NCBI GenBank assembly: GCA_017448985.1 | Contig: JAFSKL010000010.1 | Location: 20,250-84,249 of the forward strand | Direction of reading: 5' to 3' | DNA: 64,000 nt | Origin: Paludibacteraceae bacterium | GTDB lineage: Bacteria; Bacteroidota; Bacteroidia; Bacteroidales; Paludibacteraceae | Shown: in pieces, positions 1 to 64,000 of the stretch | Layout of the letters: every line of letters begins with the position of its first letter | Numbering within the stretch: the first letter of the stretch is position 1 | Notes under the pieces: model-generated | Seen by the model: the letters and a program-made list of their open reading frames with translations, nothing else | Told to the model about the DNA's origin: nothing | Databases searched by the model: none | Program-made: the position numbers and the translations under genes

Positions 1-198
1 CTTGGCTGCAGCCAGGAACACATACTCCGGTTTCTCCGCCGCAAAGAATGCTTCCACAGCCTCTTGCCGGCACAGGTCCAGTTCCTTATGCGTCCGCGTC
101 ACGATATTCGTATATCCCTGCCGCTGTAATTCCCGTACTATTGCGCTGCCTACCATTCCGCGGTGGCCTGCAACATATATCTTACTGTCTTTTTCCAT
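1..198 (-). CDS. fcl: GDP-L-fucose synthase, N-terminal part (gene runs off the window start)
   Basis: Not in the ORF track (open at the edge). Minus-strand ATG at 198 gives [66 protein letters not shown], with a Rossmann GHRGMVGS motif. It lies directly downstream of gmd. Confidence 0.8.
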
Positions 199-224
199 CA
201 TATTTCCACCAGGTTTCCACCTGT

Positions 225-274
225 CTTCATCGGATACTCATCGGGTGCTCATCGGATGCTTATCGGATGCTCAT
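225..274. repeat. 11-bp tandem array x4 in the gmd-fcl spacer
   Basis: CGGATACTCAT CGGGTGCTCAT CGGATGCTTAT CGGATGCTCAT. Confidence 0.85.
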
Positions 275-298
275 GCCGAGGATACCCTAATCACACCA

Positions 299-1405
299 TT
301 ATTTCACAATACCCTTCTCCAAATATTCGGCAAGGTTAAAGTGTTCTCGTGTCACTTTATGCATATCGTGCTTTACCATCAACTCGACCAGCTCCTCGAA
401 ACTCGTCTTTTGCGGATTCCAGCCCAGTTCCCGTTTCGCCTTACTCGGATCACCCAACAAGTTCACCACATCCGTCGGCCGGTAGAAATCCGGACTCACA
501 GCAACAACAACATCACCCTCTTTAATTTTTAATTTTGAATTTTGAATTTTTAATTCCTCCACGATTCCTTTCTCTTCCACGCCTTTGCCTTCCCAGCGCA
601 ACTCAATACCGGCATGGTGGAAAGCCAACGTCGCGAACTCACGCACCGTATGCTGCACACCCGTTGCTATGACGAAATCTTCGGGCGTATCATGCTGCAG
701 AATGAGCCACATGCACTCCACATAATCCTTGGCATATCCCCAGTCGCGCAACGAATCCAGATTGCCCAAGTACAGGCACTCCTGCAAGCCTTGCGCAATA
801 CGCGCAGCCGCCAAGGTGATCTTACGCGTCACAAACGTCTCGCCGCGACGCTCCGACTCATGGTTAAAGAGGATACCGGAACAGCAGAACATGTTGTACG
901 CCTCGCGGTACTCCTTGATGATCCAATAGCCGTATAATTTAGCCACCGCATAAGGACTGTACGGGTGGAACGGCGTGGTCTCGCTTTGCGGCACTTCCTC
1001 CACCTTGCCGTAGAGTTCGCTCGTCGAGGCCTGGTAGATCTTGCATGTTTTCTCCAGATGATTCGTCCGAACCGCCTCCAGCACACGCAGCACACCTACC
1101 GCATCCACATCGGCCGTGAACTCCGGCGCATCGAAACTGACCTGCACATGACTCTGCGCCGCCAGATTGTATATCTCATCCGGTTGCACCTGTCCTACCA
1201 ACTTAACCAGCGACATCGAGTCGCTCATGTCCGCGTAATGCAAATGAAAATGCGGTTTTCCCTCCAAATGGGCGATCCGCTCGCGAAAATCCACCGAACT
1301 ACGGCGAATAATGCCGTGGACTTCATAACCTTTTTCCAACAAAAACTCCGCCAAATAGGAGCCATCCTGACCCGTAATTCCGGTGATTAGTGCTTTTTTA
1401 GCCAT
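299..1405 (-). CDS. gmd: GDP-mannose 4,6-dehydratase
   Basis: 368 aa. [37 protein letters not shown] and the YAVAKLY catalytic motif. Contains an in-frame heptamer array at 522-556. Confidence 0.95.
522..556. repeat. Heptamer array x5 inside gmd
   Basis: TTAATTT TTAATTT TGAATTT TGAATTT TTAATTC. Encodes [12 protein letters not shown] on the minus strand. Confidence 0.9.
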
Positions 1406-1424
1406 AAAAATTCAAATTAGCGTG

Positions 1425-1456
1425 CAAAGATACAATATTTTTTTCATATGTGCAAG
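1425..1456 (-). promoter_or_regulatory. Bacteroidota-type promoter for gmd-fcl
   Basis: On the minus strand: CTTG, 20 nt spacer, TATCTTTG. Confidence 0.6.
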
Positions 1457-1509
1457 TGCGCGCGTACTTTTTTTAAAAAAAGTGTACATTTTGCCCCATA
1501 AACATAAAA

Positions 1510-1537
1510 TTTTCCATTTTCCATTTTCAATTTTCAA
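1510..1537. repeat. Heptamer array x4, intergenic
   Basis: TTTTCCA TTTTCCA TTTTCAA TTTTCAA. Confidence 0.9.
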
Positions 1538-1547
1538 TTAAAATGAC

Positions 1548-1555
1548 TACCTTTG
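1548..1555 (+). promoter_or_regulatory. -7 box TACCTTTG upstream of the 2-hydroxyacid dehydrogenase gene
   Basis: TAnnTTTG match 28 nt before ATG 1583. No clear -33 TTTG. Confidence 0.5.
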
Positions 1556-1582
1556 CACTCGCAAATTATGTGCTTACGCGAA

Positions 1583-2494
1583 ATGAAGGTCGCTTTTACG
1601 ACACAATTACCCCATGAAGGCTTCCGACGACTCTCGGAACACACGCTCTACGCCTCTTTGCCGGAAGCGGATATTCTCGTCAGCACTTTCGACAAACCCG
1701 TGCCGCGTTCAATGATCGAATCGATGCCGCATCTCAAGCTCATCGCCAATTTCGGTGCGGGATTCAACAATATCGACCTGGAAGCTTGCCGTGAGCGGGG
1801 AATCCGTGTCACCAACACGCCTCAACCCGTGGTCGAGCCTACGGCGGAACTCGCTTTTGCGCTCATGATCGATGTGGCCCGTCGTGTCTCGGAGTTCGAT
1901 CGCGCCCTCAGGAACGGCATCTGTCAGCCTATGGCGGTGATGAATAATCTCAGTCACTCCTTATACGGCAAAACACTCGGTATCATCGGTCTCGGACGCA
2001 TCGGCCAGGCTCTCGCCAGACGGGCTGTAGCCAGCGGGATGCGCATCCTTTACCATAATCGCCACCGCCTGCCGGAGGACATGGAGCAACGCTTCGATGC
2101 CACTTATGTGGACTTCCAGACCTTGCTGCAGGACAGCGATTTCGTCAGTCTGAACCTGCCCTACACGCCGGAGGTACACCACCTGATCGGCCAGCCCGAA
2201 CTCGGGATGATGAAGCGTTCAGCGTACCTCATCAACACGGCACGAGGCGCACACATAGACGAACAGGCGCTCGTTGAAGCGCTGCAGAACGGCATCATTG
2301 CCGGCGCCGCACTCGATGTCTATGAGCATGAACCCGCCATTTCATCGGCACTTTTCAGCCTGCCCAATGTCGTTCTTTCGCCCCACACCGGCACAGGAAC
2401 GATGGAAGGACGAATCGCCATGTGCGAGAATGTGACGGACAATATTTTGGCTTTTTGTGCCGGTGAAATCGAACAAATGAACATCGTTTTATAA
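1583..2494 (+). CDS. D-isomer-specific 2-hydroxyacid dehydrogenase (glyoxylate/hydroxypyruvate reductase-like)
   Basis: GIIGLGRIGQALARR NAD-binding motif and a C-terminal LSPHTGTGT motif. Start moved to ATG 1583 because the -7 box TACCTTTG (1548-1555) lies inside the longer track ORF. Confidence 0.8.
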   Translation: MKVAFTTQLPHEGFRRLSEHTLYASLPEADILVSTFDKPVPRSMIESMPHLKLIANFGAGFNNIDLEACRERGIRVTNTPQPVVEPTAELAFALMIDVARRVSEFDRALRNGICQPMAVMNNLSHSLYGKTLGIIGLGRIGQALARRAVASGMRILYHNRHRLPEDMEQRFDATYVDFQTLLQDSDFVSLNLPYTPEVHHLIGQPELGMMKRSAYLINTARGAHIDEQALVEALQNGIIAGAALDVYEHEPAISSALFSLPNVVLSPHTGTGTMEGRIAMCENVTDNILAFCAGEIEQMNIVL

Positions 2495-2514
2495 ACTTTT
2501 AAATACACACTATT

Positions 2515-3063
2515 ATGAAAAAAATGATTATTTTGGTAGCAGCAACCGTAATGCTGGCCAGCTGTGGTTTCACACAGAGTAGTACAACTTCTAACACCTC
2601 CGCTCAGTCGACAGCCAAGACGACGACCTCCTCTTCAACGACCGCCCTCTCCGCAGGTCAGGGTGCCGGAGGTGCGCTGAACGCCCTCTACGCGCAGTAC
2701 AAAGCCGACGGCAACAAGTACGACTACAAGAACATGCAAAATGTGCTCAACACCGTTACCCTGCTCGCTAACTGCGAAGGTCTCAAGACCAATTACAAAG
2801 ACAAATCGTACCTCGGTGAGTTCAGCAAAGGCCTCGTAGCAGGTTCGCTCGGTCTCGTGACACAGAACACCGCACAAACCGTTACCAATAGCCTCGTCAA
2901 CATGGTAACGAGCAGCGTTTCCTCGCAGACCACTTCTGCCAAGACGCAGGAAGTAGCCAGCACCGCTGCAGGCTATGCCGATACCGCTGCCGGATACGCC
3001 AGCACCGCTGCACAGTACGCAGGCGCATTAAGTTCACTCTTAGGTGCCTTCGGTGGCAAATAA
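2515..3063 (+). CDS. Hypothetical Ser/Thr/Ala-rich lipoprotein
   Basis: MKKMIILVAATVMLASCGF signal peptide with a lipobox Cys. Low-complexity T/S/A-rich segments. No recognised domain. Confidence 0.6.
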   Translation: MKKMIILVAATVMLASCGFTQSSTTSNTSAQSTAKTTTSSSTTALSAGQGAGGALNALYAQYKADGNKYDYKNMQNVLNTVTLLANCEGLKTNYKDKSYLGEFSKGLVAGSLGLVTQNTAQTVTNSLVNMVTSSVSSQTTSAKTQEVASTAAGYADTAAGYASTAAQYAGALSSLLGAFGGK

Positions 3064-3066
3064 TCT

Positions 3067-4248
3067 ATGGATATCGTTGAGCGCTTTCTCAAGTATGTCT
3101 CGTTTTGCACAACGAGCGACGAGAATACAAATATGACGCCTTCCACGCCCGGCCAGATGGAGTTCGCGCGTTTCCTTGCCGATGAACTCAAATCGATAGG
3201 TTTGAAGGACGTTTCCCTCGATTCCAACGGGTATATCATGGCCACCTTGCCGGCCAACGACCAACGACAAATGACCAATGGCCAACGGCCTGTCATCGGC
3301 TTCATCGCCCATATGGACACCTCGCCGGATGTGAGCGGTCGCCATGTCAAACCGAGTATCGTCAAGGCCGAAGAGCGCGATTTCATCGATGCGCGTTATG
3401 CGGGGCAGGAGGTCATCGTCACCGACCAGACCACTCTCCTTGGAGCCGACGACAAAGCCGGTATAGCCGAGATCGTCACGGCCATGGAGTACCTTGTGCA
3501 GCATCCGGAGATCGAGCACGGCAAAGTGCGTATCGGCTTCACACCGGACGAGGAGATAGGTCAGGGAGCCGACCATTTTGATGTGAAGGCTTTCGGCTGT
3601 GACTTCGCCTACACCATGGACGGAGGAGCAATTGGTGAGTTGGAGTTCGAGAACTTCAACGCGGCTTCGTGTAAGATTCATGTTCACGGAGTGAATGTTC
3701 ACCCCGGGTCAGCGTATCACAAGATGCAGAACTCGATGCGTATAGCTTACCAGTTAGCCGTTATGCTACCTCGCTGGGAGACGCCGGAGCACACACAGGG
3801 ATACGAAGGTTTCTACCACCTCATCGGCATGAACGGCACCGTGGAAGAGACCACGCTCAGCTATATCATTCGTGACCATGACAAAGCGCGTTTCGAGAGC
3901 CGCAAACGGGAACTGGAGCACCTCGTCCGCAAGGTGAATCGTGAGTACGGAGACGGAACGGCGGAGATCGAGATACGCGATCAATATTATAACATGCGCG
4001 AGAAGATAGAGCCCGTCATGCACATCATCGAACTCGCCAAGAGTGCGATGGAATCGGTGGAAGTGACACCTGTCATCAAGCCTATTCGTGGCGGAACGGA
4101 TGGCGCAAGGCTCTCCTTCGAGGGACTACCCTGCCCCAATATCTTTGCCGGAGGCGAAAACTTCCACAGCCGATACGAGTATCTCCCGATTCCATCGATG
4201 AAAAAAGCCATGGAAGTGATCCTCCAAATCGTTCAAATGGCTAAATGA
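3067..4248 (+). CDS. pepT: Peptidase T (tripeptide aminopeptidase, M20B)
   Basis: 393 aa. N-terminus [21 protein letters not shown], plus IAHMDTSPD and [11 protein letters not shown] metal-ligand motifs typical of PepT. Confidence 0.9.
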
Positions 4249-4260
4249 TTCAATAAATAA

Positions 4261-4290
4261 TAAAATGGTAAATGACCATATGGTAAATCT
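4261..4290. repeat. Degenerate AAATGGT/AAATGAC array at the gcvT start
   Basis: atggtaaatgacCATatggtaaat. A near-identical 24-mer occurs at the patatin gene start (5409-5432). Confidence 0.6.
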
Positions 4291-5380
4291 CAAGACAACT
4301 CCGTTTACGGATATTCACATTGCGTTAGGCGCAAAAATGGCAGAGTTTGCCGGTTTCAATATGCCTATTCAGTACCCTACTGGCATCAATCAGGAGCACA
4401 TGATCGTTCGCGAAGGTGTCGGCGTGTTTGATGTCAGCCACATGGGCGAGTTCTGGGTGAAAGGCGAGAAAGCGCTGGACTTCCTGCAGTATATCACCAC
4501 CAACGACCTGTCGGTCATACCGGCAGGCAAGGCGCAGTACACCTGTATGCCCAACGGCAAAGGCGGTATCGTGGATGATCTGATCATCTATAAATACTCC
4601 ACCACCAAGTACCTCATGGTAGTCAATGCCGGCAATATAGACAAGGACTGGGCGTGGGTCAACCAAATTAAAAATGAAAAATTAAAAATTAAAAATTGGG
4701 GAGATCTCTCTTTGGACAATGCCTCGGACCGTTACGGCCAATTGGCGGTGCAGGGACCGAAGGCGGTGGAACTGCTTCAACTGCTCACCGACCTGGACCT
4801 CAAGTCCATCGACTATTATGCGTTCCGCGAGTGGAGTTTTGCGGGCGTACCGGGTGTCATCCTGTCGAACACCGGTTATACCGGTGCCGGAGGCTTCGAG
4901 CTCTATTTCCCTGCCGACAAAGGGATACAGATCTGGAACGCGCTCTTCGAAGTGGGCAAGCCGTTTGGCCTGGCTCCTATCGGTCTCGGTGCCCGTGACA
5001 GCCTGCGTTTGGAGAAATGGTACTGTCTCTACGGCCACGATATCGACGATACCACCTCACCGCTCGAAGCAGGTCTCGGATGGATCACCAAGCTCGATGC
5101 CAAGGAGTTCATCGACCGCGATTTCCTCAAACAGCAGAAAGCGGAAGGCGTCCAACGCAAACTGGTACACTTCGAGTGCCAGGAGCGTGCTATCCCGCGG
5201 AACGGCTACGACATATGCGATGAATCCGGCAATAATATAGGTCATGTCACCTCCGGCATCATGCTGCCCAACACCAAAACGGGCATCGGAATGGGCTATG
5301 TGCAAACACCCTTTGCCAAGAAAGAGAACATCATCTATATCCGCATCCGCGAGAAACTGATTCCCGCCAAAATTGTCTAA
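4265..5380 (+). CDS. gcvT: Glycine cleavage system aminomethyltransferase T
   Basis: [28 protein letters not shown] and FDVSHMGEF motifs. An alternative start is ATG 4280, because the first 5 codons come from the AAATGGT-type repeat. In-frame heptamer array at 4665-4699. Confidence 0.9.
4665..4699. repeat. Heptamer array x5 inside gcvT
   Basis: AAATTAA AAATGAA AAATTAA AAATTAA AAATTGG. Encodes [11 protein letters not shown]. Confidence 0.9.
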
Positions 5381-5398
5381 ATGCCTCAATGGTTAAAT

Positions 5399-5439
5399 AA
5401 ATGACCAAATGGTAAATGACAAAATGGTAAATAAAAATG
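5399..5439. repeat. Degenerate 7/8-mer AAATGNN array at the patatin gene start
   Basis: AAATGACC AAATGGT AAATGACA AAATGGT AAATAAA AATG. Confidence 0.65.
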
Positions 5440-6359
5440 TAGCGCTTGTACTGGGTTCCGGCGGAGCGCGCGGTTTGGCACATATAGGTGCCATCGAGGC
5501 GCTCGAAGAACGCGGCTATACCATCACGAGTATAGCCGGTTGCTCGATGGGTTCTATCATCGCGGGCATGTATGCCGCAGGACAGTTGAAGCAAGCCAAG
5601 GAGTGGTTCCTGCGTGTCGATAAGCAGCTCATTCTCCGCATGCTGGATGTCAACCTGCTCAGCGGCAACTCGCTGGTCAAGGGGCAGCGTATCATCCGAG
5701 AGCTGGAGAAAGTGGTGCCTGACCGTCCGATGGAGCACCTCAACATACCGTGTACCATCGTGGCTTCGGATATGATCCGCACCGAGGAAGTGGTGTTCCG
5801 TTCAGGCAGCCTCTTTGAGGCTGTACGCGCGTCTATCAGTATCCCGCTGTTCTTTCAGCCCGTTCAGATAGGCCAACGCCTGCTCATCGACGGAGGCATC
5901 CTCAATCCCCTACCCTTACACGCCGTTCAACGTACCGAAGGCGACATATTGGTAGCCATGGACATCAGCGGAAAGGATACCATGCCCGTAGAGAACAAAA
6001 TCCCCGAATCCATCGATGTGGAAGGCAAGTTGGCTTACCTCAAAAAGACGGGGATTCCGGTGCCCAAATCATGGGAGAAACAGATTCGTCAATTCGGAAA
6101 AAGTCTCGATGAATACAGGGTAAAACGGGCAAACGACCTGGGTCGTAATGTCAATTTCTTCGGTTTGCTCGACCGGATGAGCGATATGCAGATCCAGCAG
6201 AACACCCTGCTCGCTCTGCGGCTCACGCCTCCGGATGTACACGCGGTGATGCGCCAGTACGCGTACAATACCTTTGATTTCGATAAGGCCGAAGAGATCA
6301 TCGAACAAGGGTATCGAATCATGAATGAGGCGCTCGAGAAATACGAAATTTCGCAATAA
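5409..6359 (+). CDS. Patatin-like phospholipase
   Basis: LVLGSGGARGLAHIGAIEALEE (GGxRG), GCSMGS (GxSxG) and DGG motifs. Alternative start at ATG 5424. Confidence 0.85.
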   Translation: MVNDKMVNKNVALVLGSGGARGLAHIGAIEALEERGYTITSIAGCSMGSIIAGMYAAGQLKQAKEWFLRVDKQLILRMLDVNLLSGNSLVKGQRIIRELEKVVPDRPMEHLNIPCTIVASDMIRTEEVVFRSGSLFEAVRASISIPLFFQPVQIGQRLLIDGGILNPLPLHAVQRTEGDILVAMDISGKDTMPVENKIPESIDVEGKLAYLKKTGIPVPKSWEKQIRQFGKSLDEYRVKRANDLGRNVNFFGLLDRMSDMQIQQNTLLALRLTPPDVHAVMRQYAYNTFDFDKAEEIIEQGYRIMNEALEKYEISQ

Positions 6360-6414
6360 AATGTTTCAAATGGCGTAAAAAGGCACAAAAAATGATAAAA
6401 AAATGCTTTTTTGC

Positions 6415-6445
6415 TTTGTTATATGAAATAATTTTTGTACTTTTG
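6415..6445 (+). promoter_or_regulatory. Promoter of the acyl-CoA ligase gene
   Basis: TTTG, 19 nt spacer, TACTTTTG. Confidence 0.6.
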
Positions 6446-6470
6446 CACTCGATTTTGGTTTAATTGTATT

Positions 6471-8120
6471 ATGGCAACAAAACATTATTTATCGTACCTG
6501 GAGGAAACGATCGCGAAGCGTTGGGACAGTCTGGCAATGGCGGACTATGACGGTGAAAATCGATATACCTATGCCGATTTGGCGGCACAGATTGCCAAAC
6601 TGCATGTCACTTGGCAGCAAGTGGGCATCAAGGAGGGTGACAAGATAGCTCTCTGCGGGCGTAACTGCGCCAACTGGGGTCTGCTCTTTCTGGCTGCCGC
6701 GAGCTACAAGGCGGTGGTAGTCAGTATCCTGCCCGACTTCACGGCGGACGGTATCTACTCGCTCGTGGACCACTCCGATGCCTTGCTGCTCTATGTGGGT
6801 CCGAATGTGAAGAAGAAGATCGACCCCTCGCAGATGAAAAGCCTCCGCGCCATCATTTTTATGGACGACATGTCCATCGTGGCATCGGACGACAAGTTCC
6901 GCAAGGCCTACGAAGGCGTGGACAAAGCGTTCCTGAAGGCCTATCCGGATGGTGTCAAGGCCTCCGACCTGCATTTCCCCACCGATAACTACGACGATAT
7001 AGCCGTTATCAACTATACCTCCGGCTCTACGGGCAATCCGAAAGGCGTGATGCTGACCCACCTCAACCTGAGCGGCAATGTGGAGTTCGGTCAGTCCCGT
7101 ATCCCGCACGGCAAGGGAGACAAGGTGCTGTCCATGCTGCCGATAGCGCATATGTTCGGACTCATGTTCGAGTTCCTGTATCAGGTGTGCGACGGTGCCG
7201 AGGTCTATTTCCTCACGCAGGCGCCTACCCCCACCGTGCTGATGAAAGCGTTCGCGCAGGTGAAGCCGTTCATGATCCTGACGGTGCCTCTCGTGATCGA
7301 GAAGATCATCAAGAAAGGTGTGCTGCCCAAGATCAGCAGCCCTGCCATGCGCATCATGTGGCGTACCCCGTTCCTCAAGAATGTGATCCGCCGCAAGGTG
7401 AAAGAGGGTCTGGACAAGACCTTCGGCGGTCAGTTGCGCTTCCTCATCATCGGCGGTGCAGCCCTCAACGGCGAGGTGGAGCAAGTGCTTCACGACATCA
7501 AGTTCCCCTATTGCGTGGGCTACGGTATGACCGAGTGCGGACCGCTCATCAGTTACGAGGACTGGTACCGCTATGCGTTCCACAGCTGCGGTAAAGAGCT
7601 GCCGCAATGCCATGTGCGCATCGACTCCGAAGACCCCACCGGCAAGGACGGCGAGATACAGGTGAAGGGTATCAATGTGATGAAAGGCTATTACAAGAAC
7701 GACGAGGCGACCAAGGCTGCGTTCACACCGGACGGTTGGATGCGTACCGGCGACCTCGGCGTGCTCGACAAAGAGGGCAATATATACATTCATGGTCGCT
7801 CGAAGAACATGATCCTCGGTCCTTCGGGACAGAACATCTACCCCGAGGAATTGGAGGACAAGCTCAACTCGATGCCTTGCGTCATTGAGTCGATCGTGGT
7901 GGATCGTGACCATAAGCTCGTGGCGCTCGTCTTCCCTGATACGACCGCGGACGGCAAGAAGGCCCTGGGCAACAAGACCCTCACCCAGCAAATGGAAGAG
8001 AATCGTGCGGCGGTGAACAAAGAGCTGCCGCAATATAGCCAAATCAGTGCAATCGAATTAGTGGCTTCGGAGTTCGAGAAGACCCCGAAACGCTCCATCA
8101 AGCGGTATTTGTACCAATAA
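6471..8120 (+). CDS. AMP-dependent synthetase / long-chain-fatty-acid--CoA ligase
   Basis: YTSGSTGNPKGVMLTH AMP-binding motif and GWMRTGDLG motif. Start set at ATG 6471, downstream of promoter box 6438-6445. Confidence 0.85.
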   Translation: MATKHYLSYLEETIAKRWDSLAMADYDGENRYTYADLAAQIAKLHVTWQQVGIKEGDKIALCGRNCANWGLLFLAAASYKAVVVSILPDFTADGIYSLVDHSDALLLYVGPNVKKKIDPSQMKSLRAIIFMDDMSIVASDDKFRKAYEGVDKAFLKAYPDGVKASDLHFPTDNYDDIAVINYTSGSTGNPKGVMLTHLNLSGNVEFGQSRIPHGKGDKVLSMLPIAHMFGLMFEFLYQVCDGAEVYFLTQAPTPTVLMKAFAQVKPFMILTVPLVIEKIIKKGVLPKISSPAMRIMWRTPFLKNVIRRKVKEGLDKTFGGQLRFLIIGGAALNGEVEQVLHDIKFPYCVGYGMTECGPLISYEDWYRYAFHSCGKELPQCHVRIDSEDPTGKDGEIQVKGINVMKGYYKNDEATKAAFTPDGWMRTGDLGVLDKEGNIYIHGRSKNMILGPSGQNIYPEELEDKLNSMPCVIESIVVDRDHKLVALVFPDTTADGKKALGNKTLTQQMEENRAAVNKELPQYSQISAIELVASEFEKTPKRSIKRYLYQ

Positions 8121-8131
8121 TACCGCACCCC

Positions 8132-8158
8132 ACGCTATGGTGTGAGTTTCCATAGCGT
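8132..8158 (+). terminator. Hairpin after the acyl-CoA ligase gene
   Basis: ACGCTATGG, 9-nt loop, CCATAGCGT (9-bp perfect stem). Weak T tract. Confidence 0.45.
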
Positions 8159-8278
8159 TCTGTAAATAATTAAGTGAGTAAGTAGATGGATTCCTTTACT
8201 GGAATCAAAGCCTGCGCGTGACTGGGAAGCCCCGCGCTCGTTTTTTTATTATAAAAATCTCTCTTTTTTGCAGAAATA

Positions 8279-8310
8279 TTTGCACATATCAAATAATTGT
8301 TGTACCTTTG
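8279..8310 (+). promoter_or_regulatory. Promoter of the small-ORF pair
   Basis: TTTGCACATAT..., 20 nt spacer, TACCTTTG. Confidence 0.6.
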
Positions 8311-8343
8311 CACCCGCAAAGGTTTGCAAATAACATAAAACAT

Positions 8344-8478
8344 ATGGAAGCAGCATTAAAACAACCTGTTCTGCATAGTGCAGGAACTATCTCTGAAGAG
8401 AAATGGGATAGCCTTCATACCATCGAAGAACTAGATGCATCTTTGAAAAGTATTATCCATAATCATTTTCATGGATGA
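8344..8478 (+). CDS. Small hypothetical protein (possible antitoxin partner)
   Basis: 44 codons starting just after a consensus promoter (8279-8310). Its stop overlaps the next ATG by 4 nt (ATGA). No recognisable domain. Confidence 0.3.
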   Translation: MEAALKQPVLHSAGTISEEKWDSLHTIEELDASLKSIIHNHFHG

Positions 8479-8795
8479 AAGAATTAGAAGTACGTATAGA
8501 TGATGCCGTATTCTTTGATTTGACTGAATTTTATAAATTCAGCCTCAAGAAACATCCTACCTTAGATGAAGCGACAGTTCTAAAGAAAGAGCAACGTCTT
8601 ATTCGTTCTTTGAAGGCTTTGGGCAAATATGCTCTAACTGACCACACCGAGATACGGCATATACCTTGGATACGAAAGGGATATAAGGACTATTATGCGG
8701 ATGGTTTCCATTTTGGTTACAAAATAGAAGCATTGCCTTCTGGTGAAAATGTCGTTGTGGTTTACGAAGCCCTTCACGAATTGCTATTTGATTAA
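8475..8795 (+). CDS. Hypothetical 106-aa protein, weakly RelE/ParE-toxin-like in size and layout
   Basis: Translationally coupled to the upstream small ORF, in an AT-rich context. The ending ...VVVVYEALHELLFD resembles ParE/RelE C-termini only loosely. Confidence 0.45.
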   Translation: MKELEVRIDDAVFFDLTEFYKFSLKKHPTLDEATVLKKEQRLIRSLKALGKYALTDHTEIRHIPWIRKGYKDYYADGFHFGYKIEALPSGENVVVVYEALHELLFD

Positions 8796-8913
8796 ACTAT
8801 ATAATCGTCCCTGCTCCGCGACGCTAAACCCGGAGCAATCTATCGGTCAAAGACCGATCACTCTAAGCGCAAAGCGTTGCGCACAATATATTAACAAGCA
8901 TTACTATTATTTC

Positions 8914-9107
8914 GCGCTAATCTAAAGCCCAGCAAACTTTACGGATATAAGTGCACAGAAGTAATATGTGGCAGCGTACCTTGGGGTATGCCTTGTCATT
9001 CCATAATAGATGCTCGCATTTAGTGTGAGTTTCTTAGGAATGACTAAGGCTTCCGTGCTGGGCTGCCTTGATTAGCGCAATAAGAACACTCACACTTTTT
9101 ATTGCGC
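8914..9107 (+). other. Structured noncoding element upstream of the acyltransferase gene (long-range stems with a competing hairpin)
   Basis: GCGCTAATC (8914-22) pairs with GATTAGCGC (9070-78). AGCCCAGC (8926-33) pairs with GCTGGGCT (9057-64). There is an inner GTCATTCC/GGAATGAC stem. A competing hairpin GCGCAATAA (9075-83)/TTATTGCGC (9099-9107) re-uses the same GCGC. Confidence 0.35.
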
Positions 9108-9143
9108 GGCGAGTTGATAGTAAGCAAATTTAGATTACTGTCA

Positions 9144-10217
9144 ATGAGTTCAGATAAATTATATTTGCCGGGATTAAATGGAATACGAGCAGTAGCGGCA
9201 TTAACCGTATTGTTCGGCCATATGTGGACTCCGTTCGGCAATTGGGGCGTTTCGCCTTCATGGCATATTCCTTGGCCATCGGGACCGGTAACGACATTCT
9301 TCGTCATAAGCGGCTTCCTTATTACCTATCTCTTAATGAACGAGATTGGCAAAACGGACGATGTCAGTATTCCGAAGTTCTACATGCGTCGAATCCTACG
9401 AATTTGGCCGCTTTATTATGTTTATTTGGCTCTTGCCCTATTAGCTGTTTGGCTCTTTCGTGACGAAATTAACAATGCCGCGTGGTTTTATGCGTTTTTC
9501 TCCGGTAACATATCGCACGCTTTAGGAATCGGAATTATTCCGCTATTCCATTTCTGGAGTTTAGGCGTTGAAGAGCAGTATTACCTGTGGTATCCTTGGA
9601 TGGTAAAGTACAACAAGAAACGCGTGCTTACCTTTGTGTCTGTGTTGCTTGTATGTTGGTTCGGCGCAAAATTAGCCGCATATTTCTTTCTCGGCAAAGG
9701 TCTTATGTATCGTATCTTAGGCGTTACACAGTTTGATTGTATGATGTTAGGAGCGATAGGCGCAATTATGTACTACCGCAAAACAGAATGGTTTGTCAAA
9801 CTTTGTTCCAGTAGATTCGTGGCTATTGTGGCTTGGATTCTATTCTTCACATCCGGTCTGTACGCGAATTATATCCCGTCTCCGATACGCAACGAATATA
9901 TCGCGTTTGTTTCGTTATTTGTAATTATGTCTGGTCTGTTGCGCAAGCCGCTTTTAGAGAACCGGGTAATGAACTACTTAGGACAAATCTCATATGGCAT
10001 TTATGTAATCCATCCTTTGTTATTGTACATCCTTACGCGTCTCATACATCCGGCTGAATTCATGCAGAATGATGTGGCGTCTGTTGTGATTTTTGTTGCC
10101 ATAACTGCTCTCACAATAGGAATCGCGTCGCTATCGTACAAATACTTTGAAATGCCCTTCTTGCGAATAAAAGGCAAGTTTAGCGTAGTGCAGAGTACAA
10201 ATGCGAATGACAGATAA
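9144..10217 (+). CDS. Acyltransferase family 3 (integral-membrane O-acyltransferase)
   Basis: LPGLNGIRAVAALTVLFGH N-terminal motif and about 10 hydrophobic helices. Start set at ATG 9144. Confidence 0.8.
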   Translation: MSSDKLYLPGLNGIRAVAALTVLFGHMWTPFGNWGVSPSWHIPWPSGPVTTFFVISGFLITYLLMNEIGKTDDVSIPKFYMRRILRIWPLYYVYLALALLAVWLFRDEINNAAWFYAFFSGNISHALGIGIIPLFHFWSLGVEEQYYLWYPWMVKYNKKRVLTFVSVLLVCWFGAKLAAYFFLGKGLMYRILGVTQFDCMMLGAIGAIMYYRKTEWFVKLCSSRFVAIVAWILFFTSGLYANYIPSPIRNEYIAFVSLFVIMSGLLRKPLLENRVMNYLGQISYGIYVIHPLLLYILTRLIHPAEFMQNDVASVVIFVAITALTIGIASLSYKYFEMPFLRIKGKFSVVQSTNANDR

Positions 10218-10554
10218 ATCCCGCACCCGTCTGTTCACTCCTCGGTGCTATCCCACCGAGTATCTTTCTTCCTTTCCGCGGAATTGAATCCCGCTATTCT
10301 TCGTCTATTACGTCCAAATTGTATTTGGACATTTTCAGTGTCCCGTGCTCGCGATTTCTATGAGCGAGTCTCCCTGTGCCTGCATAGCTCCCTTTCGGGA
10401 TACCGGTGTCCCGCTATTCCGGGATCCCGCTTGTCTTCGTCTATTTCTCCGGCATTGAATGCCGGTCTCTTTCTATGTCCATTGTGTCGGATGCTATCCG
10501 ACATCAGCAATTTTTGCATTTTTTGCATTTTTCTTACATTTTTGCGCCCCAAAA

Positions 10555-10586
10555 TTTGCATATCTCAACATTTTTTTGTATCTTTG
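10555..10586 (+). promoter_or_regulatory. Orphan consensus promoter inside a 760-bp noncoding region
   Basis: TTTGCATATC, 20 nt spacer, TATCTTTG. No credible ORF follows for ~390 nt. Confidence 0.5.
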
Positions 10587-10668
10587 CACTCGATTTCAGA
10601 CAGAACCCCTCAACATCCATGTATTATATACAAAGTATATAATACTAACAAAAACGAAAGCAAAATTT

Positions 10669-10723
10669 AGTGCGTGATAAGTGCGTCGTAAGTGCGCGGT
10701 AAGTGCGCGGTAAGTACGAGATA
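10669..10723. repeat. 11-bp tandem array x5
   Basis: AGTGCGTGATA AGTGCGTCGTA AGTGCGCGGTA AGTGCGCGGTA AGTACGAGATA. Confidence 0.9.
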
Positions 10724-10734
10724 ATAGGGGTTGT

Positions 10735-10767
10735 CAGATACGCGTCAGGTATGCGTTAGGTACGCGT
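10735..10767. repeat. 11-bp tandem array x3
   Basis: CAGATACGCGT CAGGTATGCGT TAGGTACGCGT. Confidence 0.85.
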
Positions 10768-10918
10768 CTAGAACCCTTCAATATGCAAACATCAAAATTC
10801 CCGTTTCTATGCCCAACTCAAAGGCAAACCCAATCCTATCGCACCCAAAGACAAAGACGACAACTTCATCCGCGCCGCTTGATATTTTTAGATAATTTTG
10901 CGCTTTTTTCTCTTTTTA

Positions 10919-10950
10919 TTTGCATATATGCAAAATTTGTTGTAACTTTG
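10919..10950 (+). promoter_or_regulatory. lepA promoter
   Basis: TTTGCATATATGCAAA palindrome supplies the -33. 20 nt spacer, TAACTTTG. Confidence 0.65.
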
Positions 10951-10981
10951 TGCCCGATTTTAGTTTGGGTAAGTAGGACCT

Positions 10982-12793
10982 ATGAAGAATATACGGAATT
11001 TTTGTATCATTGCGCATATAGACCACGGCAAGAGTACGCTGGCGGACAGGATGTTAGAGTTGACGGGTACCGTCGATGTTCGCAGCATGGAAGCACAGGT
11101 GCTCGACGACATGGACCTGGAGAAAGAACGGGGCATCACGATAAAGAGCCATGCGATACAGATGAATTATAAGTATAGGGGTGACGGGTTACCGGTTACG
11201 GGTGACGGGATGTTCACTCTTAATCTCATCGATACTCCGGGGCATGTGGATTTCAGTTATGAAGTGAGCCGGAGTATAGCGGCTTGCGAGGGAGCGGTGT
11301 TAGTTGTAGATGCGACGCAAGGCGTTCAGGCGCAGACGATATCGAACCTGTACATGGCCATCGAGCACGACCTCGAGATCATTCCCGTGATCAACAAATG
11401 CGACATGGACAATGCGATGCCGGAGCGTGTGGAGGACGAGATAATAGACCTGTTGGGTTGCAAGCGCGAGGAGATACTGCGTTGTTCGGCGAAGACGGGC
11501 GAGGGCGTGACGGAGATATTAGATGCCATCGTGGAGCGTATCCCGGCACCGGTGGGCGACCCCGACGCACCGCTGCAATGCCTCGTCTTCGACTCTGTAT
11601 TCAACTCGTTCCGCGGTATCATAGCCTACTTCAAAGTGGTGAACGGGACGATGCACACGGGTGACCGCGTGCGGTTTGTGAACACGGGCAAGGAGTACGA
11701 CGCGGACGAGATAGGTATCCTCAAATTAGACATGAGCCCTCGCAAGGAGATAAGCGCCGGCAATGTGGGGTACATCATCTCGGGCATCAAGACCTCGACC
11801 GAGGTCAAAGTGGGCGACACGATCACGCATGTGGCGCGACCGTGCGAGGCGGCGATAGACGGTTTCGAAGAAGCCAAGCCGATGGTGTTCGCGGGCGTCT
11901 ATCCGATAGAGACGGAAGACTACGAGGACCTGCGGGCATCGTTAGAAAAGCTGCAGCTGAACGACGCGAGTCTGACGTTCCAGCCGGAGAGTTCGATGGC
12001 GTTGGGCTTCGGTTTCCGCTGCGGGTTCCTCGGGTTACTGCACATGGAGATAGTGCAGGAGCGTCTGGACCGCGAGTTCGACATGGACGTTATCACCACG
12101 GTGCCGAATGTGTCGTACAATGTCTATACCAAAGACGGCAACATGGTGGAGGTACACAACCCCGCGGGAATGCCGGACCTGACGGAGATAGACCGCATTG
12201 AGGAGCCGTACATCCGCGCGAGCGTCATCACCGTGGCCGATTACATAGGGCCGATCATGACGCTGTGTTTGGGCAAGCGCGGCGAACTGGTCAAGCAGGA
12301 GTACATCAGCGGTAACCGTATGGAGCTGCTGTTCGACATGCCGTTAGGCGAGATAGTGATCGATTTCTACGACAAGCTCAAGTCGATCAGCAAGGGCTAC
12401 GCGTCGTTCGACTGGCACATGAACGGCTTCCGTCCGTCCAACCTCGTCAAGCTGGACATCCTGCTGAACGGCGAGCAAGTGGACGCACTCTCTACCCTCA
12501 CCCATCGCGACAATGCTACGGACTTCGGCCGGCGCATGTGCGAGAAACTCAAAGAGTTGCTACCTCGCCAACAGTTCGACATAGCGATACAGGCGGCGAT
12601 AGGTGCGAAGATCATTGCGCGGGAGACCGTGAAGCAGGTGCGCAAGGATGTGTTGGCCAAGTGTTACGGCGGTGATGTGAGCCGTAAGCGCAAGCTGCTC
12701 GAGAAGCAGAAACGCGGCAAGAAGCGGATGAAACAAATAGGCAATGTGGAAGTGCCGCAAAAAGCCTTCCTCGCTGTTTTGAAACTGGATTAG
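10982..12793 (+). CDS. lepA: Translation elongation factor 4
   Basis: [33 protein letters not shown], and C-terminal [23 protein letters not shown]. In-frame heptamer array at 11179-11209. Confidence 0.95.
11179..11209. repeat. Heptamer array x4 inside lepA
   Basis: GGGTGAC GGGTTAC CGGTTAC GGGTGAC GGG. Encodes [10 protein letters not shown]. Confidence 0.85.
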
Positions 12794-12802
12794 TTTCAAA
12801 AC

Positions 12803-12830
12803 AATGAATAATGATTAATGAATAATGAAT
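12803..12830. repeat. AATGAAT-family heptamer array x4 (left flank of the four-helix-bundle gene)
   Basis: AATGAAT AATGATT AATGAAT AATGAAT. Confidence 0.9.
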
Positions 12831-12847
12831 ATCTCGCTGAATGTAAC

Positions 12848-13237
12848 ATGGAAGAAACTAAAATATACAATTTAGGCATATTAGAAGATAAAACATATTC
12901 GTTTGCGCTACGAATCATCAAAGCACATAAATATCTAACAGACAAGAATGAATATATTCTCTCAAAACAACTCCTTCGTTCAGGAACTTCCATTGGGGCA
13001 AACTGTCGAGAGGCCACATTCGCTCAAAGTAAGCAAGACTTTGTTAACAAATTAAGTATAGCTTTAAAAGAGACAAACGAAAGTATCTATTGGATAGAAC
13101 TATTGCATGATTCCGGATTTATTACCGATGATAGCTTTGATTCCATTCATGCTGATGGCACAGAAATATTAAAACTATTAATCGCTATCATTAAAACATC
13201 AAAAAGTAATATCCAAAAAATTAAAGATATTCATTAA
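12848..13237 (+). CDS. Four-helix-bundle protein (23S rRNA intervening-sequence protein family)
   Basis: SIGANCREATFAQSKQDFVNKLSIALKETNESIYWIELL is the family signature. Very AT-rich. Flanked by inverted heptamer arrays. The longer start at 12818 lies inside the repeat. Confidence 0.8.
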   Translation: MEETKIYNLGILEDKTYSFALRIIKAHKYLTDKNEYILSKQLLRSGTSIGANCREATFAQSKQDFVNKLSIALKETNESIYWIELLHDSGFITDDSFDSIHADGTEILKLLIAIIKTSKSNIQKIKDIH

Positions 13238-13266
13238 TCATTATTAATTATTAATTATTCATTAAT
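13229..13266. repeat. Inverted AATGAAT-family array x5 (right flank of the four-helix-bundle gene)
   Basis: ATTCATT AATCATT ATTAATT ATTAATT ATTCATT AAT. This is the reverse complement of the left-flank family. Confidence 0.9.
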
Positions 13267-14574
13267 ATGTTAGAACATTTGATTCCGGCGTGGATGCTAA
13301 TCCCGTTTGTAGTGATGCTGCTATGCATCGCAGTGCTTCCGCTGATTCCTCATGTGGGCGAGTGGTGGGAGCATAATGTACACAAGCTGTATGTTTCGCT
13401 GATCCTCGGCGTGCCCGTAGGTTTCTGGCTGTGCGCACACGGCATGAGTCACGAGCTGATTCACCAGATGATCTTCGACTATGTGCCTTTCATCCTGCTG
13501 CTGATGGCGCTGTTTGTAACGACCGGCGGTATCTGTATCCGAGGTGACTTGAAAGCGACACCGCAGACTAACACGATCATCTTAGCTATCGGCTGGGTGC
13601 TGGCTTCGTTCATGGGAACGACCGGTGCAGCGATGCTGCTCATCCGTCTGCTGTTGGCAACCATCTCGCAACGCAAGTACAAAGTGCACACGGTCCTTTT
13701 CTTCATCGCCATCGTGGCTAACTGCGGCGGTCTGCTGTCTCCGCTCGGCGATCCTCCTTTGTTCCTGCTGTTCCAGAAAGGTACGCCGTTCATGTGGTGG
13801 CTTCAGAACATGCTTCCCGAATGGGCGCTGACAGGAGCTCTGCTTCTCGGTATCTACTTTGTGATCGATGTCTATTTCTACAAGAAAGAGCCGGTGGAGA
13901 ACATCATGGCCGATGTGCGCGAGAGCACCAAGATGCAGGCGACGGGTCTGATCAATATCTTCTGGCTGCTGTGCGTGGTGGCGAGCACGATGTTCATCAA
14001 CTCGACTTATATCCCTGCGATGGGTGGCGAACATGCACCATGGTACCTCAAACTGCTGCGCGAGTGGGTCTTCATCGCCATCATCGCCGGTTCGTGGCTG
14101 ACGACGAAGAAGGAAGTGCGGGTGAAGAACAACTACAGCTGGACGCCTATCCTCGAAGTAGCATGTGTCTTCTTAGGAATTTTCGCCACGATGACTCCTG
14201 CTCTGATGTTCCTGCAGCAGAACCCGCTGCCCGTCACGGCTCCGTGGCAGTTCGTCTATTGTACGGGTGCCCTCTCGGCGTTCCTGGACAATGCGCCTAC
14301 GGCCATGGTCTTCCATGCTACGGCTACCACTATCCCGTTAGCTGAAGGCGTAGAAGCGGTGGCAGGTATCGCACCGGAGTTCATGAAGGCTATCTCGATG
14401 GGTGCCGTGTTCTTCGGAGCGCTCACCTATATCGGTAACGGACCTAACTTCATGGTCAAGTCCATCGCCGAGCAGGAAGGAATCGATATGCCGTCGTTCT
14501 TCGGCTATATGATTAAGTTCAGCTTGATCATTCTCCTGCCTGTTTATATCATCGTTCAAATAATATTTATTTGA
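13267..14574 (+). CDS. Ion transporter of the ArsB/NhaD (citrate transporter-like) permease superfamily
   Basis: 435 aa, polytopic. GGLLSPLGDPPLFL and FLDNAPTA motifs are typical of NhaD-type Na+/H+ antiporters. Confidence 0.7.
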   Translation: MLEHLIPAWMLIPFVVMLLCIAVLPLIPHVGEWWEHNVHKLYVSLILGVPVGFWLCAHGMSHELIHQMIFDYVPFILLLMALFVTTGGICIRGDLKATPQTNTIILAIGWVLASFMGTTGAAMLLIRLLLATISQRKYKVHTVLFFIAIVANCGGLLSPLGDPPLFLLFQKGTPFMWWLQNMLPEWALTGALLLGIYFVIDVYFYKKEPVENIMADVRESTKMQATGLINIFWLLCVVASTMFINSTYIPAMGGEHAPWYLKLLREWVFIAIIAGSWLTTKKEVRVKNNYSWTPILEVACVFLGIFATMTPALMFLQQNPLPVTAPWQFVYCTGALSAFLDNAPTAMVFHATATTIPLAEGVEAVAGIAPEFMKAISMGAVFFGALTYIGNGPNFMVKSIAEQEGIDMPSFFGYMIKFSLIILLPVYIIVQIIFI

Positions 14575-14578
14575 AAAA

Positions 14579-14606
14579 GGACAATGGAAAATGGATAATG
14601 TACAAT
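14579..14606. repeat. Heptamer array x4 (left arm)
   Basis: GGACAAT GGAAAAT GGATAAT GTACAAT. Confidence 0.9.
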
Positions 14607-14613
14607 TAATATT

Positions 14614-14641
14614 TCATTTTCAATTTTCAATTTTCAATTTG
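14614..14641. repeat. Heptamer array x4 in opposite orientation (right arm)
   Basis: TCATTTT CAATTTT CAATTTT CAATTTG. Confidence 0.9.
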
Positions 14642-14642
14642 T

Positions 14643-15293
14643 ATGAGTTTCATAGATAACATCATCACGTGGTACTCGGCGCATATGAGCTATGCGTCGA
14701 TTACTGCTTTGATGGCTGTGGAAAGTTCGTTCATTCCTTTCCCGAGCGAAGTGGTGATTCCTCCTGCAGCGTTCGTAGCGGGTCAGCCGGAGAGCGTGCT
14801 GTGCACAACGGGCAACTACCCTATTGATGTGCTGCTGATCGTGCTCTTCGGCACGCTTGGTGCGATAATAGGCGCCGTGATCAACTACGGCCTGAGTGTA
14901 TGGCTCGGACGAATCATCATCTATAAGTTCGCGGATTCACGCCTTGGGCACCTGTGCCTGCTCTCGAGCGAGAAGATAGAGAAAGCGGAGGCGTACTTCC
15001 GTGAGAAAGGCAATGTATCGACCTTCATCGGACGATTCATCCCGGGAATCCGGCAGCTCATATCTATCCCTGCGGGCCTGAGCCGTATGAACTTCGGCGC
15101 GTTCCTCTGGTGGACCTTCCTCGGAGCGTTCATCTGGAATTGCATCCTGGCGGCGCTGGGCTACTTAGCTGCCGGACAAATGGACCTGATAAAAGAATAT
15201 AGCCACGAACTATCCGTAGCTATACTCGTCATTCTCGGCTTGGCAATCGTGTTCTTCGTTGTCAAGCGCTTGCTAAAAGCTAAAAAAGATTAG
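14643..15293 (+). CDS. DedA family membrane protein
   Basis: ESSFIPFPSEVVIPPA and FIGRFIPGIRQLISIPAG DedA/SNARE-associated motifs. Confidence 0.8.
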   Translation: MSFIDNIITWYSAHMSYASITALMAVESSFIPFPSEVVIPPAAFVAGQPESVLCTTGNYPIDVLLIVLFGTLGAIIGAVINYGLSVWLGRIIIYKFADSRLGHLCLLSSEKIEKAEAYFREKGNVSTFIGRFIPGIRQLISIPAGLSRMNFGAFLWWTFLGAFIWNCILAALGYLAAGQMDLIKEYSHELSVAILVILGLAIVFFVVKRLLKAKKD

Positions 15294-16240
15294 GCTTTGA
15301 GCCAGGCGATGATTGCTTTGCGTTTGTCGATCACTTCGGCGAGGAGGCATCCAGCCACCCAACCGAGCAGGAAGAGCAACGCTACACACTGACGACGACC
15401 GTTCACGGGTTTGGGGTCTGCCACAAAGTGGTTCTCCAGCACTACGGGAGCGGTCGCTAATTGTAAGCGGTAGTCGCCTTGCTGCAGGTGTTGCTGCTGC
15501 TTGTATATCTCCTCGAGGAAGAGATGGATTCGACGGTCACCGTAGAAATTAACGCCGTTCCCGCTGTAAGCAGCAGGCTGAACGGGCACTGTTCCTGCAA
15601 AATAGTACGCGCTGGTGAGGCTGTCGAGCTTGAGCGCCTGCGCATGGTTGAAAGCGACTTCGGCCTCCAGGTTGCGGCGATAGGTGCCGAACGACTGCTG
15701 CAATGCCTCGTTGGCATTGAGGAAATCGAGCAAGGCCTGCTCCACCTCCGGCAGTTTTTTCAAGTCACGCGACTTGATGCGGAACTGCAGGCACAGACGG
15801 TCCTGCATCTGTACATTGAGCGTGTCCTTGGGCGAGGACTTGCGCTTGAAATCGACAAAGTCCGCCACGCCGTCATGGCGACAGTCCACTACGCGGAAAG
15901 TCTGAAAAGCCTGTACCTGATGCTCCTTGATGAACGGCAGTATAGCGGCATCGTCAGGTATCGAACGACTTGAACGGAGCGGCGCAAAAGCCTGCTCGAA
16001 CTGCGGCAGCGAAGCACCGTTGATGAAAGCCACCGCGTTCATCTTGAAGGTAATGTTCGCTTCACGCGTATGGTAGAGAGCCACTGCCACCGCCAAGAAA
16101 ACAAGGGCCAACACCAGCCACCAGTAGCGCCACGAGAGGCGTAACATATGCGCCAACAGGCGCCATAAAGCGGCACAGCCGCGACCTATAGCACGGCCAC
16201 ACACCACGCAAAGGTCCCAAAAATTCATTTCTCGTTCCAT
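15290..16240 (-). CDS. Hypothetical membrane protein (N- and C-terminal TM helices)
   Basis: 316-aa ORF immediately downstream of ftsZ. Topology is TM helix, large soluble region, TM helix. No domain recognised. Its stop overlaps the dedA stop convergently. Confidence 0.55.
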   Translation of the reverse strand: MEREMNFWDLCVVCGRAIGRGCAALWRLLAHMLRLSWRYWWLVLALVFLAVAVALYHTREANITFKMNAVAFINGASLPQFEQAFAPLRSSRSIPDDAAILPFIKEHQVQAFQTFRVVDCRHDGVADFVDFKRKSSPKDTLNVQMQDRLCLQFRIKSRDLKKLPEVEQALLDFLNANEALQQSFGTYRRNLEAEVAFNHAQALKLDSLTSAYYFAGTVPVQPAAYSGNGVNFYGDRRIHLFLEEIYKQQQHLQQGDYRLQLATAPVVLENHFVADPKPVNGRRQCVALLFLLGWVAGCLLAEVIDKRKAIIAWLKA

Positions 16241-16243
16241 TTT

Positions 16244-16271
16244 AATGAATAATTAATAATGAATAATGAAT
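16244..16271. repeat. AATGAAT-family array x4
   Basis: AATGAAT AATTAAT AATGAAT AATGAAT. Nearly identical to 12803-12830, including the following ATCT. Confidence 0.9.
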
Positions 16272-16307
16272 ATCTTTTTATGTGAATATGCTTTCGTCTC
16301 ACGAGAT

Positions 16308-16335
16308 AATCATTAATCATTAACCATTGATAATT
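16308..16335. repeat. Inverted AATGAAT-family array x4, overlapping the ftsZ stop
   Basis: AATCATT AATCATT AACCATT GATAATT. Confidence 0.85.
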
Positions 16336-17587
16336 ACTTTCTTCTAATCCATCCGAACGGTCGGTGAGCAGGTTGCTCCGGCTGTTCCTCCGCTTTGGGT
16401 TCGTCCTCGACGGTAATGACCACCTCTTCGGCAGAGGTCGATTCGGGCCGTTCCTTCGTCTGACGAGGCAGCGTGTCACCCCCTTCGGCAAACAGCGTCT
16501 CGCTCAGGTCGATCAGCTGTGCCTTCTCGTCCTCTAAGGGTTTGGGCACCTGCGGCGGGTAGTTGGCATCGATAGCCTCGGCTATCGTTTTCTTGCCTTC
16601 CACCTCTTCCTCGGATGGCAGCCCGTCGACCTTGTATCCCGTGGCAATGACCGTGACGCGCACTTCCTCGCCCAGCGTCTCGTCGATGGAAGCGCCCCAC
16701 TGCACTTCGATGTCCTCGCCCACTTCCTGGACGAAATCGTTGATCTGGTCGATCTCCTCCATGACGATGGCGTGCTCGGTGGAGCAGTAGAACTGCAGCA
16801 GGATTCGTTCGGCGCCGTGCACATCGTTGGTGTTGACCAGCGGCGAGTTGAGGGCATCGTTGATGGCATTGGTGATACGCCGTTCGCCGGAAGCCCGACC
16901 GATGTTCATGATGGCTACTCCACCCTTGCGGAGTGTGTTGCGCACATCGGCAAAGTCCGTATTGATGTACCCGGGCACCGTGATGATCTCCGCAATCGCT
17001 CTGGCTGCGTTGGCCACCACATCGTCCGACTTGCTGAACGCATTGAGCAGGTTGAGTTCCGGGTAGATCTGTTTGAGTTTCTCATTATTAATAATGAGAA
17101 GCGCGTCCACATGCTTGGCCAGACGAGCCACGCCTGTCATTGCTTTCTCTATCTTCTTCTTGCCCTCGAACGCAAACGGGATCGTGACGATACCAACGGT
17201 CAGTATGCCCATTTCCTGCGCCACCTCCGCCACGACGGCCGAAGCACCGGTACCCGTACCGCCACCCATTCCGGCGGTGATGAACAGCATCTGCGTGCCA
17301 TCATTGAGCGCCTCGCGTATATGCTCGCGGCTCTCCTCGGCGTACTGACGCGCGGTCTCGGGATCGCCGCCGGCACCCAGACCCGGACCCAATTGCAGCT
17401 TACTCGGTACCGACGATTTGATGAGCACCTGGCGATCGGTGTTGCAAACGAGGAAGGTCACATCTTTCAGACCCTGACGGTGCATGTAGTTGACCGCATT
17501 GCAGCCGCCTCCACCTACGCCGATCACTTTGATGATACTATCCTCTGTCAAGCCTTCCAAAGGCAGTGTAATTAAATTATCTTCCAT
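16334..17587 (-). CDS. ftsZ: Cell division protein FtsZ
   Basis: GVGGGGCNAVN and GMGGGTGTGA tubulin signature motifs. Confidence 0.97.
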   Translation of the reverse strand: MEDNLITLPLEGLTEDSIIKVIGVGGGGCNAVNYMHRQGLKDVTFLVCNTDRQVLIKSSVPSKLQLGPGLGAGGDPETARQYAEESREHIREALNDGTQMLFITAGMGGGTGTGASAVVAEVAQEMGILTVGIVTIPFAFEGKKKIEKAMTGVARLAKHVDALLIINNEKLKQIYPELNLLNAFSKSDDVVANAARAIAEIITVPGYINTDFADVRNTLRKGGVAIMNIGRASGERRITNAINDALNSPLVNTNDVHGAERILLQFYCSTEHAIVMEEIDQINDFVQEVGEDIEVQWGASIDETLGEEVRVTVIATGYKVDGLPSEEEVEGKKTIAEAIDANYPPQVPKPLEDEKAQLIDLSETLFAEGGDTLPRQTKERPESTSAEEVVITVEDEPKAEEQPEQPAHRPFGWIRRK

Positions 17588-17591
17588 AACG

Positions 17592-17627
17592 ATTCAATTT
17601 TCCATTTTTCCATTTTCCATTTTCCTA
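17592..17627. repeat. Heptamer array x5 filling the ftsA-ftsZ spacer
   Basis: ATTCAAT TTTCCAT TTTTCCAT TTTCCAT TTTCCTA. The last unit holds the ftsA stop. Confidence 0.85.
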
Positions 17628-18908
17628 CTCGCTGTCAATAAACATATCGAGTGTCGATTCTTTCACTCGGTCGAGGAACCCGGGCTTGCGCACCAGTTGG
17701 TTCTTATGATTATCGCGGTAGTCCTGTCCGAGCAGTATCGTTCCGACGAGCGCGGTGTACTGCGGGGAGAGGTATCGGTCCTCGGTGTCTCGGTGCAGGA
17801 GCAGGTTGTGTGCGCCGTACTGCACATGAACGGGCGTGAGGCTCTGGATATAATCCTCCATTCCTTGCAGCATGCTGCCTCCGCCGGTGATATAGAGCGT
17901 CGAGATGCGGCTCTCCACCTTACGCAGTTCGTCCATCAGCGGCGCGAGGATCTCTTTCATTTTGAGCTCTATCGCTTCCGCCAGCTCCATAGTGGAGATG
18001 ATCATGTCTCCGCCTATCTCGGGGCCGGCAGGTACCCGCAGCCGCAGATTCTTCTGCACCAAGTCGGGCGAAGCGCAGCCGAACTTCTTCTTCAGCACCT
18101 CTGCCGTGGCAAAGCTCATACCTTGCTGCTCGAGCATTCGCGTGATGTGATAGCCGCCTTTTGGCACCACTTTGTTGATGAGGTACTGGCCGCTCTTGTA
18201 GGCGGTGAGACTCGTGGTCTGTGCGCCGAAGTCGAGCACAGCACAGCCGTTCATCAGCACATGGTTTCCGTCGCAGGTAGCGAACGTGGACAGCAGGCAC
18301 TCGGGTCGCACGAACGCGTGCTCAATGCTACGCGCCGCTTGCGAGAATGATTTCTGCAGCATGGTATCGATCACTTTGCGGCCGTAGAAAGCGATGTAAT
18401 GAGCCTCGACCAGCGCCGCGCGTTGTTCAGGAGAAGGCATCTCGTCCTGCTCCACGCCGTCTAACTTGAAGTACGACGGCACCAGCCCCAAAACGGCTAC
18501 ATCGGGATTGCGCATCTCGATTTTCTGCTTGCACTCGAGTTCCATCTCGTCAAGGAGGGTCTGACTGATCTCTTTCTTTCGCGCCTGGTCCCGCCTGGAA
18601 TGGACCGCTACGATCTGCATCGACTGTCCGCCGACGGAGATAAACGCCGTAGGCAGTTCGTCCAAACCGATGCGGTTCGCTAACAGTTTGAGTACTTCGG
18701 CTATCACATAGCCGGCACTGCTGGACTGCGTGATGATACCTTGCTCCACGCATAAGTTGCCTAATTTCTGCGGCCGTTCCTCCACACCAAGAATGCGGAA
18801 CAAATCCGGCGCAATGCGTTGCGCGGCCATAGCCCGCACGCTGTCACTGCCCAGGTCCAATGCCACCAACGGGAGTGAGTCTGCTGTTTGTGTTTGTCTT
18901 CTTGCCAT
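17625..18908 (-). CDS. ftsA: Cell division protein FtsA
   Basis: Actin-like ATPase: VALDLGSDSVRAM and ITGGGSMLQG motifs. Position is between ftsQ and ftsZ. Confidence 0.9.
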   Translation of the reverse strand: MARRQTQTADSLPLVALDLGSDSVRAMAAQRIAPDLFRILGVEERPQKLGNLCVEQGIITQSSSAGYVIAEVLKLLANRIGLDELPTAFISVGGQSMQIVAVHSRRDQARKKEISQTLLDEMELECKQKIEMRNPDVAVLGLVPSYFKLDGVEQDEMPSPEQRAALVEAHYIAFYGRKVIDTMLQKSFSQAARSIEHAFVRPECLLSTFATCDGNHVLMNGCAVLDFGAQTTSLTAYKSGQYLINKVVPKGGYHITRMLEQQGMSFATAEVLKKKFGCASPDLVQKNLRLRVPAGPEIGGDMIISTMELAEAIELKMKEILAPLMDELRKVESRISTLYITGGGSMLQGMEDYIQSLTPVHVQYGAHNLLLHRDTEDRYLSPQYTALVGTILLGQDYRDNHKNQLVRKPGFLDRVKESTLDMFIDSE

Positions 18909-18927
18909 TGTTTTGTAGGGTTTAAGT

Positions 18928-19683
18928 TTAATATCTTCCTATTACCTGTCCTTTGAATCGGACATCGAGTTCATAATAATGCTTGTCCTTGGTAGCCTCT
19001 GCGCTGTTCTCGAGGAAGGTCCTCAGCTTGGCGAGTTTGGCTTCGTATCCGCGCATCGGGCCTACCAACACGCGTTCCTCTTTCACTTTACCGTTCTCGT
19101 CATTGAGATAGAGCAGCACGCGTTGCGGGGACTGCACATTGAGGTGATGAATACGTTTGCGCCAATAGGCGTTGTCCTGCAACCATTCGGCAAAATCCGC
19201 CATCTGCGTAGCCGCCATCTGCGGTCCTATGTTCCCCGTTACGACGAGCACGCTGTCCCTGACCAGCGCTCGCACCTGCATCACACGGCGGTCGGTGTCT
19301 ATCAGATAAGTCTCCGTCGGCGTCTTTACCCGCACCAGCGGCACACGCTGCGTCAGGCGTATCTTCATCTCGTTGCGCGGCGTGAGGTAGCACTCCGCTG
19401 TCCGCACCATCGGATGATGCTGAATCGTGTTCTCAATGCGCTGCAGCGAAACGGCGTTTATCGGACGCCCCACAGGGTATAAGTCCTCCGCGCGCAACAG
19501 CTGATTCAACTCATTTTCAGTCAGGTACATACGTTCGGCGCGGTCCTTGATGATATAGGTCAGCGACACGCACGAGTCGGTCTTGGGCTTCATCCTGTAG
19601 CCCCACAACACTGCCGCGATCAGCAACGACGCCATGATGCCGATACCAATGCTTTGCCATACTATTTTTGCGGTTCTACTCAT
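18928..19683 (-). CDS. ftsQ: Cell division protein FtsQ
   Basis: Single N-terminal TM helix followed by a POTRA-like region. Located between murC and ftsA. Confidence 0.8.
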   Translation of the reverse strand: MSRTAKIVWQSIGIGIMASLLIAAVLWGYRMKPKTDSCVSLTYIIKDRAERMYLTENELNQLLRAEDLYPVGRPINAVSLQRIENTIQHHPMVRTAECYLTPRNEMKIRLTQRVPLVRVKTPTETYLIDTDRRVMQVRALVRDSVLVVTGNIGPQMAATQMADFAEWLQDNAYWRKRIHHLNVQSPQRVLLYLNDENGKVKEERVLVGPMRGYEAKLAKLRTFLENSAEATKDKHYYELDVRFKGQVIGRY

Positions 19684-19691
19684 GCGAAGCG

Positions 19692-19719
19692 TTCAGTATT
19701 CAGTATTCAGCATTCAGAC
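19692..19719. repeat. Heptamer array x4 spanning the murC stop and the murC-ftsQ spacer
   Basis: TTCAGTA TTCAGTA TTCAGCA TTCAGAC. Encodes the MurC tail SLNAEY-stop. Confidence 0.9.
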
Positions 19720-21100
19720 TTTTAGTTATCTCGGGCACGAGGCGGTCGATGTCGCCGGCGCCTACAGTCAGTATGACCACGGGCTGCTGACTAAGCGCTA
19801 TGCGTCTCTTCAGCTCCGGCACCAGGTCCTGCTTCTCCACTAATTTCCCATTGTCCATTGTCCATTGTCCATTCGCAAGCAGTATCTCGCTGGTGACACC
19901 CGGTATCGGCTCTTCCCGCGCCGGATAGATAGGCAGCAAGAGGCACTCGTCCAGCGTTGCCAACACACGCGTGAATCCTTCTTTGAAGTCGCGTGTACGC
20001 GTGTAGAGGTGTGGTTGGAAGACTCCTATCAGTCGTCGTTCGGGGAACAGCTTGCGGATCGAATCGATGGCCGTGGCTATCTCTTGCGGGTGATGGGCAT
20101 AATCGTCTATGTACACGATCTTCGGCGTGTGCACATGGATGTTAAACCGGCGCTGGACACCCTTAAAAGTTGAGAGTTGAGAGTTGAAAGTGGAAAGATT
20201 CTTTCCCACCAGATAAGCCACCGCCATGGCTGCCACTGCATTCTCTATGTTCACCCATACGGGCACGCCGAGACGGATGTCTTTCACCGTCTCACGCGGT
20301 GTGACGAAGTCAAACACAATCGTTCCTTCACCCACCCGGATGTTCGTGGCATAGAAATCCGGGCCATTTTCCATTTTCCCTTGTCCATTGTCCATTCCGT
20401 AAGTATAGCACTTCACTCCCGGCTGCAGCCTGGGCACCAGCGCAATGCCGTGCTTCATCACCAGCGCACCGGTGATGAGACTCGTATAATGGGCAAACGC
20501 TTCGCGATAGGCTTCCGGCGTGCCGTAGATATCCAAATGGTCTGGATCGACGGCCGTGACCACGGAGATATACGGTGTCAGCTGATGGAACGAGCGGTCG
20601 TACTCGTCGGCCTCCACCACCACAAACGGACTCTCAGGCTCAATGAGCACATTCGTGCCGTAGTTCATGCTGATGCCGCCGAGGAACGCGTTGACGGGCT
20701 GCAACAGATGAGCAATCATCGTGCTCGTCGTTGTCTTGCCGTGTGTCCCCGCCACGCAGAGCGCCTGCTTCCGGCGAGTCACATCACCCAACACCTCGGC
20801 ACGCTTCTTGATCTGAAATCCGTGCTCGCGAAAATACCGATACAAAAGACTATCCTCCGGCACAGCCGGTGTACGGACCACAAGCGTATTGTCTGAATGA
20901 AAAATGGACAATGGACAATGGAAAATGGAGGGATCGTCCTCATAGGTGATCTCAATGCCCTCCGCCTCCAGCTCCCCGGTCAGTTCCGACGGCGTGCGGT
21001 CATAACCCGACACATGATAGCCCTGACGCTGAAAATACCGCGCCAAGGCACTCATTCCGATGCCACCGATGCCCAAGAAAAAGATATTTTTCGCCTTCAT
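19700..21100 (-). CDS. murC: UDP-N-acetylmuramate--L-alanine ligase
   Basis: MKAKNIFFLGIGGIGMSALA and GTHGKTTTSTM motifs. Start set at ATG 21100 because the -7 box (21116-21123) lies in the longer ORF. Carries four in-frame heptamer arrays. Confidence 0.92.
   Translation of the reverse strand: MKAKNIFFLGIGGIGMSALARYFQRQGYHVSGYDRTPSELTGELEAEGIEITYEDDPSIFHCPLSIFHSDNTLVVRTPAVPEDSLLYRYFREHGFQIKKRAEVLGDVTRRKQALCVAGTHGKTTTSTMIAHLLQPVNAFLGGISMNYGTNVLIEPESPFVVVEADEYDRSFHQLTPYISVVTAVDPDHLDIYGTPEAYREAFAHYTSLITGALVMKHGIALVPRLQPGVKCYTYGMDNGQGKMENGPDFYATNIRVGEGTIVFDFVTPRETVKDIRLGVPVWVNIENAVAAMAVAYLVGKNLSTFNSQLSTFKGVQRRFNIHVHTPKIVYIDDYAHHPQEIATAIDSIRKLFPERRLIGVFQPHLYTRTRDFKEGFTRVLATLDECLLLPIYPAREEPIPGVTSEILLANGQWTMDNGKLVEKQDLVPELKRRIALSQQPVVILTVGAGDIDRLVPEITKSLNAEY
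19844..19871. repeat. Heptamer array x4 inside murC
   Basis: TTTCCCA TTGTCCA TTGTCCA TTGTCCA. Encodes NGQWTMDNGK. Confidence 0.9.
20169..20196. repeat. Heptamer array x4 inside murC
   Basis: GTTGAGA GTTGAGA GTTGAAA GTGGAAA. Encodes LSTFNSQLST. Confidence 0.9.
20366..20397. repeat. Heptamer array x4-5 inside murC
   Basis: ATTTTCC ATTTTCC CTTGTCC ATTGTCC ATTCC. Encodes MDNGQGKMENG. Confidence 0.9.
20899..20926. repeat. Heptamer array x4 inside murC, opposite orientation
   Basis: GAAAAAT GGACAAT GGACAAT GGAAAAT. Encodes FHCPLSIFH on the minus strand. Confidence 0.9.
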
Positions 21101-21115
21101 TTCACAAAAATCGCG

Positions 21116-21146
21116 CAAAGTTACAAAAAAAATTGCATATATCAAA
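21116..21146 (-). promoter_or_regulatory. murC-ftsQAZ promoter (half of a divergent cassette)
   Basis: Minus strand TAACTTTG with TTTG about 20 nt upstream. Confidence 0.6.
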
Positions 21147-21163
21147 ATATTTTTGTAATTTTG
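21132..21163 (+). promoter_or_regulatory. Promoter of the PagL-like gene (half of a divergent cassette)
   Basis: ATTG, 20 nt spacer, TAATTTTG. Confidence 0.55.
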
Positions 21164-21172
21164 TGCCCTGAA

Positions 21173-22486
21173 ATGAAAAAAATCGTTTTGTTGATAGGAT
21201 TATTGGCCTGTTTGCAGGTATTTGCCGAACCTCGGCGCCATTACGAGCTGACTTATCGTGTAAGCGCATACGGCGGCGCGATGCTGCCAGATGGCAAGGT
21301 GGATCAGTGGATCGAGCGTCCCGTGTTGGGCGGTTCGTTTTCGGTGGAGTTCCTGCCTACGGGTCGTTGGAAATGCCTGCAGCAATGGAACAACGCGTCG
21401 ATAGGTGTCGGCGTGAGCTATCTCAACTTGGGTAATGACAATTTCTTGGGCTCGGCTTTTGCGGCCTACGGCTATATGAATCAGCCTTTCTACAACGGCA
21501 CCCATTTCCGCATCGGCGTGCGTCCGGCTGTAGGTATAGCCGCGGTGACAAAGACCTATGCCAACACGCTGCCTGCTGAATACAAGTCCTACTCCATTGC
21601 GCAGAAAGATGGCAAGCTGGTCGCCAACTGGTCGATGGGCTCCATCCTCAATGCCTATCTGGCGATGGAAATGTACATGGACTTCCCCATCAAAAGCGGT
21701 TGGGAGATCACGCTCAACGGAGGCTGGCGGCATATCAGTAACGGCTCTTTCATGCACCCGAACGCGGGTTACAACATTTTCGGTGCGGAGTTGGGCGTCC
21801 GCTATCATCCGACCGATGCGGAGCCTCTTCGTCCCTCAGCCCCTCGGACGCGTGTGCCACGCAAGCTGTATGACGATGTGATCAAGAAATGGGCGATCGA
21901 GCTCAGCGCTACAGGCGGCGCCAAGCAGAACTACTACAAGGATAACATCAACGGCCATCTCTTCTTCGGTGCCGCTTCGGTCAAGTTGGCTGCCTATTGG
22001 GTGCCGATCTCCATCTTCCGCGTCGGTGCCGGTTTGGACGCTTTCTACGACGGCTATTATGCGGCGGTGAACGACGAGTACAAGGACGAGAACCCCGAAG
22101 GCACGCCCATCACCTATTTCGGCAAGACCTATCTGCGGACGAGCGAGGTGAAGAACTGCTTCCGCGTAGGTTTCAGTCTGCAGCCGGAGTTCATCATCGG
22201 CAAACTGACCGCAGGTATTCATGTGGGCGTTTATCTGTTTGACCCCGTCAAGAACCTCGAGCCGTACAACGAAGCCAAAGCGGCTTACGAAGAAGGCAAG
22301 TCGCTGGACAGAGGTGTTTTCTATAGTTACGATTTTACGAAAGCGAGCAATTATCAGGACGGCTGGTGCTATATGCAGTTCGTGCTCAAGTACCGTGTGC
22401 TGCAGCACCTGTTCGTACAGTTGGGTCTGAAGACCCACGGCGTCCGTGCCGAGTTCATCGATGCCGGCTTCGGTGTGGCTTTCTAA
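21173..22486 (+). CDS. Outer-membrane acyloxyacyl hydrolase (PagL-like lipid A deacylase family) with extended C-terminal beta region
   Basis: MKKIVLLIGLLACLQVFA signal peptide. GGWRHISNGSFMHPNAGYNIFGAELGVRYH matches the PagL-type H/S/N motif as I recall it. Ends in the beta-barrel-like GFGVAF. Confidence 0.6.
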   Translation: MKKIVLLIGLLACLQVFAEPRRHYELTYRVSAYGGAMLPDGKVDQWIERPVLGGSFSVEFLPTGRWKCLQQWNNASIGVGVSYLNLGNDNFLGSAFAAYGYMNQPFYNGTHFRIGVRPAVGIAAVTKTYANTLPAEYKSYSIAQKDGKLVANWSMGSILNAYLAMEMYMDFPIKSGWEITLNGGWRHISNGSFMHPNAGYNIFGAELGVRYHPTDAEPLRPSAPRTRVPRKLYDDVIKKWAIELSATGGAKQNYYKDNINGHLFFGAASVKLAAYWVPISIFRVGAGLDAFYDGYYAAVNDEYKDENPEGTPITYFGKTYLRTSEVKNCFRVGFSLQPEFIIGKLTAGIHVGVYLFDPVKNLEPYNEAKAAYEEGKSLDRGVFYSYDFTKASNYQDGWCYMQFVLKYRVLQHLFVQLGLKTHGVRAEFIDAGFGVAF

Positions 22487-22490
22487 CCCT

Positions 22491-23717
22491 TCACCCTTTA
22501 TTCTCCAGCATCCTATCCTCTATCAGGTATATCTGCTCGAGCGGTATTCCGTGATCGACCAATGCCCTTCTGTCCGGCCGGAAGAGGTTGAAGAAGTCTT
22601 TTGGGGTATTGCATAGCTGCCGCGCCTGACGGTAGTACTCGAATGCCATCATCCGGTCGCCGGTGAGCAGCAGGCAATGCGCATAATTGATGTAATCATG
22701 TACGTTCGCGTTGTCGCCTCGCAGCCGGTCCACGAGCCACCTGATCGCCTCGTCGATGTTCTCCCACATCAGGTCCATGCGTCCCAGCGCGAGGTACAGT
22801 CTGGCCAACGACTGTTCGCGTTCTTCATTCTCCGCCACCAACACATCGTACAGCCATGTGTCAGGCAGCAGTTCCACCAAGCCTTGCATGTACTCGAGTT
22901 CCGACTTCGGCAGTATTGTCGTCAAATTGTGCAGATCGTTGAGGCCGGAGTGCTGCAAGAGGTGTTTCAGTTCGTTCGGCAGCGAATGGGACATATCGTC
23001 TTCCGAATCGGCGATGGTCTGGGGCCGCACCATCTGTATCATGGCGCACAGCACCTCGAATGCATGTTCGCCTTCGTCCCCCATCTCGTTCAGCGCATCG
23101 AGGAAAGCGCGTTGCAGCTGCTCGAAGAAGTCGATGCGGATATCGTATTGGATCAGCAGTTGGAAGACGCCTGCCAGACACTGGTCGCCCACTAACGCAT
23201 TCTCGGCGTCGATACATTCGATCATCGCCAACAAAGCATCGAGGTTGAAGCACTCGCGCATGTTCCTCGATAGTGCACCTACCGCCATGATGGCTGTTCC
23301 GGCTTTGCTGCTGTCATGAGCCGCGTGGATCATCCATTCGTAGTCCTCCGGACGCAAACGCACATTGCTCGCGAAATAGTTCATCACCGATTGCGGCAGA
23401 TCTGGATTGAAACCATGCATCTCCGGCGACAAGCCCCGATAGACACGTATCGACGCATACACGGCATCTACCAGCTGGTACATATCGCCCGTCAGGCGGT
23501 TTAGCCGCATGTCCGTATCCTCGTTGCCAATGCTCAGCCATTCGTTGAACAGCTCGTTGTAGTCCTTGCGGATACGCTGCGCCGCCTCTTCGTAAGGATT
23601 GTTCTCGCCCAATTCGTTCAGCCACGAACGTACCACGACCAAAGCGTGCTCGATCATCCGTTCACCCAGAGCACGCTCTATCGTCATTATTTGTTCGTCC
23701 AATCGCTGGCTCATCAA
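22491..23717 (-). CDS. Hypothetical protein with C-terminal TPR-like helices
   Basis: 408 aa, all-helical. Its start overlaps the stop of the GT2 gene by 4 nt. Confidence 0.6.
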   Translation of the reverse strand: MMSQRLDEQIMTIERALGERMIEHALVVVRSWLNELGENNPYEEAAQRIRKDYNELFNEWLSIGNEDTDMRLNRLTGDMYQLVDAVYASIRVYRGLSPEMHGFNPDLPQSVMNYFASNVRLRPEDYEWMIHAAHDSSKAGTAIMAVGALSRNMRECFNLDALLAMIECIDAENALVGDQCLAGVFQLLIQYDIRIDFFEQLQRAFLDALNEMGDEGEHAFEVLCAMIQMVRPQTIADSEDDMSHSLPNELKHLLQHSGLNDLHNLTTILPKSELEYMQGLVELLPDTWLYDVLVAENEEREQSLARLYLALGRMDLMWENIDEAIRWLVDRLRGDNANVHDYINYAHCLLLTGDRMMAFEYYRQARQLCNTPKDFFNLFRPDRRALVDHGIPLEQIYLIEDRMLENKG

Positions 23718-24664
23718 ATCTGCTCTTTAATCAAGTAGTCGTTGCGGGAAGGCGAGTTGCGGATCACTATCTCTGCCAGGAATCCGGCGAGGAACAGCAT
23801 GCAGCCGAGTATCATCATCAAGATGGCGATATGGAAATACGGATTCACGCCCACGAGCATGGCCGGCACATGATTCGACAGCGCATAGAGCTTCATGCTC
23901 CCGACCACTATCACCGCCACCAATCCGATGAAGAACATCAGGCTGCCGACGAGCCCGAAGAAGTGCATCGGCTGTTTACCAAACTTGTTCAGAAACCACA
24001 GCGTCAGCAGGTCGAGATAGCCGTTCACGAAACGGTTGAGACCGAACTTCGAGCTACCGAATTCGCGCTTGCGGTGCTGCACCACTTTCTCCCCAATTTT
24101 GGTGAAACCGGCATTCTTGGCCAGGTACGGTATATACCGGTGCATCTCGCTGAACACCTCTATGTTCTTCACCACCTCATTGCGGTATGCTTTGAGACCG
24201 CAGTTCATGTCGTGCAGCCGGATGCCTGTCACGCGGCGGGCTGTAGCGTTGAACAGCTTCGACGGCAGGTTCTTGGTCAGCGCATTGTCATAGCGTTTCT
24301 GCTTCCAACCGCTGACCAGGTCGAAGCCTTCCTCCGTGATCATGCGGTACAGCTCGGGTATCTCGTCCGGACTGTCCTGCAGGTCGGCATCCATCGTGAT
24401 CACCACATCGCCTTGCGCCGCCTGAAAACCGCAGTGCAAGGCCGCACTCTTGCCGTAGTTCCGCCTAAAGCAGATTCCGTGTACAAGACCGCCTTCGGCT
24501 GTTAGACTTTTGATCACCTCCCACGAATTGTCGTTCGAGCCGTCATTGACAAAAATGACCTCATAGGAGAACTTGTTCTCCTTCATCACGCGCGCTATCC
24601 ACTCGTAGAGCTTCGGCAGCGACTCCGCCTCGTTATACAGCGGCACTATAACTGAAATATCCAT
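23714..24664 (-). CDS. Family 2 glycosyltransferase (polyprenyl-phosphate sugar transferase, ArnC/DPM1-like)
   Basis: ISVIVPLYNE, VNDGSNDNS and MDADLQD motifs, plus two C-terminal TM helices. Confidence 0.85.
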   Translation of the reverse strand: MDISVIVPLYNEAESLPKLYEWIARVMKENKFSYEVIFVNDGSNDNSWEVIKSLTAEGGLVHGICFRRNYGKSAALHCGFQAAQGDVVITMDADLQDSPDEIPELYRMITEEGFDLVSGWKQKRYDNALTKNLPSKLFNATARRVTGIRLHDMNCGLKAYRNEVVKNIEVFSEMHRYIPYLAKNAGFTKIGEKVVQHRKREFGSSKFGLNRFVNGYLDLLTLWFLNKFGKQPMHFFGLVGSLMFFIGLVAVIVVGSMKLYALSNHVPAMLVGVNPYFHIAILMMILGCMLFLAGFLAEIVIRNSPSRNDYLIKEQI

Positions 24665-24734
24665 CCGTAAAAAGAATAAGTAACTTTTTCACTGTATCTT
24701 GCTGTTTAAATGATTATTCACACAAATTTGGGCG

Positions 24735-24766
24735 CAAAGGTACAAAAATTTTCTCATATACGCAAG
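24735..24766 (-). promoter_or_regulatory. Promoter of the GT2/TPR operon
   Basis: Minus strand: CTTG, 20 nt spacer, TACCTTTG. About 50 nt are similar to the gmd promoter. Confidence 0.6.
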
Positions 24767-24800
24767 TGTGCGCGCATTTTTTTGAGAAAATGTGTCAAAA

Positions 24801-24832
24801 ATTTGCATATATGCAAAATTTGTTGTAACTTT
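24801..24832 (+). promoter_or_regulatory. waaA promoter
   Basis: TTTGCATATATGCAAA, then TAACTTTG after a 20-nt spacer. Confidence 0.65.
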
Positions 24833-24866
24833 GCACGCTTTTTGTTGGAAACAAAAAATCGGGAGC

Positions 24867-26156
24867 ATGTTTTTGTATTTTCTATTGATACGAATCGCGG
24901 CGCTGTTCGGGCACAAGAAAGCCCGTGCGTTGGTGGAAGGCCAGAAGTCAGCATTCAGCTTTGAGCCGTCAGTATTCAGCGGCTGCATATGGATTCATGC
25001 GGCTTCGGCAGGCGAGTTCGAGCAGTCGAGGACGCTGATTGAGAGGATAAAGGACGCTTCGCTACAGGACGGCGCAAGCGCCTACAAAGAAAAGGTTGTT
25101 GTCACATTCTTTAGTCCGTCGGGATACAAGGCACATAAGGGGAACGAATTGTTGGACGGCGTGCTGTACCTGCCCTTTGCCACGCGGCGCAATGCGCGCA
25201 AGTTCATCGAGGCCCTGCAACCGAAAATGGCCATCTTCGTCAAATACGAGTTCTGGCCCGCCTATATACGCGAACTGAAGAAACGCGATATCCCCATTTA
25301 CAGCATCTCGGCTATCTTCCGTCCGAAGCAGTATTTCTTCCGGTGGTGGGGCAAAGGTCAACTGCGCATACTGCGTGCTTTCACGCATATCTTCGTGCAG
25401 GACGAGGCCTCGCGACGGCTGTTGGCGGAGCACGGCGTGCATAACGCAAGCGTGGCAGGAGACACGCGATTTGACAGAGTCAAACAGACCGCTTGCGCTG
25501 TAAGACCGGCTTCGCCTGTAGGATTGCAGCCCATAGCAGAGTTTGCGGAAGGGTGCAAGAGGGTGTTGGTGGCAGGAAGCACATGGCCGGAGGATGAGGC
25601 GCTATTAGCGCAATTAAAAATTAAAAATGAAGAATTAAAAATTATTCTTGTGCCGCACGAGATAAACGAGGCACATCTGCATTTCATTTTCAATCTGTTC
25701 AAGGGACGGATGGTGAAGTACAGTTCAATTGAAAATGGACAAAGGAAAATGGAAAATGGGATTGTTAGCCGGCGGAACATACTGCGGCACGCGGAGGTGA
25801 TGGTGGTGGATACGATCGGTCTGTTGAGTTCGATCTATCAGTTCGGGCAGGTGGCTTATGTAGGCGGCGGCTTCGGCGAAGGGATTCACAACACCATCGA
25901 AGCGGCGGTGTATGGTGTGCCGGTGATTTTCGGGCCTAACTACCAACGATTTCGCGAGGCACAAGGACTGATTGATGCCGGTGCAGGCAAGAGCGTGCGC
26001 AAATACAATGAGTTTGAAGAGGCGGTGGAGACAGCTTTTGCGCAGCATGAAGACTTAGGCGCCAAAGCGGCGGAGTATGTGGAGAGCGAGTTGGGAGCGA
26101 CTGCAAAAATCTGCGAGCAGATTTTTGCAAATGGAAAATGGAAAATGGAAAATTGA
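24867..26156 (+). CDS. waaA: 3-deoxy-D-manno-octulosonic acid (Kdo) transferase
   Basis: IWIHAASAGEFEQSRTLIERI and a C-terminal GGGFGEGIHNTIEAAVYGVPVIFGP motif. Start set downstream of promoter 24801-24832. Three heptamer arrays, the last of which provides the C-terminus and stop. Confidence 0.85.
   Translation: MFLYFLLIRIAALFGHKKARALVEGQKSAFSFEPSVFSGCIWIHAASAGEFEQSRTLIERIKDASLQDGASAYKEKVVVTFFSPSGYKAHKGNELLDGVLYLPFATRRNARKFIEALQPKMAIFVKYEFWPAYIRELKKRDIPIYSISAIFRPKQYFFRWWGKGQLRILRAFTHIFVQDEASRRLLAEHGVHNASVAGDTRFDRVKQTACAVRPASPVGLQPIAEFAEGCKRVLVAGSTWPEDEALLAQLKIKNEELKIILVPHEINEAHLHFIFNLFKGRMVKYSSIENGQRKMENGIVSRRNILRHAEVMVVDTIGLLSSIYQFGQVAYVGGGFGEGIHNTIEAAVYGVPVIFGPNYQRFREAQGLIDAGAGKSVRKYNEFEEAVETAFAQHEDLGAKAAEYVESELGATAKICEQIFANGKWKMEN
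25612..25646. repeat. Heptamer array x5 inside waaA
   Basis: AATTAAA AATTAAA AATGAAG AATTAAA AATTATT. Encodes LKIKNEELKII. Confidence 0.9.
25723..25760. repeat. Heptamer array x4-5 inside waaA
   Basis: TGAAAAT GGACAAA GGAAAAT GGAAAAT GGG. Encodes IENGQRKMENG. Confidence 0.85.
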
Positions 26157-26175
26157 AAATTGAAAATTTAGAATT
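26126..26175. repeat. Heptamer array x7 forming the waaA C-terminus, its stop and the whole waaA-hisS spacer
   Basis: GGAAAAT x3, TGAAAAT x2, TTAGAAT. The stop TGA arises at the first TGAAAAT unit. The hisS ATG follows 1 nt after the array. Confidence 0.95.
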
Positions 26176-27495
26176 ATGGCACAGAAACCAAGTATACCCA
26201 AAGGGACGCGCGATTTCGGGCAAGTGGAAATGGCTCGGCGCAATTATATCTTTGACACCATCAAAGGGGTGTTTCAGTTGTACGGCTTTCAGCAGATCGA
26301 GACGCCTGCGATGGAGAACCTGAGCACGCTGATGGGCAAGTACGGCGAGGAAGGCGACAAGTTACTTTTCCGTATCCAGAACAGCGGCGAGAAAGCGAAC
26401 CTGACGCCGGAGAAAGGTCTGCGTTATGACCTGACCGTTCCGTTTGCGCGCTATGTGGTGCAGCACCGCGAGGAGATCAGTTTTCCCTTCAAGCGCTTCC
26501 AGATTCAGCCCGTTTGGCGTGCCGACCGACCGCAGAAAGGCCGTTACCGCGAATTCTACCAGTGCGATGTGGATGTGATCGGTTCCAATTCGCTGGTCGG
26601 AGAGTTGGAGCTGGTGCAGATAGTAGAGGAGGTGTACCGCCGTTTGGGCATCAATGTGTGTCTGCACATCAACAATCGCAAGATTTTAGCAGGTATAGCC
26701 GAAGTGATCGGTGAGCCCGACAAGATCATCGACATCACCGTAGCCATCGACAAACTGGACAAGATAGGCGTCGATGCCGTGAATGCGGAATTGGCGGAAC
26801 GGGGACTGAGCGAGAAAGCTACTGAGGCACTGCAGCCGATATTGAATCAGGAGTCAGGAATCAAGATTCAAGACAAAATAGTTCAATTGAAGTCGTTCTT
26901 GGCGACGAGCGAAGTGGGACTGAAAGGCATTGAGGAACTGGAGACCTTGTTCGGACTGATAGAGGCGACAAGTGTGAAGTTGAACATTGAATTGGACCTG
27001 TGCCTTGCGCGCGGACTCAATTATTACACGGGCGCGATATTCGAGGTCAAGGCCTTGGACGCACAGATCGGTTCGATCACCGGTGGCGGTCGTTACGACA
27101 ACTTGACGGGTATCTTCGGCTTGCCGGAAGTGTCGGGCGTCGGCATCTCGTTCGGTGCTGACCGCATCTACGATGTGCTGACCGAGTTGGACCTGTTCCC
27201 CAAAGAGCTGCAATCGGCCACACAAGTGCTCTTTGCCGCGTTCGGACAGGACGAGTTGCACTATGCGCTGCGTTGGGCCAACGGGCTGCGGGCAGCAGGG
27301 ATAGCCGTGGAGGTCTATCCCGAAGCGACGAAGATGAAGAAGCAGATGGGTTATGCCGACGCCAAGCAGATTCCGTTCGTGGCCATCGTAGGCGGCGACG
27401 AGATGGCGCAAGGCAAAGTGATGCTCAAAAATATGAGTTCCGGCGAACAAAAACTCGTCGGACCCGACGAACTGATAGAAATGGCAAAATCTTAA
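26176..27495 (+). CDS. hisS: Histidine--tRNA ligase
   Basis: [15 protein letters not shown]..., [25 protein letters not shown] and GGGRYDNL class II motifs. In-frame heptamer array at 26844-26885. Confidence 0.95.
26844..26885. repeat. Degenerate heptamer array x6 inside hisS
   Basis: GAATCAG GAGTCAG GAATCAA GATTCAA GACAAAA TAGTTCA. Encodes [13 protein letters not shown]. Confidence 0.8.
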
Positions 27496-27604
27496 TAATC
27501 GTACATTTTTTCAGGTAGCCTTTAACCACGGTTTACCCACGGTTTAACCACGGTATTACCCCTTGTAGTGCATAGAGGGGCAAAATCTTAAAAATAGTAA
27601 ACTT
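27487..27604 (+). repeat. ~118-bp dispersed intergenic element, copy A (hisS / DUF1599 spacer)
   Basis: Shares three blocks with the reverse complement of 50521-50637: 24/24, about 45/45 and 25/25 identical nt, separated by two short divergent patches. Contains the 11-mer array TTAACCACGGT TTACCCACGGT TTAACCACGGT (27522-27554). Confidence 0.9.
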
Positions 27605-27611
27605 TTGAATC

Positions 27612-28148
27612 ATGGCAGATACGAACAAACAATTTGATTTGGTAACGGCCAAGTGCCGGCAGATTTTTGTGGACAAGATGCAGGACTACGGAGCTTCGTG
27701 GCGTATCTTCCGCCTGCACGGTATCACCGACCAGCTCTACATCAAAGCCTGCAACATCCGCCAACTGCAAACGACGGGCGTCAGTCTGGTGGGCGACGAC
27801 ATAGAGGGCAATCTGCGCGCGATCATCAACTACGGCATCACCGCCATCATCCAGGAGCGGAACGGCTACGCCGATTCGATAGACATGAGCAACGAGGAGG
27901 CGATGCGGCACTACGACGAGGTGCTGCACGAGGCCAAAGAGCTGATGGTGCGCAAGAACCATGACTACGGCGAGGCTTGGCGCGAGATGAGCAAAGAGGG
28001 CATCGTCGATATGATACTCGCCAAGATAATTCGCATCAAGACCATCATTGCCAACGGCGGCAAGACGATTGCGTCCGAAGGCATCGAAGGCAACTACTTC
28101 GATATCATCAACTACGCCATTTTCGATCTTATACATTATGAGAATTGA
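27612..28148 (+). CDS. DUF1599 domain protein
   Basis: KCRQIFVDKMQDYGASWRIFR and KNHDYGEAWREM match my recollection of DUF1599. Its usual Bacteroidota neighbour (BT_3928-like) follows. Confidence 0.7.
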   Translation: MADTNKQFDLVTAKCRQIFVDKMQDYGASWRIFRLHGITDQLYIKACNIRQLQTTGVSLVGDDIEGNLRAIINYGITAIIQERNGYADSIDMSNEEAMRHYDEVLHEAKELMVRKNHDYGEAWREMSKEGIVDMILAKIIRIKTIIANGGKTIASEGIEGNYFDIINYAIFDLIHYEN

Positions 28149-28201
28149 CAATGGAAAATGGAAAATGGAAAATTGACAATGGAAAATGGAAAATGTAAAA
28201 T
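28146..28201. repeat. Heptamer array x8 forming the whole spacer, from the DUF1599 stop to the next ATG
   Basis: TGACAAT GGAAAAT x3 TGACAAT GGAAAAT x2 GTAAAAT. The first unit holds the TGA stop and the last holds ATG 28200. Confidence 0.95.
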
Positions 28202-29321
28202 GAAAGAGAGAACCGTCAAACATATCCTCGGAAGCGTAGCCCGCACGTTGCTGGCACTGACCTTCCTGTTCTCGGGTTTTGTGAAAGCCGTGGATCCGTT
28301 AGGTACCGTCTATAAGATAGAGGACTACCTGAAGGCCTTCGGCGGATTCTTCACCGACCTGCTGCCCTTAGCCGGCACCGCAGCGGTGCTGCTTATAGCG
28401 GTAGAGTTCGTGCTCGGATTCTGCATGCTGTTCAATGTGCGGACCAACTGGACGAGCTGGCTGTCGTTAGTGTTTTACCTGGTGATGACGCCGTTGACGC
28501 TGTGGATAGCGCTGACCAATCCCGTGACCGACTGCGGCTGTTTCGGCGATGCGCTGGTGTTGACCAATTGGCAGACCTTCTGGAAGAACGTCATCCTGCT
28601 GAGTCTCGTGGTCGTACTGCTGATCTGCCTCAAGGCCGTTCCGCCGCTGTTCAGCTGGTGGATGGAGCTCGTGATAACGCTCGTCGGATTGGGCATAGCC
28701 GGCGGCATAATGGGCTATTCCTATACCCACCTGCCTCCGATGGACTTCCGGCCGTACAAAGTGGGCAACCATATCCCCACCCTGATGGAGATACCTGATG
28801 ACGCAGAACCGGACATCTACGAGACGACGCTCATCTATGCCAAAGACGGCGTAGAGCAGGAGTTCACTCTGGCCGACTACCCCAAAGGCGACAGCACATG
28901 GACCTTCGTCGATCAGAAATCCGTGCTCATCAAGAAAGGCTACGAGCCGCCGATTCACGACTTTGAGATCATGACGCTCGATTTCTACGACATCACCTAC
29001 GACATCCTTGAAGCCGACGAGCCAATCACGCTCGTCACGATGTACGACCTGAACAAGACCGACCGCAAGCAGATAGACAAAGTGCTGCAGCTGATGCGAG
29101 ACTGCCGGCGGGACGACAAGATACTCTATATCCTGACCGGAAGCGGCGAGGACGACATCTTTGCTTTCGCCGACGAGATAGGCCTGGACGAAGAGGTGGC
29201 GGAGCATGTGTTCTGCACCATCGATCCCGTGACGCTCAAGACTATTGTCAGGGCTAATCCGGGCATGTTCGTCGTGCAGGACGGTGTGATCATCGAGAAA
29301 CATAATTTTCGACAATTGTAG
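28200..29321 (+). CDS. BT_3928-like membrane protein (DoxX-like N-terminus, thioredoxin-fold-like C-terminus)
   Basis: Four N-terminal TM helices with FSGFVKAVDP and TDCGCFGD motifs. Start set at ATG 28200, because the 14 upstream codons of the track ORF are pure heptamer repeat. Confidence 0.65.
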   Translation: MKERTVKHILGSVARTLLALTFLFSGFVKAVDPLGTVYKIEDYLKAFGGFFTDLLPLAGTAAVLLIAVEFVLGFCMLFNVRTNWTSWLSLVFYLVMTPLTLWIALTNPVTDCGCFGDALVLTNWQTFWKNVILLSLVVVLLICLKAVPPLFSWWMELVITLVGLGIAGGIMGYSYTHLPPMDFRPYKVGNHIPTLMEIPDDAEPDIYETTLIYAKDGVEQEFTLADYPKGDSTWTFVDQKSVLIKKGYEPPIHDFEIMTLDFYDITYDILEADEPITLVTMYDLNKTDRKQIDKVLQLMRDCRRDDKILYILTGSGEDDIFAFADEIGLDEEVAEHVFCTIDPVTLKTIVRANPGMFVVQDGVIIEKHNFRQL

Positions 29322-29345
29322 ATTGTAGATTGTAAATTGTAAATT
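29311..29345. repeat. Heptamer array x5 upstream of tpiA
   Basis: GACAATT GTAGATT GTAGATT GTAAATT GTAAATT. Includes the TAG stop of the upstream gene. Confidence 0.9.
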
Positions 29346-29354
29346 TTATATACT

Positions 29355-30107
29355 ATGGCAAGAATTAAAATGGTGGCAGGTAACTGGAAAATGAACAAGA
29401 ACCTGCAGGAAGGTGTAGCATTGGCTACCGAGTTGAAAGAGGCTGTGAAAGCCCCGAAGTGTGCCGTTGTTATCGGTACTCCTTTTATCCACTTGGCTAC
29501 CGTAGCCGAGTTGCTCAAAGGCTCGCCGATTAAGGTGGCGGCTGAGAACTGCGCGGACCACGAGAAAGGTGCGTACACCGGTGAGGTGAGTGCCGAGATG
29601 GTGAAATCGACCGGCGCCGAGTACGTCATCTTGGGTCACTCGGAGCGTCGTCAATACTACGCCGAGAGCTACGAGATGCTGGCTCAGAAAGTGCGTCTGG
29701 CTTTGGCTAACGGGCTGAAGGTGATTTTCTGCATCGGCGAGGTGAAAGAGGAGCGCGAGGCTGGTCGTCAGAACGAAGTGGTGAAAGCCCAACTCGAAGG
29801 TTCGGTCTTCGGTCTGAGCGCCGATGAGTGGAAGCAGATCGTGCTGGCTTACGAACCCGTTTGGGCAATCGGTACAGGTCTGACCGCTACGCCGGAGCAG
29901 GCACAGGAGATACACGCGTTCATCCGTTCGCTCGTGGCTGAGAAATTCGGCAAAGAGGCAGCGGAGGACACCACTATTCTCTACGGCGGCAGCTGCAACG
30001 AGAAGAACGCAGCCGAACTGTTCGCTTGTCCGGACATCGACGGCGGCCTGATCGGTGGTGCCGCACTCGTGGCAGAGAAGTTCTTAGCTATCATCGCTGC
30101 GCGATAA
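29355..30107 (+). CDS. tpiA: Triosephosphate isomerase
   Basis: [27 protein letters not shown] and YGGS motifs. Confidence 0.97.
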
Positions 30108-30145
30108 CTAGTCTACTAGTCAACTAGTCTACTAGTCAACTAGAA
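30106..30145. repeat. 8-mer array x5 after tpiA
   Basis: AACTAGTC TACTAGTC AACTAGTC TACTAGTC AACTAGAA. ACTAGT palindromes recur every 8 nt. Confidence 0.9.
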
Positions 30146-30152
30146 GAAAACT

Positions 30153-30677
30153 ATGGCACTAATCAGAACGATCAATAGAGACGGCGAGATCCTAACCCCG
30201 CATATCGCTGACGACGTGTTCATGGCGGAAAACGCGACCGTGGTCGGCGATGTGACGGTGGGCGAAGGAACGAGCTTGTGGTTTAATGCGGTGCTGCGAG
30301 GCGATGTGAACACAATCGTCATCGGCCGTCATTGCAACATCCAGGACGGCGCTGTGCTGCACACCCTCTACCGGAAATCGACCATCCGTCTGGGCGACTA
30401 TGTGTCGGTAGGACACAACGTAACTATTCACGGTGCGGATGTGGACGACTACGCGCTTATCGGAATGGGCGCTACCCTGCTCGACGATGCCCATGTGGGA
30501 GAAGGTGCGATCGTGGCTGCCAATGCACTGGTGCTCAAAGGCACGCAGATAGGGCCTCACGAGATATGGGGCGGCGTGCCGGCGAAATTCATCAAGAAAG
30601 CCGATCCCGCACAGACCGAAGAGATAAACAAGAAAATAGCCAATAACTACGCAATGTACGCTTCGTGGTACCAATAG
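30153..30677 (+). CDS. Gamma carbonic anhydrase family protein (left-handed beta-helix, hexapeptide repeats)
   Basis: VGDVTVGEGTSLWFNAVLRGD..IGRHCNIQDGAVLH..VGHNVTIHG pattern. Confidence 0.85.
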   Translation: MALIRTINRDGEILTPHIADDVFMAENATVVGDVTVGEGTSLWFNAVLRGDVNTIVIGRHCNIQDGAVLHTLYRKSTIRLGDYVSVGHNVTIHGADVDDYALIGMGATLLDDAHVGEGAIVAANALVLKGTQIGPHEIWGGVPAKFIKKADPAQTEEINKKIANNYAMYASWYQ

Positions 30678-30691
30678 GTGACTTCGTCACG

Positions 30692-30716
30692 TTAAATGGT
30701 TAAATAGTTAAAATGG
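30692..30716. repeat. Degenerate 8-mer array x3 upstream of pyrH
   Basis: TTAAATGG TTAAATAG TTAAAATGG. Confidence 0.6.
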
Positions 30717-30748
30717 TTTTTATTACATAAAAACGTTAAATTGTTACT

Positions 30749-31453
30749 ATGTACAAACGCATTCTTTTGAAACTTTCCGGCGAGAGCCTTGCCGGAGAAA
30801 GCAAGCAAGGTATCGACACCGACCGTTTGGCGCAATATGCCGAGCAGGTGAAACGTATCGCGCAACGCGGTGTGCAGATAGGTATCGTCATCGGCGGCGG
30901 AAATATCTTCCGTGGTCTGAGCGGTGCCCAACGGGGTTTCGACCGCGTCAAAGGTGACCAGATGGGGATGTTAGCCACCGTCATCAACGCCTTGGCCTTA
31001 CAGTCGGCGCTGGAGGCTATCGGTCAGCCTGTCCGTGTTCTGACCTCCATCCGTATGGAGCCTGTCGGCGATTTCTACAGTCCTGCCAAAGCCATACGGC
31101 TGTTGGAGCGAGGCAATGTGGTCATTCTCGCCGGCGGCACGGGTGCACCCTACTTCACCACGGACACCGGTAGCAGTCTGCGGGCACTCGAGATCAAAGC
31201 CGACATCATGCTCAAAGGTACGCGCGTCGACGGCATCTACACCGCTGATCCGGAGAAGGACCCGACAGCCACCAAGTTCGACGAGATCACCTACGACGAG
31301 ATCATCCGCCGCGGACTCAAAGTGATGGATCAGACAGCTACCGTCATGTGCAAAGAGAACAAGATGCCCATCTATGTCTTCAACATGGACCAACTCGGCA
31401 ACCTCGAAAAAGTGATTAACGGAGAGAAAATCGGAACTCTCGTAAAACCCTGA
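30749..31453 (+). CDS. pyrH: UMP kinase
   Basis: [15 protein letters not shown] and GGGNIFRG motifs. Confidence 0.95.
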
Positions 31454-31457
31454 TATT

Positions 31458-32021
31458 ATGGAAGATGAATTAAGTTTGTATGAAGCTGCAGCCGAAGAGC
31501 AAATGCAGAACTCAGTCGCTCACCTGGACGACACGCTCCAGCACATCCGTGCCGGCAAGGCCAATCCGCGTCTCTTAGACCCCATCAAGATCGACTACTA
31601 CGGCACCCTGTCTCCGCTGAGCAGTTGTGCTACCGTGGTCACTCCCGATGCGCGGACTATCGCTATCACGCCTTGGGAGAAAAAACTGATCGGTGACATC
31701 GAGCGCGCCATCATCAATTCGAACATCGGTCTCACCCCGTCCAATAACGGCGAGACGATTCGTCTCATCCTGCCACCTCTGACCGAGGAACGCCGTCGCG
31801 ACCTCTGCAAGCAATGCAAGGTGGAGCTGGAGGAAGCTAAGATGTCGATCCGCAATGCCCGCCGCGAGGCTATCGAGGAGTTCAAGAAACTCATCAAGAA
31901 AGGTCTGAGCGAGGACATCGAGAAAGATGCCGAAGAGGAGATCCAAAAGGTGCACGACAAGTACATCGCCAAAGTGGACTCCCTCTACGCAGCCAAGGAA
32001 AAAGAGATAATGACGGTATAA
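31458..32021 (+). CDS. frr: Ribosome recycling factor
   Basis: [12 protein letters not shown] and [12 protein letters not shown] motifs. Follows pyrH. Confidence 0.95.
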
Positions 32022-32025
32022 CCGT

Positions 32026-32060
32026 CATTGGTAATTGGTGATTGGTAATTGGTGATTGGT
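32026..32060. repeat. Heptamer array x5 in the frr-rsgA spacer, including the rsgA start
   Basis: CATTGGT AATTGGT GATTGGT AATTGGT GATTGGT. Confidence 0.9.
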
Positions 32061-33009
32061 GAGAGGCTTAGTCATTAGGTCAACGGGAAGCAGTTACATC
32101 GTTCGTATGGACGATGGTTCGGATGTGGAGTGCCGGATCAAAGGCAATTTCCGCATCCGAGGTATCCGTACGACCAATCCTGTGGCTGTCGGCGACTATG
32201 TGGAGGTTAACACTAAGGACCCTAACGACCATAAGGATCTTAAGGACACTTTCTGGATCACCGATGTCGAGGAGCGGCGCAACTATATCATCCGTCGGGC
32301 CACGAATCTAAGTAAGGAGAGTCATATCTTAGCGGCCAACATCGATCAGGTGGCGCTTATCGTGACCATCAATCATCCTCAGACCAGTACTACGTTCATT
32401 GACCGCTTTCTGGCGACCTGCGAGGCCTACCGCGTGCGCGCGTTCCTTATATTTAATAAGATCGACCTGCTCACGGACGAAGAATTAGAGCAGCTTGCTT
32501 CACTACGCGCACTCTACGAATCGCTCGGCTACGAGACCGCAGCTATCTGCGCCAAGGATCTATCCCCTATCAACAATAACTTATCCCCTTTATTGGCAGG
32601 TCGGACCACGCTGATGAGCGGCAATTCGGGCGTCGGCAAGAGCACGCTGCTCAATACGCTCTTCGGTCGCGAGATGACACGAACGGGCAAGATATCCGAT
32701 GCCCACGACAAAGGAATGCACACCACAACCTTCTCGGAAATGTATTTCCTCGAAATGGACAATGGGCGCATCATTGACACGCCGGGCATCAAGGGTTTTG
32801 GTAGTGTAGATATGCAGAAAGAGGAAGTGAGCCATTATTTCCGGGAGCTGTTCCGCATCTCGAAGGACTGCCGTTTCGGTGACTGCAGTCACACGGGTGA
32901 ACCCGGATGTGCCGTGCAGGAAGCCGTGGTGCGAGGCGACATAGCGCTCAGCCGATACGAATCGTACTTGTCTCTGTTAGGAGACTGTACCGAAAGCAAA
33001 TACCGATAA
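32056..33009 (+). CDS. rsgA: Ribosome small-subunit-dependent GTPase A
   Basis: FNKIDLL, GNSGVGKSTLLN and the zinc-finger CRFGDCSHTGEPGCAV. TTG 32056 or GTG 32059 start lies inside the TGGTAAT array. In-frame 9-mer array at 32213-32248. Confidence 0.9.
   Translation: MVRGLVIRSTGSSYIVRMDDGSDVECRIKGNFRIRGIRTTNPVAVGDYVEVNTKDPNDHKDLKDTFWITDVEERRNYIIRRATNLSKESHILAANIDQVALIVTINHPQTSTTFIDRFLATCEAYRVRAFLIFNKIDLLTDEELEQLASLRALYESLGYETAAICAKDLSPINNNLSPLLAGRTTLMSGNSGVGKSTLLNTLFGREMTRTGKISDAHDKGMHTTTFSEMYFLEMDNGRIIDTPGIKGFGSVDMQKEEVSHYFRELFRISKDCRFGDCSHTGEPGCAVQEAVVRGDIALSRYESYLSLLGDCTESKYR
32213..32248. repeat. 9-mer array x4 inside rsgA
   Basis: ACTAAGGAC CCTAACGAC CATAAGGAT CTTAAGGAC. Encodes TKDPNDHKDLKD. 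Confidence 0.75.
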
Positions 33010-33038
33010 AAAAGCGACTCATAGGTCGCTTCTTTTTT
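33008..33038. terminator. Bidirectional intrinsic terminator between convergent rsgA and korB
   Basis: AAAAAA-AGCGAC-TCATAG-GTCGCT-TCTTTTTT. Confidence 0.7.
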
Positions 33039-34068
33039 ACATTGTCCAGGTCTCCAAAGTGGCAGTCAGTTCGTCGAAGGTCTTGGCTTTCGACTTGGCG
33101 CGCACATCGGCTATCTGGTCATTTACGGCTTCGTCGTAAGTCTCGGCTTCCACGCTGCGGATCACGCCCAAGGCCACAGGCAGGTCGTCCGTCACTTCGG
33201 CATTGACACTCACAAACCGGTGCTGTCCCATCAGCGCCAAGAAGCGGTGCAGCGTCGGATCCGGCTGATGGGCATCATGTACTAACACACGCGGATCGTC
33301 GGTAGGAACGACGATCATCTTGGGTACAAACGTGACGGGATCGATCTCGACTGCCAGACCTTTGTCGCGGTCCTTGCCGAAGATCATCTTCTCGCCGTGC
33401 TTGAGGATGATGGCGTGCTCGGCGCGCTGCTCACGATCGGCTATCCACGCGTGGGTTCCGTTATTGAAAATGACACAGTTGACGAGGCACTCCACGATGG
33501 AGCAACCCTTGTGCTGCTGGGCCGCCACGAGACAGTCCACGGTCGTCGGCACATCTACATCCAAGGTGCGGGCAAAGAAAGTGCCGCCGGCTCCGAGCAC
33601 GAGCTGGGCAGGGATAAACGGACGCTCCACGGTACCGAACGGACTCGACTTGGACACGAATCCTTTCGCGCTCGTCGGCGAGTACTGACCTTTGGTCAGA
33701 CCGTAGATGCGATTGTTGAACATGCAGACATTGAGGTCCACATTACGGCGTATCTCGTGAATGAAATGGTTTCCTCCGATAGCCAGACAGTCTCCGTCGC
33801 CGGACATCTGCCAAACGGTCAGTTCGGGATGCGAGGTCTTGACGCCGGTCGCCACTGCGCCGCCACGGCCGTGAATGGTGTTGAAGCCGTAGGTATTGAG
33901 GTAGTGCGGCATACGGCTCGAGCAGCCGATACCGGAGATTACTGCCACCTGATGAGGCGCTATTCCTATTTGCGCCATGGCTTTTTGCAGGGCCATGCAG
34001 ATAGCGTGGTCACCGCAGCCCGGGCAGAACCGTACATATTGATCCGATTTAAATTGAGAAGCTTCCAT
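33037..34068 (-). CDS. korB: 2-oxoglutarate/2-oxoacid:ferredoxin oxidoreductase, beta (TPP-binding) subunit
   Basis: FCPGCGDH and SGDGD..IGGNH TPP motifs. Confidence 0.9.
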   Translation of the reverse strand: MEASQFKSDQYVRFCPGCGDHAICMALQKAMAQIGIAPHQVAVISGIGCSSRMPHYLNTYGFNTIHGRGGAVATGVKTSHPELTVWQMSGDGDCLAIGGNHFIHEIRRNVDLNVCMFNNRIYGLTKGQYSPTSAKGFVSKSSPFGTVERPFIPAQLVLGAGGTFFARTLDVDVPTTVDCLVAAQQHKGCSIVECLVNCVIFNNGTHAWIADREQRAEHAIILKHGEKMIFGKDRDKGLAVEIDPVTFVPKMIVVPTDDPRVLVHDAHQPDPTLHRFLALMGQHRFVSVNAEVTDDLPVALGVIRSVEAETYDEAVNDQIADVRAKSKAKTFDELTATLETWTM

Positions 34069-34076
34069 AATATGTT

Positions 34077-34116
34077 ACTAGTTGACTAGCGGACTAGTTG
34101 ACTAGCCGACTAAAGA
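34077..34116. repeat. 8-mer array x5 in the korA-korB spacer and korA 3' end
   Basis: ACTAGTTG ACTAGCGG ACTAGTTG ACTAGCCG ACTAAAGA. Same ACTAG core as 30106-30145. Confidence 0.9.
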
Positions 34117-35958
34117 TTTAACAAAATTAACAATTCGTTCAACGGCAAAAGGTTGGCCTTGAATCTCGTTATACTGCTCAATGGGCAGGTCCGGGAAATT
34201 GGCGCGTAGATAAGCCGCAAACTGACCTGTATTGAGTTCGCAAACAACGATACGCTTGTACTGGCGAAGCACCTCGTGCGTGTTCTTCGGCAGCGGATGA
34301 ATATAATTGAACTGCACGAGATCGCATCCCAGTTCATTGGCCGCCGCATGCAAATGGCCTTCGGTACTACCCCAGCCCACTAATAGAACTTCGTTCTGAC
34401 CGTTAGCGCAAATCACTTTCAGCTCTGGGAGCCGGTCGGCCACCTGTGCTATCTTGCGTTGACGGGCACGAACCATCTGCTCGTGGTTTTCGGGATTGGT
34501 CGAGATAGTGCCCCGTTCGGCGTCACGCTCCAGACCTATGTTGCGGTGCTGATAGCCCTCCATACCCGGATACGCCCAATAGCGCACGCCGCGTTCATCC
34601 CGCAGCGCCGGATTATAGCGGTCCTTCAGTTCTTCGGGCACGGTCTGCGGATGAATCTCCGGCAGTTCGGCCAGCTGAGGGATACGCCAGAGAGCCGTTC
34701 CGTTAGCCAGATAGGTGTCGGTCAGCAGAATGACCGGCGTCATGTTCTCCAGCGCCAAACGGCAGGCTTCGTAGGCATAATCGAAGCAGTTGGCGGAAGT
34801 GGACGCGGCAATGACGACCGCCGGACACTCGCCGTTACGGCCGTAGAGCGCCTGCAGCAAGTCCGTCTGTTCGGTCTTGGTCGGCAGTCCCGTCGAAGGG
34901 CCTCCACGCTGCACATCGATCACCACTAACGGCAGTTCGGCCATCACCGCCAAGCCTACCGCCTCGGACTTGAGGCTCAGACCCGGACCGGAAGTGGAGG
35001 TACAAGCCAGGTCGCCGGCAAAAGCCGCACCGATCGCCGTACACACGCCCGCTATCTCGTCTTCGGCCTGCACGACCATCACATTCATATCCTTGCGCGC
35101 CGCCAGCTCATGCATGATATCCGTCGCAGGCGTGATGGGATACGACCCGAGGAAGAGGTGCTTGCCGCTCTTCTCCGCCGCCGCTATCAGGCCCCACGCA
35201 GTCGCTTTGTTGCCCGCGATAGAGGTATAGGTGCCGTGCGCCTCGTTCGGGTGACCGTCAAAATGAATCTGACTGACCGACAGGGCGAGGTTCTGGCCGT
35301 AGTTATAGCCATCAACCATCACCTTCGTGTTCGGAGCGATGAGCGCCGGTTTCTTCTTGAATTTGTCCTCCAACAGATGAATAGCCTCGTCCATAGGCTC
35401 GTCGAACAGCCAGCAGATGAGTCCGAGCGCAAACATATTGCGCGATTTGAGCATCGCTTTGTTGTCCAGCCCCGAGTCCTTGAGCGCCTCTTTGGTCAAG
35501 GTGGTCAGCGCTACCGGCACTATCTGTACCGACTCCGGGATACCCAGCTCCGTGAAGGGATTTTCGGTATGATACTGCGCTTTCTCCAGGTCCTTGTCGT
35601 TCAGCGAGTCGGTATCGACAATGACGATGGCGTGCCGGTGATAGAGCGCAAACTCGTCGTCAAAATGCGCTTGCGGATGATTGAAATGCGAGCCCAAGGT
35701 ACACACTTTGAGCGCCGCCGCATTCATCGCTACAATGACATCCGCCTTGTCGCCCGGTGTATAGACTTCGCTTCCCAACTCCACTTGGAAACCACTCACG
35801 CCGCCCAAAGTACCCTGCGGCGCACGAATCTCTGCCGGAAAATCCGGCAAGGTGGAGATCTCGTGACCTAAAATAGCACTCAGCGACGAGAACAAGTTTC
35901 CCGTGAGCTGCATGCCATCACCCGAGTCCCCACAAAATCGAACTACGATATTTTTCAT
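34102..35958 (-). CDS. korA: 2-oxoglutarate/2-oxoacid:ferredoxin oxidoreductase, alpha subunit
   Basis: MKNIVVRFCGDSGDGMQLTG start (ATG 35958, downstream of -7 box 35981-35988) and a pyruvate:ferredoxin-oxidoreductase core. Confidence 0.9.
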   Translation of the reverse strand: MKNIVVRFCGDSGDGMQLTGNLFSSLSAILGHEISTLPDFPAEIRAPQGTLGGVSGFQVELGSEVYTPGDKADVIVAMNAAALKVCTLGSHFNHPQAHFDDEFALYHRHAIVIVDTDSLNDKDLEKAQYHTENPFTELGIPESVQIVPVALTTLTKEALKDSGLDNKAMLKSRNMFALGLICWLFDEPMDEAIHLLEDKFKKKPALIAPNTKVMVDGYNYGQNLALSVSQIHFDGHPNEAHGTYTSIAGNKATAWGLIAAAEKSGKHLFLGSYPITPATDIMHELAARKDMNVMVVQAEDEIAGVCTAIGAAFAGDLACTSTSGPGLSLKSEAVGLAVMAELPLVVIDVQRGGPSTGLPTKTEQTDLLQALYGRNGECPAVVIAASTSANCFDYAYEACRLALENMTPVILLTDTYLANGTALWRIPQLAELPEIHPQTVPEELKDRYNPALRDERGVRYWAYPGMEGYQHRNIGLERDAERGTISTNPENHEQMVRARQRKIAQVADRLPELKVICANGQNEVLLVGWGSTEGHLHAAANELGCDLVQFNYIHPLPKNTHEVLRQYKRIVVCELNTGQFAAYLRANFPDLPIEQYNEIQGQPFAVERIVNFVKSLVG

Positions 35959-35980
35959 GTTAAATTTACAATTGTGGGCA

Positions 35981-36012
35981 CAAAGGTACAAAAAAATTTG
36001 CATATGTGCAAA
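35981..36012 (-). promoter_or_regulatory. korAB promoter (half of a divergent cassette)
   Basis: Minus strand: TTTG (36009-12), 20 nt spacer, TACCTTTG (35981-88). Confidence 0.65.
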
Positions 36013-36028
36013 AAAAATTGTAATTTTG
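35997..36028 (+). promoter_or_regulatory. Promoter of the unknown two-gene operon (half of a divergent cassette)
   Basis: TTTG (35997-36000), 20 nt spacer, TAATTTTG (36021-28). Confidence 0.65.
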
Positions 36029-36038
36029 CAGCCAAATT

Positions 36039-37409
36039 ATGAAAAAAGGACAATTATTAGCAATTTTATTGCTACTATTCGGGTTTAGCTGTATGGCGGA
36101 CGACAGTATTCCGCGCAGTTTTGTGCCGGAAGACCATCTGGCGTGGTTTGGTCTGCGAGGACCTGTCCAAGAGGTGCGTGAGTACGACTACGGCGACTAC
36201 GGCAAGACCGTTTGGCGCTTCGACAAGCAAGGCCGCCTCTTAGAGTATATCGCCTACGGCGTGCCGTTCACTACGGCCGGAGGCTGCGTCTTCGGGCTTT
36301 TCGACCATTACCGCTACGCCTACGACGAGAGCGGCAAGATTCAGTTCCTCGAGACCTACAATGCAGACAACAATGTCGTGGACGAATATGCGGACTTGAC
36401 GCTGGAGCTGTTCCCACCGCAATGCAAGGACGCGGACCTGTTCGGCAAGGCGGAGCCGGAGTTCGGCGACACCACTTCGTGTCTCGGCGTTTGGAAGGAC
36501 GACAAGGACGCACAACGGTACTACGGCCATCATTTTGACCTTTACGGCAATTGGATAGAACGGGTCAGCGCCGTGTTAGGCGATTCGATGCGCGCGGATG
36601 TGCGGGTACGCGAGATCGCGTATTATAAGGAGGTGGAAACGATTGGTCAGGAGGTTGGTGTGCGCAATGTGACCAACCAATGGGACGCGGACGGACGCCA
36701 TTGGGGCAACAGCTATGAGTTTGACCGCGAAGGCAACCTGACGCATTTCCGGAGCTGGGTCGATGAGGAAGAGTTGTATGTCTGGGAGCGCGGCGAAGCG
36801 GTTCCGAAAGACGGAGTGCCGGTCATGGGATACGAGCTCATCTCATGGGACTCCAACCCGAACGGCAAGCAGGAAGTGACCTACTGGGAAGAGCCGGTGA
36901 TGAGCCTCGAGCAGTTACCGGAAGGCTGCAACGAGAAGACGGCGTTCGGGCTTATCTTTGACTACAAAGGCTATGCGTTCGAAGGCCTGCTCTACCCGCT
37001 GCACGACGGCAAATGGATTGTGCTGTCGTACTGGTGCCTGGACGAGATGGACGGCATTTATATCGGCGAAGACGAAAACGGCGAGCCTATTCCTGCGGCT
37101 TCGCAATACAAAGACCCGTTTAAAGGCGTCAAATACCCGGTGATACAAACCGACTCCGTTTCTTGCGCCACGCGCAACTACGCCCGACAAACGATCAAAC
37201 TGTACAAGAACTCGAAAAGCAATATCGTCTATGACAAGCTCAGAGTTGAATGCAACGTCGATGTGCTGGACGCTGACCCTAAGACGCGACGAGTGCTCGT
37301 CCGCACTAATCCTAACGACTGGAGATGGCAGGAACAGCCATACGTCTCCGTCTATGGTTGGATGGACGAAGAGTGGATCTGCGCGAACCTAATGACCACC
37401 TGCCCATGA
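36039..37409 (+). CDS. Hypothetical lipoprotein with YD-repeat-like motifs
   Basis: MKKGQLLAILLLLFGFSCM lipobox. Recurring FDKQGRLLEY, YDESGKIQFLETY and FDREGNLTHF motifs. No confident family. Confidence 0.6.
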   Translation: MKKGQLLAILLLLFGFSCMADDSIPRSFVPEDHLAWFGLRGPVQEVREYDYGDYGKTVWRFDKQGRLLEYIAYGVPFTTAGGCVFGLFDHYRYAYDESGKIQFLETYNADNNVVDEYADLTLELFPPQCKDADLFGKAEPEFGDTTSCLGVWKDDKDAQRYYGHHFDLYGNWIERVSAVLGDSMRADVRVREIAYYKEVETIGQEVGVRNVTNQWDADGRHWGNSYEFDREGNLTHFRSWVDEEELYVWERGEAVPKDGVPVMGYELISWDSNPNGKQEVTYWEEPVMSLEQLPEGCNEKTAFGLIFDYKGYAFEGLLYPLHDGKWIVLSYWCLDEMDGIYIGEDENGEPIPAASQYKDPFKGVKYPVIQTDSVSCATRNYARQTIKLYKNSKSNIVYDKLRVECNVDVLDADPKTRRVLVRTNPNDWRWQEQPYVSVYGWMDEEWICANLMTTCP

Positions 37410-39016
37410 TCACCATCCTCTTCATCATAGTGTGCGTGGCGGCTATTCTCCTCTACGGCGAGAAGCAAAAAGAGAAAAAGCAGCAAAAGCCTGAGCCTCC
37501 GAAAACTCTTGAACAGCCGAAAACTCCGAAAATGCCCTCCAATGTGATCTGGGAGGATTCGTCTCGTCGGCTCTCTTTTGAGCCGGACGGACTGACCTTG
37601 CGCTACCACGGAAGCACCTACCGTTTCTCGGGAGACGGACATGAACCCATGGTAATCATTCTGAAGGCAGGCGAGGCGGTGGCCTATATCCATAACGCGT
37701 TTGATATGGAGTATGAATGCGGGCAGTTCCGCAAGAACCCGAACTATAAGTGCACAACGATCACCGGCAGAAACCACGATGCCAAGCATTTCTGCCTGTT
37801 GCTGACAACAGCTATCGACGACGGCTACGAATGGCAGATTGACGACTTGGAGCGCGTAGTGGACGAGAAGACGCGCTTTGCGACGCGCGAGGTATGGTAC
37901 CGTAAAGACGGCATTGAGTTCGGCCGTTACGGCGACGAGGAAGGCGGTCAGGAGCAGTACCACTACGAGCACGAGATCTTGTACATCATCGTAGATGGGC
38001 ATAAATACATCCTCAACGACAATGTGAATGAGCCGAACGCCTTGTATCTGTTCTACCCGGGCGGCTACGGTCGCAGACACGCAGTCTTGCGTATCCACGG
38101 AACGAATGGCGCGGTATTGGCGGCATATGCCGACGACTGGAAAAGCGGAAAGCCGTTTACTCCGTTCGGTTTTCCTTGCGACACCAGGACTTTCTGCGAG
38201 ATGCTCGCTTACGCCCTCCGTTCCGGCAAAAAAGATTTCAACCTCCGCGAACTGGAAAAAGCTTTCACACACAAAGACGAACCCCGAAAGGACAAGGGAA
38301 TAACTATCTACGAAGATGATGAAGCCCGCCTCTATTTAGAAGATGAGATAGCGCGGCTAAGATATAAGGGCAGGGTGTATGATTTCGGTTATGACGGACG
38401 GGAACCGTTTGCTACGATCGACAGTTACAGCCTCCATGTCGTCATCCGGCAGGGGGAGAATGTGGATGCAGCGTGCCGCTATTTCCAAAAGAATCCGAAG
38501 GGTACAATCCAAACAATTACGGGACGCGAATTGGATGCAGCGCATTTCTGCAAACTGCTTTGTGCAGCTGTTGCGCACGACCACGGGCAGGACAGCGATA
38601 TGGAGTTTTATATAGATGAACTTGAGCGCAAAGCTTTTGAATTGGAAGACTATCAAGTCCGCCGTAAGAAGATGGATGAGGAGTCTGCCCGAAAGGAAGG
38701 CGAAACCCTTCATATGGTTTATACGCGCGGAAGTGTCTGTGCTGCAGACGATTATATCAACAAGGAGCTACGGATCGATTGGGCAGATTATGCCACATTG
38801 GAGGACCTCATCCGTTATATCTGCAACTATAATGAAGATGGCGGTTTTGCCGCTATCCCTTACACCGGCGGCGATGCTCGATGGACCATTATGGCCGATG
38901 ACAAAGAGTTGGCGGAAGTGGGTGACAATGGTCGTATTATCTCCTTCTGCGGCAACGACCCGCGCACACCGTTACGAGACCTAAAAATCAGCAAACTGCA
39001 CGGAAAAAGACAATAA
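37406..39016 (+). CDS. Hypothetical membrane-anchored protein with an internally duplicated ~105-aa domain
   Basis: Start ATG 37406 overlaps the previous stop (ATGA). One N-terminal TM helix, then a Lys/Pro-rich linker. The pattern LRY.G..Y.F..DG.EP...F.KNP....TITGR..DA.HFC.LL...IDxLER occurs twice. Confidence 0.6.
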   Translation: MITILFIIVCVAAILLYGEKQKEKKQQKPEPPKTLEQPKTPKMPSNVIWEDSSRRLSFEPDGLTLRYHGSTYRFSGDGHEPMVIILKAGEAVAYIHNAFDMEYECGQFRKNPNYKCTTITGRNHDAKHFCLLLTTAIDDGYEWQIDDLERVVDEKTRFATREVWYRKDGIEFGRYGDEEGGQEQYHYEHEILYIIVDGHKYILNDNVNEPNALYLFYPGGYGRRHAVLRIHGTNGAVLAAYADDWKSGKPFTPFGFPCDTRTFCEMLAYALRSGKKDFNLRELEKAFTHKDEPRKDKGITIYEDDEARLYLEDEIARLRYKGRVYDFGYDGREPFATIDSYSLHVVIRQGENVDAACRYFQKNPKGTIQTITGRELDAAHFCKLLCAAVAHDHGQDSDMEFYIDELERKAFELEDYQVRRKKMDEESARKEGETLHMVYTRGSVCAADDYINKELRIDWADYATLEDLIRYICNYNEDGGFAAIPYTGGDARWTIMADDKELAEVGDNGRIISFCGNDPRTPLRDLKISKLHGKRQ

Positions 39017-39017
39017 A

Positions 39018-39049
39018 TTTGCACATATCGATTTTTTTTTGTAATTTTG
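39018..39049 (+). promoter_or_regulatory. pheT promoter
   Basis: TTTGCACATAT, 20 nt spacer, TAATTTTG. Followed by a ~210-nt leader. Confidence 0.6.
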
Positions 39050-39194
39050 CACGCGATTTTGAAATTGAGGATCCCGCAAGGGTTTAAAGGTAATTAAAAG
39101 GCACTCTTTTCGAGGTTTAATGCTGTTCAGAATTTAATTGAGCCCATATGCAACATCCTAACTTGTAGGAAAAAGCGGAGAAAAGACGTTACAG

Positions 39195-39238
39195 TGATGT
39201 CCGTAATGGTCGCGAGATGGTCGCGACAATGACCGCTA
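39195..39238. repeat. 11-mer array x4 in the pheT leader
   Basis: TGATGTCCGTA ATGGTCGCGAG ATGGTCGCGAC AATGACCGCTA. Confidence 0.7.
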
Positions 39239-39263
39239 AAAGAAAACAATAACAAAGAACACA

Positions 39264-41747
39264 ATGAATATATCGTACAATTGGTTAAAACGCTATATCG
39301 CTTTGCCCGATGAAGCAGAGCAAGTAGCAAAAATTCTTACTTCCATCGGTTTGGAAGTAGGCACAGTGGAAACCGTAGAGTCGATCCGCGGCGGGTTGAA
39401 AGGCCTCGTAGTAGGCGAAGTGCTGACCTGTGTACCCCACCCTAATTCGGACCACTTACATCTGACGACCGTTAACATCGGTGAGCCAAAGCCCATCCAG
39501 ATCGTTTGCGGAGCACCCAATGTGGCAGCAGGACAGAAAGTGATTGTGGCTACTATCGGAACCGTACTCTATGACGGCGACCAGTCGTTTACCATCAAGA
39601 AAGGCAAGCTGCGCGGCGAGGACAGCTGCGGAATGATCTGCGCAGAAGACGAGATAAGCGTCGGCACGGACCATGCGGGTATCATCGTACTGCCTGCCGA
39701 CACGCCCGTCGGAATGAAAGCTGCCGACTATTACCACATAGAGAACGACACGATCATCGAGGTCGATATCACGCCCAACCGCTCGGATGCCGCTTCGCAC
39801 TATGGCGTAGCGCGCGACCTGTACGCCTATTATCAGGTACACGGGCAGAAAGTGGCATTGACCAAACCTTCGGTCGAAGCCTTCCAAATCGACAGCAACG
39901 ACCTGCCGATTAGCGTCTCGATCGATGCGCCGGAAGCGTGTCCGCGTTATACGGGCGTGAGCATCCAAGGCGTAGAGATCAAAGAGTCGCCGGAGTGGCT
40001 CAAGAACAGCCTCACGGCCATTGGTCTGCGGCCCATCAACAATGTGGTCGATGTGACGAACTTCGTACTGCACGAGTGCGGACAAGCCCTGCACGCTTTT
40101 GATGCCGACAAGATAAAAGGCCACGAGATACATGTGCGTTTGGCCCACAAGGGCGAGAAATTCGTCACCTTGGACGGCGTAGAACGCGAGATGAACGAAC
40201 GCGACCTGATGATAGCCAATGCCGACGAAGCCATGTGTATAGCCGGTGTCTTCGGCGGTCTGGAGAGCGGCGTGACCGAGAACACAAAGAATGTGTTCCT
40301 CGAGAGTGCCTATTTCGATCCTGTCTTCATCCGCAAGACCAGCCGTCGGCATCAGTTACAGACCGATGCATCGTTCCGTTTCGAGCGTGGTACGGATCCC
40401 AACAACACACCCTATGTGCTCAAACGCGCAGCCCTGCTCATTCAGGAAGTGGCAGGAGGAAAAGTCAGCATGGACATCACCGACCAGGGACAGACATCCT
40501 TCGCCCCCTGGCCTGTGACCATCGACATCCAGCGCGTCAACTCGCTGATAGGTAAAGCCATTGGTGAAGATACGATAGAGACCATTCTCACCGCTCTTGA
40601 GATCAAGATCGTTGAGAAATTGGAAAATGGACAATGGAAAATTGAAGTACCCCGTTACCGCGTGGATGTACAGCGTGAGTGCGATGTGGTAGAGGACATC
40701 CTGCGGCTCTACGGCTACGACAATGTGGAGTTCCCTGAGAAACTGAACACGAGTCTTGCCTACGGCATCAAGCCCAATCCCGAACAGTTGCGTCGCCGCA
40801 TAGCCGAACAACTGACGGCACAGGGCTTCAACGAGATACTCAACAACTCGCTGACCAAAGTGTCGTACTACGAGCCGCTCCAACAACTGCCCCTGGCCAA
40901 CTGCGTTCGGATCATGAATCCGCTCAGTCAGGACCTCGGCGTGATGCGTCAGACATTGCTTTTCGGCGGACTCGAATCGATAGCCCGTAACGCCAACCGC
41001 AAGAACAGCGACCTCAAGTTCTACGAGTTCGGAAACTGCTATCACTATGATAAGTTGAAAGTTGAAAGTTTAAAGTTGAAAGGACTCGATGCCGATCCGT
41101 TGGCTGCATACTCCGAAGAGCCGCATTTCGGCTTGTGGCTGACCGGTAACAAGACCGCACAGAGTTGGGTACTGCGCGAAGAGAAGACGACCTTCTACCA
41201 ACTGCGCGCATATGTGAACAATGTGCTCGCTCGCTTGGGCGTGAACCTCGACAAAGTGACCGTAGAGCGTCTGGAGAACGAGTTGTTCTCGGATGGTCTG
41301 GTACTCAAAGCCGCTAACGGCAAAGCGCTCGGCTACATCGGCATCGTGGCGCGCAATGTGCTCAAGACATTCGACATCGACCAGGAGGTCTATTACGCCG
41401 ACCTCGACTGGAACCAGCTACTCAAGCAGAACAAACAGTTCAAGGCCGTCATCAGCGACCTGCCCAAGTATCCGGAAGTGAAGCGAGACTTTGCGCTGCT
41501 CGTCGACAAGAGCATCGAGTTCGCGGACCTCGCGCGCGCTGCTTTCGAGACCGAACGCAAACTGCTCAAGAATGTCTATCTGTTCGATGTCTATGAGGGC
41601 AAGAACCTCGAGGCTGGCAAGAAGAGCTATGCGTTGTCGTTCATCCTGCAAGATGCGGAGAACACGCTCAAAGACACACAGATAGAGAACATCATGAACC
41701 GCCTGAAGGCGACCTTCGAACAGAAATTCAATGCTACCCTCCGCTGA
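39264..41747 (+). CDS. pheT: Phenylalanine--tRNA ligase beta subunit
   Basis: MNISYNWLKRYI start, tRNA-binding domain, B3/4 and B5 domains, C-terminal FDVYEGK..SYALSF. Two in-frame heptamer arrays. Confidence 0.95.
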   Translation: MNISYNWLKRYIALPDEAEQVAKILTSIGLEVGTVETVESIRGGLKGLVVGEVLTCVPHPNSDHLHLTTVNIGEPKPIQIVCGAPNVAAGQKVIVATIGTVLYDGDQSFTIKKGKLRGEDSCGMICAEDEISVGTDHAGIIVLPADTPVGMKAADYYHIENDTIIEVDITPNRSDAASHYGVARDLYAYYQVHGQKVALTKPSVEAFQIDSNDLPISVSIDAPEACPRYTGVSIQGVEIKESPEWLKNSLTAIGLRPINNVVDVTNFVLHECGQALHAFDADKIKGHEIHVRLAHKGEKFVTLDGVEREMNERDLMIANADEAMCIAGVFGGLESGVTENTKNVFLESAYFDPVFIRKTSRRHQLQTDASFRFERGTDPNNTPYVLKRAALLIQEVAGGKVSMDITDQGQTSFAPWPVTIDIQRVNSLIGKAIGEDTIETILTALEIKIVEKLENGQWKIEVPRYRVDVQRECDVVEDILRLYGYDNVEFPEKLNTSLAYGIKPNPEQLRRRIAEQLTAQGFNEILNNSLTKVSYYEPLQQLPLANCVRIMNPLSQDLGVMRQTLLFGGLESIARNANRKNSDLKFYEFGNCYHYDKLKVESLKLKGLDADPLAAYSEEPHFGLWLTGNKTAQSWVLREEKTTFYQLRAYVNNVLARLGVNLDKVTVERLENELFSDGLVLKAANGKALGYIGIVARNVLKTFDIDQEVYYADLDWNQLLKQNKQFKAVISDLPKYPEVKRDFALLVDKSIEFADLARAAFETERKLLKNVYLFDVYEGKNLEAGKKSYALSFILQDAENTLKDTQIENIMNRLKATFEQKFNATLR
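40612..40647. repeat. Heptamer array inside pheT
   Basis: GAGAAATT GGAAAAT GGACAAT GGAAAAT TGAAGTA. Encodes EKLENGQWKIEV. Confidence 0.85.
41054..41081. repeat. Heptamer array x4 inside pheT
   Basis: GTTGAAA GTTGAAA GTTTAAA GTTGAAA. Encodes KLKVESLKLK. Confidence 0.9.
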
Positions 41748-43227
41748 TCAAAACGAGATATTGCGTCGCCGCACTTTTGCCATCATCTCGCACCCCGATG
41801 CGGGAAAGACAACGCTGACCGAGAAACTGCTGCTGTACGGCGGGGCTATTCATGTGGCAGGCGCCGTCAAATCGAACAAGATACGCAAGACGGCTACCTC
41901 CGACTGGATGGAGATAGAGAAGCAACGCGGTATCTCCGTTGCGACATCCGTCATGGGCTTCGACTACCAAGACTACCACATCAACATCCTCGACACGCCT
42001 GGACACCAGGACTTTGCGGAAGACACTTTCCGTACATTGACGGCTGTCGACAGTGCCATCGTGGTAATCGACTCCGCCAAGGGTGTCGAGACGCAGACAC
42101 GCCGTCTGATGGAAGTCTGCCGGATGCGCAAGACACCCGTCATGGTGTTTATGAACAAGATGGACCGTGAAGGCAAGGACCCGTTCGACCTGATGGACGA
42201 AGCGGAACGCGAACTCGGTATCCATTGTACACCGGTCACATGGGCCAACGGACAGGGACTCAAGTTCGAGTCGGTCTTTGCGCTTAACAACAGGCCTGCC
42301 CAATTGAGCGCCAAGCAGCAAGAGGACCTCGAGATGATAGACGGCGTCTATCCGGAGTTTGACAAAGAGGCGTATTTGCGTGGCGACTTGGCACCCGTGT
42401 TCTTCGGCTCAGCTTACAAGACCATAGGCGTGCAGGAGCTGCTCGACTTCTTCGTCAAGAATGCCCCGAGTCCGCGACCCGTGATGGCCGAAGAGCGCGA
42501 AGTGGAGCCAATGGAGGACAAGTTCAACGCCTTCTGCTTCAAGATTCACGCGAACATGGACCCGAACCACCGGTCGTGTATCGCGTTCTTCAAGATATGC
42601 TCCGGCAAGTTCCTCCGCAACACCTATTATTACCATGTTCGTAAGGACCAGCAGATGCGTTTTGCGGCACCGACTTGCTTCATGGCGCAGAAGAAAGAGA
42701 CCGTCGATGAGGCTTTTGCGGGCGACATAGTGGGTCTGCCCGACACCGGCAACTTCAAGATAGGCGACACGCTGACGAGCGGAGAGAAACTGCATTTCAA
42801 AGGCCTGCCCTCTTTCTCGCCGGAGATGTTCAAATACATCGACAACGCCGATCCCATGAAGCAGAAACAGTTGGAGAAAGGTGTAAACCAACTGATGGAT
42901 GAAGGCGTGGCGCAGCTGTTCGTCAGCCAGATGAACGGACGCAAAATCATCGGTACCGTAGGCCAGCTGCAGTTCGAGGTCATTCAGTACCGCCTCGAAC
43001 ATGAATATCAGGCCAAGTGCAAATGGCAACCTCTGCAGATGTACAAAGCCTGCTGGATAGAGTCCGACGATGCTGCCGAACTGGACACATTCAAGAAGCG
43101 CAAAGCGCAATACATGGCCTTCGACAAAGAGGGACGAGATGTGTTCATGGCCGACAGCGCCTATGTGCTTTCGATGGCCCAGCAGGACTACAAGCATATC
43201 AAATTCCATTTCACGAGTGAATTTTGA
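41731..43227 (+). CDS. prfC: Peptide chain release factor 3
   Basis: RRRTFAIISHPDAGKTTLTEKLLL, DTPGHQDF and NKMD motifs. Overlaps the pheT end by 17 nt. Confidence 0.9.
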   Translation: MLPSADQNEILRRRTFAIISHPDAGKTTLTEKLLLYGGAIHVAGAVKSNKIRKTATSDWMEIEKQRGISVATSVMGFDYQDYHINILDTPGHQDFAEDTFRTLTAVDSAIVVIDSAKGVETQTRRLMEVCRMRKTPVMVFMNKMDREGKDPFDLMDEAERELGIHCTPVTWANGQGLKFESVFALNNRPAQLSAKQQEDLEMIDGVYPEFDKEAYLRGDLAPVFFGSAYKTIGVQELLDFFVKNAPSPRPVMAEEREVEPMEDKFNAFCFKIHANMDPNHRSCIAFFKICSGKFLRNTYYYHVRKDQQMRFAAPTCFMAQKKETVDEAFAGDIVGLPDTGNFKIGDTLTSGEKLHFKGLPSFSPEMFKYIDNADPMKQKQLEKGVNQLMDEGVAQLFVSQMNGRKIIGTVGQLQFEVIQYRLEHEYQAKCKWQPLQMYKACWIESDDAAELDTFKKRKAQYMAFDKEGRDVFMADSAYVLSMAQQDYKHIKFHFTSEF

Positions 43228-43232
43228 CGGGA

Positions 43233-43264
43233 TTCCGGTATCCCGGTATAACGGTAAAACGACA
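43233..43264. repeat. Degenerate 8-mer array x4 after prfC
   Basis: TTCCGGTA TCCCGGTA TAACGGTA AAACGACA. Confidence 0.6.
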
Positions 43265-43281
43265 TTAAAAATATATATATT

Positions 43282-44586
43282 ATGAAAAACAGATCTCTTC
43301 AAATTCGCCTCATTGTGATGAACTTCCTGGAGTTCGCCATTTGGGGCTCGTATCTCATCTGTATGGGCCGCTATCTGGCGGAACACGGAATGGGAACGCA
43401 CATCGGTATTTTCTACTCTATTCAGGGTATTGTGTCCATCTTTATGCCTGCCCTCATGGGTATCGTGGCCGACCGTTGGATTCCGGCGCAAAAGACCCTT
43501 AGTCTGTGCCACTTGATGGCCGGACTGTTCATGGGCGCAGCGGGTATCTATGGTCTGAGTGCCGGCGACGCCGTAGCCTTCGGGCCGTTGTTCTCGCTCT
43601 ACGCGCTTTCAGTAGCGTTCTATATGCCGACAATAGCGTTGACCAACTCCGTGGCCTTCAATGCCTTGGTCAAATCGGGGATGGATACGGTGAAAGACTT
43701 CCCGCCGATTCGCGTATTCGGTACCGTTGGATTCATCGTTATGGAGTGGGCTGTCGACCTGTTGGGATTTCAAGCGACGGCTCACCAGTTCGCCGTCAGC
43801 GGAGGTCTGAGCCTGCTGCTCGCTGCTTATTCGTTGACCTTGCCGAATTGCGACATCACCAAGAAAGAAGGCAAAGTGGATCTCGTGGAAGCACTGGGAC
43901 TCAACGCCTTCAAACTGTTCAAGCAGAAGAAAATGGCGCTGTTCTTCATCTTCTGTATGTGCCTTGGCGTCAGTCTGCAAATCACCAATGGTTTTGCTAC
44001 GCCGTTCCTCGGCAGCTTTGCTGCAGCACCGGAATTTGCAGAGACCTTTGCCGTTAAGCATAGTACTATCCTTGTTTCCATCAGTCAGATTTGCGAGGCT
44101 GTTTGTATTCTGTTGATTCCGTTCTTCCTCAAGCGTTTCGGTATCAAGAATGTGATGCTGCTGGCTATGTTCGCATGGGTACTCCGCTTCGCATTCTTCG
44201 GTATGGGAAATCCGGGAATGCCGGGTGTACTGCTGTTCGTACTCAGTTGTATCGTGTACGGTTTCGCGTTCGACTTCTTCAATATCTCCGGTGCGCTCTA
44301 TGTGGACCAGGAGACCGATCCGTCAATGCGTTCGAGTGCGCAAGGCCTGTTTATGGTAATGACCAATGGTGTCGGCGCTACGGTAGGTACCCTTGCCGCG
44401 CAGGCTGTTGTCAACAAGAATGTATATGCCTTGGGCGAGGCGGCACGGTTTGCCGATGTTTGGGCAGGTTGGAAAGCCTCGTGGTACACCTTCGCTGCCT
44501 TTGCATTGGCCGTAGCGATTCTCTTCTGGATTTTCTTCCCGAAGACAGCGGCCAATAAGAAAATTGAGGTAGACCACAAATTGTAG
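43282..44586 (+). CDS. MFS nucleoside:H+ symporter family permease (NupG/XapB-like)
   Basis: 12-TM MFS protein. N-terminus LQIRLIVMNFLEFAIWGSYL is typical of the nucleoside permease family. Confidence 0.75.
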   Translation: MKNRSLQIRLIVMNFLEFAIWGSYLICMGRYLAEHGMGTHIGIFYSIQGIVSIFMPALMGIVADRWIPAQKTLSLCHLMAGLFMGAAGIYGLSAGDAVAFGPLFSLYALSVAFYMPTIALTNSVAFNALVKSGMDTVKDFPPIRVFGTVGFIVMEWAVDLLGFQATAHQFAVSGGLSLLLAAYSLTLPNCDITKKEGKVDLVEALGLNAFKLFKQKKMALFFIFCMCLGVSLQITNGFATPFLGSFAAAPEFAETFAVKHSTILVSISQICEAVCILLIPFFLKRFGIKNVMLLAMFAWVLRFAFFGMGNPGMPGVLLFVLSCIVYGFAFDFFNISGALYVDQETDPSMRSSAQGLFMVMTNGVGATVGTLAAQAVVNKNVYALGEAARFADVWAGWKASWYTFAAFALAVAILFWIFFPKTAANKKIEVDHKL

Positions 44587-44606
44587 TTTAAAGTTGAAAG
44601 TGTATT
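44586..44606. repeat. Short GTTGAAA-family array at the permease junction
   Basis: GTTTAAA GTTGAAA GTGTATT. Includes the TTG start of the ABC-2 permease. Confidence 0.5.
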
Positions 44607-45265
44607 GGAAGGAACTTCGATATTACTTCTCGACGCCGATAGCCTATATCGTCATTGGCCTGTACCTGCTGGCGATCAGTCTATTCCTTTGGGTCATTCC
44701 GGGTCAGTGGAACATCATTGACTCGGGATATGCCCAAGTGGATGGCCTGTTTCAACTCAGTCCTTGGCTGTTCATGCTCCTTTGTCCGGCGTTGACCATG
44801 CGACTTTTGTCCGAGGAACGGCAGTCAGGAATGTGGAATCTGATTCGGACCAAACCCGTATCGCTCACCCGCATCATGCTCGGCAAGTATTTCGCCGCGT
44901 GGACATTAGTGCTGATTGGCTTGCTGCCTTGCCTTGTCCATTATTTCGTGGTCGCTTACATGGCCGAACCAATGGGCAACTTGGATAGCGGAGCCTTTAC
45001 GGGTTCTTTCATCGGTCTGATACTCCTCAGCGGTTCGTTCATGGCCATAGGCCTTCTGTGCGCTACCCTCAGCAAGAGCCAGATCGTCTGTTTCATCACG
45101 GGCGCATTGAGCTGTTTTGTGCTCTATTGGATCCTGATGCAGGACCACTACTCGTCCCTCTCTCGCGGCGTACTCGACCTCCGGGACATAGTCTTTTTCG
45201 TTTCCATCGCCGTCATCGCGATCGTGGCTGCTATTCTCACCATAGATCGCCTCACGAAGAAATAA
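44594..45265 (+). CDS. ABC-2 type transporter permease (GldF-like)
   Basis: TTG start. FSTPIAYIVIGLYLL...LSEERQSGMWNL motif as in GldF/CcmB-like permeases. No cognate ATPase is adjacent. Confidence 0.6.
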   Translation: MKVYWKELRYYFSTPIAYIVIGLYLLAISLFLWVIPGQWNIIDSGYAQVDGLFQLSPWLFMLLCPALTMRLLSEERQSGMWNLIRTKPVSLTRIMLGKYFAAWTLVLIGLLPCLVHYFVVAYMAEPMGNLDSGAFTGSFIGLILLSGSFMAIGLLCATLSKSQIVCFITGALSCFVLYWILMQDHYSSLSRGVLDLRDIVFFVSIAVIAIVAAILTIDRLTKK

Positions 45266-45288
45266 ATCGTAAATCGTACATCATTATA

Positions 45289-45783
45289 ATGACTCGCATC
45301 GGCATTCTTTCTGATACTCATGGTTTGTTGGACAAACGCGTCTTGGAGCATTTCAAGGATGTGGACGAGATTTGGCACGCCGGCGATATAGGCAGCGAGG
45401 ATGTGTTGCGCCGTTTGCGGGAGTTCAAACCCATGCGCGCGGTGTTCGGCAACATGGATAGCGGCGATGTGCGGTACTCCTTGTCGGAGTTCTATCGTTT
45501 CCGCGTAGAGGAAGTGAATGTGCTCATGACCCATATAGGCGGCTATCCAGGACACTATAACCCTTGGCTCATTCCCTTGTTTCGGAAAGAACCGCCGGAC
45601 TTGTTTGTCTGCGGACACAGCCATATTCTCAAAGTACAGTATGACCCCTTGTTTAAGTTCCTCACCCTCAATCCAGGAGCGGCCGGCAAACAGGGATGGC
45701 AGCCTTGCCAAACACTTTTGAGACTGACTATCGACGGAAGCAAGATTGACAATTTGGAAGTAATTGAGTTGGGAAGGGTGTAA
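45289..45783 (+). CDS. Metallophosphoesterase (YfcE/MJ0936 family)
   Basis: IGILSDTHG, WHAGD and GHSH motifs. ATG 45289 is used instead of the long overlapping track ORF. Confidence 0.85.
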   Translation: MTRIGILSDTHGLLDKRVLEHFKDVDEIWHAGDIGSEDVLRRLREFKPMRAVFGNMDSGDVRYSLSEFYRFRVEEVNVLMTHIGGYPGHYNPWLIPLFRKEPPDLFVCGHSHILKVQYDPLFKFLTLNPGAAGKQGWQPCQTLLRLTIDGSKIDNLEVIELGRV

Positions 45784-45859
45784 AAATTGACGATTTTTGT
45801 AACAAAATGCAAAAAAACACGCATTTTTTCGCAAATATGTTATAAAACACAAAAAAAAA

Positions 45860-45891
45860 TTTGGTCATATCAAAAAATTGTTGTACCTTTG
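45860..45891 (+). promoter_or_regulatory. Orphan promoter of the candidate sRNA
   Basis: TTTGGTCATAT, 20 nt spacer, TACCTTTG. Confidence 0.55.
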
Positions 45892-45897
45892 CAACGG

Positions 45898-46020
45898 ATT
45901 TGAGGATGATAAGTGTAGTTGACAAAATCCAATAAGGCAGACCAATCTTTTTTGTACCTTAAATAAACAGACTAATACCAAAGAAAAACAGGCGTCGCGA
46001 GGACGGCTGTTTTCGCTTTT
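45898..46020 (+). ncRNA. Candidate small RNA (orphan promoter to intrinsic terminator, ~120 nt)
   Basis: A consensus promoter (TTTG 45860-63, TACCTTTG 45884-91) is followed by no ORF longer than 9 codons. There is a 5' hairpin GGATTT...AAATCC. A terminator hairpin AACAG-GCGTC...GACGG-CTGTT precedes TTTCGCTTTT (45987-46020). Confidence 0.3.
45987..46020 (+). terminator. Intrinsic terminator closing the candidate sRNA
   Basis: Interrupted 9-bp stem followed by TTTCGCTTTT. Confidence 0.5.
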
Positions 46021-46075
46021 AATAAGGAAGGCACAAAAAACCGCTTAACTTGAGAATGATCCTACCTTAATAACA

Positions 46076-46105
46076 ATCCCGCCTACTCTTCCGAGAGGGC
46101 GGGAT
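46076..46105. terminator. Hairpin downstream of dcp
   Basis: ATCCCGCC, 14-nt loop with inner CTC/GAG pairs, GGCGGGAT. Lies 30 nt after the dcp stop. Confidence 0.6.
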
Positions 46106-46135
46106 TTACTTTGAACAAGGGAGACCTAAGCAGAC

Positions 46136-48283
46136 CTATTTAATCTCCTGCGCTTTGATACCGTCACGCTCGAGCAGGGCATTGATGGTTGGCTCGCCTC
46201 CGCGGAAACGCTTGTACAGATCCATAGGCTTCTCGGTACCGCCTTTCTCCAGTATGTTCTCACGGAAGCGCTTGGCAGCTTTCTTGTCGAAGATAGTGCC
46301 GCTGGTCTTTTTCGCCTCCTTGAATACCGAAAAAGCGTCCGCATCGAGCAGTTCGGACCATTTATAGCTGTAATAGCCCGCAGCGTAGCCGCCGGAGAAG
46401 ATGTGCGTGAAGGCGGTTGCCATCTGCGTTCCGGGCACATTGGGCAGCACTTTGACCTGCTCCATCGCCTCGTCGCTGAAGCGTACTACCGACTCGATAG
46501 TACCAATCGACTCGTTCACCTCAAACGGTTTCTCCAAGCTGTGCCAAGCCATGTCGAGATAGCCGAAACTGAGTTGGCGCGCACACGCATAAGCGGCGTG
46601 GAAAGTCTGGGAAGCATGCATCTTGTCCAGCAGTTCCTGCGGCAAAGCCTCGCCGGTCTTGTAGTGTTTGGCGAATGTATCGAGGAATTCTTTCTCGTCG
46701 ATGAAGTTCTCGTTGAACTGACTCGGCAGCTCGACGAAATCGCGCGGCACGTTCGTTCCGCTCTGCGCCGAATACTGACAGCGGGTCAGCATACCATGAA
46801 GCGCATGGCCAAACTCATGCAGGAAAGTGCGCACTTCGTCATAGGTGAACAATGCCGGCTTCTCGGCCGTCGGACGGGTGAAGTTCATCACATTCACGAT
46901 ATGCGGACGATGGTCCTTCTTGCCTTTGATGAACTGCGGTTGGAAATCATTCATCCATGCGCCGCCGCGTTTGCCGTCCCGCGGATGGAAGTCCGCATAG
47001 TAAACGGCGAGGAACTTGCCTTTCTCGTCAAACACCTCATAAGCCGTCACTTCCGGATTATACACCTGAATATTCTTGTTCTCTTTGAATTTCAGCCCGT
47101 AGAGGCGCTCTGCCAAGCCGAACACACCTTTCTTAACGCTCTCCAGCTCAAAATACGGACGCAGGTCGTCATCCGAAATGGAGAATTTCTCCTGTTTGAG
47201 CTTCTTGCTGTAATAACTGAAATCCCACGGCTGCAGATGTGCCGCATAGAACCCGTGCGCATGGGCATAATCCTCCACCTCTTTCACTTCCTCCAGAGCC
47301 GTCGGCATATACGCATCACGTAGTTCGTCGAGCAGTTTATACACATTCTCCGGCGTTTCGGCCATCGTCTTGTAGAGCGACTTGTCGGCATATGTCTTCT
47401 TGTCAAACAGCTTGGCCAAAGCGAGACGCGTGTTCACAATCTCGACGATGATACCCGTGTTGTCAAACTCGCCGCCGATACACTTGCCCACATTGGCCAT
47501 GTACAGTTCACGGCGTATATCGCGGTTGTCGAGGTCCTTCATCACAGGAATCGTGGTCGTCGGTTTGAGGTTCAGCAGCCATCCGTCCAGGCCTTTCTTC
47601 TCGGCATTGGCGCGTAGCATACCTTTGGTATCCTCGTTCAGACCAGCCAAAAGGCTCTCGTCGGTCAGCAGCATCGTCCAGGCGTTCGTCGCTTTAAGCA
47701 CATTCTGGCCGAACTGCAGCGTCAGCTGGCTCAGCTTGGCGGTCAGCTCACGATACACCTGCTTGTCTTCGGGACTGAGGTTGGCGCCGTTGTTGGCGAA
47801 ACTCTCGTAAATGTCCTCCAACAGTTTCATCTGTGCCTTGTTCAGTTTGAGTTTGTCACGCTGGTCATAGACAGCCTTGATGCGCTTGAACAGACCTTCG
47901 TTCAGACGAATTGTGGAAGCGTATTCGGACATCTTCGGACTGAGTTCCATCTCAATCTGCTGCAGCGAGTCATTGGTCTCAGCGCTCGTCAGGTTGTAGA
48001 AACAGCCGGCCACAATGCCTAACATCTCGCCGGAAGCCTCATAGGCCTCGATCGTGTTCTTGAAGGTCGGCGCAGCGGGGTTGTTGACGATGTCGTCTAT
48101 CTCCTTCAGACCTTGCTTGAATGCCTCCTCGAAAGCAGGCATATAATGCTCCGCGTGAATCTCGTTAAACGGATAAGTGCCATGCGGCGTTTTCCAGTTC
48201 TTGTAGTCAAAGAACGGGTTCGTAGCAGCACTCGCTGCCAATACGGTACCGGCTAATGCCATAGTGAGAATAGATTTTTTCAT
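46136..48283 (-). CDS. dcp: Peptidyl-dipeptidase Dcp (M3 family zinc metallopeptidase)
   Basis: HEFGHALHG zinc motif, signal peptide, 715 aa. Confidence 0.9.
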   Translation of the reverse strand: MKKSILTMALAGTVLAASAATNPFFDYKNWKTPHGTYPFNEIHAEHYMPAFEEAFKQGLKEIDDIVNNPAAPTFKNTIEAYEASGEMLGIVAGCFYNLTSAETNDSLQQIEMELSPKMSEYASTIRLNEGLFKRIKAVYDQRDKLKLNKAQMKLLEDIYESFANNGANLSPEDKQVYRELTAKLSQLTLQFGQNVLKATNAWTMLLTDESLLAGLNEDTKGMLRANAEKKGLDGWLLNLKPTTTIPVMKDLDNRDIRRELYMANVGKCIGGEFDNTGIIVEIVNTRLALAKLFDKKTYADKSLYKTMAETPENVYKLLDELRDAYMPTALEEVKEVEDYAHAHGFYAAHLQPWDFSYYSKKLKQEKFSISDDDLRPYFELESVKKGVFGLAERLYGLKFKENKNIQVYNPEVTAYEVFDEKGKFLAVYYADFHPRDGKRGGAWMNDFQPQFIKGKKDHRPHIVNVMNFTRPTAEKPALFTYDEVRTFLHEFGHALHGMLTRCQYSAQSGTNVPRDFVELPSQFNENFIDEKEFLDTFAKHYKTGEALPQELLDKMHASQTFHAAYACARQLSFGYLDMAWHSLEKPFEVNESIGTIESVVRFSDEAMEQVKVLPNVPGTQMATAFTHIFSGGYAAGYYSYKWSELLDADAFSVFKEAKKTSGTIFDKKAAKRFRENILEKGGTEKPMDLYKRFRGGEPTINALLERDGIKAQEIK

Positions 48284-49602
48284 TATTTTTTACCTCTTAT
48301 TAGATTAATATCTCCTGACATCTGATAGACGCCTATCAGCGACTCGTCAGCTTTCAGTTTGCGTTTCTTGTACGATGCTTTCAGGCCCACATACTGCGCA
48401 TTCTTGGCGGCATCGGTTCCCAAAGCGCGAATAACATAGAAATACGCGCCTTCGGCAGCAGGACGGCCTCCTATGTTGCCGTCCCATCCTTTGGCGGGAT
48501 CGGTCCATTCATACACAAGGTGTCCCCAACGGTTGTAAACCCAGCAATGGAACTCGCGCAACGAACGATACGCCACGCGGAACTCATCGTTGATACCGTC
48601 GCCGTTCGGCGTGAACACATTCGGCACTCGCAGGTACGACTCCGAGATAGAGATCACCTGCTCCATCGAATCCGACTCGCAGTACTGGTTGTTCACGCGG
48701 CATACCACGCGATATGAACCGGGTTCCGAGAACGCATAGCGGATCTCTTTGTCGGCACGCGTAGCTATTTTGTCCGTGGACTTATAGATGGTCCATTGGT
48801 AGAACTGCGCCGCAGGCGTGGGATTAGAATAGAAAGCCGCCTCCAACACACCGCTGTAGCTCTTGCCGTCCTCAATGGTCTGTTCTACCAAACGCTCCAG
48901 CTCGTTGTTGCCTGCCGGATCATTCTCTTTGGCGGTACCAAGCGTCACTAACTGCAGATTGACCGCGCGTATCTCTTCCTCTTTGACATCAACCTCCACG
49001 CACGCCGGCGCCAAGTCCAATGTATCACGCAGACCGGCATCGTAGCACAGTTTCATCGGCGTCTTGCCGTACAGAGCAAACGGCAGGTTGATCTGGCTCG
49101 ACAGTTTCGGTTTCACCTGTGCTGCCGAATCCACCCACTCTTCCGTATTCCACGCCAGCGCATTATAATCTAAGGTACACGCGCGCGCATACGAACCGGT
49201 CGTGCCGTTCCGGCGGGTGTAGGTATAGGGCGCCACATCGCCCGTCAGACGAAGGATCGTGTTGTCGCAGTTAGGCTCCACCGTCATGTCGATGTCCGCC
49301 GGCTTGACCGTGAACACATAGAACGGCGTGTACTCCGTATCTCCCTTCACGATGAAATAACCACCGTCCTCCGGATAGAAATAGTCGTCATTCGATTGTA
49401 CGACAGCGCCGGTCTCCGTCGAGTACCAGTCCACTTTGTCGATTAGCGAATGAAGCGCTATCTTGTTCTGGAAGAAGAAGATCGTGTCCGTGCCGTTCAC
49501 GCGCATGGTGGCTTTCTCTGTACTGACGCACTCCACATTGATCGGCAACGCATACAGCATCACCGGCAAAACCAAAAGCACTATGGATAAGAGCCGTTTC
49601 AT
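48283..49602 (-). CDS. T9SS type B sorting (gliding-motility C-terminal) domain protein
   Basis: C-terminal VPNVFTPNGDGINDEF...WVYNRWGHLVYEW...GWDG signature, and an N-terminal signal peptide. Confidence 0.8.
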   Translation of the reverse strand: MKRLLSIVLLVLPVMLYALPINVECVSTEKATMRVNGTDTIFFFQNKIALHSLIDKVDWYSTETGAVVQSNDDYFYPEDGGYFIVKGDTEYTPFYVFTVKPADIDMTVEPNCDNTILRLTGDVAPYTYTRRNGTTGSYARACTLDYNALAWNTEEWVDSAAQVKPKLSSQINLPFALYGKTPMKLCYDAGLRDTLDLAPACVEVDVKEEEIRAVNLQLVTLGTAKENDPAGNNELERLVEQTIEDGKSYSGVLEAAFYSNPTPAAQFYQWTIYKSTDKIATRADKEIRYAFSEPGSYRVVCRVNNQYCESDSMEQVISISESYLRVPNVFTPNGDGINDEFRVAYRSLREFHCWVYNRWGHLVYEWTDPAKGWDGNIGGRPAAEGAYFYVIRALGTDAAKNAQYVGLKASYKKRKLKADESLIGVYQMSGDINLIRGKK

Positions 49603-50519
49603 TTATTAACCTGAAAGCGTGTATTGCCGTTTTCAATAAAATCAACGATCTGCTTGGCGGCAGCTATTCCGGCATTGATGTTGGCCTCGGCCGTTTGTGC
49701 GCCCATCTTCTTCGGCGTTGCGAAGTAACGGCCTTCGAACAAAGTGCGGAACTTCGCGTCTGCAGCCGGCATAATATCCGTCATGTACTTCAAATCAGGA
49801 CGCTCCTGCATCAGCGTGATCAGACCTTCTTCGTCAATCACTTCCTTGCGCGCCGTGTTGACCAGGATACCGCCTTTCGGCAGCAGATTCACCAAATCAT
49901 GGTTAATACTGTTCTTCGTCTCGGGCGTAGCAGGTATATGCAGACTGACGATGTCGCAAGTCCGGTATAGTTCTTCTGCGCTGTGAACGGGTGTCACATG
50001 AGCAGCCGTCATCGCCTCGTCCGGGCAATAGGCATCGTAGGCATATACTTCCATACCGAAGCCTTGCGCAATACGCGCCACATTACGACCCACATTGCCG
50101 AACGCGTGAATACCTAATTTCTTGCCTTTCAGCTCCGTGCCGCTCGTTCCGTTGTACAAATTGCGCACGGCAAAGACCATCAGACCTAACGCCAATTCGG
50201 CTACGGCATTGCTGTTCTGTCCGGGCGTGTTCATCGCTACCACTTTATGGGCGGTTGCAGCCTCGAGGTCGATATTGTCGTATCCTGCACCGGCACGAAC
50301 GACGATCTTCAGCTGTTTGGCAGCATCCAACACCGCGCCATCCACGATGTCCGAACGGATGATCAAGGCATCGGCCTCAGCTACCGCGTCCAACAACTGC
50401 TGCTTGTCTGTATATTTCTCGAGCAGCGCCAACTCATAGCCGGCTTTCTCCACTACCTCGCGGATGACGTCAACGGCCACTTTCGCGAACGGTTTCTCTG
50501 TTGCTACTAATACTTTCAT
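49599..50519 (-). CDS. serA: D-3-phosphoglycerate dehydrogenase (short form)
   Basis: 2-hydroxyacid dehydrogenase fold (GIHAFGNVGRNVA). Lies next to serC. Confidence 0.85.
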   Translation of the reverse strand: MKVLVATEKPFAKVAVDVIREVVEKAGYELALLEKYTDKQQLLDAVAEADALIIRSDIVDGAVLDAAKQLKIVVRAGAGYDNIDLEAATAHKVVAMNTPGQNSNAVAELALGLMVFAVRNLYNGTSGTELKGKKLGIHAFGNVGRNVARIAQGFGMEVYAYDAYCPDEAMTAAHVTPVHSAEELYRTCDIVSLHIPATPETKNSINHDLVNLLPKGGILVNTARKEVIDEEGLITLMQERPDLKYMTDIMPAADAKFRTLFEGRYFATPKKMGAQTAEANINAGIAAAKQIVDFIENGNTRFQVNK

Positions 50520-50520
50520 A

Positions 50521-50637
50521 AAGTTTACTATTTTTAAGATTTTGCCTCTCTAAACGCACAAGGGGTAATACCGTGGTTAAACCGTGGGTAAACCGTGGTT
50601 AAACCGTATGCACAAAAATGTACGATTATTAAGATTT
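50521..50637 (-). repeat. ~118-bp dispersed intergenic element, copy B (serC / serA spacer)
   Basis: Reverse complement matches 27487-27604. It has the same orientation relative to the flanking genes. Confidence 0.9.
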
Positions 50638-51715
50638 AGTGCAATTTCTCATATTCATGGATGCAATCGACGAGCGCCTGCACGCCTTCGAGGTCCATCG
50701 CGTTGTAGCAGCTCGCGCGGAAACCGCCGACGAGACGGTGCCCCTTGATGCCTACCATACCACGCTGGGTAGCAAACTGGAAAAAATCGTCCTGCAAATC
50801 CGCGTACTCGGGTTTGAACACGAAGCAGATGTTCATGCGGCTGCGGTCCTCTTTATCCAGAATCGTCGGTGTGAACAGTTTGGACTCGTCGAGGCACTTG
50901 TAGAGCAGTTCGGCTTTCGCTTTGTTGCGCGCCTCAATCCACTTCACACCGCCGTTCGCTTTCAGCCAGCGAAGAGTCAGCAAGGCCGTATAGATAGGCA
51001 GCACAGGAGGCGTGTTGAACATCGAACCGCCGTCTATATGCGTCTGATAATTGAGCATCGTCGGGATGTAACGGCTCACGCGGCCGAGGCAACTCTCTTT
51101 GATGATGACGAACGTCACACCTGCCGGCGCCAGGTTCTTCTGCGCACCGCCGTAGATGATGTCGTACTGACTCACGTCTATTGGACGACTCAGGATATCA
51201 GAACTCATATCGGCTATCAAAGGCACGTTGACTTTCTTCGCATAGATCTGCTGCAGCTTGGCGTCGCTGATCTCCGTTCCGAAAATGGTGTTGTTGGTCG
51301 TGATGTGGAAATAGTCCGCGTCTTGCGGTATCTCGTAGTCCGCAGGAATGGAGTTCGTGCTCTCCGCCACTTGTACCACTTCGCCGAAACCTTTCGCCTC
51401 TTTGATGGCTTTCTTCGACCAAACGCCGGTGTTCAGATAAGCCGCCTTGTGCTCTAACATGTTGAACGGTACCATGCAGAATTGCAGACTGGCACCGCCG
51501 CCGAGGAACAGCACACGATACCCTTCCGGCACATTGAGCAACTCTTTGAACAGCGCTTCCGCCTCGTCCACTACCGGCTGGAAATACTTGGCACGGTGCG
51601 AAATCTCCAATACAGACAGACCCTCTCCCTGAAAATCCAGCACAGCTTCCGCCGTTTGTTTGATCACTTCTTGTGGCAGGATACTCGGTCCCGCATTAAA
51701 GTTATATTTCTTCAT
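50636..51715 (-). CDS. serC: Phosphoserine aminotransferase
   Basis: [28 protein letters not shown] and FRASCYNA motifs. Confidence 0.95.
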
Positions 51716-51739
51716 GATATATAAATTTTTAATTCTTAA

Positions 51740-53383
51740 TTACTTCAAAGTGTAGTGTTTATGATTCCAAGCTGTTGATTTGATTCTGGGCAGCGTGATG
51801 ATACCCTCTTTGGGTTTCTTGCCGGCCAAGAACAATGCATATGCCACCGCCGCCATATCGTCAGATTTAGCAGCCGCAGGCTGAGCATTTTCAATTTTCA
51901 ATTTTCCATTTTCCATTTCAAGCCCCTTGCGCTTCGCAAGGTCTTGATTGAACTGCTCCTTCGCCAAGCCGCTCTTGTACTCGCGGTACTGCTTGTCATG
52001 CATCGCGAACTCGAACAGCTCTTCGTCATCCTGACCGCGATCCCAACCGAGTTCTTTCATCTCTTTAATGTACTGCGGCAGTACATCCGGATAGAGTTTC
52101 TGCGGGTCGTCGGTATAGAACTCGAAGCCTTTCTCTTTGGCCAACTCGACGATTTCGGGAGCCAGCTCTCCGGGCAGTTTGCCGGCCTTGCCGAGGATCA
52201 TGCCCCACATAGCCGGATCCATACGCGTGAACGGTTTCTCGCCCATCGAACGGCTGAACAGGTTCATCAGCGCCGCGTTCTTCACATATTGGCTGAACGG
52301 CGTCACCAGACACGGCGTGCCGAGCATCGGCCATATACGCTGTACCTCGTCGAACAACTGCACGAGCAACTCATCCTCGCTCAGTTCCTTCTCGCCTTTC
52401 TTCTTCAGGTTCGCATTGATGGCAGCATGCATACCTTTGAGGTCTGCCATCAGACTACCCATCATGCCGCCGGGAAGACCGCAGCCGACTAACAGCGAAC
52501 TCATCAGCGCGTTCTTCGGGTCAATCCAATAGCCGAGGAAATCGTCGATAAACTCCTGCGTCAGGCTCCGCGCCTCCATGTAGGCTTTCATGTTGATGTC
52601 CTTCACCAGGAATCCCGCGTCGCGCAGCATCGCCTGAATAGTGATCACATCCGGATGTACCTTGCCCCAACTGAGCGGCTCCATCGCCACATCCAGTACA
52701 TCGCCGCCGGCTTTGGCCACTTCGAGCATCGAAGCCACGCTGAAACCGGGACCGCAATGTCCGTGGTACTGAATGATGATATCCGGATGTTTCTCCTTGA
52801 TGGCTGCCACAATCACGCCTAACATATGCGGACGACCGATACCGGCCATGTCCTTGAGGCATATCTCTTGCGCACCGCCTGCAATCAGCTGTTCCGCTAA
52901 GTTGATATAGTATTCCGCCGTATGCACTTTCGAATAGGTGATACACATCGTCGCTTGTGCGGTCATACCTGCCTCTTTCGCCCACTTGATGGACGGGATA
53001 ATGTTCCGCGGGTCATTCAGACCGCAGAAAATACGGGTGATGTTCGTACCCTGCGCATGCTTCACTTTGTACATCAGTTTGCGTACATCTGCGGGCACAG
53101 GGTTCATGCGTAGCGCATTTAGACCGCGATCCAGCATATGCGTTTGGATACCAGCCTCGTTGAACGGCTTGCAGAAGGTACGAACCGCCTGATTGGGGTT
53201 CTCGCCGTACAACAGGTTCACCTGCTCACTCGCGCCGCCGTTCGTCTCCACGCGGTCAAAACAACCCATGTCAATAATCACAGGCGCTACACGCGCCAAC
53301 TGATCTTTCCGCGGCACGTACTTACCACTACTCTGCCACATGTCGCGGTAAACAAGACTAAATTGAATCTCTTTCTTTCCCAT
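51740..53383 (-). CDS. Carboxyltransferase subunit of the oxaloacetate decarboxylase / transcarboxylase 5S type (no biotinyl domain visible)
   Basis: HMGL-like TIM barrel (RDMWQS, LKDMAGIG, QYHGHCGPG) followed by a PYC_OADA-like region. No AMKM biotinylation motif. In-frame heptamer array at 51896-51930. Confidence 0.75.
   Translation of the reverse strand: MGKKEIQFSLVYRDMWQSSGKYVPRKDQLARVAPVIIDMGCFDRVETNGGASEQVNLLYGENPNQAVRTFCKPFNEAGIQTHMLDRGLNALRMNPVPADVRKLMYKVKHAQGTNITRIFCGLNDPRNIIPSIKWAKEAGMTAQATMCITYSKVHTAEYYINLAEQLIAGGAQEICLKDMAGIGRPHMLGVIVAAIKEKHPDIIIQYHGHCGPGFSVASMLEVAKAGGDVLDVAMEPLSWGKVHPDVITIQAMLRDAGFLVKDINMKAYMEARSLTQEFIDDFLGYWIDPKNALMSSLLVGCGLPGGMMGSLMADLKGMHAAINANLKKKGEKELSEDELLVQLFDEVQRIWPMLGTPCLVTPFSQYVKNAALMNLFSRSMGEKPFTRMDPAMWGMILGKAGKLPGELAPEIVELAKEKGFEFYTDDPQKLYPDVLPQYIKEMKELGWDRGQDDEELFEFAMHDKQYREYKSGLAKEQFNQDLAKRKGLEMENGKLKIENAQPAAAKSDDMAAVAYALFLAGKKPKEGIITLPRIKSTAWNHKHYTLK
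51896..51930. repeat. Heptamer array x5 inside the carboxyltransferase gene
   Basis: CATTTTC AATTTTC AATTTTC CATTTTC CATTTCA. Encodes [12 protein letters not shown] on the minus strand. Confidence 0.9.
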
Positions 53384-53421
53384 TATCGTTGATTTTTGTT
53401 TCGTTCAAACCTTTGCGCCTG

Positions 53422-53453
53422 CAAAGGTACAACAAATATTTGGAATATACAAG
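53422..53453 (-). promoter_or_regulatory. Promoter of the carboxyltransferase gene
   Basis: Minus strand: CTTG, 20 nt spacer, TACCTTTG. Confidence 0.55.
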
Positions 53454-53469
53454 GATTTTGTACAAAAAG

Positions 53470-54654
53470 TCAAAATTTTTGTTTTTTTACATACTCGAAA
53501 AGGCGGGTGAGGGCTTGGGAAAGGATGTCTCGAGAGGTGGCGAGGTTGATGCGGATATAATGTTCCGCGCCGTACATCTCGGAGGGATTGAAGAGGACGT
53601 GCGCATCACGAGCCAAGTCATGACAGAAGGTCTCGGCAGAAACGTTGAGCGCCGATATATTGACCCAGGCGAGGTAGGTGCCTTCCGTCTCATGGAGCTG
53701 CAACATAGGCAAATGCTCATGGAGAAAATCACGGAGGAAACAGAAATTGGCATAGATATACTCGTTCAGTTCGTCGAGCCAAGCCTCCGACTCGTTATAC
53801 GCAGCGACCTGTGCAACTAAACCAAACGGATTGAGTCCGTTCACTTCGTGAATCTCCAGCGCGTGGTTGATCTGTTCGAAAAGTTCCTTGTTAGGCACGA
53901 AGATATTCGCACAGAGCAGTCCGGCCAAGTTAAAAGACTTGCTCGCCGATGTGCAAACACAGAAATCCGTATCGTTGATGACGATATTGGCGAAAGGTGT
54001 GTAAGGGTGTCCGGGGAAAGCAAACTCGCAATGAATCTCGTCGGAGAGAACAAAGAGATGTTCACGCCGCATGATATCCGCCAGCCGTTCCAGCTCGTCC
54101 CTATTCCATACGCGACCTGTGGGGTTATGAGGGTTGCAGAGGAGAAAGACATCCGCCTGCTTTGCCTTGCGCTCCACATCATCGAAGTCGATCTCAAAGC
54201 GGTTGTTGCGCAACACCAGCGCCGAAGGAACAAGTTCACAGCCCATATTCTCAATACACGAGAAGAAGCAGTTGTAGGCGGGAGTGAAGGTCAGGACACG
54301 CAATTGGCTGTTACAGGTCTGACCTAGCTCCTGGCTCTTGGCTTTTCGTTCCTTCAAAGCAGCCAAGATGGCAGAAATGGCAGGCACGACGGCAGTCGTA
54401 TAGAGAAGATTGTCACAACGGATTCCCTTCCATCCGTGCCGGCGTTCGAACCACGAAGCTACCGCATCGTAATTGGCCTGCGGCACGATCGAATAGCCGA
54501 AAACACCGTGATCCAAACGGCGTTGCATCGCGTCACGAATAGGTTGCGCCGCAGCAAAATCCATATCTGCCACCCACAAAGGCAAACAGCCTTGTGCCTC
54601 GTCCGAATCCCATTTATAGCAGTCGGAACCGCTGCGATTGACAAATTCCAGCAT
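53470..54654 (-). CDS. PLP-dependent aminotransferase class I/II, PatB/MalY-type cystathionine beta-lyase
   Basis: VADMDF, NPHNPTGRVW and SASKSFNLAG (PLP lysine) motifs. Confidence 0.8.
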   Translation of the reverse strand: MLEFVNRSGSDCYKWDSDEAQGCLPLWVADMDFAAAQPIRDAMQRRLDHGVFGYSIVPQANYDAVASWFERRHGWKGIRCDNLLYTTAVVPAISAILAALKERKAKSQELGQTCNSQLRVLTFTPAYNCFFSCIENMGCELVPSALVLRNNRFEIDFDDVERKAKQADVFLLCNPHNPTGRVWNRDELERLADIMRREHLFVLSDEIHCEFAFPGHPYTPFANIVINDTDFCVCTSASKSFNLAGLLCANIFVPNKELFEQINHALEIHEVNGLNPFGLVAQVAAYNESEAWLDELNEYIYANFCFLRDFLHEHLPMLQLHETEGTYLAWVNISALNVSAETFCHDLARDAHVLFNPSEMYGAEHYIRINLATSRDILSQALTRLFEYVKKQKF

Positions 54655-54658
54655 GCAA

Positions 54659-54679
54659 TTTTCTGTTTTCAGTTTTTAG
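54659..54679. repeat. Heptamer array x3 filling the ddh-patB spacer
   Basis: TTTTCTG TTTTCAG TTTTTAG. Includes the ddh stop. Confidence 0.7.
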
Positions 54680-55536
54680 ACTAAAGCGCGAACCAGTTGT
54701 TCCGTGGAACCCGGAAGGAGATCGATGGGACGAAGTTCGATCATGGTCCTGGCGCCAAACTCGCCACGCGTTTTCATCCGAAGGGCGGCACGGGCACAAC
54801 TGACCATGACCTGACCTGTCAGCGCCGGATTGTTAATGGCCATATTGAACTCAAAACGTTGATTGTGAGTCGTTCCAGACACGCCGTTCCGCACGAGATT
54901 GACACCGTGAGCGACATTATTGAGAGCCTCGACACTTTCGACGGGAATGACATGCGTCTCGTCATGCGCGAAATAGTCATCCGCCAAGAGTGCTGCTTCT
55001 ACGGTCTTGAAATCCGCTCCGGGTTCGAGTTCGACATACACCATCCGACGATGGATACCCGTGCCCAACGGGATAGTCATGGATAGTGCGTTCTTAACGC
55101 CCTTGATGGCTTTGGCTGCAACCGTATGACCCATCGAACGACCCGGACCAAAATTTGTGTAGGTCAATCCGTTAGGCGCCAGTGCCTGCAACAGAGCACG
55201 AATCATACTGTCGCTTCCCGGGTCCCAACCGGCGGAGAGGATGCTGACCGCCTGATGCGCCTGACATACGGCATCGAGATTGGTCCTTAAATCCCAAATC
55301 TGACCGTGAATATCGAAACTGTCCACAGTACAGATTCCTCGCGCAGCAAGGAGCGTGGCGAACTTCTGCACTTCGCGCGTCGGCGTACAAACGAGTACGG
55401 CGTCGGCATCGATGCAGTCCAAACAATCATTATGATGGAATACTCCTGCGAGTTCCATATCAGGAGCGGCTTTGACCGCCTCTTCTGCGGCACGGCCTAT
55501 ATTGCCATAACCTAAAATAGCTATTTTCATATGCAA
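54676..55536 (-). CDS. ddh: meso-diaminopimelate D-dehydrogenase
   Basis: KIAILGYGNIGR Rossmann motif and WDPGSDS and GPGRSMGH motifs as recalled for Ddh. Confidence 0.8.
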   Translation of the reverse strand: MHMKIAILGYGNIGRAAEEAVKAAPDMELAGVFHHNDCLDCIDADAVLVCTPTREVQKFATLLAARGICTVDSFDIHGQIWDLRTNLDAVCQAHQAVSILSAGWDPGSDSMIRALLQALAPNGLTYTNFGPGRSMGHTVAAKAIKGVKNALSMTIPLGTGIHRRMVYVELEPGADFKTVEAALLADDYFAHDETHVIPVESVEALNNVAHGVNLVRNGVSGTTHNQRFEFNMAINNPALTGQVMVSCARAALRMKTRGEFGARTMIELRPIDLLPGSTEQLVRALV

Positions 55537-55542
55537 TAAGTT

Positions 55543-55563
55543 TTCAGTATTCAGTTATCAGAG
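55543..55563. repeat. TTCAGTA-family array x3 in the MBL-ddh spacer
   Basis: TTCAGTA TTCAGTT ATCAGAG. Same family as 19692-19719. Includes the stop of the MBL gene. Confidence 0.7.
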
Positions 55564-57054
55564 TTCTACTGTTTCGCCTTTTTCGGGGATTGATATATTG
55601 CGGAAACCGGCATCGTGCAGATGTCCTTTGTAGGCCTCGGTAGCAGCTTCGTCACCATGGACCACGAAGGTCCGTTTGACACCTTCCACCTGCAGGCTGC
55701 GCGTCAGGTAGTCGATCATCTCCTTGTAGTCGCCGTGGCCGGAGAAGCCTTCTATCTTCGTTATCTGCGCTTTGATGCGGCGGTCCAAACCGAAGATGGA
55801 TATCCATTGGAGTCCTGGCTGTTGGATACGCGCACCTAAAGTGGTCGGTTCGCAATATCCCACGATAAGAATCGTACACCTTGGGTCGGATATATGGTTC
55901 GCCACATGATGCTTGATGCGTCCGGCTTCCAACATGCCCGAAGCAGAGATGATAATGCAGGGTTCGTCCTTATGATTGAGGGCTTTCGACTCGCGTATGT
56001 CGGTAATGTACCGGAGCGTATTGAAACCGAAGGGATCCGGATCGAACTGCATCGTGTCGCGCACTTCGTCGGACAGTATATCCGGATACATGCGGAAGAT
56101 CTGCGTGGCGTTAGTGGACATAGGCGAGTCCACATAAACGGGTATCTGCGGCAGTCGTCCGTCGTTGTAGAGTTGGTTGAGCACATAGACTATCTCTTGC
56201 GTTCTGCCGACAGAGAAAGAAGGTATCAGCAACTGTCCTTTGCGATAGACGCAGGTGTCCTCCACAACGCCGAGCAGCATTTCTTCCGTCACGAGTTCTT
56301 CGTCGTGGAGCCGGTCGCCGTAGGTCGATTCGCAAATGAGATAGTCACATTGTGGGAAGAGTTGCGGCGAAGGCAGTATATGACTGTGCGGACGGCCTAT
56401 ATCTCCCGTGTAGGTCACGCGTTTCCACACTTTAGCCTCTCCTTCCTCCTCCCCTAAAGGGAAATTTTTCTCCCCTCCTTTTAGGGAGGGGTTGGGGGTG
56501 GGCTTCTCATATATCTCCAGCGAGCAGATGGCTCCGCCGAGCATATGGCCGGAATTGGTGAAAGTGAGCAGCACATCGTCGAAGAGGCGGAAACGGCGGT
56601 CATAACTATATGTGACGAAATGCTTCATCGCCCGATTGACATCGTTCTGGTTGTACAGCGGCTCCACGAAATACTTCTTGCCTTTCTCTTTATGCGGATT
56701 CTGCCGATCGATCTTCTTATTGTACATACGCACGTCCTGCTCTTGAATGAAGGCCGTGTCTGTAAGCATGAGAGCACACAGGTCACGCGTAGCAGGCGTA
56801 CAATATATATCGCCCGTGAAACCCATCTTGACGATATAAGGGATCAGGCCTGAATGGTCGATATGCGCATGGCTCAACACCACACAATCTAGCGTTTTTG
56901 GGTCGAAACCCAAGTCGCGGTTCGCCGCATCCGTCTCCATGCCTTTACCTTGATACATACCGCAATCCAAGAGGATCGTATGCCCCGAATCGGTTGTGAT
57001 CAGATGCTTGCTGCCTGTCACTTCACGCGTCGCTCCTAAGAATTGAATTTTCAT
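55558..57054 (-). CDS. MBL-fold metallo-hydrolase with beta-CASP / RNA-metabolising domain
   Basis: LDCGMYQG, LSHAHIDHSG and C-terminal GFSGHGD motifs. Carries an unusual ~25-30-aa insertion encoded at 56435-56510. Confidence 0.85.
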   Translation of the reverse strand: MKIQFLGATREVTGSKHLITTDSGHTILLDCGMYQGKGMETDAANRDLGFDPKTLDCVVLSHAHIDHSGLIPYIVKMGFTGDIYCTPATRDLCALMLTDTAFIQEQDVRMYNKKIDRQNPHKEKGKKYFVEPLYNQNDVNRAMKHFVTYSYDRRFRLFDDVLLTFTNSGHMLGGAICSLEIYEKPTPNPSLKGGEKNFPLGEEEGEAKVWKRVTYTGDIGRPHSHILPSPQLFPQCDYLICESTYGDRLHDEELVTEEMLLGVVEDTCVYRKGQLLIPSFSVGRTQEIVYVLNQLYNDGRLPQIPVYVDSPMSTNATQIFRMYPDILSDEVRDTMQFDPDPFGFNTLRYITDIRESKALNHKDEPCIIISASGMLEAGRIKHHVANHISDPRCTILIVGYCEPTTLGARIQQPGLQWISIFGLDRRIKAQITKIEGFSGHGDYKEMIDYLTRSLQVEGVKRTFVVHGDEAATEAYKGHLHDAGFRNISIPEKGETVEL

Positions 57055-57073
57055 GATACTTTCAAATTTGGCA

Positions 57074-57105
57074 CAAAATTACAAAAATATTTGCATATAT
57101 GCAAA
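57074..57105 (-). promoter_or_regulatory. Promoter of the MBL/beta-CASP gene (half of a divergent cassette)
   Basis: Minus strand: TTTG (57102-05), 20 nt spacer, TAATTTTG (57074-81). Confidence 0.65.
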
Positions 57106-57121
57106 AAAAAGTGTAAATTTG
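57090..57121 (+). promoter_or_regulatory. Promoter of the S9 peptidase gene (half of a divergent cassette)
   Basis: TTTG (57090-93), 20 nt spacer, TAAATTTG (57114-21). Confidence 0.65.
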
Positions 57122-57141
57122 CACGATTTTTCTTAAAGACA

Positions 57142-59292
57142 ATGAAACAAATACGATTTTTTATCATGGCACTACTGGCTTTAGTTGGCGTTAGTTGCCA
57201 AAAAGCAGACGAGGGTAAGGCTCCTGTCACGAAGCCGCAAATCACGATCGAAGGCGGTCGTTTGACGCCGGAAGGACTCTGGGCGATGGGCCGTATCGGT
57301 AGCGTAAAAAGCGACATCGAGACAGGCTTGCTGGCTTACACCGTCAGCTATTACAGCGTAGAAGAAAACCGCTCGACGAGTTGGATTCGTGTGTGCAATC
57401 CTTTTGACGACATGAAGGTCGCTGATGAGTTCGTGGGCTATGAACCGGTGTGGTTCGGCTGTAGTGGCTGGCTGGCGTATATGCGCGGAGGACAGTTGTA
57501 CCTGCGTCGTGACGGCGAGGAAGTGAAAGTGCAAGGCGCAGACGACATCGAAGGTTTCCTACTCTCCCCAATGCGCGACCGGGTGATTTTGATCAAACAG
57601 GTCAAGACCGTTCCTACCACAGCCGACAAGTATCCTGACCTGCCCTTGGCGTCCGGACGCATATGCGAGGACCTGATGTACAAGCATTGGGACGAGTGGA
57701 CCGAGACCGCTCCGCAGCCCTTCGTATGCCCGCTGGAACTGACATGGTACGGCGAAGGCGAGCGTATCAAATCCGCCAAGATCGGCGAAGGCGTGAACAT
57801 ACTGGATGGCACCGCTTTCGAATGTCCGATGAAGCCCTTCGGCGGTATCGAACAGCTGGCATGGAACCCCAACAACGAAGAGATAGCGTACACTTGCCGC
57901 AAGAAAACGGGACTCGAGTATGCCGTTTCGACCAACAGCGATATATATTTATTTAATGTACGCACGCGCGAGCACACGAACATATGCGAGGACATCAAGG
58001 GCTATGACACCAATCCGAGCTATTCGCCTGACGGCAAATGGATAGCATGGCAGTCGATGGAGCGTGATGGCTACGAGAGCGACGAGAACCGCCTGATGGT
58101 GATGAATACAAAGACAGGTGAGAGGCGTTTTGTGAGCAAGGCGCTGGATTCGAATGTCGATGAGTTCGCATGGCTGGATGACGCGTCGCTGGTGTTTACC
58201 GCCTGCTGGCATGCCACGGAGCAGCTCTACCGTGTGGACTTGGAAGGACATATTGCCAAGCTGACTGACGGGCAATGGGATTTGGGTCTTGGCGACATAC
58301 AGGATTACCAGGCGTATCTGCTCGGGCACTCTATGCGCCAGGCGAACGAGATTTATCACCTCGATATCCGTGAATGGCTGCGTAAGAACCAAGAACAATA
58401 CGCCCACACGGAGGTTTATTACGACCAGCCGTTTGACACATTCAATCAGTTGTTAGCCCAACTGACCCACGAGAATGACAATATCTACGACCAGATTGAG
58501 CGTTCCACCGTTGTGCCTCGCTGGCAAAAGACTACCGACGGCAAACAGATGCTGACATGGATCATCTACCCACCGCATTTCGACCCGAACAAAAAATATC
58601 CGGCCATCCTTTATTGCGAAGGTGGTCCGCAAAGTCCCGTGAGTCAATTCTGGTCCTATCGCTGGAACTTCATGATGATGTCTGCCGGCGACTATATCAT
58701 CGTAGCGCCGAATCGTCGTGGTCTGCCCGGTTTCGGCAAGGCATGGAACGAAGAGATTTCCGGCGACTACAGCGGACAATGTATGCGTGACTACCTGACG
58801 GCTATCGATGAGTTCTGCACGGAGCCGTATGTGGACAAAGACCATCTCGGTTGTGTGGGCGCCTCGTTCGGCGGATTCAGCGTCTATTGGCTGGCCGGCA
58901 ACCACAACAAGCGCTTCAAAGCCTTCATCGCGCACGACGGCATCTTCAACCTCGAGATGCAGTACCTCGAGACGGAAGAGAAATGGTTCGCCGAGTGGGA
59001 CTTGGGAGGCAAGTACTGGGATAAGAGCAACGCAGTTGCCCAACGGACATACGCCAACAGCCCGCATAAGTTTGTTGATAAATGGGACACGCCTATTCTG
59101 TGCATCCATGGTGAGCGGGACTATCGTATTCTCGCCAATCAGGGCATGGCTGCCTTTGATGCTGCCAAGATGCGTGGCGTTCCGGCGGAACTGCTTATTT
59201 TCCCGGACGAGAACCACTGGGTACTCAAACCGCAGAACGGCATTCTCTGGCAACGCGAATTCAGGAACTGGTTAGACCGCTGGCTGAAATGA
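57142..59292 (+). CDS. S9 family serine peptidase (prolyl oligopeptidase/dipeptidyl peptidase-like)
   Basis: Lipoprotein signal (LLALVGVSCQ), beta-propeller region, catalytic GASFGG serine motif and C-terminal DENHW. Confidence 0.85.
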   Translation: MKQIRFFIMALLALVGVSCQKADEGKAPVTKPQITIEGGRLTPEGLWAMGRIGSVKSDIETGLLAYTVSYYSVEENRSTSWIRVCNPFDDMKVADEFVGYEPVWFGCSGWLAYMRGGQLYLRRDGEEVKVQGADDIEGFLLSPMRDRVILIKQVKTVPTTADKYPDLPLASGRICEDLMYKHWDEWTETAPQPFVCPLELTWYGEGERIKSAKIGEGVNILDGTAFECPMKPFGGIEQLAWNPNNEEIAYTCRKKTGLEYAVSTNSDIYLFNVRTREHTNICEDIKGYDTNPSYSPDGKWIAWQSMERDGYESDENRLMVMNTKTGERRFVSKALDSNVDEFAWLDDASLVFTACWHATEQLYRVDLEGHIAKLTDGQWDLGLGDIQDYQAYLLGHSMRQANEIYHLDIREWLRKNQEQYAHTEVYYDQPFDTFNQLLAQLTHENDNIYDQIERSTVVPRWQKTTDGKQMLTWIIYPPHFDPNKKYPAILYCEGGPQSPVSQFWSYRWNFMMMSAGDYIIVAPNRRGLPGFGKAWNEEISGDYSGQCMRDYLTAIDEFCTEPYVDKDHLGCVGASFGGFSVYWLAGNHNKRFKAFIAHDGIFNLEMQYLETEEKWFAEWDLGGKYWDKSNAVAQRTYANSPHKFVDKWDTPILCIHGERDYRILANQGMAAFDAAKMRGVPAELLIFPDENHWVLKPQNGILWQREFRNWLDRWLK

Positions 59293-60011
59293 AATACACC
59301 TACGAATATGAGATGAAGTACCAGGAGTCAGATGCGCATAAGAAAGTGCGTTTGTACCACCTGGAAGAATACTTGCTGGAAGTGGCTGGCAAGGCGGCGG
59401 ACGACTTGGGATACGGTATTGCTGCCATGCATCCGAGAGGGCTGGGATGGATACTGACGAGGCTGTCACTCGAGATGTATGAGCTGCCGAGACATAATGA
59501 CCGGATACGGTTCGAGACATGGATAGAATCCAATGCACATATGCTCAGTACGCGTGATTTTCGCCTCTTCCTCGGTGACCGCCTTATCGGGCAATGCAAG
59601 TCCGTTTGGGCAGTTCTCGACTTGCAGAAACGCGAGCTCGTCAATATCTTCGACGAACCGATTTTCGAAGGCTGCGTGGACGGCGAGGTGATCGACATGC
59701 CGCGTGTACGGATGACGACCATTCCCGAACCCACAGGCTGCGTACCGCATAAGATCGTCTATTCGGACATCGACTATAACGGACATTGCAACAGCTGCCG
59801 TTACCTGCAGGCCATGACCGATGCCTTCCTGCCCGACTACTACGGAAAGAAAGTGCGCCTGGATATCAACTATTCAAAGGAAGTGATGCTTGGCGAGGAA
59901 CTGCAGACATTCTATCTCGTTTCGTCCGACGGTGTGCAATACCAACAGAAGAACCAAAGCGGCGAGACCTCGTGCTCAGCCAAGATTTCAATTAGCGAAT
60001 TAGAGAATTAG
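59289..60011 (+). CDS. Acyl-ACP thioesterase
   Basis: Double hot-dog layout. YSDIDYNGHCNSCRYLQ is typical of the FatA/B-like bacterial acyl-ACP thioesterase family. Overlaps the previous stop by 4 nt. Confidence 0.75.
   Translation: MKYTYEYEMKYQESDAHKKVRLYHLEEYLLEVAGKAADDLGYGIAAMHPRGLGWILTRLSLEMYELPRHNDRIRFETWIESNAHMLSTRDFRLFLGDRLIGQCKSVWAVLDLQKRELVNIFDEPIFEGCVDGEVIDMPRVRMTTIPEPTGCVPHKIVYSDIDYNGHCNSCRYLQAMTDAFLPDYYGKKVRLDINYSKEVMLGEELQTFYLVSSDGVQYQQKNQSGETSCSAKISISELEN
59988..60011. repeat. 8-mer array x3 at the thioesterase 3' end
   Basis: TCAATTAG CGAATTAG AGAATTAG. Encodes ISELEN-stop. Confidence 0.7.
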
Positions 60012-60015
60012 AGAT

Positions 60016-60501
60016 ATGGAAATTCAAGAAAACAACACACTATTGAAGCGTCCGGCGGAATTGGAATGTGATGTTGTGCGCTTCCAAAACCAGAAAGACA
60101 AATGGATAGCGTTTGTCGGTTTGAAGGATGGTAGGCCGTACGAGATCTTCACGGGTCTGGCGGATGACGAGATGGGTATCGCGTTGCCCAAGTCCGTGAC
60201 CAAAGGCAAGATTCTCAAAGTGGTACAGGAGGACGGCACGAAGCGGTACGACTTCCAGTTCGTCAACACCCGCGGATTCAAGACTACCGTGGAAGGACTG
60301 AGCTATAAGTTCGACCGTGAGTTCTGGAACTATGCGCGTCTCATTTCCGGTGTGCTGCGCTACGGAATGCCCATCGACCAGGTCGTGCATATGATCAGCG
60401 GTCTGCAGATGGACAACGACTCCATCAACAGTTGGACGACCGGTGTGGCGCGTGTGCTCAAACGCTATATTCCCGGAGTCACCGTGGAAGATGAAGAATA
60501 A
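60016..60501 (+). CDS. Hypothetical 161-aa protein resembling the C-terminal segment of class II (B12-dependent) ribonucleotide reductases
   Basis: KRPAELECDVVRF...WIAFVGLKDGRPYEIFTG...YARLISGVLRYGMPIDQVVHMISGL follows the pattern I recall from the NrdJ C-terminal region (KRP..L.G..Y...T..G..YVT...DG.PFEVF ... RLIS..LR.G.P...). The C-terminal Cys pair is absent. Confidence 0.45.
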   Translation: MEIQENNTLLKRPAELECDVVRFQNQKDKWIAFVGLKDGRPYEIFTGLADDEMGIALPKSVTKGKILKVVQEDGTKRYDFQFVNTRGFKTTVEGLSYKFDREFWNYARLISGVLRYGMPIDQVVHMISGLQMDNDSINSWTTGVARVLKRYIPGVTVEDEE

Positions 60502-60530
60502 AAATAGAGACCCGCAAAGGTCTCTATTTT
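60502..60530. terminator. Bidirectional terminator between the RNR-like ORF and the RNase E/G gene
   Basis: AAATAGAGACC-CGCAAA-GGTCTCTATTT, an 11-bp perfect stem flanked by A/T runs. Confidence 0.75.
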
Positions 60531-60534
60531 CTAC

Positions 60535-62448
60535 TTACGCTTTTTCTTCATTCTTTGGATTGCTCGGAGTCTGTTCCGCAGGCTTGTCCGCTTTTTTTCT
60601 CCGCGTCCGTTTCTTGGCCGTTGCCGGAGCTTTGGTCTCTGCGGGAGATTTCTCTGCCGGTTCTACAGGCGCCGGCTTGGCTGCTTTCTTAGAACTTCGG
60701 CGAGTCGTCTTTTTCTTCGGAGTCTCCGCTTTGGGTTGCTCTGCAGGTTTCTGCTTTTGCTCTACCTGTTTTGGCTTCTGCTTTTGCTCGACGGGTTTGG
60801 GCTTCTCAACCGATTTTGGTTGCGCCACCGGTTTCGGTTGCTCCACCGGTTTCGGTGGTTCTGCCTTCACCTCTTTCTTCGGCTCCGCTTTGGGCTGCTC
60901 GTGCGTTAGCGGCACGATCTGTCCTTTTGCATCATAGAACCGCATTTCCAGCATGCCGAGAGACTGATTCTCAATCACTTTGACGCCGTACTGCCGTTGC
61001 CATTGTGCCTTGAGCGACAGCAGCCATCCTCGGCTGACATAGGCAAACACATACGGATGCAGATGGAGTCTCAAGCCTCGTCCGTGCTCGTTGTACAATC
61101 GCTCGCAAGTCTCCGCCACCTGGTCGGTAAAGAAGATAGACGACTGGATTTTGCCTTTGCCCATACAGGTCGGACAGGTCTCCATCACCTCTATTTCCAC
61201 CGCGGGTCGTACCCGTTGGCGCGTGATTTGCATCAAGCCGAACTTGCTGAGCGGCAGCACGTTATGCTTAGCGCGGTCGTGTTCCATCAACTTGCGTACA
61301 TACTCGTACAACTGCTGCTGGTGGCCTTTGTCATCCATATCGATAAAATCGACGATGATGATGCCGCCTATATCGCGCAGACGCAACTGGTGAACCAATT
61401 CGTCCGCTGCCAGCATGTTGAACTGGAAAGCGTTTTCCTCCTGGTCCTCGTAGATCTTCTTGCTGCCGGAATTGACATCAATGGAGAATAGTGCTTCGGT
61501 TTTGTCGATGATCAGATACCCGCCATGCTTGAAACCGACCGTTCTGCCGAGGCCCGTCTTCATCTGACGGGTGATGTCGAAATGGTCGAAGATAGGTTGT
61601 GAGCCTTGATACAATTGGACAATCTTGGCGCTCTCAGGCGCAATCAGTTCCAGATAATGCCGCACTTCGTCATAGATTTCGCGGTCGTTAATCTGAATGG
61701 TTGTGAAATCGGGGCTGAGCACATCGCGGATGATTCCGAGCGTACGGCCCATCTCTTCGTTCACCAGGCTTACGGGCTCGCGTTGTTGCAGGGTCTTTAC
61801 CGTTTGCTCCCAACGCTCGACCAGTAAGCGCAACTCATTGTCCAGTTCGGCTACGCGTTTGTCTTCTGCTACTGTACGTACGATGATTCCGAAGCCCTGC
61901 GGCTTGATCGAAAGCATCAATTGTTTTAGACGCTGGCGTTCTGCCTCGCGTTTAATCTTCTGGGATACCATCACGCCGTCGGCGAAGGGGATGAGGACGA
62001 TATTACGTCCCGCTATCGATATCTCTGCCGTCAAGCGAGGACCTTTGGTATTAATTGGCTCTTTCGAGACCTGTACCAAGATCGGTTCGCCCACTTTGAG
62101 GACATCGGCTATTTGCCCCTCTTTGCCTACTTCGGGTTGACGCTGGGTCTTCGTGATCGAAGGCACACGGCGCCGGTCCGAAACGGCTTTGGTAACATAC
62201 GTTTGCAGCGTACGAAACTGAGAACCTAAATCCAAATAATGCAGAAAAGCTTCTTTTTCATGACCTACATCTACAAAAACCGCATTCAGCGCCGGCATCA
62301 CCTTTTTGACGCGTCCGTAGTAGATATTGCCTACGGCAAAATTGTCCTGGTCCCGTTTCTCGCGTGCCACTTCCTGCAAGCGATCATTTTCGGTCAGCGC
62401 AATCGCGATCTCTTGTGGCTGTACGTCCACAATCAATTCGCTTTTCAT
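60535..62448 (-). CDS. rng: Ribonuclease E/G family protein with a long Lys/Pro/Glu/Gln-rich C-terminal tail
   Basis: S1 domain (GNIYYGRVKKVMPALNAVFVDVG), IIVDFIDM catalytic site and CPTCMGKG zinc link. The last ~115 aa are low-complexity repeats (KPVEQPKPVAQPKSVEKPKPVEQKQKPKQVEQKQKP). Confidence 0.9.
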   Translation of the reverse strand: MKSELIVDVQPQEIAIALTENDRLQEVAREKRDQDNFAVGNIYYGRVKKVMPALNAVFVDVGHEKEAFLHYLDLGSQFRTLQTYVTKAVSDRRRVPSITKTQRQPEVGKEGQIADVLKVGEPILVQVSKEPINTKGPRLTAEISIAGRNIVLIPFADGVMVSQKIKREAERQRLKQLMLSIKPQGFGIIVRTVAEDKRVAELDNELRLLVERWEQTVKTLQQREPVSLVNEEMGRTLGIIRDVLSPDFTTIQINDREIYDEVRHYLELIAPESAKIVQLYQGSQPIFDHFDITRQMKTGLGRTVGFKHGGYLIIDKTEALFSIDVNSGSKKIYEDQEENAFQFNMLAADELVHQLRLRDIGGIIIVDFIDMDDKGHQQQLYEYVRKLMEHDRAKHNVLPLSKFGLMQITRQRVRPAVEIEVMETCPTCMGKGKIQSSIFFTDQVAETCERLYNEHGRGLRLHLHPYVFAYVSRGWLLSLKAQWQRQYGVKVIENQSLGMLEMRFYDAKGQIVPLTHEQPKAEPKKEVKAEPPKPVEQPKPVAQPKSVEKPKPVEQKQKPKQVEQKQKPAEQPKAETPKKKTTRRSSKKAAKPAPVEPAEKSPAETKAPATAKKRTRRKKADKPAEQTPSNPKNEEKA

Positions 62449-62457
62449 ACTTGCTTT

Positions 62458-62547
62458 TTACTTATGTTTATGACGATTCTTACGCAGACGTTTTTTACGT
62501 TTGTGCGTGGACATCTTATGTCTCTTATGCTTTTTTCCGTTTGGCAT
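62458..62547 (-). CDS. 29-aa extremely basic peptide (bS22 / AURKAIP1-COX24-like small ribosome-associated protein family)
   Basis: Not in the ORF track (too short). Minus strand reads MPNGKKHKRHKMSTHKRKKRLRKNRHKHK-stop, ending 9 nt upstream of the rng ATG. Confidence 0.6.
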   Translation of the reverse strand: MPNGKKHKRHKMSTHKRKKRLRKNRHKHK

Positions 62548-62599
62548 AATTGAAATAATGATTTAATAATTGTTATTGAAATTCAGTTAATTATCGTTT

Positions 62600-62872
62600 T
62601 TAGCGTACCTTTGCCGAAAAATCTTTGGCAGGTTTGAAATGAACGACTCTGTGTGCGGGCACGTCAACGGAGATACAACGGTTGATGTCGCGAGCCGTTT
62701 TGGCGGCACGGTGTTTGCATACAAAACTGCCAAATCCGCGAAGGAATACATCATTGTCTTCTGCCAATTGCTTCTTCACCGTATCCATAAAGCCCTCTAC
62801 AATCACGCTTATCGTACGCTTGTCGTACCCCGTAGAGATTGCCAATTCATTAATGAGTTCAGCTTTTGTCAT
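62600..62872 (-). CDS. hup: HU family DNA-binding protein
   Basis: MTKAELINELA...FLRGFGSF...R.ARNP-like arm...VHFKPAKDF. Start set at ATG 62872, downstream of -7 box 62917-62924. Confidence 0.9.
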   Translation of the reverse strand: MTKAELINELAISTGYDKRTISVIVEGFMDTVKKQLAEDNDVFLRGFGSFVCKHRAAKTARDINRCISVDVPAHRVVHFKPAKDFSAKVR

Positions 62873-62916
62873 ATCTTTTTTTACTGTTTTAGTTAATAAA
62901 AATCGAAAAACGGCTG

Positions 62917-62924
62917 CAAAGTTA
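62917..62924 (-). promoter_or_regulatory. -7 box TAACTTTG for the HU gene
   Basis: TAnnTTTG on the minus strand, 45 nt upstream of ATG 62872. Confidence 0.5.
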
Positions 62925-62963
62925 CTACAAATTATTGAAATACGAAAGTTTTTGGCAAAAAAA

Positions 62964-62995
62964 ATTGCAAATTTGTGTTTTTTTTTGTACTTTTG
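62964..62995 (+). promoter_or_regulatory. mutY promoter
   Basis: ATTG, 20 nt spacer, TACTTTTG. Confidence 0.5.
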
Positions 62996-63037
62996 CACCG
63001 ATTTTTGAGAAATTTAACGCTAAATGGCGCATTTTTT

Positions 63038-64000
63038 ATGCTCAACACGCTATTATATAGTCATTTATACCGATGGTATGAATCCAATCGTCGCATTTTG
63101 CCTTGGCGCGAGACGGAAGACCCGTATCGCATATGGCTGAGTGAGGTCATTTTGCAGCAAACTCGTGTGGCACAGGGTCTTGACTATTACCTTCGTTTCG
63201 TTTCCCGATGGCCGACGGTTGAGGACCTGGCTTCGGCGGACGAAGCGGAAGTGCTGCGTGAATGGCAGGGGCTGGGCTATTACAGCCGGGCACGCAATCT
63301 GCATAAGGCAGCGAGGATGATTGTCGAAAGCAAAGGAGGCTTAAAGGCTGGTCAAACCGTGTTCCCAACTTCGTTTGAAGCGATTCGTGCGTTGCCGGGT
63401 ATAGGCGATTATACGGCAGGAGCCATCGCTTCGTTCGCCTATGACATGCCTTATCCGGCCGTGGACGGCAATGTCTATCGGGTCGTGGCACGGTTGTTGG
63501 ATATAGACGAGCCTTTTGATACGACGGCCGGAAAGAAACTCTTTCGCAAGCATATAGAGCAGTTGCTGGACCGTGAACACCCGCGCCTGTTCAACTCTGC
63601 GATTATGGAGTTCGGAGCCTTGCAATGTACGCCAGTCTTAGGCGACAACTGCCTCAGTTGTCCGCTCCAGGCGCAATGTCTGGCCTATGCGCACGGCACG
63701 GCGGAACTGCTGCCTGTTCGCAAGCCGAGACCAAAAGTGCGTGACCGATGGTTCACTTATCATATCTATCTGACGACAATGGACAATGGACAATGGACAA
63801 TGGATAATGTTTGTACACTTATCCGGCGCCGAGAAGAAAAAGACATCTGGTATCACTTGTATGAGTTTCCGTGTGAGGAATCTAACAGTAGTCTAACAGG
63901 CGAAGCCGGTCCAACAGCAAAGCGGTCCAACAGCAAAGCGATCCTACAGGCACAGCCGGTCTATGCGTTTACGCATATTTTGTCTCACCAACGCATACAC
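63038..64000 (+). CDS. mutY: A/G-specific adenine DNA glycosylase (3' end beyond the window)
   Basis: Not in the ORF track (open at the edge). ILPWRETEDPYRIWLSEVILQQTRV, GLGYYSRARNLH, LPGIGDYTAGAI and the 4Fe-4S motif C..V......C..CPL...C. Contains arrays at 63774-63808 and 63879-63961. Confidence 0.9.
   Translation, partial: MLNTLLYSHLYRWYESNRRILPWRETEDPYRIWLSEVILQQTRVAQGLDYYLRFVSRWPTVEDLASADEAEVLREWQGLGYYSRARNLHKAARMIVESKGGLKAGQTVFPTSFEAIRALPGIGDYTAGAIASFAYDMPYPAVDGNVYRVVARLLDIDEPFDTTAGKKLFRKHIEQLLDREHPRLFNSAIMEFGALQCTPVLGDNCLSCPLQAQCLAYAHGTAELLPVRKPRPKVRDRWFTYHIYLTTMDNGQWTMDNVCTLIRRREEKDIWYHLYEFPCEESNSSLTGEAGPTAKRSNSKAILQAQPVYAFTHILSHQRIH
63774..63808. repeat. Heptamer array x5 inside mutY
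   Basis: CGACAAT GGACAAT GGACAAT GGACAAT GGATAAT. Encodes TMDNGQWTMDN. Confidence 0.9.
63879..63961. repeat. Compound 11-mer and 16/17-mer tandem tract inside mutY
   Basis: AATCTAACAGT AGTCTAACAGG, then GCCGGTCCAACAGCAAA GCGGTCCAACAGCAAA GCGATCCTACAGGCACA GCCGGTC. Confidence 0.75.

Follow-up and report, generated by a model that had tools for sequence, protein, structure and literature searches.

The window, a 64,000-nucleotide stretch of DNA from a Paludibacteraceae bacterium, contains a gene for a small four-helix-bundle (4HB) protein between lepA and a CitMHS_2 transporter gene, with all features of this locus on the forward (+) strand. By direct reading, the lepA stop codon, TAG, lies at 12791-12793. 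Around it is a perfect 11-bp hairpin (12776-12802; GTTTTGAAACT / AGTTTCAAAAC, loop GGATT), which bounds the cassette-bearing spacer on the left. The left arm (12803-12835) consists of the heptamers AATGAAT AATGATT AATGAAT AATGAAT (12803-12830) plus ATATC, and just beyond the heptamers is a conserved end motif, ATCTCGC (12832-12838). A leader, GCTGAATGTAAC (12836-12847), connects the stem to the start codon. The open reading frame, the cargo of the loop, runs from ATG at 12848 to a TAA stop codon at 13235-13237 (12848-13237); a second in-frame ATG at 12818, inside the left array, would lengthen the protein from 129 to 139 residues. The right arm (13225-13266) reads AGATAT followed by ATTCATT AATCATT ATTAATT ATTAATT ATTCATT AAT, with the array starting at 13229. 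It includes the stop codon of the 4HB gene and abuts the transporter ATG at 13267. The original prediction of an AT-rich gene flanked on both sides by inverted heptamer arrays is thus confirmed. The GC content of the gene is 0.32 (GC3 0.26), compared with 0.53-0.56 (GC3 0.70-0.75) in the neighboring genes.

The encoded protein matches PF05635 (E=2e-25, 89.5 bits, cut-off 33.8), its sole family match in Pfam, as well as TIGR02436 (E=1.3e-30, 105.8 bits, cut-off 24) and PDB 2rld (E=3e-36). The family is large, with 10,635 representatives at 50% identity. Compared with copies at the orthologous site, dN/dS is 0.02-0.04, with dS saturated among these copies, indicating strong purifying selection and a functional cargo. 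PF05635 also includes Avd, the accessory protein of diversity-generating retroelements (DGRs), which shares the fold of the cassette protein. We therefore considered whether the gene is a leftover Avd gene and the repeats a degenerate template/variable (TR/VR) pair. Within 6 kb on either side of the cassette the genes encode AMP-binding, acyltransferase, LepA, CitMHS_2, VTT, FtsZ, FtsA and Mur ligase proteins, with neither a reverse transcriptase nor a target gene among them. The repeats, being 7-nt tandem arrays, do not resemble a template/variable pair, which would span about 100 nt. The protein, which stands alone in an operon spacer, is acidic to neutral and not basic (pI 6.4; 17 K+R versus 18 D+E). 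A DGR remnant is already disfavored and hardly credible. Two 4HB matches in a phage collection are exceptions in that they have no arrays; they have bacterial housekeeping genes as neighbors on the scaffold, and neither is a DGR.

Searches of the window with Rfam revealed no rRNA or other RNA family, and PADLOC found no match to a defense-system family. An hmmsearch of all ORFs in the window and in 80 related loci gave no 4HB paralogues beyond those known. We also considered a promoter belonging to the cassette. Neither spacer around the 4HB gene contains the Bacteroidota-type motif TAnnTTTG, and the single occurrence at 13132, inside the ORF, is within chance expectation; this candidate was rejected.

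Heptamer arrays are common in this DNA: about 20 others, made of different unit types, occur in the 64-kb window, and many of them abut start codons, with no 4HB gene. Arrays as such are therefore not special to the 4HB gene. What sets this locus apart is that its two arrays share a unit family and are inverted relative to each other. With up to two mismatches allowed, the window has 11 occurrences of AATGAATAATGAAT compared with 0.55 expected, and none of 100 shuffled sequences contained as many; every match falls either at the cassette or at 16244-16321. The AATGAAT family is confined to these two loci, each of which is an inverted pair. The second locus (16242-16321, minus strand) is a relative of the cassette that contains no ORF. 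It consists of (AATGATT)n-ATCTCGTGA, about 25 nt of filler and then AAAGATATTCATTATTCATTATTAATTATTCATTAAA, is predicted to form a hairpin of -16.6 kcal/mol, and ends at the ATG (16240) of the gene at 15290-16240.

The two arms at the cassette form an inverted repeat of 35 nt with 86% identity (12800-12834 with 13225-13259), or of 25 nt with 92% identity in an alternative register. For the 21-mer in which about 19 of 21 positions had been claimed to pair, we find 20 of 21. The predicted RNA duplex between the arms has an energy of -25.2 kcal/mol. When the right arm was shuffled 1000 times with its dinucleotides preserved, the duplexes averaged -11.9±2.8 kcal/mol and none was as low. The left arm alone is unstructured (-1.3 kcal/mol). 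In the predicted fold of a 501-nt transcript, bases of the left array pair with the right arm with a mean probability of 0.84, and the arm-arm stem is present in both the minimum-free-energy and the centroid structures; the 501-nt region as a whole folds not much better than shuffled sequence (z=-1.6).

To ask whether the gene and the arrays behave as a unit, we compared the lepA-transporter junction with 80 related transporter loci, 73-93% identical. None of the 80 contains the 4HB gene. In 45 of them lepA lies directly upstream, separated by spacers of 1-153 nt whose sequences are unrelated. At L004, L005 and L111-120, gene and arrays are present together, so that the check proposed in the original prediction, on whether the two come and go together at this junction, gave a positive answer. 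The four lineages that carry the 4HB gene are dispersed over the host tree, and in the transporter tree each filled lineage (the window, L004, L005 and L111-114) has an empty nearest neighbor. Partial remains also occur: L044 retains a 3′ stump of the 4HB ORF with an array and nothing more of the cassette, and in L049 and L099 an AATCATT array alone is left. Other related lepA-transporter spacers hold different arrays, among them CTAGAGAGA and CGTCATAA, with no 4HB gene. The patchy distribution could all be due to loss.

Some sequence next to the cassette follows its presence. The segment TTTCAAAAC, 3′ of the lepA stop codon, is common to the window, L005 and L111 and absent from the empty sister loci, and the synonymous codons GTT TTG AAA CT are the same in these three loci and different in the empty ones. 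Recent allelic transfer through flanking homology was considered and rejected, as sliding identity across lepA and the transporter gene revealed no tract common to the filled lineages. The saturated dS, together with the missing recombination tract in the flanking genes, suggests that movement is old or rare. The relatives' junctions show no empty-site footprint, target-site duplication or conserved empty-site sequence. Because the empty spacers are unrelated to one another and to the filled spacer, the insertion joint is not definable.

The same type of cassette occupies other sites. Homologues of the 4HB protein, 78-85% identical, are found in three further operon spacers (bactofilin|DUF1015, POR alpha|TPP subunit and yidD|tRNA_m1G_MT), always co-oriented with both neighbors. 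The cassette sites have common termini, (AATGAWT)n-ATCTCGC … AGATATTCATT(n). ATCTC is invariant across six aligned related elements, those without an ORF included; for the right end, the alignment of related elements gives AAAGATATTCATT…. ORF-less derivatives that keep both termini are found at L003 (4012-4122), L047 (4300-4382) and L112 (4890-4986). Thus, the earlier idea of a hairpin-bounded cassette is supported by the gene-free related junctions, by other sites with common termini and by derivatives that have lost the ORF. The arms also change in concert. At the lepA site they are built of AATGAAT units in the window and of AATTAAA-type units in L005, where 24 of 24 positions are complementary; at the yidD site they are AATGAAT in L159 and AATAACA/AAATAAT in L151.

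The association extends well beyond this lineage. Arrays with a period of 7 or 14 flank 39 of 41 4HB loci in five phyla, the two loci without arrays being L149 and L150. A scan of genome contigs with one 4HB protein gave 17 loci. The array unit differs by lineage, and the arms within each locus are mutually complementary (permutation p≤5e-5). Among 21 Bacteroidota loci, the inverted-repeat score has a median of 13, compared with 7 for 119 neighboring genes in the same loci (p=2e-7), and inverted arrays bracket every one of 18 plasmid-borne 4HB loci, which come from Cyanobacteriota, Bacteroidota, Spirochaetota, Chloroflexota and Bacillota. Homologues elsewhere are thus generally bracketed in the way that had been proposed for testing. 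There are departures from the simple arrangement. In L121-130 a complete short hairpin lies 5′ of the 4HB ORF, so the left arm has a partner nearer than the array beyond the ORF, and in L009 and L011 the first array downstream of the 4HB gene is direct rather than inverted. In the openly accessible literature, we found no earlier account of heptamer arrays as a general companion of 4HB genes.

These comparisons bear on the simplest alternative, that short operon spacers of this lineage mostly carry arrays, which would by default put one on each side of a small gene, and that the inversion is an accident of A/T-rich, low-complexity sequence. The many arrays at start codons in the window and the gene-free arrays in related lepA-transporter spacers are what this explanation expects. 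It does not account for the restriction of the AATGAAT family to two inverted pairs or for the excess over neighboring genes. Furthermore, arms pair better with their own partner than across loci (median score 17 versus 8, permutation p≤5e-5), and in 20 loci the own arm is the best partner of 39. Genomes in which arrays are not widespread show an enrichment of about 40-fold at 4HB genes: 2.9 arrays per kb up to 200 nt from the gene, compared with 0.07 per kb in the remainder of these loci. Units that contain G and C pair perfectly as well (AATTCGC/GCGAATT, GGAAGTC/GACTTCC). Coincidence, already disfavored on these grounds, is very unlikely.

Genes of the S23p/4HB family reside in intervening sequences (IVSs) of 23S rRNA in Coxiella burnetii, Leptospira, Xanthomonas and Brucella. 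The 23S rRNA IVS is the closest known relative of the cassette. In Coxiella, a 28-bp terminal stem around the S23p ORF is cut by RNase III, and two to three tandem GACAGAT heptamers, variable in number among strains, lie upstream of the ORF (PMC4990558). The family background given in the original prediction was therefore right, and the Coxiella heptamers make it stronger than stated. ORF-bearing 23S IVSs have long been suspected to be selfish or mobile (PMC4990558). The two have in common the protein family encoded in the loop, a long stem around the ORF formed by terminal inverted repeats (predicted for the cassette), heptamers upstream of the ORF, and insertion within a transcribed unit without stopping transcription. 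They differ in that the cassette lies in the lepA|transporter spacer rather than in helix 25 or 45 of 23S rRNA, its stem is itself made of heptamer arrays, and its ORF is under purifying selection, whereas the Coxiella ORF is reported to be decaying and probably untranslated. Cleavage by RNase III has been demonstrated for the IVS and is inferred for the cassette by analogy. Rich in A-U pairs and broken into segments of 12+6+10 bp, the predicted cassette stem would be a poorer substrate for RNase III than that of Coxiella. RNase III sites between cistrons occur in the early mRNA of phage T7 and in lambda as local hairpins of 20-30 bp. Like these, a long imperfect stem could separate cistrons without ending transcription; unlike the cassette, the phage hairpins have no gene in the loop.

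Based on these observations, we suggest, with a probability of roughly 55%, that the locus is an IVS-like, hairpin-bounded gene cassette in an operon spacer, transcribed from upstream and cut in its stem by RNase III. The unit would begin with the left heptamer array, continue through a short leader into the 4HB ORF and close with the reverse-complement heptamer array. The two arrays would be the terminal inverted repeats of one element rather than separate leaders of neighboring genes. Having no promoter of its own, the cassette would be transcribed from lepA. In the lepA transcript the arms would pair into an A-U-rich stem of about 30 bp with the 4HB message looped out, placing the lepA stop codon (7-9 nt before the stem) beside the transporter start codon (0-3 nt after it). 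Processing of this double-stranded stem by RNase III, as in the 23S IVSs with the same gene family, would free a separate 4HB mRNA and an A/U-rich leader of the downstream gene. Over evolution the cassette may be gained or lost as a block in different operon spacers and decay to ORF-less array hairpins, while the arrays would grow and shrink by slippage with the arms staying complementary. Should RNase III indeed cut the stem, the cassette would also be a naturally occurring way of adding a gene to an operon while avoiding polarity.

An element acting at the level of DNA would explain part of the same evidence. In single-stranded or supercoiled DNA the inverted arrays could be hairpins or cruciforms used by a host recombinase to insert or excise the cassette, in the manner of integron attC sites, REP/RAYT or IS200/IS605, or they could be homology pads through which the ORF enters pre-existing ORF-less hairpins by gene conversion. 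Arm identity would then be kept by arm-to-arm copying rather than by selection on an RNA stem; this is compatible with the RNA model. The Nostoc arms, (AATTCGT)4 and (AATTCGC)4, are each perfectly complementary over 33-35 nt. Such perfect arms, and unit changes that extend to all repeats on both sides, resemble the products of homogenization. Mismatches in the stems comprise 24 sense-wobble (G·T), 30 antisense-wobble (A·C) and 89 other pairs. The G·U signature of RNA selection, a sense-strand excess, is absent, and the counts do not discriminate between roles at the RNA and the DNA level. The ORF-less hairpins with the same termini are possible landing pads or remnants, and one 4HB subfamily occupies at least four insertion sites. 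Copy number is variable too: module and unit numbers differ among strains with identical 4HB protein, and in L101-110 and L155-157 the 4HB gene is preceded by zero, one or at least two tandem ORF-less modules.

Several observations are less easily explained at the DNA level. The cassette has neither a recombinase nor a transposase linked to it. Across about 40 loci there is no linked recombinase gene, an integrase being adjacent in only two, and target-site duplications and conserved empty-site sequences are missing. The upstream neighbor is co-oriented with the 4HB gene at 30 of 35 loci, which fits an expressed RNA element and not a purely DNA-level one. In all strain-level copies (L001-3, L101-130 and L151-162) the ORF is co-oriented with the operon, with no sign of inversion, a weak test as these are assemblies and not reads; an inverton would occur in both orientations within populations and lie near an invertase. 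Comparison with REP/REPIN-RAYT systems and MITEs is similarly divided. The cassette resembles them in having a gene between inverted short repeats that also form gene-less intergenic hairpins, and in having ORF-less derivatives that keep both termini. Its repeats, however, are fixed-period, lineage-specific tandem arrays and not one conserved palindrome, and its cargo is a four-helix bundle that lacks HUH/Y1 and DDE motifs and gives no indication of being a transposase. Overall, we consider a DNA-level element rather improbable as the explanation.

The arrays might instead be binding sites for the oligomeric 4HB protein, whose homologues form pentameric rings. In the manner of TRAP or CsrA, the bound protein would control translation from its own leader and from that of the downstream gene; it would dictate the 7-nt spacing of the repeats, with their inverted arrangement a secondary matter. 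Across five phyla, 80 of 82 flanks have 7 or 14 as their best period despite varied sequence, and a period that is kept when the sequence is not suggests a physical ruler. The arrays directly abut start codons, the protein is strongly conserved, and homologues crystallize as pentamers: the structure 2rld has five chains, and a Xanthomonas S23p pentamer has been cited (PMC4990558). For TAACTGA arrays, MacGregor 2015 put forward a post-transcriptional regulator (PMC4679880). On the other hand, the 4HB protein is not basic, in contrast to its nucleic-acid-binding relative Avd. Different units lie beside 4HB proteins that are about 50% and even 84% identical, and sequence-specific recognition would have to re-evolve constantly. 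The binding reading also leaves unexplained why the downstream array is reverse-complement rather than direct. Control by such binding is thus an unlikely primary role for the arrays.

Two puzzles have stood apart since about 1990: the nature of the 4HB genes in 23S IVSs (S23p) and the abundance of tandem heptamers in some phyla. The evidence points to both being parts of one object, a gene carried in a hairpin with heptamer-array arms. It occurs in the mRNA operons of five phyla or more, often within defense or essential operons that it does not disrupt. IVSs would become open to study outside rRNA, and heptamer-array biology would gain a concrete candidate factor and structure. In annotation, small AT-rich 4HB genes and their flanks would be treated as insertions rather than as parts of the host operon. 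A broader extension, which we regard as doubtful, is that 4HB genes with inverted heptamer arrays are widespread autonomous selfish elements, an IVS outside rRNA, which are the source of heptamer repeats and whose 4HB oligomer acts in trans. The heptamer repeats of Cyanobacteria, Bacteroidota, Xanthomonas, Beggiatoaceae and Coxiella would then stem from 4HB elements. In a role comparable to that of RAYT toward REPINs or of Avd toward a polymerase, the oligomer would set the period of 7 and maintain or spread hairpins with and without the ORF, among them some that lie in frame within coding sequences.

The cyanobacterial STRR sequences are one known set of heptamer tandem repeats. Others are TAACTGA arrays in Beggiatoaceae, Cyanobacteria and Bacteroidetes (PMC4679880) and GGGAATC/GGGGATT arrays in Xanthomonas and Nostoc, the Xanthomonas arrays including about 70 inverted pairs in convergent orientation (PMC4692102). 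In the passages of these two papers covered here, the arrays have no associated gene and the terms 'four helix' and '23S' are absent, whereas here the arrays are the ends of a cassette. The resemblance to these repeats (LSSR, STRR and TAACTGA) is otherwise close: tandem 7-mers in intergenic DNA, often ending at a start codon, of strain-variable length and in the same phyla as the 4HB cassettes. The cassette itself has a period of 7 on both sides and a copy number that differs between related loci. Moreover, the arms of a Planktothrix 4HB cassette consist of AATCCCC, which equals GGGGATT, and cassettes of Chondrinema and Euhalothece carry TAACTGA-like units.

The 473-nt spacer between lepA (10982–12793; GTP_EFTU and LepA_C domains) and a CitMHS_2 transporter gene (13267–14574) contains a single ORF. 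It extends from ATG 12848 to a TAA at 13235–13237, with another in-frame ATG at 12818 within the left array, and matches the four-helix-bundle (4HB) families PF05635 (E=2e-25) and TIGR02436 'four helix bundle protein' (E=1.3e-30) as well as PDB 2rld, an uncharacterised entry with five chains (E=3e-36). The window has a G+C content of 52%; that of the 4HB gene is 0.32, and its GC3 of 0.26 is unameliorated, compared with 0.75 in lepA and 0.70 in the transporter gene. The left array (12803–12835) starts 7 nt past the lepA stop and reads AATGAAT, AATGATT, AATGAAT, AATGAAT, then ATATCT. The right array (13225–13266) reads AGATAT, then ATTCATT, AATCATT, ATTAATT, ATTAATT, ATTCATT and AAT; the 4HB stop codon falls within it, and the transporter ATG follows directly. 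The two are inverted repeats over 35 nt at 86% or, in the other register, over 25 nt at 92%, confirming as written the original prediction of an AT-rich 4HB gene between inverted heptamer arrays in this spacer. We refer to the ORF and its two arms as the cassette. A perfect 11-bp hairpin, GTTTTGAAACT/AGTTTCAAAAC (12776–12802), surrounds the lepA stop codon. The lepA synonymous codon choices and a downstream TTTCAAAAC are common to cassette-bearing lineages and absent from their sister lineages with an empty junction, that is, one lacking the 4HB gene; one empty locus (L021) has a different hairpin, CTCGCGGT/ACCGCGAG, spanning the lepA stop.

The single arms are unstructured (−1.3 and −1.5 kcal/mol). 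Arm–arm pairing reaches −25.2 kcal/mol, compared with −11.9±2.8 when one arm was shuffled 1000 times, no shuffle being as low. In a 501-nt transcript, bases of the left array pair with the right array with a mean probability of 0.84, and the stem is found in the MFE and centroid structures alike. With up to two mismatches, the 14-mer AATGAATAATGAAT has 11 matches in the window versus 0.55 expected, all at the 4HB locus or at 16244–16321. The window also has some 20 heptamer arrays, which fall into at least eight unit types and in many cases directly adjoin a start codon, so the question becomes whether both arrays belong to the 4HB gene. We propose that the arms would pair in the transcript, looping the 4HB message out and bringing the upstream stop back near the downstream start, and that the double-stranded stem may be cut by RNase III. 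Cleavage is suggested by the 23S rRNA intervening sequence (IVS) of Coxiella, the sole studied relative, where RNase III cuts were mapped in a 28-bp terminal stem with the S23p ORF, a 4HB-family member, in the loop (PMC4990558). This suggestion is weakened by the A-U-rich, interrupted stem of the cassette and by the absence of a G·U bias in the stems. In the stems of 29 4HB loci, the commonest mismatch is a left-arm G against a right-arm A: ATG is retained in the upstream arm and the downstream arm shows AAT where CAT would pair, indicating that the constraints on the two arms are not identical.

The junction in relatives was examined by scanning metagenomes with the transporter protein, which gave 80 loci with transporters 73–93% identical. 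None of the 80 carries the 4HB gene. In 45 of them lepA lies directly upstream, separated by 1–153 nt, and these spacers are mutually unrelated: some are one base (TAA T ATG), others bear tandem arrays of different kinds or hairpins rich in G+C. The gene occupies the junction in four lineages, with arrays in each: the window and its strain-level copies (L001–3), L004 (90% protein identity), L005 (84%) and L111–120 (85%). In the transporter tree, the nearest neighbour of every filled lineage is empty. At L044 (2848–3000), a 4HB 3' stump (…LNEIIALLTTIIKTTKLKYNV*) precedes a TTTTCCA/TTTTCAA array located at the transporter start; the spacer represents a decayed cassette of a different arm family. 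At L049 and L099, an AATCATT array alone remains. The pattern of filled and empty junctions, together with these remnants, indicates that gene and arrays are present or absent as a block and that the block decays. Synonymous sites are saturated between filled lineages, dN/dS is 0.02–0.04, and no shared recombination tract was seen in their flanking genes, which indicates old cassettes and strong selection on the protein. The patchy distribution may reflect repeated loss or repeated gain, both of which fit the data. Several other lepA–transporter spacers (L024, L026, L027, L032, L039, L043, L081, L083) are 9-mer tandem arrays (CTAGAGAGA, CTAGACAGA, ACTAGATTA). These look like repeats of the final lepA codons together with the stop (CTA GAT TAA), suggesting that a local gene end can seed arrays.

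Homologues 78–85% identical occupy three further operon spacers in rumen and gut Bacteroidales (bactofilin|DUF1015, 2-oxoacid:ferredoxin oxidoreductase alpha|TPP subunit and yidD|tRNA_m1G_MT) and invariably run in the same direction as both neighbouring genes. Their ends are those of the window: the left end is (AATGAWT)n-ATCTCGC, whose ATCTC does not vary across six aligned elements, and the right end is AAAGATATTCATT(ATTCATT)n. There are also versions that share these ends but lack the ORF. One, at 16242–16321 in the orientation of the downstream gene, consists of (AATGATT)n-ATCTCGTGA, 25 nt of filler and AAAGATATTCATTATTCATTATTAATTATTCATTAAA-ATG, and folds as a hairpin; similar modules are present in L003, L047 and L112. 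Upstream of the 4HB gene, strains with identical 4HB protein carry zero, one or at least two tandem copies of such modules. The cassette may be mobile. The transporter–VTT spacer (14575–14642) likewise consists of two inverted arrays, (AATGGAA)n … (TTTTCAA)n, forming a hairpin of −14.3 kcal/mol that ends at the VTT-gene ATG. Related strains have an ORF-less AATGAAT-type hairpin there, instead or additionally (L003 3929–4122; L047 4300–4382; L112 4890–4986).

At both the lepA and yidD sites, the two arms differ in concert between lineages. At lepA, the left arm of L005 is AATTAAAAATTAATAATTAAAAAT and its right arm the exact reverse complement (24/24), where the window has AATGAAT units. At yidD, the arms are AATGAAT/ATTCATT in L159 and AATAACA/AAATAAT versus TTATTTA/TTATTGA in L151, whose 4HB protein is 83% identical to that of the window. 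Perfect, homogenised arms fit pairing in RNA and a role in DNA equally well; in the latter, the arms would serve in hairpin form as a substrate for recombination, or as homology pads through which gene conversion could reach ORF-less hairpins. The two roles may coexist.

The window contains only one 4HB gene, and the family comprises 10,635 representatives at 50% identity (E≤1e-3). Two samples were compared: 17 loci from one-genome-per-species contigs (Bacteroidales, Flavobacteriaceae, Chitinophagaceae, Fluviicola, Polaribacter, Carboxylicivirga, Cytophagales) and 18 plasmid-borne loci (Nostoc, Dolichospermum, Planktothrix, Euhalothece, Gloeocapsa, Pseudanabaena, Aulosira, Anabaena, Bernardetia, Chondrinema, Treponema, Chlorohelix, Monoglobus). 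Both show the window's design with other repeat units. Nostoc has (AATTCGT)4|ORF|(ACGAATT)4 and (AATTCGC)4|ORF|(GCGAATT)4, perfect over 33–35 nt; elsewhere the arms are GGAAGTC/GACTTCC, AAATTCA/TGAATTT, AATCCCC and AATCGTA (each with its complement), TTAGTGA x18 versus TCACTAA, and AATGGTT/AACCATT. The median inverted-repeat score of the flanks is 13 for 21 4HB genes versus 7 for 119 other genes at the same loci (Mann-Whitney p=2e-7). Own partners score a median of 17 versus 8 for cross-locus partners (permutation p≤5e-5), and in 20 loci the own partner ranks top of 39. Up to 200 nt from 4HB genes, strict heptamer arrays occur at 2.9 per kb, versus 0.07 per kb elsewhere. L149 and L150 are exceptions without arrays; in L009 and L011 a direct array comes first downstream, and in L121–130 a complete short hairpin lies ahead of the ORF. 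Inverted flanks, expected to be general among 4HB homologues, are thus so, and the proposal of a hairpin-bounded cassette is supported and generalised by block presence/absence, common ends and the multi-phylum samples.

Among periods of 4–14, self-match is best at 7 or 14 in 80/82 flanks. Such a fixed period would be explained if the 4HB protein itself bound the arrays; its pI of 6.4 and the different units adjoining closely related proteins speak against this. As for the paired-arm cassette, the two arrays would be its ends and the cargo would be expressed from the host operon. This proposal draws on three observations: no promoter motif was found in the spacers, the upstream neighbour is co-oriented in 30/35 loci, and at all four rumen sites the left arm begins 0–10 nt past the upstream stop, with the right arm ending 0–8 nt ahead of the downstream start. 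In other phyla, the cassette often lies within defence or housekeeping operons (L137, L143, L146, L138, L136, L147, L145, L131), such as drmD|pglX (DISARM/BREX), hsdS|hsdR and RND adaptor|permease, with one site adjoining cas1/cas2 and another upstream of recF; a DUF1156|Swt1-HEPN context occurs in Gloeocapsa and Chlorohelix alike.

We rate the element as probably a hairpin cassette of the IVS type that resides in mRNA operons and whose arms are heptamer arrays. Its protein is a PF05635/TIGR02436 member, and it would work like the 23S IVS but is not located in rRNA; the Coxiella IVS also has two to three tandem GACAGAT heptamers upstream of its ORF, their number varying among strains (PMC4990558). 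ORF-less derivatives are shared with REPIN-RAYT and MITE systems, although the cassette has no transposase. A diversity-generating retroelement was ruled out, as there is neither a reverse transcriptase nor a TR/VR pair. The arms are of the same kind as heptamer simple-sequence repeats, which two papers describe, in the passages searched, without an associated gene: TAACTGA arrays in Beggiatoaceae, Cyanobacteria and Bacteroidetes (PMC4679880) and GGGAATC/GGGGATT arrays in Xanthomonas and Nostoc, with about 70 inverted pairs (PMC4692102). Some cassettes bear these published units. In those passages and in the openly accessible literature searched, nothing tied 4HB genes in general to flanking arrays.

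The tandem heptamer arrays of the window (AATGGAA/TTTTCCA, TTTTCAA, AATGGAC, ATTGTAG, ATTGGTG, AGTTGAA, TTCAGTA and others) lie mostly in short spacers of co-oriented genes and end beside a start codon; examples are 518–561, 1507–1545, 4664–4703, 14609–14647, 17597–17628, 26124–26180, 28139–28210, 29313–29358, 32024–32069, 41050–41086, 51885–51923 and 63772–63815. In-frame arrays also occur in murC (UDP-N-acetylmuramate--L-alanine ligase; 19700–21145, minus strand) at 19842–19881, 20163–20201, 20364–20399 and 20895–20934, encoding ANGQWTMDNGK, GMDNGQGKMENG, STFNSQLSTF and SIFHCPLSIFH. In an alignment with solved MurC structures, DNGQGKM stands out as a clean seven-residue insertion equal to three heptamers; arrays thus also colonise the coding region of an essential gene, in lengths that are multiples of 21 nt. 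Two 116-nt spacers (27496–27611 and 50520–50635) are near reverse complements, each with a tandem array whose unit, AACCACGGTTT, is about 11 nt long, and by sequence constitute a dispersed repeat of a period other than 7. Further short tandem arrays (CTAGTCWA-type, CCGGTAT-type, ATCGTAA) lie in operon spacers at 30108–30152, 34069–34101, 43228–43281 and 45266–45288. A TAnnTTTG motif, TAGCTTTG, occurs in the 4HB ORF (+ strand, 13132–13139), some 130 nt before the transporter gene begins; it lacks a clear −33 TTTG, and the number expected by chance is not exceeded. Two AT-rich small ORFs without a Pfam match, 8475–8795 and 62685–63008 (106 and 107 aa; GC 0.37–0.38), the former adjoining a lower-GC acyltransferase gene, both have TAnnTTTG motifs in their upstream spacers.

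Follow-up and report, generated by a model that had tools for sequence, protein, structure and literature searches.

What fills the gap between ftsZ and the gene behind it in a rumen bacterium of the Paludibacteraceae, and how did it get there? In the window, the 64,000-nucleotide stretch of DNA analysed here, ftsZ (16334-17587, minus strand; 417 aa, with domains PF00091 and PF12327) is followed on the same strand by a 316-aa open reading frame, orf316, and between the two lies a small AT-rich element built of seven-base repeats. An earlier note on this DNA had read 16241-16336 as heptamer arrays facing an inverted counterpart, and this stands: both are present and together they fill the ftsZ-to-orf316 spacer. 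The note went on to propose that the spacer was the vacant or excised site of a gene-bearing cassette, or else the ancestral state into which a gene can be captured. The explanation preferred here, and probably the right one, is that the spacer consists of a palindromic repeat, dispersed through the intergenic regions of the genome and REPIN- or MITE-like in character, in a copy that carries no gene.

Anatomy of the spacer

The ftsZ stop and the orf316 start are 93 nt apart; public gene calls begin orf316 (312 aa) at a second in-frame ATG 12 nt on, and with that start the spacer would have 105 nt. The N-terminus of orf316, MEREMNFW, is kept in congeners. The element itself has 92 nt, two inverted arms and no ORF. 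Arm 1 (16244-16271, plus strand) is made of AATGAAT, AATTAAT, AATGAAT and AATGAAT, with ATCT next to it at 16272-16275; on the minus strand, which is the transcribed one, it is the promoter-distal arm and reads ATTCATT, ATTCATT, ATTAATT and ATTCATT, an order called type A below. The core, a loop of 36 nt (16272-16307), has the minus-strand sequence ATCTCGTGAGACGAAAGCATATTCACATAAAAAGAT, with the ATCTCG(Y) head and the tail of an A-run plus (G)AT that are common to most other paired copies. Arm 2 (16308-16335, plus strand) consists of AATCATT, AATCATT, AACCATT and GATAATT, or on the minus strand TTATC and then AATGGTT, AATGATT and AATGATT; AATGGTT/AATGATT is a SNP between strains. Its last unit, GATAATT, a degenerate one, shares bases with the ftsZ stop codon (16334-16336), a TAA; in the transcript 5 nt separate this codon from the first full arm unit after it, and at the other end the orf316 start codon (16238-16240, minus strand), downstream of ftsZ, is 3 nt from the element. 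With up to two mismatches allowed, the 14-mer AATGAATAATGAAT has 11 occurrences in the window where chance predicts 0.55, and none of 100 shuffles reaches 11.

A predicted hairpin of modest stability

As RNA the transcribed (minus) strand has a minimum free energy of −16.6 kcal/mol (z −1.96; 4 of 200 shuffles fold as well) and the plus strand one of −17.1 kcal/mol (z −2.43; 3 of 200), with z at −2.6 for the 92 nt from arm to arm. The imperfect long hairpin envisaged in the earlier note is therefore borne out by the folding check as somewhat more stable than shuffles (z −2 to −2.6); as modelled it is real, but its advantage over them is modest, even marginal. All 16 paired sites of the genome are predicted to fold as a single long imperfect hairpin (z −1.2 to −4.1, median about −2.8). 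The arms at the ftsZ site are not exact complements, each unit having a single U.U or A.A mismatch, and across paired copies and strain alleles no compensatory changes between arms were seen.

Is it then a dedicated regulatory structure at the end of the dcw operon, a terminator, attenuator or promoter for ftsZ or orf316? Its location exactly between one stop and the next start, together with the predicted folding, would suit such a role. However, the AU-rich stem gives way in the direction of transcription to AAAAUGG, with no U-tract of the kind that an intrinsic terminator has, a promoter and terminator scan revealed no promoter-like or terminator-like site within the spacer, and an Rfam search of 12000-17000 matched no family. 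Objections from its distribution are given below.

One frame, with and without a gene

Three kilobases away a gene sits between comparable arms. The left arm of this cassette (12803-12830, plus strand; AATGAAT, AATGATT, AATGAAT and AATGAAT, or type B) is followed by ATCTCGCTGAATGTAAC and the ATG of a gene for a 129-aa four-helix-bundle protein (12848-13237, plus strand; PF05635 23S_rRNA_IVP, TIGR02436). The right arm (13229-13263, plus strand; ATTCATT, AATCATT, ATTAATT, ATTAATT and ATTCATT) has AAAGAT before it and the AAT-ATG of a CitMHS_2 gene after it, and is one unit shorter in three conspecific contigs. The near-identity claimed for 16244-16275 and the left flank at 12803-12834 amounts to a match at 30 of 32 positions. 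Read in the direction of transcription, minus for the ftsZ spacer and plus for the cassette, the two have one frame: (AATGAWT)n-ATCTCG...AAAGAT-(ATTCATT-type)n-AAN-ATG of the next gene. With the arm family and the inner junctions (ATCTCG and AAAGAT) shared by both, the comparison supports the view, already taken in the earlier note, of the spacer as an 'empty' counterpart, that is, a gene-less version of the frame that encloses the PF05635 gene.

A dispersed family

How widespread is the frame? Across the genome there are 60 arrays at about 48 sites, nearly all of exactly four units; some 30 sites are solo arms and 16 are inverted pairs, so that the search for further arm pairs suggested earlier yields 15 besides the one at ftsZ; neither of the two outcomes that the earlier note named as refuting its reading has come about. 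Without exception (16 of 16, with none reversed) the polarity is G-arm...C-arm, the G-type arm being 5' on both strands. The typical copy has arms of 3-4 tandem AATGAWT units, an inner junction ATATCT and a core of 18-60 nt that usually starts with ATCTCG(Y) and finishes in an A-run. The type A 28-mer is found at 7 exact genomic sites, the ftsZ site included, and that of type B has 16 exact occurrences, yet cores vary widely among copies despite the near-identity of the arms, a divergence unexpected under simple recent transposition of whole units and so a point against the preferred explanation in its plainest form. Sites lie 0-9 nt from the flanking stop and start codons, with copies filling the spacers from stop to start. 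Paired elements occur in either orientation with no bias relative to transcription, solo arms face starts and stops about equally (8 vs 8), and there is no preference for co-directional gene pairs (13 of 16 pairs vs a baseline of 82%). Arm matches number 63 in G000 and, among congeners, 19 in G035, 16 in G010 and 6 in G040, and 33 of 41 lack them altogether; within the genus, high copy numbers are confined to a few species. Copies in other species have the same junctions and a GTGCCCTTGTGGCTAAGAAT module.

Period-7 arrays of many families are plentiful in this genome, 378 in all, and the heptamer in question, AATSATT, is close to its own reverse complement; both facts would agree with growth of a quasi-palindromic unit by local slippage, its inversion being incidental. 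But exact 28-mers with the same order of internal variants recur at unlinked sites (16 + 7 copies), arm length is nearly always four units, different sites and species have in common a conserved core head outside the repeat (ATCTCG) as well as further modules, and all 16 pairs have one polarity, whereas for the other heptamer families neighbouring arrays of the same family give 41 direct and 5 inverted arrangements. Slippage as the source of the palindrome is accordingly rated as quite improbable, although strain differences, described in the next section, include some that it would account for.

As a separate matter, heptamer arrays are located at the ends of contigs C15, C21, C32 and C40; such arrays probably break assemblies. 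They also displace gene-start calls.

Alleles at the ftsZ site and elsewhere

The comparison of this spacer among strains that the earlier note called for reveals three kinds of allele within the species. The palindrome is present in conspecific contigs L057-62, L064 and L079-81; a spacer of 15 nt, TTATCAATGAATAAT, takes its place in L063/L078, L076, L077 and L082; and L044 has an unrelated AATCGTA array. The genes flanking these alleles are 98.2-100% identical. Palindrome and short alleles have TTATCAATG in common on the 5' side and differ by replacement on the 3' side, not by a clean indel, and no target-site duplication can be read from their comparison. Presence/absence polymorphism among conspecifics is seen at 4 of the 4 sites examined, the others being downstream of ribH, upstream of ribH and between L27 and serS, with other spacer contents replacing the palindrome.

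The short allele already has one AATGAAT unit, and between strains there are differences of one unit in array copy number and one 13-nt tandem duplication, all of which slippage could produce; against its having made the whole, the short allele is without the 36-nt core.

Is the palindrome the older state? Nine congeners, and eleven more relatives from metagenomes, have an ftsZ spacer without it; the palindrome at this site is accordingly, on sequence comparison, derived, and the proposal of an ancestral state is not supported. Within the species, trees of the flanks have palindrome and short alleles intermixed by recombination, and polarity is therefore taken from the outgroups only. The same distribution contradicts a dedicated regulatory structure, since the element is not conserved, being absent from some conspecific strains and from all congeners examined; in addition, dozens of other, unrelated junctions have identical arms, facing either way. 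We regard that explanation as very improbable.

Empty and loaded states

Might the ftsZ spacer once have held a PF05635 gene and lost it, in the fashion in which a MITE descends from an autonomous element? The match of its arm family and inner junctions to those of the loaded cassette is what such a deletion would leave. Another point in its favour comes from the lepA-CitMHS junction, where in one strain (contig L083) AATGGAA/TTTTCAA arms enclose a distinct four-helix-bundle gene and a congener (G003) has the same arm family around a loop of about 58 nt with no gene; the left junctions of the two are homologous (53/59). That empty and loaded forms are alternative states of one site is thereby supported in principle by the sequences, an idea of the earlier note that has support at lepA-CitMHS and not at the ftsZ site. 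Nothing in the G003 loop resembles the interior of IVP-B, a point against such a loss.

The IVP genes themselves point in both directions. The genome has only three, mutually 44-48% identical, with no sign of recent gene copies. In G005 and G010 an orthologue of IVP-A (78-81% identity), bordered left and right by AATGAAT/ATTCATT arrays, sits on another contig, and the lepA-Cit spacer of G005 is empty; that loaded relatives move in this way speaks for the preferred explanation. In G005, moreover, a complete gene-less palindrome directly adjoins the IVP-A gene, a point for the vacated cassette. Similarly favourable is the ftsZ core, which aligns at 21 of 25 positions with the 3' end of the IVP locus of one congener, above all of 40 shuffles. 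However, over 14 cores the summed similarity to IVP loci, 296, is barely above that of shuffles (279.6 ± 8, maximum 300), though two cores stand out individually, and cores as remnants of IVP genes were rejected as a general account. Arm abundance does not follow the gene either: G035 has its 19 arm matches without IVP-A, and G005 has IVP-A with 2. The related notion that a cognate IVP drives its arm family was likewise set aside, an IVP-A orthologue being present in G005 and G010 (2 and 16 arm matches) and absent from G035 and G040 (19 and 6).

At the ftsZ site no cargo-bearing allele was found among the conspecific contigs read, and with these arms gene-less pairs outnumber the single loaded copy 16 to 1. 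The designation 'vacant or excised' is thus not upheld for this site, and a vacated cassette is an unlikely origin for its palindrome.

How it may move and what it may do

If the preferred explanation of a copied repeat is right, the element would have reached the ftsZ site recently, by copy-and-paste or by recombinational replacement of the entire spacer, and it would be tolerated at an operon junction because it is AT-rich and supplies stop and start codons. In the transcript from ftsZ to orf316 about 28 bp are predicted to form an imperfect, AU-rich hairpin with its foot 5 nt past the ftsZ stop and 3 nt ahead of the orf316 AUG. A ribosome terminating at ftsZ would have to open it, with translational coupling as a possible consequence. 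Alternatively, RNase III might cleave it, by analogy with the 23S rRNA intervening sequences and Correia elements that are substrates of this enzyme.

What agent might do the copying? A RAYT-like ORF (C12:8053-9120) scores 21.6-23 bits against PF01797, for which the cut-off is 23, but no arrays flank RAYT-like ORFs in the genome and the presence of the family in congeners (21 of 41) bears no relation to their arm counts, so a RAYT link was rejected. The genome has no reverse transcriptase, and neither a linked transposase nor a transposase-encoding parent with the same ends was found in the search, the only loaded relative being the PF05635 gene. The want of a linked transposase or readable target-site duplication, along with the modest hairpin and inexact arms, has to be counted against the preferred explanation. 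A literature search on the heptamer string, or on IVS proteins together with repeats, gave nothing specific.

A bolder possibility is that the four-helix-bundle proteins themselves are involved. The cassettes would then form a system without a transposase, of which the gene-less hairpins are the non-autonomous members, and IVS-type proteins, relatives of the DGR accessory protein Avd, would run it by acting on the hairpins that heptamer arrays form in DNA or RNA; empty and gene-bearing elements would enter operon junctions as copies, replace one another there or disappear from them. This is a speculation to which we give little credence; were it true, the strain turnover and the empty/loaded pair at lepA-CitMHS would be snapshots of the process.

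Whatever the agent, two unexplained features of bacterial genomes meet here, the excess of seven-base tandem repeats at gene junctions and the IVS four-helix-bundle family. The ftsZ spacer brings out that the hairpin frame exists mostly without a gene and that it turns over between strains with flanking genes 98-100% identical, and at the lepA-CitMHS junction alternative frames, with different genes or none, are encountered from strain to strain.

Comparison with known systems

MITEs such as the Correia elements of Neisseria are small, AT-rich, non-coding and intergenic, with terminal inverted repeats; Correia elements are co-transcribed, form a hairpin cleavable by RNase III and are polymorphic in presence between strains. 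The present element resembles them in size, composition, inverted arms and lack of coding capacity, in its intergenic position with presumable co-transcription, and in presence/absence polymorphism (4 of 4 sites). It differs in having tandem repeats as its termini and no transposase-encoding parent; no target-site duplication could be read from the alleles compared.

The ORF-bearing intervening sequences of 23S rRNA (Leptospira, Coxiella; S23p/PF05635) offer a parallel in their inverted-repeat stem, predicted in the present case, in the optional PF05635 gene in the loop, here in the sister cassette and not in the ftsZ copy, in the existence of versions with and without the gene, and in patchy distribution. 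Unlike them, the element lies between protein-coding genes and not in an rRNA helix, and its stems are heptamer arrays.

With heptanucleotide repeats (LSSR, Mrazek et al. 2007; TAACTGA) the element has in common seven-base units, repeated 2-6 times or more, an intergenic place a few nucleotides from start codons and a copy number that varies between strains. Heptanucleotide repeats are scattered across phyla including Cyanobacteria and Bacteroidetes, and TAACTGA sets are almost all direct and forward to the start codon, with 1 of 170 inverted (MacGregor 2015, PMC4679880); in contrast, there are here 16 inverted pairs with a common core and mixed orientation to genes.

With the REPINs and BIMEs of Proteobacteria the differences are that the arms are heptamer arrays and not a REP of 20-40 nt with a GTAG/CGTC head, that no cognate RAYT, the Y1 HUH transposase of such systems, was found and that a sister copy carries a four-helix-bundle gene. 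The likenesses are extragenic units of about 70-120 nt, in which a short spacer separates inverted arms and conserved modules are combined as a mosaic whichever way they face, lineage-specific abundance, a position in operon spacers with, presumably, transcription alongside the flanking genes, and, as befits a doublet of inverted repeats accompanied by singlets, many solo arms among the pairs.

Alleles of the ftsZ-orf316 spacer

Between ftsZ (16334..17587, minus strand; PF00091 and PF12327) and the gene after it, a 316-aa ORF (orf316) without a match in Pfam or NCBIfam, lie two inverted heptamer arms and a 36-nt core. Arm 1 (16244-16271) is AATGAAT AATTAAT AATGAAT AATGAAT, then ATCT, and arm 2 (16308-16335) is AATCATT AATCATT AACCATT GATAATT, with a degenerate final unit that overlaps the ftsZ TAA stop. 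Since orf316 starts at 16240, the element takes up the whole 93-nt stop-to-start spacer. The stretch 16244-16275 is identical at 30 of 32 positions to the flank (12803-12834) of a gene-bearing cassette at the lepA-CitMHS junction, and the arrays are as the earlier note described them. With up to two mismatches allowed, the window contains 11 matches to the 14-mer AATGAATAATGAAT, where chance predicts 0.55. Neither terminator-like nor promoter-like sites were found in a scan of the spacer, and the element matches no Rfam family.

The most informative result on this element comes from comparing strains, on contigs whose flanking genes are 98.2-100% identical to the window. Three spacer alleles were found: the gene-less palindrome of 93 nt, with 1-2 SNPs among its carriers (L057-62, L064 and L079-81); a short allele of 15 nt, TAA TTATCAATGAATAAT ATG, with one AATGAAT unit and in two flank backgrounds (L063/L078, L076, L077 and L082); and a direct AATCGTA array of 64 nt (L044). 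Palindrome and short allele have the 5' side TTATCAATG in common, the remainder being a replacement and not a clean indel, and no target-site duplication can be read from their comparison. That the alleles are intermixed in flank trees indicates recombination. Could this be a site from which a gene was excised? The contigs compared include no allele with cargo (a PF05635 gene between the arms), which leaves that earlier suggestion unsupported.

The same turnover is seen at three further palindromes of the family, downstream of ribH, upstream of ribH and between L27 and serS, where a 29-nt AAATGGT-type array or plain spacer can stand in the palindrome's place and where there are one-unit copy-number changes and one 13-nt tandem duplication. 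In L089-L091 identical copies of the 29-nt array ATGGTACATCGTAAATGACCAAATGGTAA, in direct orientation, lie one on each side of ribH, where the window's own genome has two ATTCATT palindromes (C38:70326-70401 and 70880-70973). Downstream of ribH the swapped block also covers the initial codons of the following gene (MKVYKF versus MARVYKF). Upstream of the variable pre-serS spacer, a G+C-rich stem-loop, GGGGAAACAACCACCATCTCC...GGTGGGAGATT, follows rpmA/L27 (C8:55706-55770) in all strains and is probably an operon terminator or processing site. The gap from CitMHS to a VTT-domain gene (14575-14642 in the window) is another fast-changing junction, ranging from 61 to 194 nt across contigs with identical FtsZ (L057-L064 and L066-L075); in L070, which has an identical LepA, the two gene calls abut.

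A dispersed family of polarity-constant palindromes

The host genome (a draft of 2.36 Mb, 50% G+C) has, by phased-heptamer scan, 60 AATGAAT/ATTCATT arrays at 48 sites, nearly always of exactly four units. The exact 28-mer ATTCATT ATTCATT AATCATT ATTCATT is present in 16 copies at unlinked sites, and ATTCATT ATTCATT ATTAATT ATTCATT, the ftsZ-site arm, at 7. The search for further arm pairs yielded 16 inverted pairs, the ftsZ site included, and a single PF05635 cassette with the same frame. Polarity is identical in all 16, with the G-type arm (AATGAWT units) 5' on both strands and ATCT directed inward, and reverse-polarity pairs are absent. Most read, in common orientation, (AATGATT)3-4 ATCTCG[T/C]..., a variable part, an A-run, (G)AT, then ATTCATT ATTCATT ATTAATT ATTCATT. 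Some copies (C5, C8) hold the core in reverse orientation with respect to their arms, and four have an additional module, GTGCCCTTGTGGCTAAGAAT, inserted. Nearly all family sites are intergenic, 0-9 nt from the flanking stop and start codons, with mixed orientation relative to transcription; the co-directional gene context of 13 of the 16 pairs equals the genome baseline of 82%.

Among the 378 period-7 arrays of all families genome-wide, adjacent same-family arrays outside the ATTCATT family form 41 direct cases and 5 inverted ones, and PF05635 genes lie inside two of the inverted ones, so that short gene-less palindromes are a speciality of the ATTCATT family in this genome. At C39:13920-14023, C36:37889-37947 and C37:8146-8204 a 28-nt arm plus ATCTCTTTTT is repeated head-to-tail two or three times with a 38-nt period. 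Several contigs end in or beside ATTCATT arrays (C15:7-55, C32:101-128, C21:262943-262970 and C40:58270-58297); the end of C21 corresponds to the start of C32, and that of C40 to the flank at C36:37889, the flanking sequence recurring as its reverse complement. Assembly is therefore probably broken by the repeats.

A single long imperfect hairpin is predicted for all 16 pairs (z -1.2 to -4.1, median about -2.8). Paired arms are not exact complements, having one mismatch per unit, and no compensatory changes between them were seen. The long hairpin that had been proposed for the ftsZ spacer does fold better than shuffled sequence, by a modest margin (z -1.96 to -2.6): -16.6 kcal/mol on the transcribed strand (z -1.96), -17.1 kcal/mol on the opposite strand (z -2.43), and z -2.6 for the 92 nt from arm to arm. 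Going by these predictions, it is real but modest.

The loaded sister element

The cassette gene (12848-13237) encodes a four-helix-bundle protein (PF05635/TIGR02436), here IVP-A, and its stop codon falls within the right arm. When each is read as transcribed, the cassette (plus strand) and the ftsZ spacer (minus strand) have one frame in common, namely G-type arm, ATCTCG, interior, AAAGAT, C-type arm (ATTCATT-type units), AAN and the ATG of the next gene. The same order of arms and junctions bears out the architectural claim that the spacer is an empty counterpart of the cassette. Only three genes of the genome belong to PF05635 (44-48% mutual identity), and the other two adjoin other heptamer families, that on C38 with inverted AAAATTA/TAATTTT arrays on both sides and that on C6 with AATCTTA units confined to its 3' side.

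Every contig read that has an identical LepA carries the IVP-A cassette at lepA-CitMHS, as do L076-L078; the right arm of this cassette (12831-13237) has five units in the window and four in L076-L078, and lepA-to-CitMHS is 473 versus 466 nt. The exception is L083 (lepA 98.3% and CitMHS 97.7% nucleotide identity to the window), where arrays of AATGGAA and TTTTCAA bracket a different cargo, IVP-B, a 119-aa protein (57% identical). The congener G003 has there the arm family of L083 and a homologous left junction (53/59, lepA end included), around a loop of some 58 nt that contains no gene and does not resemble the interior of IVP-B.

In the congeners G005 and G010 the orthologues of IVP-A (78-81% identity) lie on other contigs, flanked on each side by AATGAAT/ATTCATT arrays, which in G010 are in direct orientation. 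The lepA-Cit spacer of G005 is a plain 18 nt, from which it follows that a gene-plus-arms unit moved. Directly downstream of the G005 orthologue (L244, G005:C62, ~13419-13960), which has an AATGAAT arm upstream, comes a complete palindrome without a gene (arm, ATTTTTTCAATGCGAGCGCTTTGCGAGAT, arm), so that a loaded unit and an empty one stand in tandem. In-frame stop codons in several congener PF05635 genes (L245, an IVP-A orthologue at G010:C213:846-1223, and L251, L256, L260, L261, L263 and L266) suggest frequent decay of the cargo.

Origin, spread and possible roles

The earlier note had also entertained an ancestral state into which a gene can be captured. In G004 (FtsZ 92% identical) the ftsZ-orf316 spacer is 3 nt, in G003 one 33-nt array, in G011 a TGTTTAA array and in six other congeners plain short sequence; eleven further metagenome relatives lack the palindrome as well, and the element is accordingly derived, not ancestral. 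With up to two mismatches allowed, the 28-mer pattern is matched 63 times in the window's genome; three congeners have 19, 16 and 6 matches, and 33 of 41 have none. Palindrome copies of other species carry the same junction motifs and the GTGCCC... module. Exact pattern matches, mostly solo arrays, extend to more than 117 stretches from Cyanobacteria (many Okeania), Bacteroidota, Ignavibacteriota, Clostridia and others; gene-less inverted pairs also occur in one Okeania and one Clostridia MAG, and another Okeania has a PF05635 gene between inverted AATAATT arrays.

What moves the repeats? The genome has no reverse transcriptase; none of its three RAYT-like HUH ORFs is flanked by arrays, and these ORFs do not correlate with repeat copy number; the presence of IVP-A does not track arm abundance, and palindrome cores have at most weak similarity to IVP loci. 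The RAYT-like ORFs (C12:8053-9120, C9:867-1700 and C34:15531-16424) are paralogues of 330-360 aa with an HUH/Y1 N-terminal part (IS200/RAYT-like; MPDHVHILL, NYILDNPRR) and an unassigned C-terminal half; they score at or slightly below the Pfam cut-off, and their family occurs patchily across the genus (21 of 41 genomes, at most 8 matches per genome). A copy taken from another junction would replace the spacer as a whole; heptamer microhomology might seed this, given that one unit is present in the short allele already. The modelled transcript hairpin, whose predicted foot falls 5 nt past the ftsZ stop and 3 nt short of the orf316 AUG, might either couple orf316 translation to ftsZ termination or serve as an RNase III substrate.

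The family is a dispersed, modular palindromic repeat of constant polarity. At operon junctions it is acquired, lost and exchanged within the time over which strains diverge. All that the searchable literature describes of the ftsZ-site element is the heptamer arrays themselves (PMC4679880). That element is akin to the gene-less 23S rRNA intervening sequences, and is best filed with intergenic palindromic repeats (REPIN/BIME/MITE-like), the tandem-heptamer arms being its own variation on them.

Follow-up and report, generated by a model that had tools for sequence, protein, structure and literature searches.

Heptamer repeats have been described in cyanobacteria, Xanthomonas and Beggiatoaceae as intergenic or protein-peripheral sequences, and their origin and function are unsettled. 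TAACTGA direct repeats occur in marine Beggiatoaceae, in cyanobacteria and in five Bacteroidetes including Paludibacter propionicigenes (MacGregor 2015, PMC4679880). They come in sets of two to six, mostly intergenic and a few nucleotides upstream of a start codon; in the forward orientation they provide stops in three frames, often across the upstream stop, and a small number of reverse copies free of stops are found within ORFs, mostly at protein ends, MurG being named among them (PMC4679880). [quoted passage not shown] A second group comprises G-rich heptamers, GGGAATC in Xanthomonas and GGGGA(T/C)T in Nostoc, and the heptanucleotides of cyanobacteria such as Calothrix PCC7601 (Rehm et al. 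2015, PMC4692102). The Xanthomonas and Nostoc heptamers prefer about four units; they favour the gaps that separate co-directional ORFs and positions no more than 50 bp from a start or stop codon. Related strains share these junctions with extensive variation in length and sequence, and polymerase slippage has been proposed for the heptamer excess (PMC4692102). Rickettsia palindromic elements (RPE) sit in frame within metabolic genes, are about 150 bp long, palindromic and MITE-like, and encode a conserved peptide (review PMC10969869).

The DNA studied here, hereafter the window, is a stretch of 64,000 nt from an uncultured rumen Paludibacteraceae bacterium whose genome is 52% G+C. Period-7 arrays are strongly over-represented in it: 20 strict arrays were found where 20 shuffles gave 0.0, and exact lag-7 runs of at least 9 numbered 30, with 0.1 expected. 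Tandem Repeats Finder returned 30 arrays, 14 at gene junctions and about 16 within conserved housekeeping genes, 147-1584 nt from the ORF ends. Roughly one fifth of the window genes have a translated internal array. Copy number ranges from 3 to 8, mostly 4-5, and the usual length is 26-37 nt. Over the whole window, Rfam (gathering score) and ARAGORN detected no RNA gene or structured RNA family, and a literature search on Paludibacteraceae plus tandem repeats found nothing.

Like the TAACTGA repeats, these arrays consist of a few tandem 7-nt units, lie near starts and upstream stops and offer three-frame stops. They differ in that the dominant units are AATGGAA, AATTGAA, AATGGAC and their relatives, a set more diverse than a single TAACTGA or GGGAATC consensus, and in that orthologous sites are re-occupied with a different unit or orientation. 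With the Xanthomonas and Nostoc heptamers they share a genome-specific family, co-directional junctions and closeness to stop and start codons; unlike those, the units are AT-rich and free of G-tracts, and hence have no G-quadruplex potential. Since AT-rich units show a preference for 4-5 copies, the G-quadruplex explanation put forward for Xanthomonas cannot be general. Unlike both groups, in which repeats are rare in coding sequence or confined to its edge, about half of the arrays (about 16/30) lie deep in conserved housekeeping genes. Finally, like RPE, they are dispersed repeats found in frame in many unrelated conserved genes, translated and apparently compatible with fold and function, but they are 26-37-nt direct repeats without inverted termini, occur in both orientations and encode peptides that differ between species and strains, and are thus neither RPE-like nor MITEs. 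The best reading of the family is as a further version of the known heptamer repeats (TAACTGA, Xanthomonas/Nostoc).

Within murC, four period-7 arrays in both orientations are in frame, and a fifth supplies the last five residues and the stop codon. The features are as follows.

19700-21100, minus strand: murC coding sequence, 466 aa, ATG at 21098-21100 and TGA at 19700-19702, from the ORF list and its translation.
20896-20929, minus strand: site 1 array, antisense of the common unit family, sense TCCATTT/TCCATTG, encoding SIFHCPLSIFH; MurC residues 57-69, PSIFHCPLSIFHS; Tandem Repeats Finder 20903-20929, AATGGAC, 3.9 copies, opposite orientation.
20364-20396, minus strand: site 2 array, sense AATGGAC/AAGGGAA/AATGGAA, encoding MDNGQGKMENG; residues 235-246, GMDNGQGKMENG; Tandem Repeats Finder 20364-20396, 4.7 copies.
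20163-20197, minus strand: site 3 array, sense CTTTCAA/CTCTCAA, peptide NLSTFNSQLSTF; residues 299-314, GKNLSTFNSQLSTFKG; Tandem Repeats Finder 20166-20197, 4.6 copies.
19843-19876, minus strand: site 4 array, sense about four copies of AATGGAC, encoding ANGQWTMDN; residues 408-419, LANGQWTMDNGK; Tandem Repeats Finder 19848-19873, CCATTGT, 3.7 copies, 100% matches.
19688-19717, minus strand: murC-ftsQ junction array, sense CTGAATG CTGAATA CTGAATA CTGAACG; Tandem Repeats Finder 19692-19717, TTCAGTA, 3.7 copies.
19681-19683, minus strand: start codon of ftsQ, with the stop of murC 16 nt upstream; ORF 18928-19683 (MSRTAKIV...).

The murC ORF is uninterrupted across all five arrays. The original prediction had reported the four internal arrays and a C-terminus derived from a TTCAGTA array; the former were recovered within a few bases of where it had placed them, and the latter proved to be LNAEY (residues 462-466), encoded together with the stop inside the junction array. 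The same murC arrays recur in six contigs, each from a different ENA metagenome assembly, and are therefore not assembly artefacts.

The array-bearing protein is MurC. The best PDB matches are all solved MurC structures (E about 1e-60), and the AlphaFold model superposes on the E. coli, Y. pestis and H. influenzae enzymes with TM scores of 0.81-0.84. Pfam domains were assigned via the precomputed domains of homologues: PF01225, PF08245 and PF02875 are present on a 97%-identical homologue and on nearly all of the 120 homologues listed. The Mur ligase motifs GIGGIGMS and GTHGKTTT, noted as intact at the outset, are indeed present and undamaged, and every column invariant among 28 homologues is retained. 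The gene is the first of a murC-ftsQ-ftsA-ftsZ block in a division and cell-wall cluster context, and its ftsQ neighbour has a start placement that the gene calls of the sister strain (locus L002) support as well.

How the arrays sit in the protein was judged from secondary structure and pLDDT, and by comparison with solved MurC and six array-free outgroup loci (L017-L022). These distant relatives have ordinary, non-repetitive DNA at the sites; the array segments are thus not conserved parts of the enzyme. The proposal that the enzyme tolerates four 7-10-residue insertions in surface loops holds for site 2, the one unambiguous insertion, which adds 8 aa to a beta-hairpin loop, and is not supported in that form for the others. 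Sites 1 (coil between beta strands) and 4 (coil, pLDDT about 66) replace native variable linkers, each with +2 aa relative to the outgroups. Site 3 has the length of the native segment of array-free orthologues, a net change of 0 aa, and is predicted as a helix (302-310, pLDDT about 93), hence is no loop. Sites 1, 2 and 4 are all coil in the model, at pLDDT 66-74.

The arrays are not peculiar to murC; they belong to a genome-wide and clade-wide repeat family, which the original prediction had missed and of which the window holds the following further in-frame members.

521-555, minus strand: Gmd array of the main unit family, +1 aa relative to E. coli Gmd.
4665-4697, plus strand: GcvT array, +8 aa.
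11179-11209, plus strand: LepA array, +7 aa, with a GC-rich unit outside the main family.
25612-25644 and 25727-25759, plus strand: two KdtA arrays.
40616-40646 (+2 aa) and 41052-41082 (+5 aa), plus strand: two PheT arrays.
51887-51918, minus strand: array in a carboxylase/OadA-like gene.
63775-63809, plus strand: MutY array, TMDNGQWTMDN, +7 to +9 aa.

Length-preserving replacement was considered as a general rule and abandoned, the net changes being mixed, from 0 to +9 aa: 0 to +2 aa at MurC sites 1, 3 and 4, the Gmd site and PheT site 1, and +5 to +9 aa at MurC site 2, GcvT, LepA, MutY and PheT site 2. Identical array peptides are shared between unrelated enzymes. murC holds four of the about 16 intragenic arrays where about 0.3-0.4 would be expected (Poisson P about 1e-3, before correction for the choice of murC), which could reflect something specific to murC. 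Two TTTAACCACGG 11-mer arrays in the window belong to a larger dispersed element, about 110 nt in length, and were set apart from the heptamer phenomenon.

The units themselves are related. Single-base steps link 26 of the 30 consensus units, around a consensus near AATGGAA/AATTGAA/AATGGAC, and their mean distance is 2.24 against 2.73 ± 0.03 in composition-matched shuffles (z about -14). Neighbouring units within an array are identical in 57 of 125 cases, against 39 ± 3.8 in permutations, and site 1 of one related locus (L015) is exactly 21 nt longer. A local seed was also sought: opposite the TGGAC of the array, array-free orthologues read GGAC or GGAT, a match indistinguishable from chance given seven rotations and several positions. 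Stop codons are avoided inside genes. In all six intragenic arrays whose consensus bears a stop, the sequence is altered precisely at the one in-frame would-be stop, and none of the murC arrays has an in-frame stop. Judged from the sequences, this pattern points to translation of the arrays and to selection against in-frame stops.

Dense arrays are limited to 15 loci of rumen Paludibacteraceae (L001-L015) and are nearly missing from 70 other Bacteroidota loci, with sporadic arrays in two unrelated Bacteroidota lineages (L041 and L062). In relatives at 70-84% identity the same sites are empty, hold different units or have the array inverted, and many relatives have the same four MurC sites occupied. 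The recurrence of these sites, the enrichment of murC over its neighbours and the regular helix predicted at site 3 would be expected if the array peptides were adaptive parts of MurC, for instance new interaction surfaces or flexible linkers. The peptide sequences, however, are not conserved: opposite orientations at one site yield peptides as unrelated as SIFHCPL and ENGKLKI, some relatives lack arrays altogether, and the same peptides recur in unrelated enzymes. A sister strain with about 98-99% identical DNA has an unrelated site 2 peptide, the insert being exchanged there for a period-8 array, CTCGAGAC. An adaptive role for the peptides is largely refuted by this missing conservation and I consider it scarcely likely.

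Because seven is not divisible by three, slippage by a single unit would shift the frame. The arrays might accordingly be contingency tracts, in which gain or loss of one unit would reversibly turn murC off in a subpopulation. Contingency SSRs, such as those of Haemophilus influenzae, are long, pure and variable in copy number, and lie in surface or restriction-modification genes. The murC arrays resemble them as intragenic short tandem repeats with a non-triplet unit that would change by slipped-strand mispairing; local unit turnover does occur, and site 4 is a perfect 3.7-copy tract. They differ in being short (4-5 units), mostly imperfect (88-95% matches) and located in essential cytoplasmic enzymes. 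As a rule murC is essential, which would make the OFF state lethal. All length differences seen between lineages are in frame, and the same arrays occupy many unrelated housekeeping genes. No copy-number variation in murC was seen among the six sister contigs, a limited set that is blind to frameshifted variants because it was retrieved by exact protein identity. Phase variation of murC appears very improbable.

Array alleles are distributed contrary to overall gene identity. The Gmd site is hypervariable among homologues that are otherwise 85-100% identical, the same pattern as in MurC. Where arrays have been swapped, the flanks are more divergent than the rest of the gene: 3.0% at murC site 2 against 0.3-1.2% in the remainder, and 11-14% at the Gmd array against 3.0% overall. 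Most clade members have a 9-aa-deleted "ML-GG" form, and compared with it site 4 amounts to a clean insertion of 27 nt; the insertion has the same boundaries in the window and in homologue P0012, which is 75.7% identical, and is missing from closer relatives, a distribution that demands either transfer or repeated exact loss. The locally raised divergence around swaps between near-identical strains suggests recombination. Rapid in-situ rewriting between such strains was considered for the site 2 swap and for swaps of intergenic arrays, and dropped on account of the raised flank divergence and of alleles common to distant lineages; imported recombination tracts are the simpler account of the swaps.

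How the arrays first arise is a separate matter. Three observations stand against simple local slippage: one unit family spans unrelated loci, either orientation is found at one site in different species, and at MurC site 3 and in Gmd an array encodes the segment with a net change of 0 or +1 aa. A dedicated polymerase, reverse transcriptase or recombinase that lays down a templated heptamer in patches of about 30 nt, or template switching from one array locus to another, might instead write the arrays, the intragenic ones being off-target products. Such an origin would account for the 26 of 30 units that fall in one family over unrelated loci, for both orientations at one orthologous site, for an array length of about 26-37 nt whatever the unit, for the near-zero length change at MurC sites 1, 3 and 4 and at the Gmd site, and for one dense clade with sporadic arrays in two other lineages. 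On the other hand, the units are arranged in blocks, as ordinary slippage would leave them, the close-strain swaps in divergent sequence can be explained by recombination without rewriting, site 4, compared with the proximate "GG" relatives, is simply an insertion, and unit sharing could stem from the stop/start context of junctions or from selection for a bound motif. I regard a dedicated writing mechanism as unlikely. The broader proposal, that an unrecognised system writes or copies heptamer patches of about 30 nt both as a standard intercistronic element and over tolerant segments of essential proteins, I hold to be unlikely as well. Were it correct, junction patches would provide all-frame termination and an unstructured leader for Shine-Dalgarno-independent re-initiation, the overwriting of protein segments would sometimes be length-neutral, and a DNA-level repeat generator would partly drive protein evolution in the clade.

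Orientation matters for one further possibility. The site 1 array is complementary to those of sites 2 and 4, and long-range pairing of oppositely oriented copies within the mRNA had been proposed; site 1 might then pair with sites 2 and 4 at distances of 0.5-1 kb, and the duplexes would regulate how the murC mRNA is translated or how stable it is. The predicted duplexes are strong in this species, -46 to -52 kcal/mol for sites 1 and 4 and -45 kcal/mol for sites 1 and 2, against a background median of -13, so pairing is thermodynamically possible. It is not conserved: 15 other species do not retain the strong murC duplexes and reach just -21 to -36 kcal/mol, for which reason conserved long-range pairing was rejected. 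Moreover, the site 2 partner is replaced in the sister strain, sites 1 and 4 have the same orientation in P0012, site 4 is missing from many relatives, and translating ribosomes would unwind such a duplex. An RNA-level role thus appears very improbable.

The remaining arrays occupy gene junctions. In addition to the murC-ftsQ array, two illustrate the class.

17593-17625, minus strand: ftsA-ftsZ junction array, sense about five copies of GGAAAAT, with a 6-nt difference between sister contigs.
26125-26168, plus strand: kdtA-hisS junction array, which contains the kdtA stop and abuts the hisS start.

The murC-ftsQ array contains the murC stop TGA, carries stop codons in all three frames of the sense strand and ends 8 nt ahead of the ftsQ start. 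Its unit (ATACTGA) is a relative of the published TAACTGA repeat. In homologue P0002 the same junction reads CTGACAA CTGACAA CTGATAA CTGAACG, which includes TAACTGA itself, a unit also found at 55539-55561 of the window. The sister strain L002, which has the murC-ftsQ array at 11383-11412, bears an array at 10 of its 14 co-directional junctions. Relative to the upstream stop the array edges range from -27 to +10 nt, and relative to the next start from -29 to +14 nt; 9 of its 12 junction arrays carry a stop codon in each of the three sense frames.

The reading I favour, with a probability of roughly 0.65, is that the five murC arrays are tolerated, translated local copies of one lineage-specific heptamer repeat family. 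The main habitat of this family is the spacer between co-directional genes, with the array at or over the upstream stop and 0-14 nt from the next start, and the murC-ftsQ array is a member of this junction class. Further copies would arise or land within coding sequence, where survival would require a preserved reading frame, freedom from in-frame stops and a change-tolerant protein segment, in MurC three coils and one helix. The peptides are low in complexity and unconserved; MurC would tolerate rather than need its arrays, and the intragenic copies are probably without function. Slipped-strand mispairing would be the generator: arrays would change by local duplication or loss of units, by in-frame length steps, of which one, of 21 nt, is seen, and by deletion of the array. 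Homologous recombination would be the cause of the swaps, array alleles apparently being exchanged between strains. In these bacteria, which are poor in Shine-Dalgarno sequences, the arrays at junctions may have a role in translation.

In this case heptamers fill most of the operon junctions examined and are also translated inside genes, those for MurC, PheT, LepA, Gmd and MutY included. For work on rumen metagenome-assembled genomes, the arrays inflate length variation in conserved marker proteins, the swaps of array alleles mimic hypervariable regions, and the arrays may produce frameshift calls and assembly breaks. For the biology of the family, they amount to a natural experiment that marks the segments of essential enzymes which accept arbitrary low-complexity sequence of 9-12 residues, and in which the editing away of in-frame stops by selection, one base at a time, is visible in the arrays.

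Tandem Repeats Finder places five period-7 arrays in murC, and one open reading frame runs through all of them, which confirms the in-frame heptamer arrays of the original prediction. The four arrays inside the gene (sites 1 to 4, numbered from N- to C-terminus) were assessed by codon alignment with the array-free outgroup loci L017-L022, together with solved MurC sequences and a structure model.

Arrays of murC (window coordinates; length changes are relative to the outgroups)
19700-21100, minus strand: murC ORF, 466 codons, a single frame spanning all five arrays
20903-20929, minus strand: site 1, residues 57-69, array-encoded peptide PSIFHCPLSIFHS; +2 aa, native variable segment replaced; coil between two strands, pLDDT ~72
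20364-20396, minus strand: site 2, residues 235-246, array-encoded peptide GMDNGQGKMENG; +8 aa, true insertion; beta-hairpin loop, pLDDT ~74
20166-20197, minus strand: site 3, residues 299-314, array-encoded peptide GKNLSTFNSQLSTFKG; 0 aa, gapless alignment to P. aeruginosa MurC; predicted helix 302-310, pLDDT ~93
19848-19873, minus strand: site 4, residues 408-419, array-encoded peptide LANGQWTMDNGK; +2 aa; coil, pLDDT ~66
19692-19717, minus strand: fifth array, at the murC-ftsQ junction; MurC C-terminus, residues 462-466, array-encoded LNAEY

The murC stop codon (TGA, 19700-19702) lies within this last, TTCAGTA array, and the ftsQ start codon is 16 nt further on. The array-bearing protein is MurC. 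Its closest homologues contain the three Mur ligase Pfam domains, the solved structures that best match it are all MurC (E ~1e-60), and its AlphaFold model (mean pLDDT 86.8) superimposes on the E. coli, Y. pestis and H. influenzae enzymes with TM values of 0.81-0.84. All columns invariant among 28 homologues are retained, including GIGGIGMS and GTHGKTTT, the motifs already noted as intact. The nearest database protein shares 97% identity, and its annotation assigns it to a Paludibacteraceae metagenome-assembled genome; related loci come from assemblies of sheep, goat, yak and buffalo forestomach. Because these arrays recur in six contigs of six separate ENA metagenome assemblies, an assembly artefact is excluded; the feature is striking, and it is real. 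On the opposite strand, a long ORF (20897-22486, plus) overlaps the 5' part of murC in antisense, its start being mostly spurious; the real gene start is likely near 21174 (MKKIVLLIGLLACL, signal-peptide-like), and a homologue adjoining the MurC homologue P0002 has a weak PagL match.

The four arrays had been taken for four loop insertions, a description that fits site 2 only: sites 1 and 4 are nearly length-neutral linker replacements, and at site 3 a helix is array-encoded with its length unchanged. At site 4 most clade members carry a 9-aa deletion (the 'ML-GG' form), relative to which the window has a clean 27-nt insertion.

The arrays are not peculiar to murC. Strict period-7 arrays number 20 in the window and 0.0 in shuffles; an excess is seen at periods 8 and 11 too (2 each against 0), but not at periods 5, 6, 9 and 10. 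Tandem Repeats Finder reports 30 period-7 arrays, 14 at gene junctions and about 16 deep in long ORFs, nearly all of which are conserved housekeeping genes: GDP-mannose dehydratase (Gmd), M20 peptidase, GcvT, LepA, a carboxylase subunit and MutY, with two arrays each in KdtA and PheT and four in MurC, where ~0.3-0.4 would be expected. Copy number is ~4-5 units regardless of unit sequence. Nor are the consensus units independent: 26 of the 30 are joined by single-base steps when rotation and strand are allowed, and their mean pairwise distance is 2.24, against 2.73 +/- 0.03 in composition-matched shuffles. This network takes in the three murC arrays of AATGGAC type as well as the CTTTCAA and CTGAATA arrays. 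One unit family is common to unrelated loci.

In six intragenic arrays (in Gmd, GcvT, LepA, KdtA, PheT and ORF 44989) the consensus unit, perfectly repeated, would give a stop in every frame. In 6/6, a variant unit occupies the single position at which the actual frame would hit a stop (TAA to TCA, TAA to GAA twice, TGA to TTA twice, TAA to TAC). None of the murC arrays contains an in-frame stop, and in three of the four the unit lacks stops whichever way it is oriented. To judge from these sequences, the intragenic arrays appear to be translated and under purifying selection, and the stop pattern is that expected if a frame-blind DNA process makes arrays while selection keeps the gene open. 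Most intragenic copies are oriented with the A/G-rich strand as sense, which encodes hydrophilic E/N/G/K/Q/D peptides. Net length changes are as mixed in other genes as in MurC (Gmd +1 aa; PheT +2 and +5 aa; GcvT +8 aa; LepA +7 aa; MutY +7 to +9 aa relative to solved MutY). The MutY array, in the gene of a DNA repair glycosylase, lies at 63775-63809 and encodes TMDNGQWTMDN.

MurC homologues 70-84% identical to the window protein show low-complexity peptides resembling array products in all four of these positions, plus two or three others; the units differ, and some homologues have nothing there. At site 1 the T/C-rich orientation of the unit family is found in the window and in three related rumen loci (L007, L009, L015), and its A/G-rich orientation in three others (L010, L012, L014) and in the database homologues P0002 and P0012. 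Unit drift inside a single array is unable to give such a pattern; the site has therefore been filled at least twice, or alleles have been exchanged. In L015, site 1 has exactly 21 nt extra, or three units, and the frame is preserved. A single site in Gmd homologues (85-100% identical) shows native sequence, a deletion or at least six distinct array peptides. These homologues of Gmd (window 299-1411, site 521-555) range from 356 to 407 aa, a spread which the array site explains in part and of which much of the remainder consists of N-terminal extensions resembling miscalled starts; one, P0127, contains 45 aa duplicated internally, perhaps through misassembly.

Array structure and strain comparisons bear on the origin of this diversity. 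Adjacent units are identical in 57 of 125 cases, against 39 +/- 3.8 under permutation (0/5000 permutations reach 57), and the typical order is AABB, a block structure characteristic of units being duplicated and lost locally; one junction array shows a 6-nt difference between sister contigs. This block structure and the 21-nt step suggest slipped-strand mispairing as the process that creates and reshapes the arrays. Between the window and its sister strain (~1.4% divergence), murC site 2 is swapped for a period-8 array (CTCGAGAC) and the intergenic repeat tracts at 14560-14654 and 30672-30769 for other units; the arrays at sites 1, 3 and 4 differ by at most one base. A further strain (3.0% divergence) has a different array in Gmd, and the other arrays of the same 8.3-kb stretch show no indel and no difference cluster. 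Both swaps sit where the sequence is locally divergent: divergence is 11-14% over ~200 nt on both sides of the Gmd array, and 3.0% on one side of murC site 2, against 0.3-1.2% across the remaining gene. The window's site 2 allele, imperfect CAAGGGA unit included, recurs in L007 (77% identical), and that of the sister strain in P0002, which is 84.5% identical to the window. P0012 (75.7%) has the site 4 insertion in common with the window, and P0002 and L007 are without it. Array alleles thus cut across overall relatedness, and the simplest reading is that they are old polymorphisms moved among lineages by homologous recombination rather than rewritten in place.

The tract at 14560-14654, between the CitMHS and VTT genes, consists of two inverted heptamer arrays whose units and spacer differ in the sister strain; inverted pairs at such junctions could form imperfect hairpins. 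At 30672-30769 the sister strain has other short tandem repeats, and ~0.9 kb at 10007-10895, holding adjacent 11-mer arrays (10669-10724, 10733-10768), is without counterpart there.

Long-range pairing within the murC mRNA had also been proposed. Strong duplexes are indeed predicted for the species of the window: site 1 reaches -46 to -52 kcal/mol with site 4 and -45 with site 2, against a background median of -13. But the site 1 segments of 15 other species reach -21 to -36 kcal/mol with their best partners, the site 2 partner is lost in the sister strain, and sites 1 and 4 of P0012 have the same orientation. That the sites can pair is best explained as a side effect of one unit occurring in both orientations, and the ideas of loop insertion and long-range pairing are at most partly right.

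In the sister strain, L002, whose genes have been called, 10 of 14 junctions of co-directional genes have an array, with upstream edges -27 to +10 nt from the preceding stop codon and downstream edges -29 to +14 nt from the following start codon; 9 of 12 junction arrays have stops in all three sense frames. The array between murC and ftsQ belongs to this type. Shine-Dalgarno sequences are little used by Bacteroidota. Position, this low use and what has been proposed for TAACTGA repeats (PMC4679880) suggest that junction arrays may act in translation.

Several other repeats were seen as well. A small 23S rRNA-intervening-sequence/four-helix-bundle gene (PF05635, 12815-13237; locus 12803-13264) is flanked by inverted heptamer arrays (12803-12831, 13228-13264) that contain or adjoin its start and stop codons. 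Period-8 junction arrays occur in the window (30106-30143, 34077-34112, 59990-60014), in L002 (958-994) and in two related loci (L011, 1224-1254; L014, 10638-10670). The unit AACTAGTC/TACTAGTC occupies two loci of the window, one on each DNA strand, in the same orientation to transcription and with stops in all frames; an GAATTAGN array is present in the window and two other species. A dispersed element of ~110 nt has two copies (27486-27600, plus; 50537-50640, minus), both in intergenic spacers and in the same orientation relative to flanking genes, and in each copy shared flanks (AAATCTTAATAATCGTACATTTTT ... GGTATTACCCCTTGT..AGAGGGGCAAAATCTTAAAAAT) enclose a three-unit 11-mer array (TTTAACCACGG); it is a repeat family separate from the heptamer arrays.

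High array density is restricted to the rumen Paludibacteraceae loci and falls near zero in ~70 other Bacteroidota loci, with two sporadic exceptions that have other units. These unrelated assemblies (L041, NIOZ-UU56, 5506-6495; L062, SGB_5831, 3366-12605) carry several heptamer arrays each, one of them inside the L041 murC (6470-6495) at a position different from those in the window, which suggests independent occurrences of the phenomenon. The murC arrays most likely belong to a heptamer repeat family specific to this lineage, as copies that are translated and tolerated. The main habitat of the family is the intercistronic spacer, and copies inside genes would persist where the frame is maintained, no in-frame stop arises and the host segment tolerates arbitrary sequence; orientation may be a further filter.

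Genome-specific heptamer repeats are already known, among them cyanobacterial heptanucleotide repeats, Xanthomonas GGGAATC and Nostoc GGGGA(T/C)T, the latter two preferring four units and varying in sequence at conserved junctions (PMC4692102). TAACTGA, of which the murC-ftsQ array is a close relative, is on record from Beggiatoaceae, cyanobacteria and five Bacteroidetes; a few of its copies are internal to ORFs and sit at protein ends (PMC4679880). All of these known repeats are found chiefly between genes of the same direction, close to start and stop codons. The window arrays differ in their diverse, AT-rich units, in nearly saturating the operon junctions examined, in the large share deep in conserved, essential genes, and in the reuse of the same protein sites. 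The nearest precedent for such tolerance by proteins comes from the Rickettsia palindromic elements inserted in frame, which, unlike the window arrays, are far longer and palindromic and encode a conserved peptide (PMC10969869). A literature search found no description of such arrays in Paludibacteraceae. What makes the finding valuable is the genome- and clade-wide phenomenon that murC has exposed.
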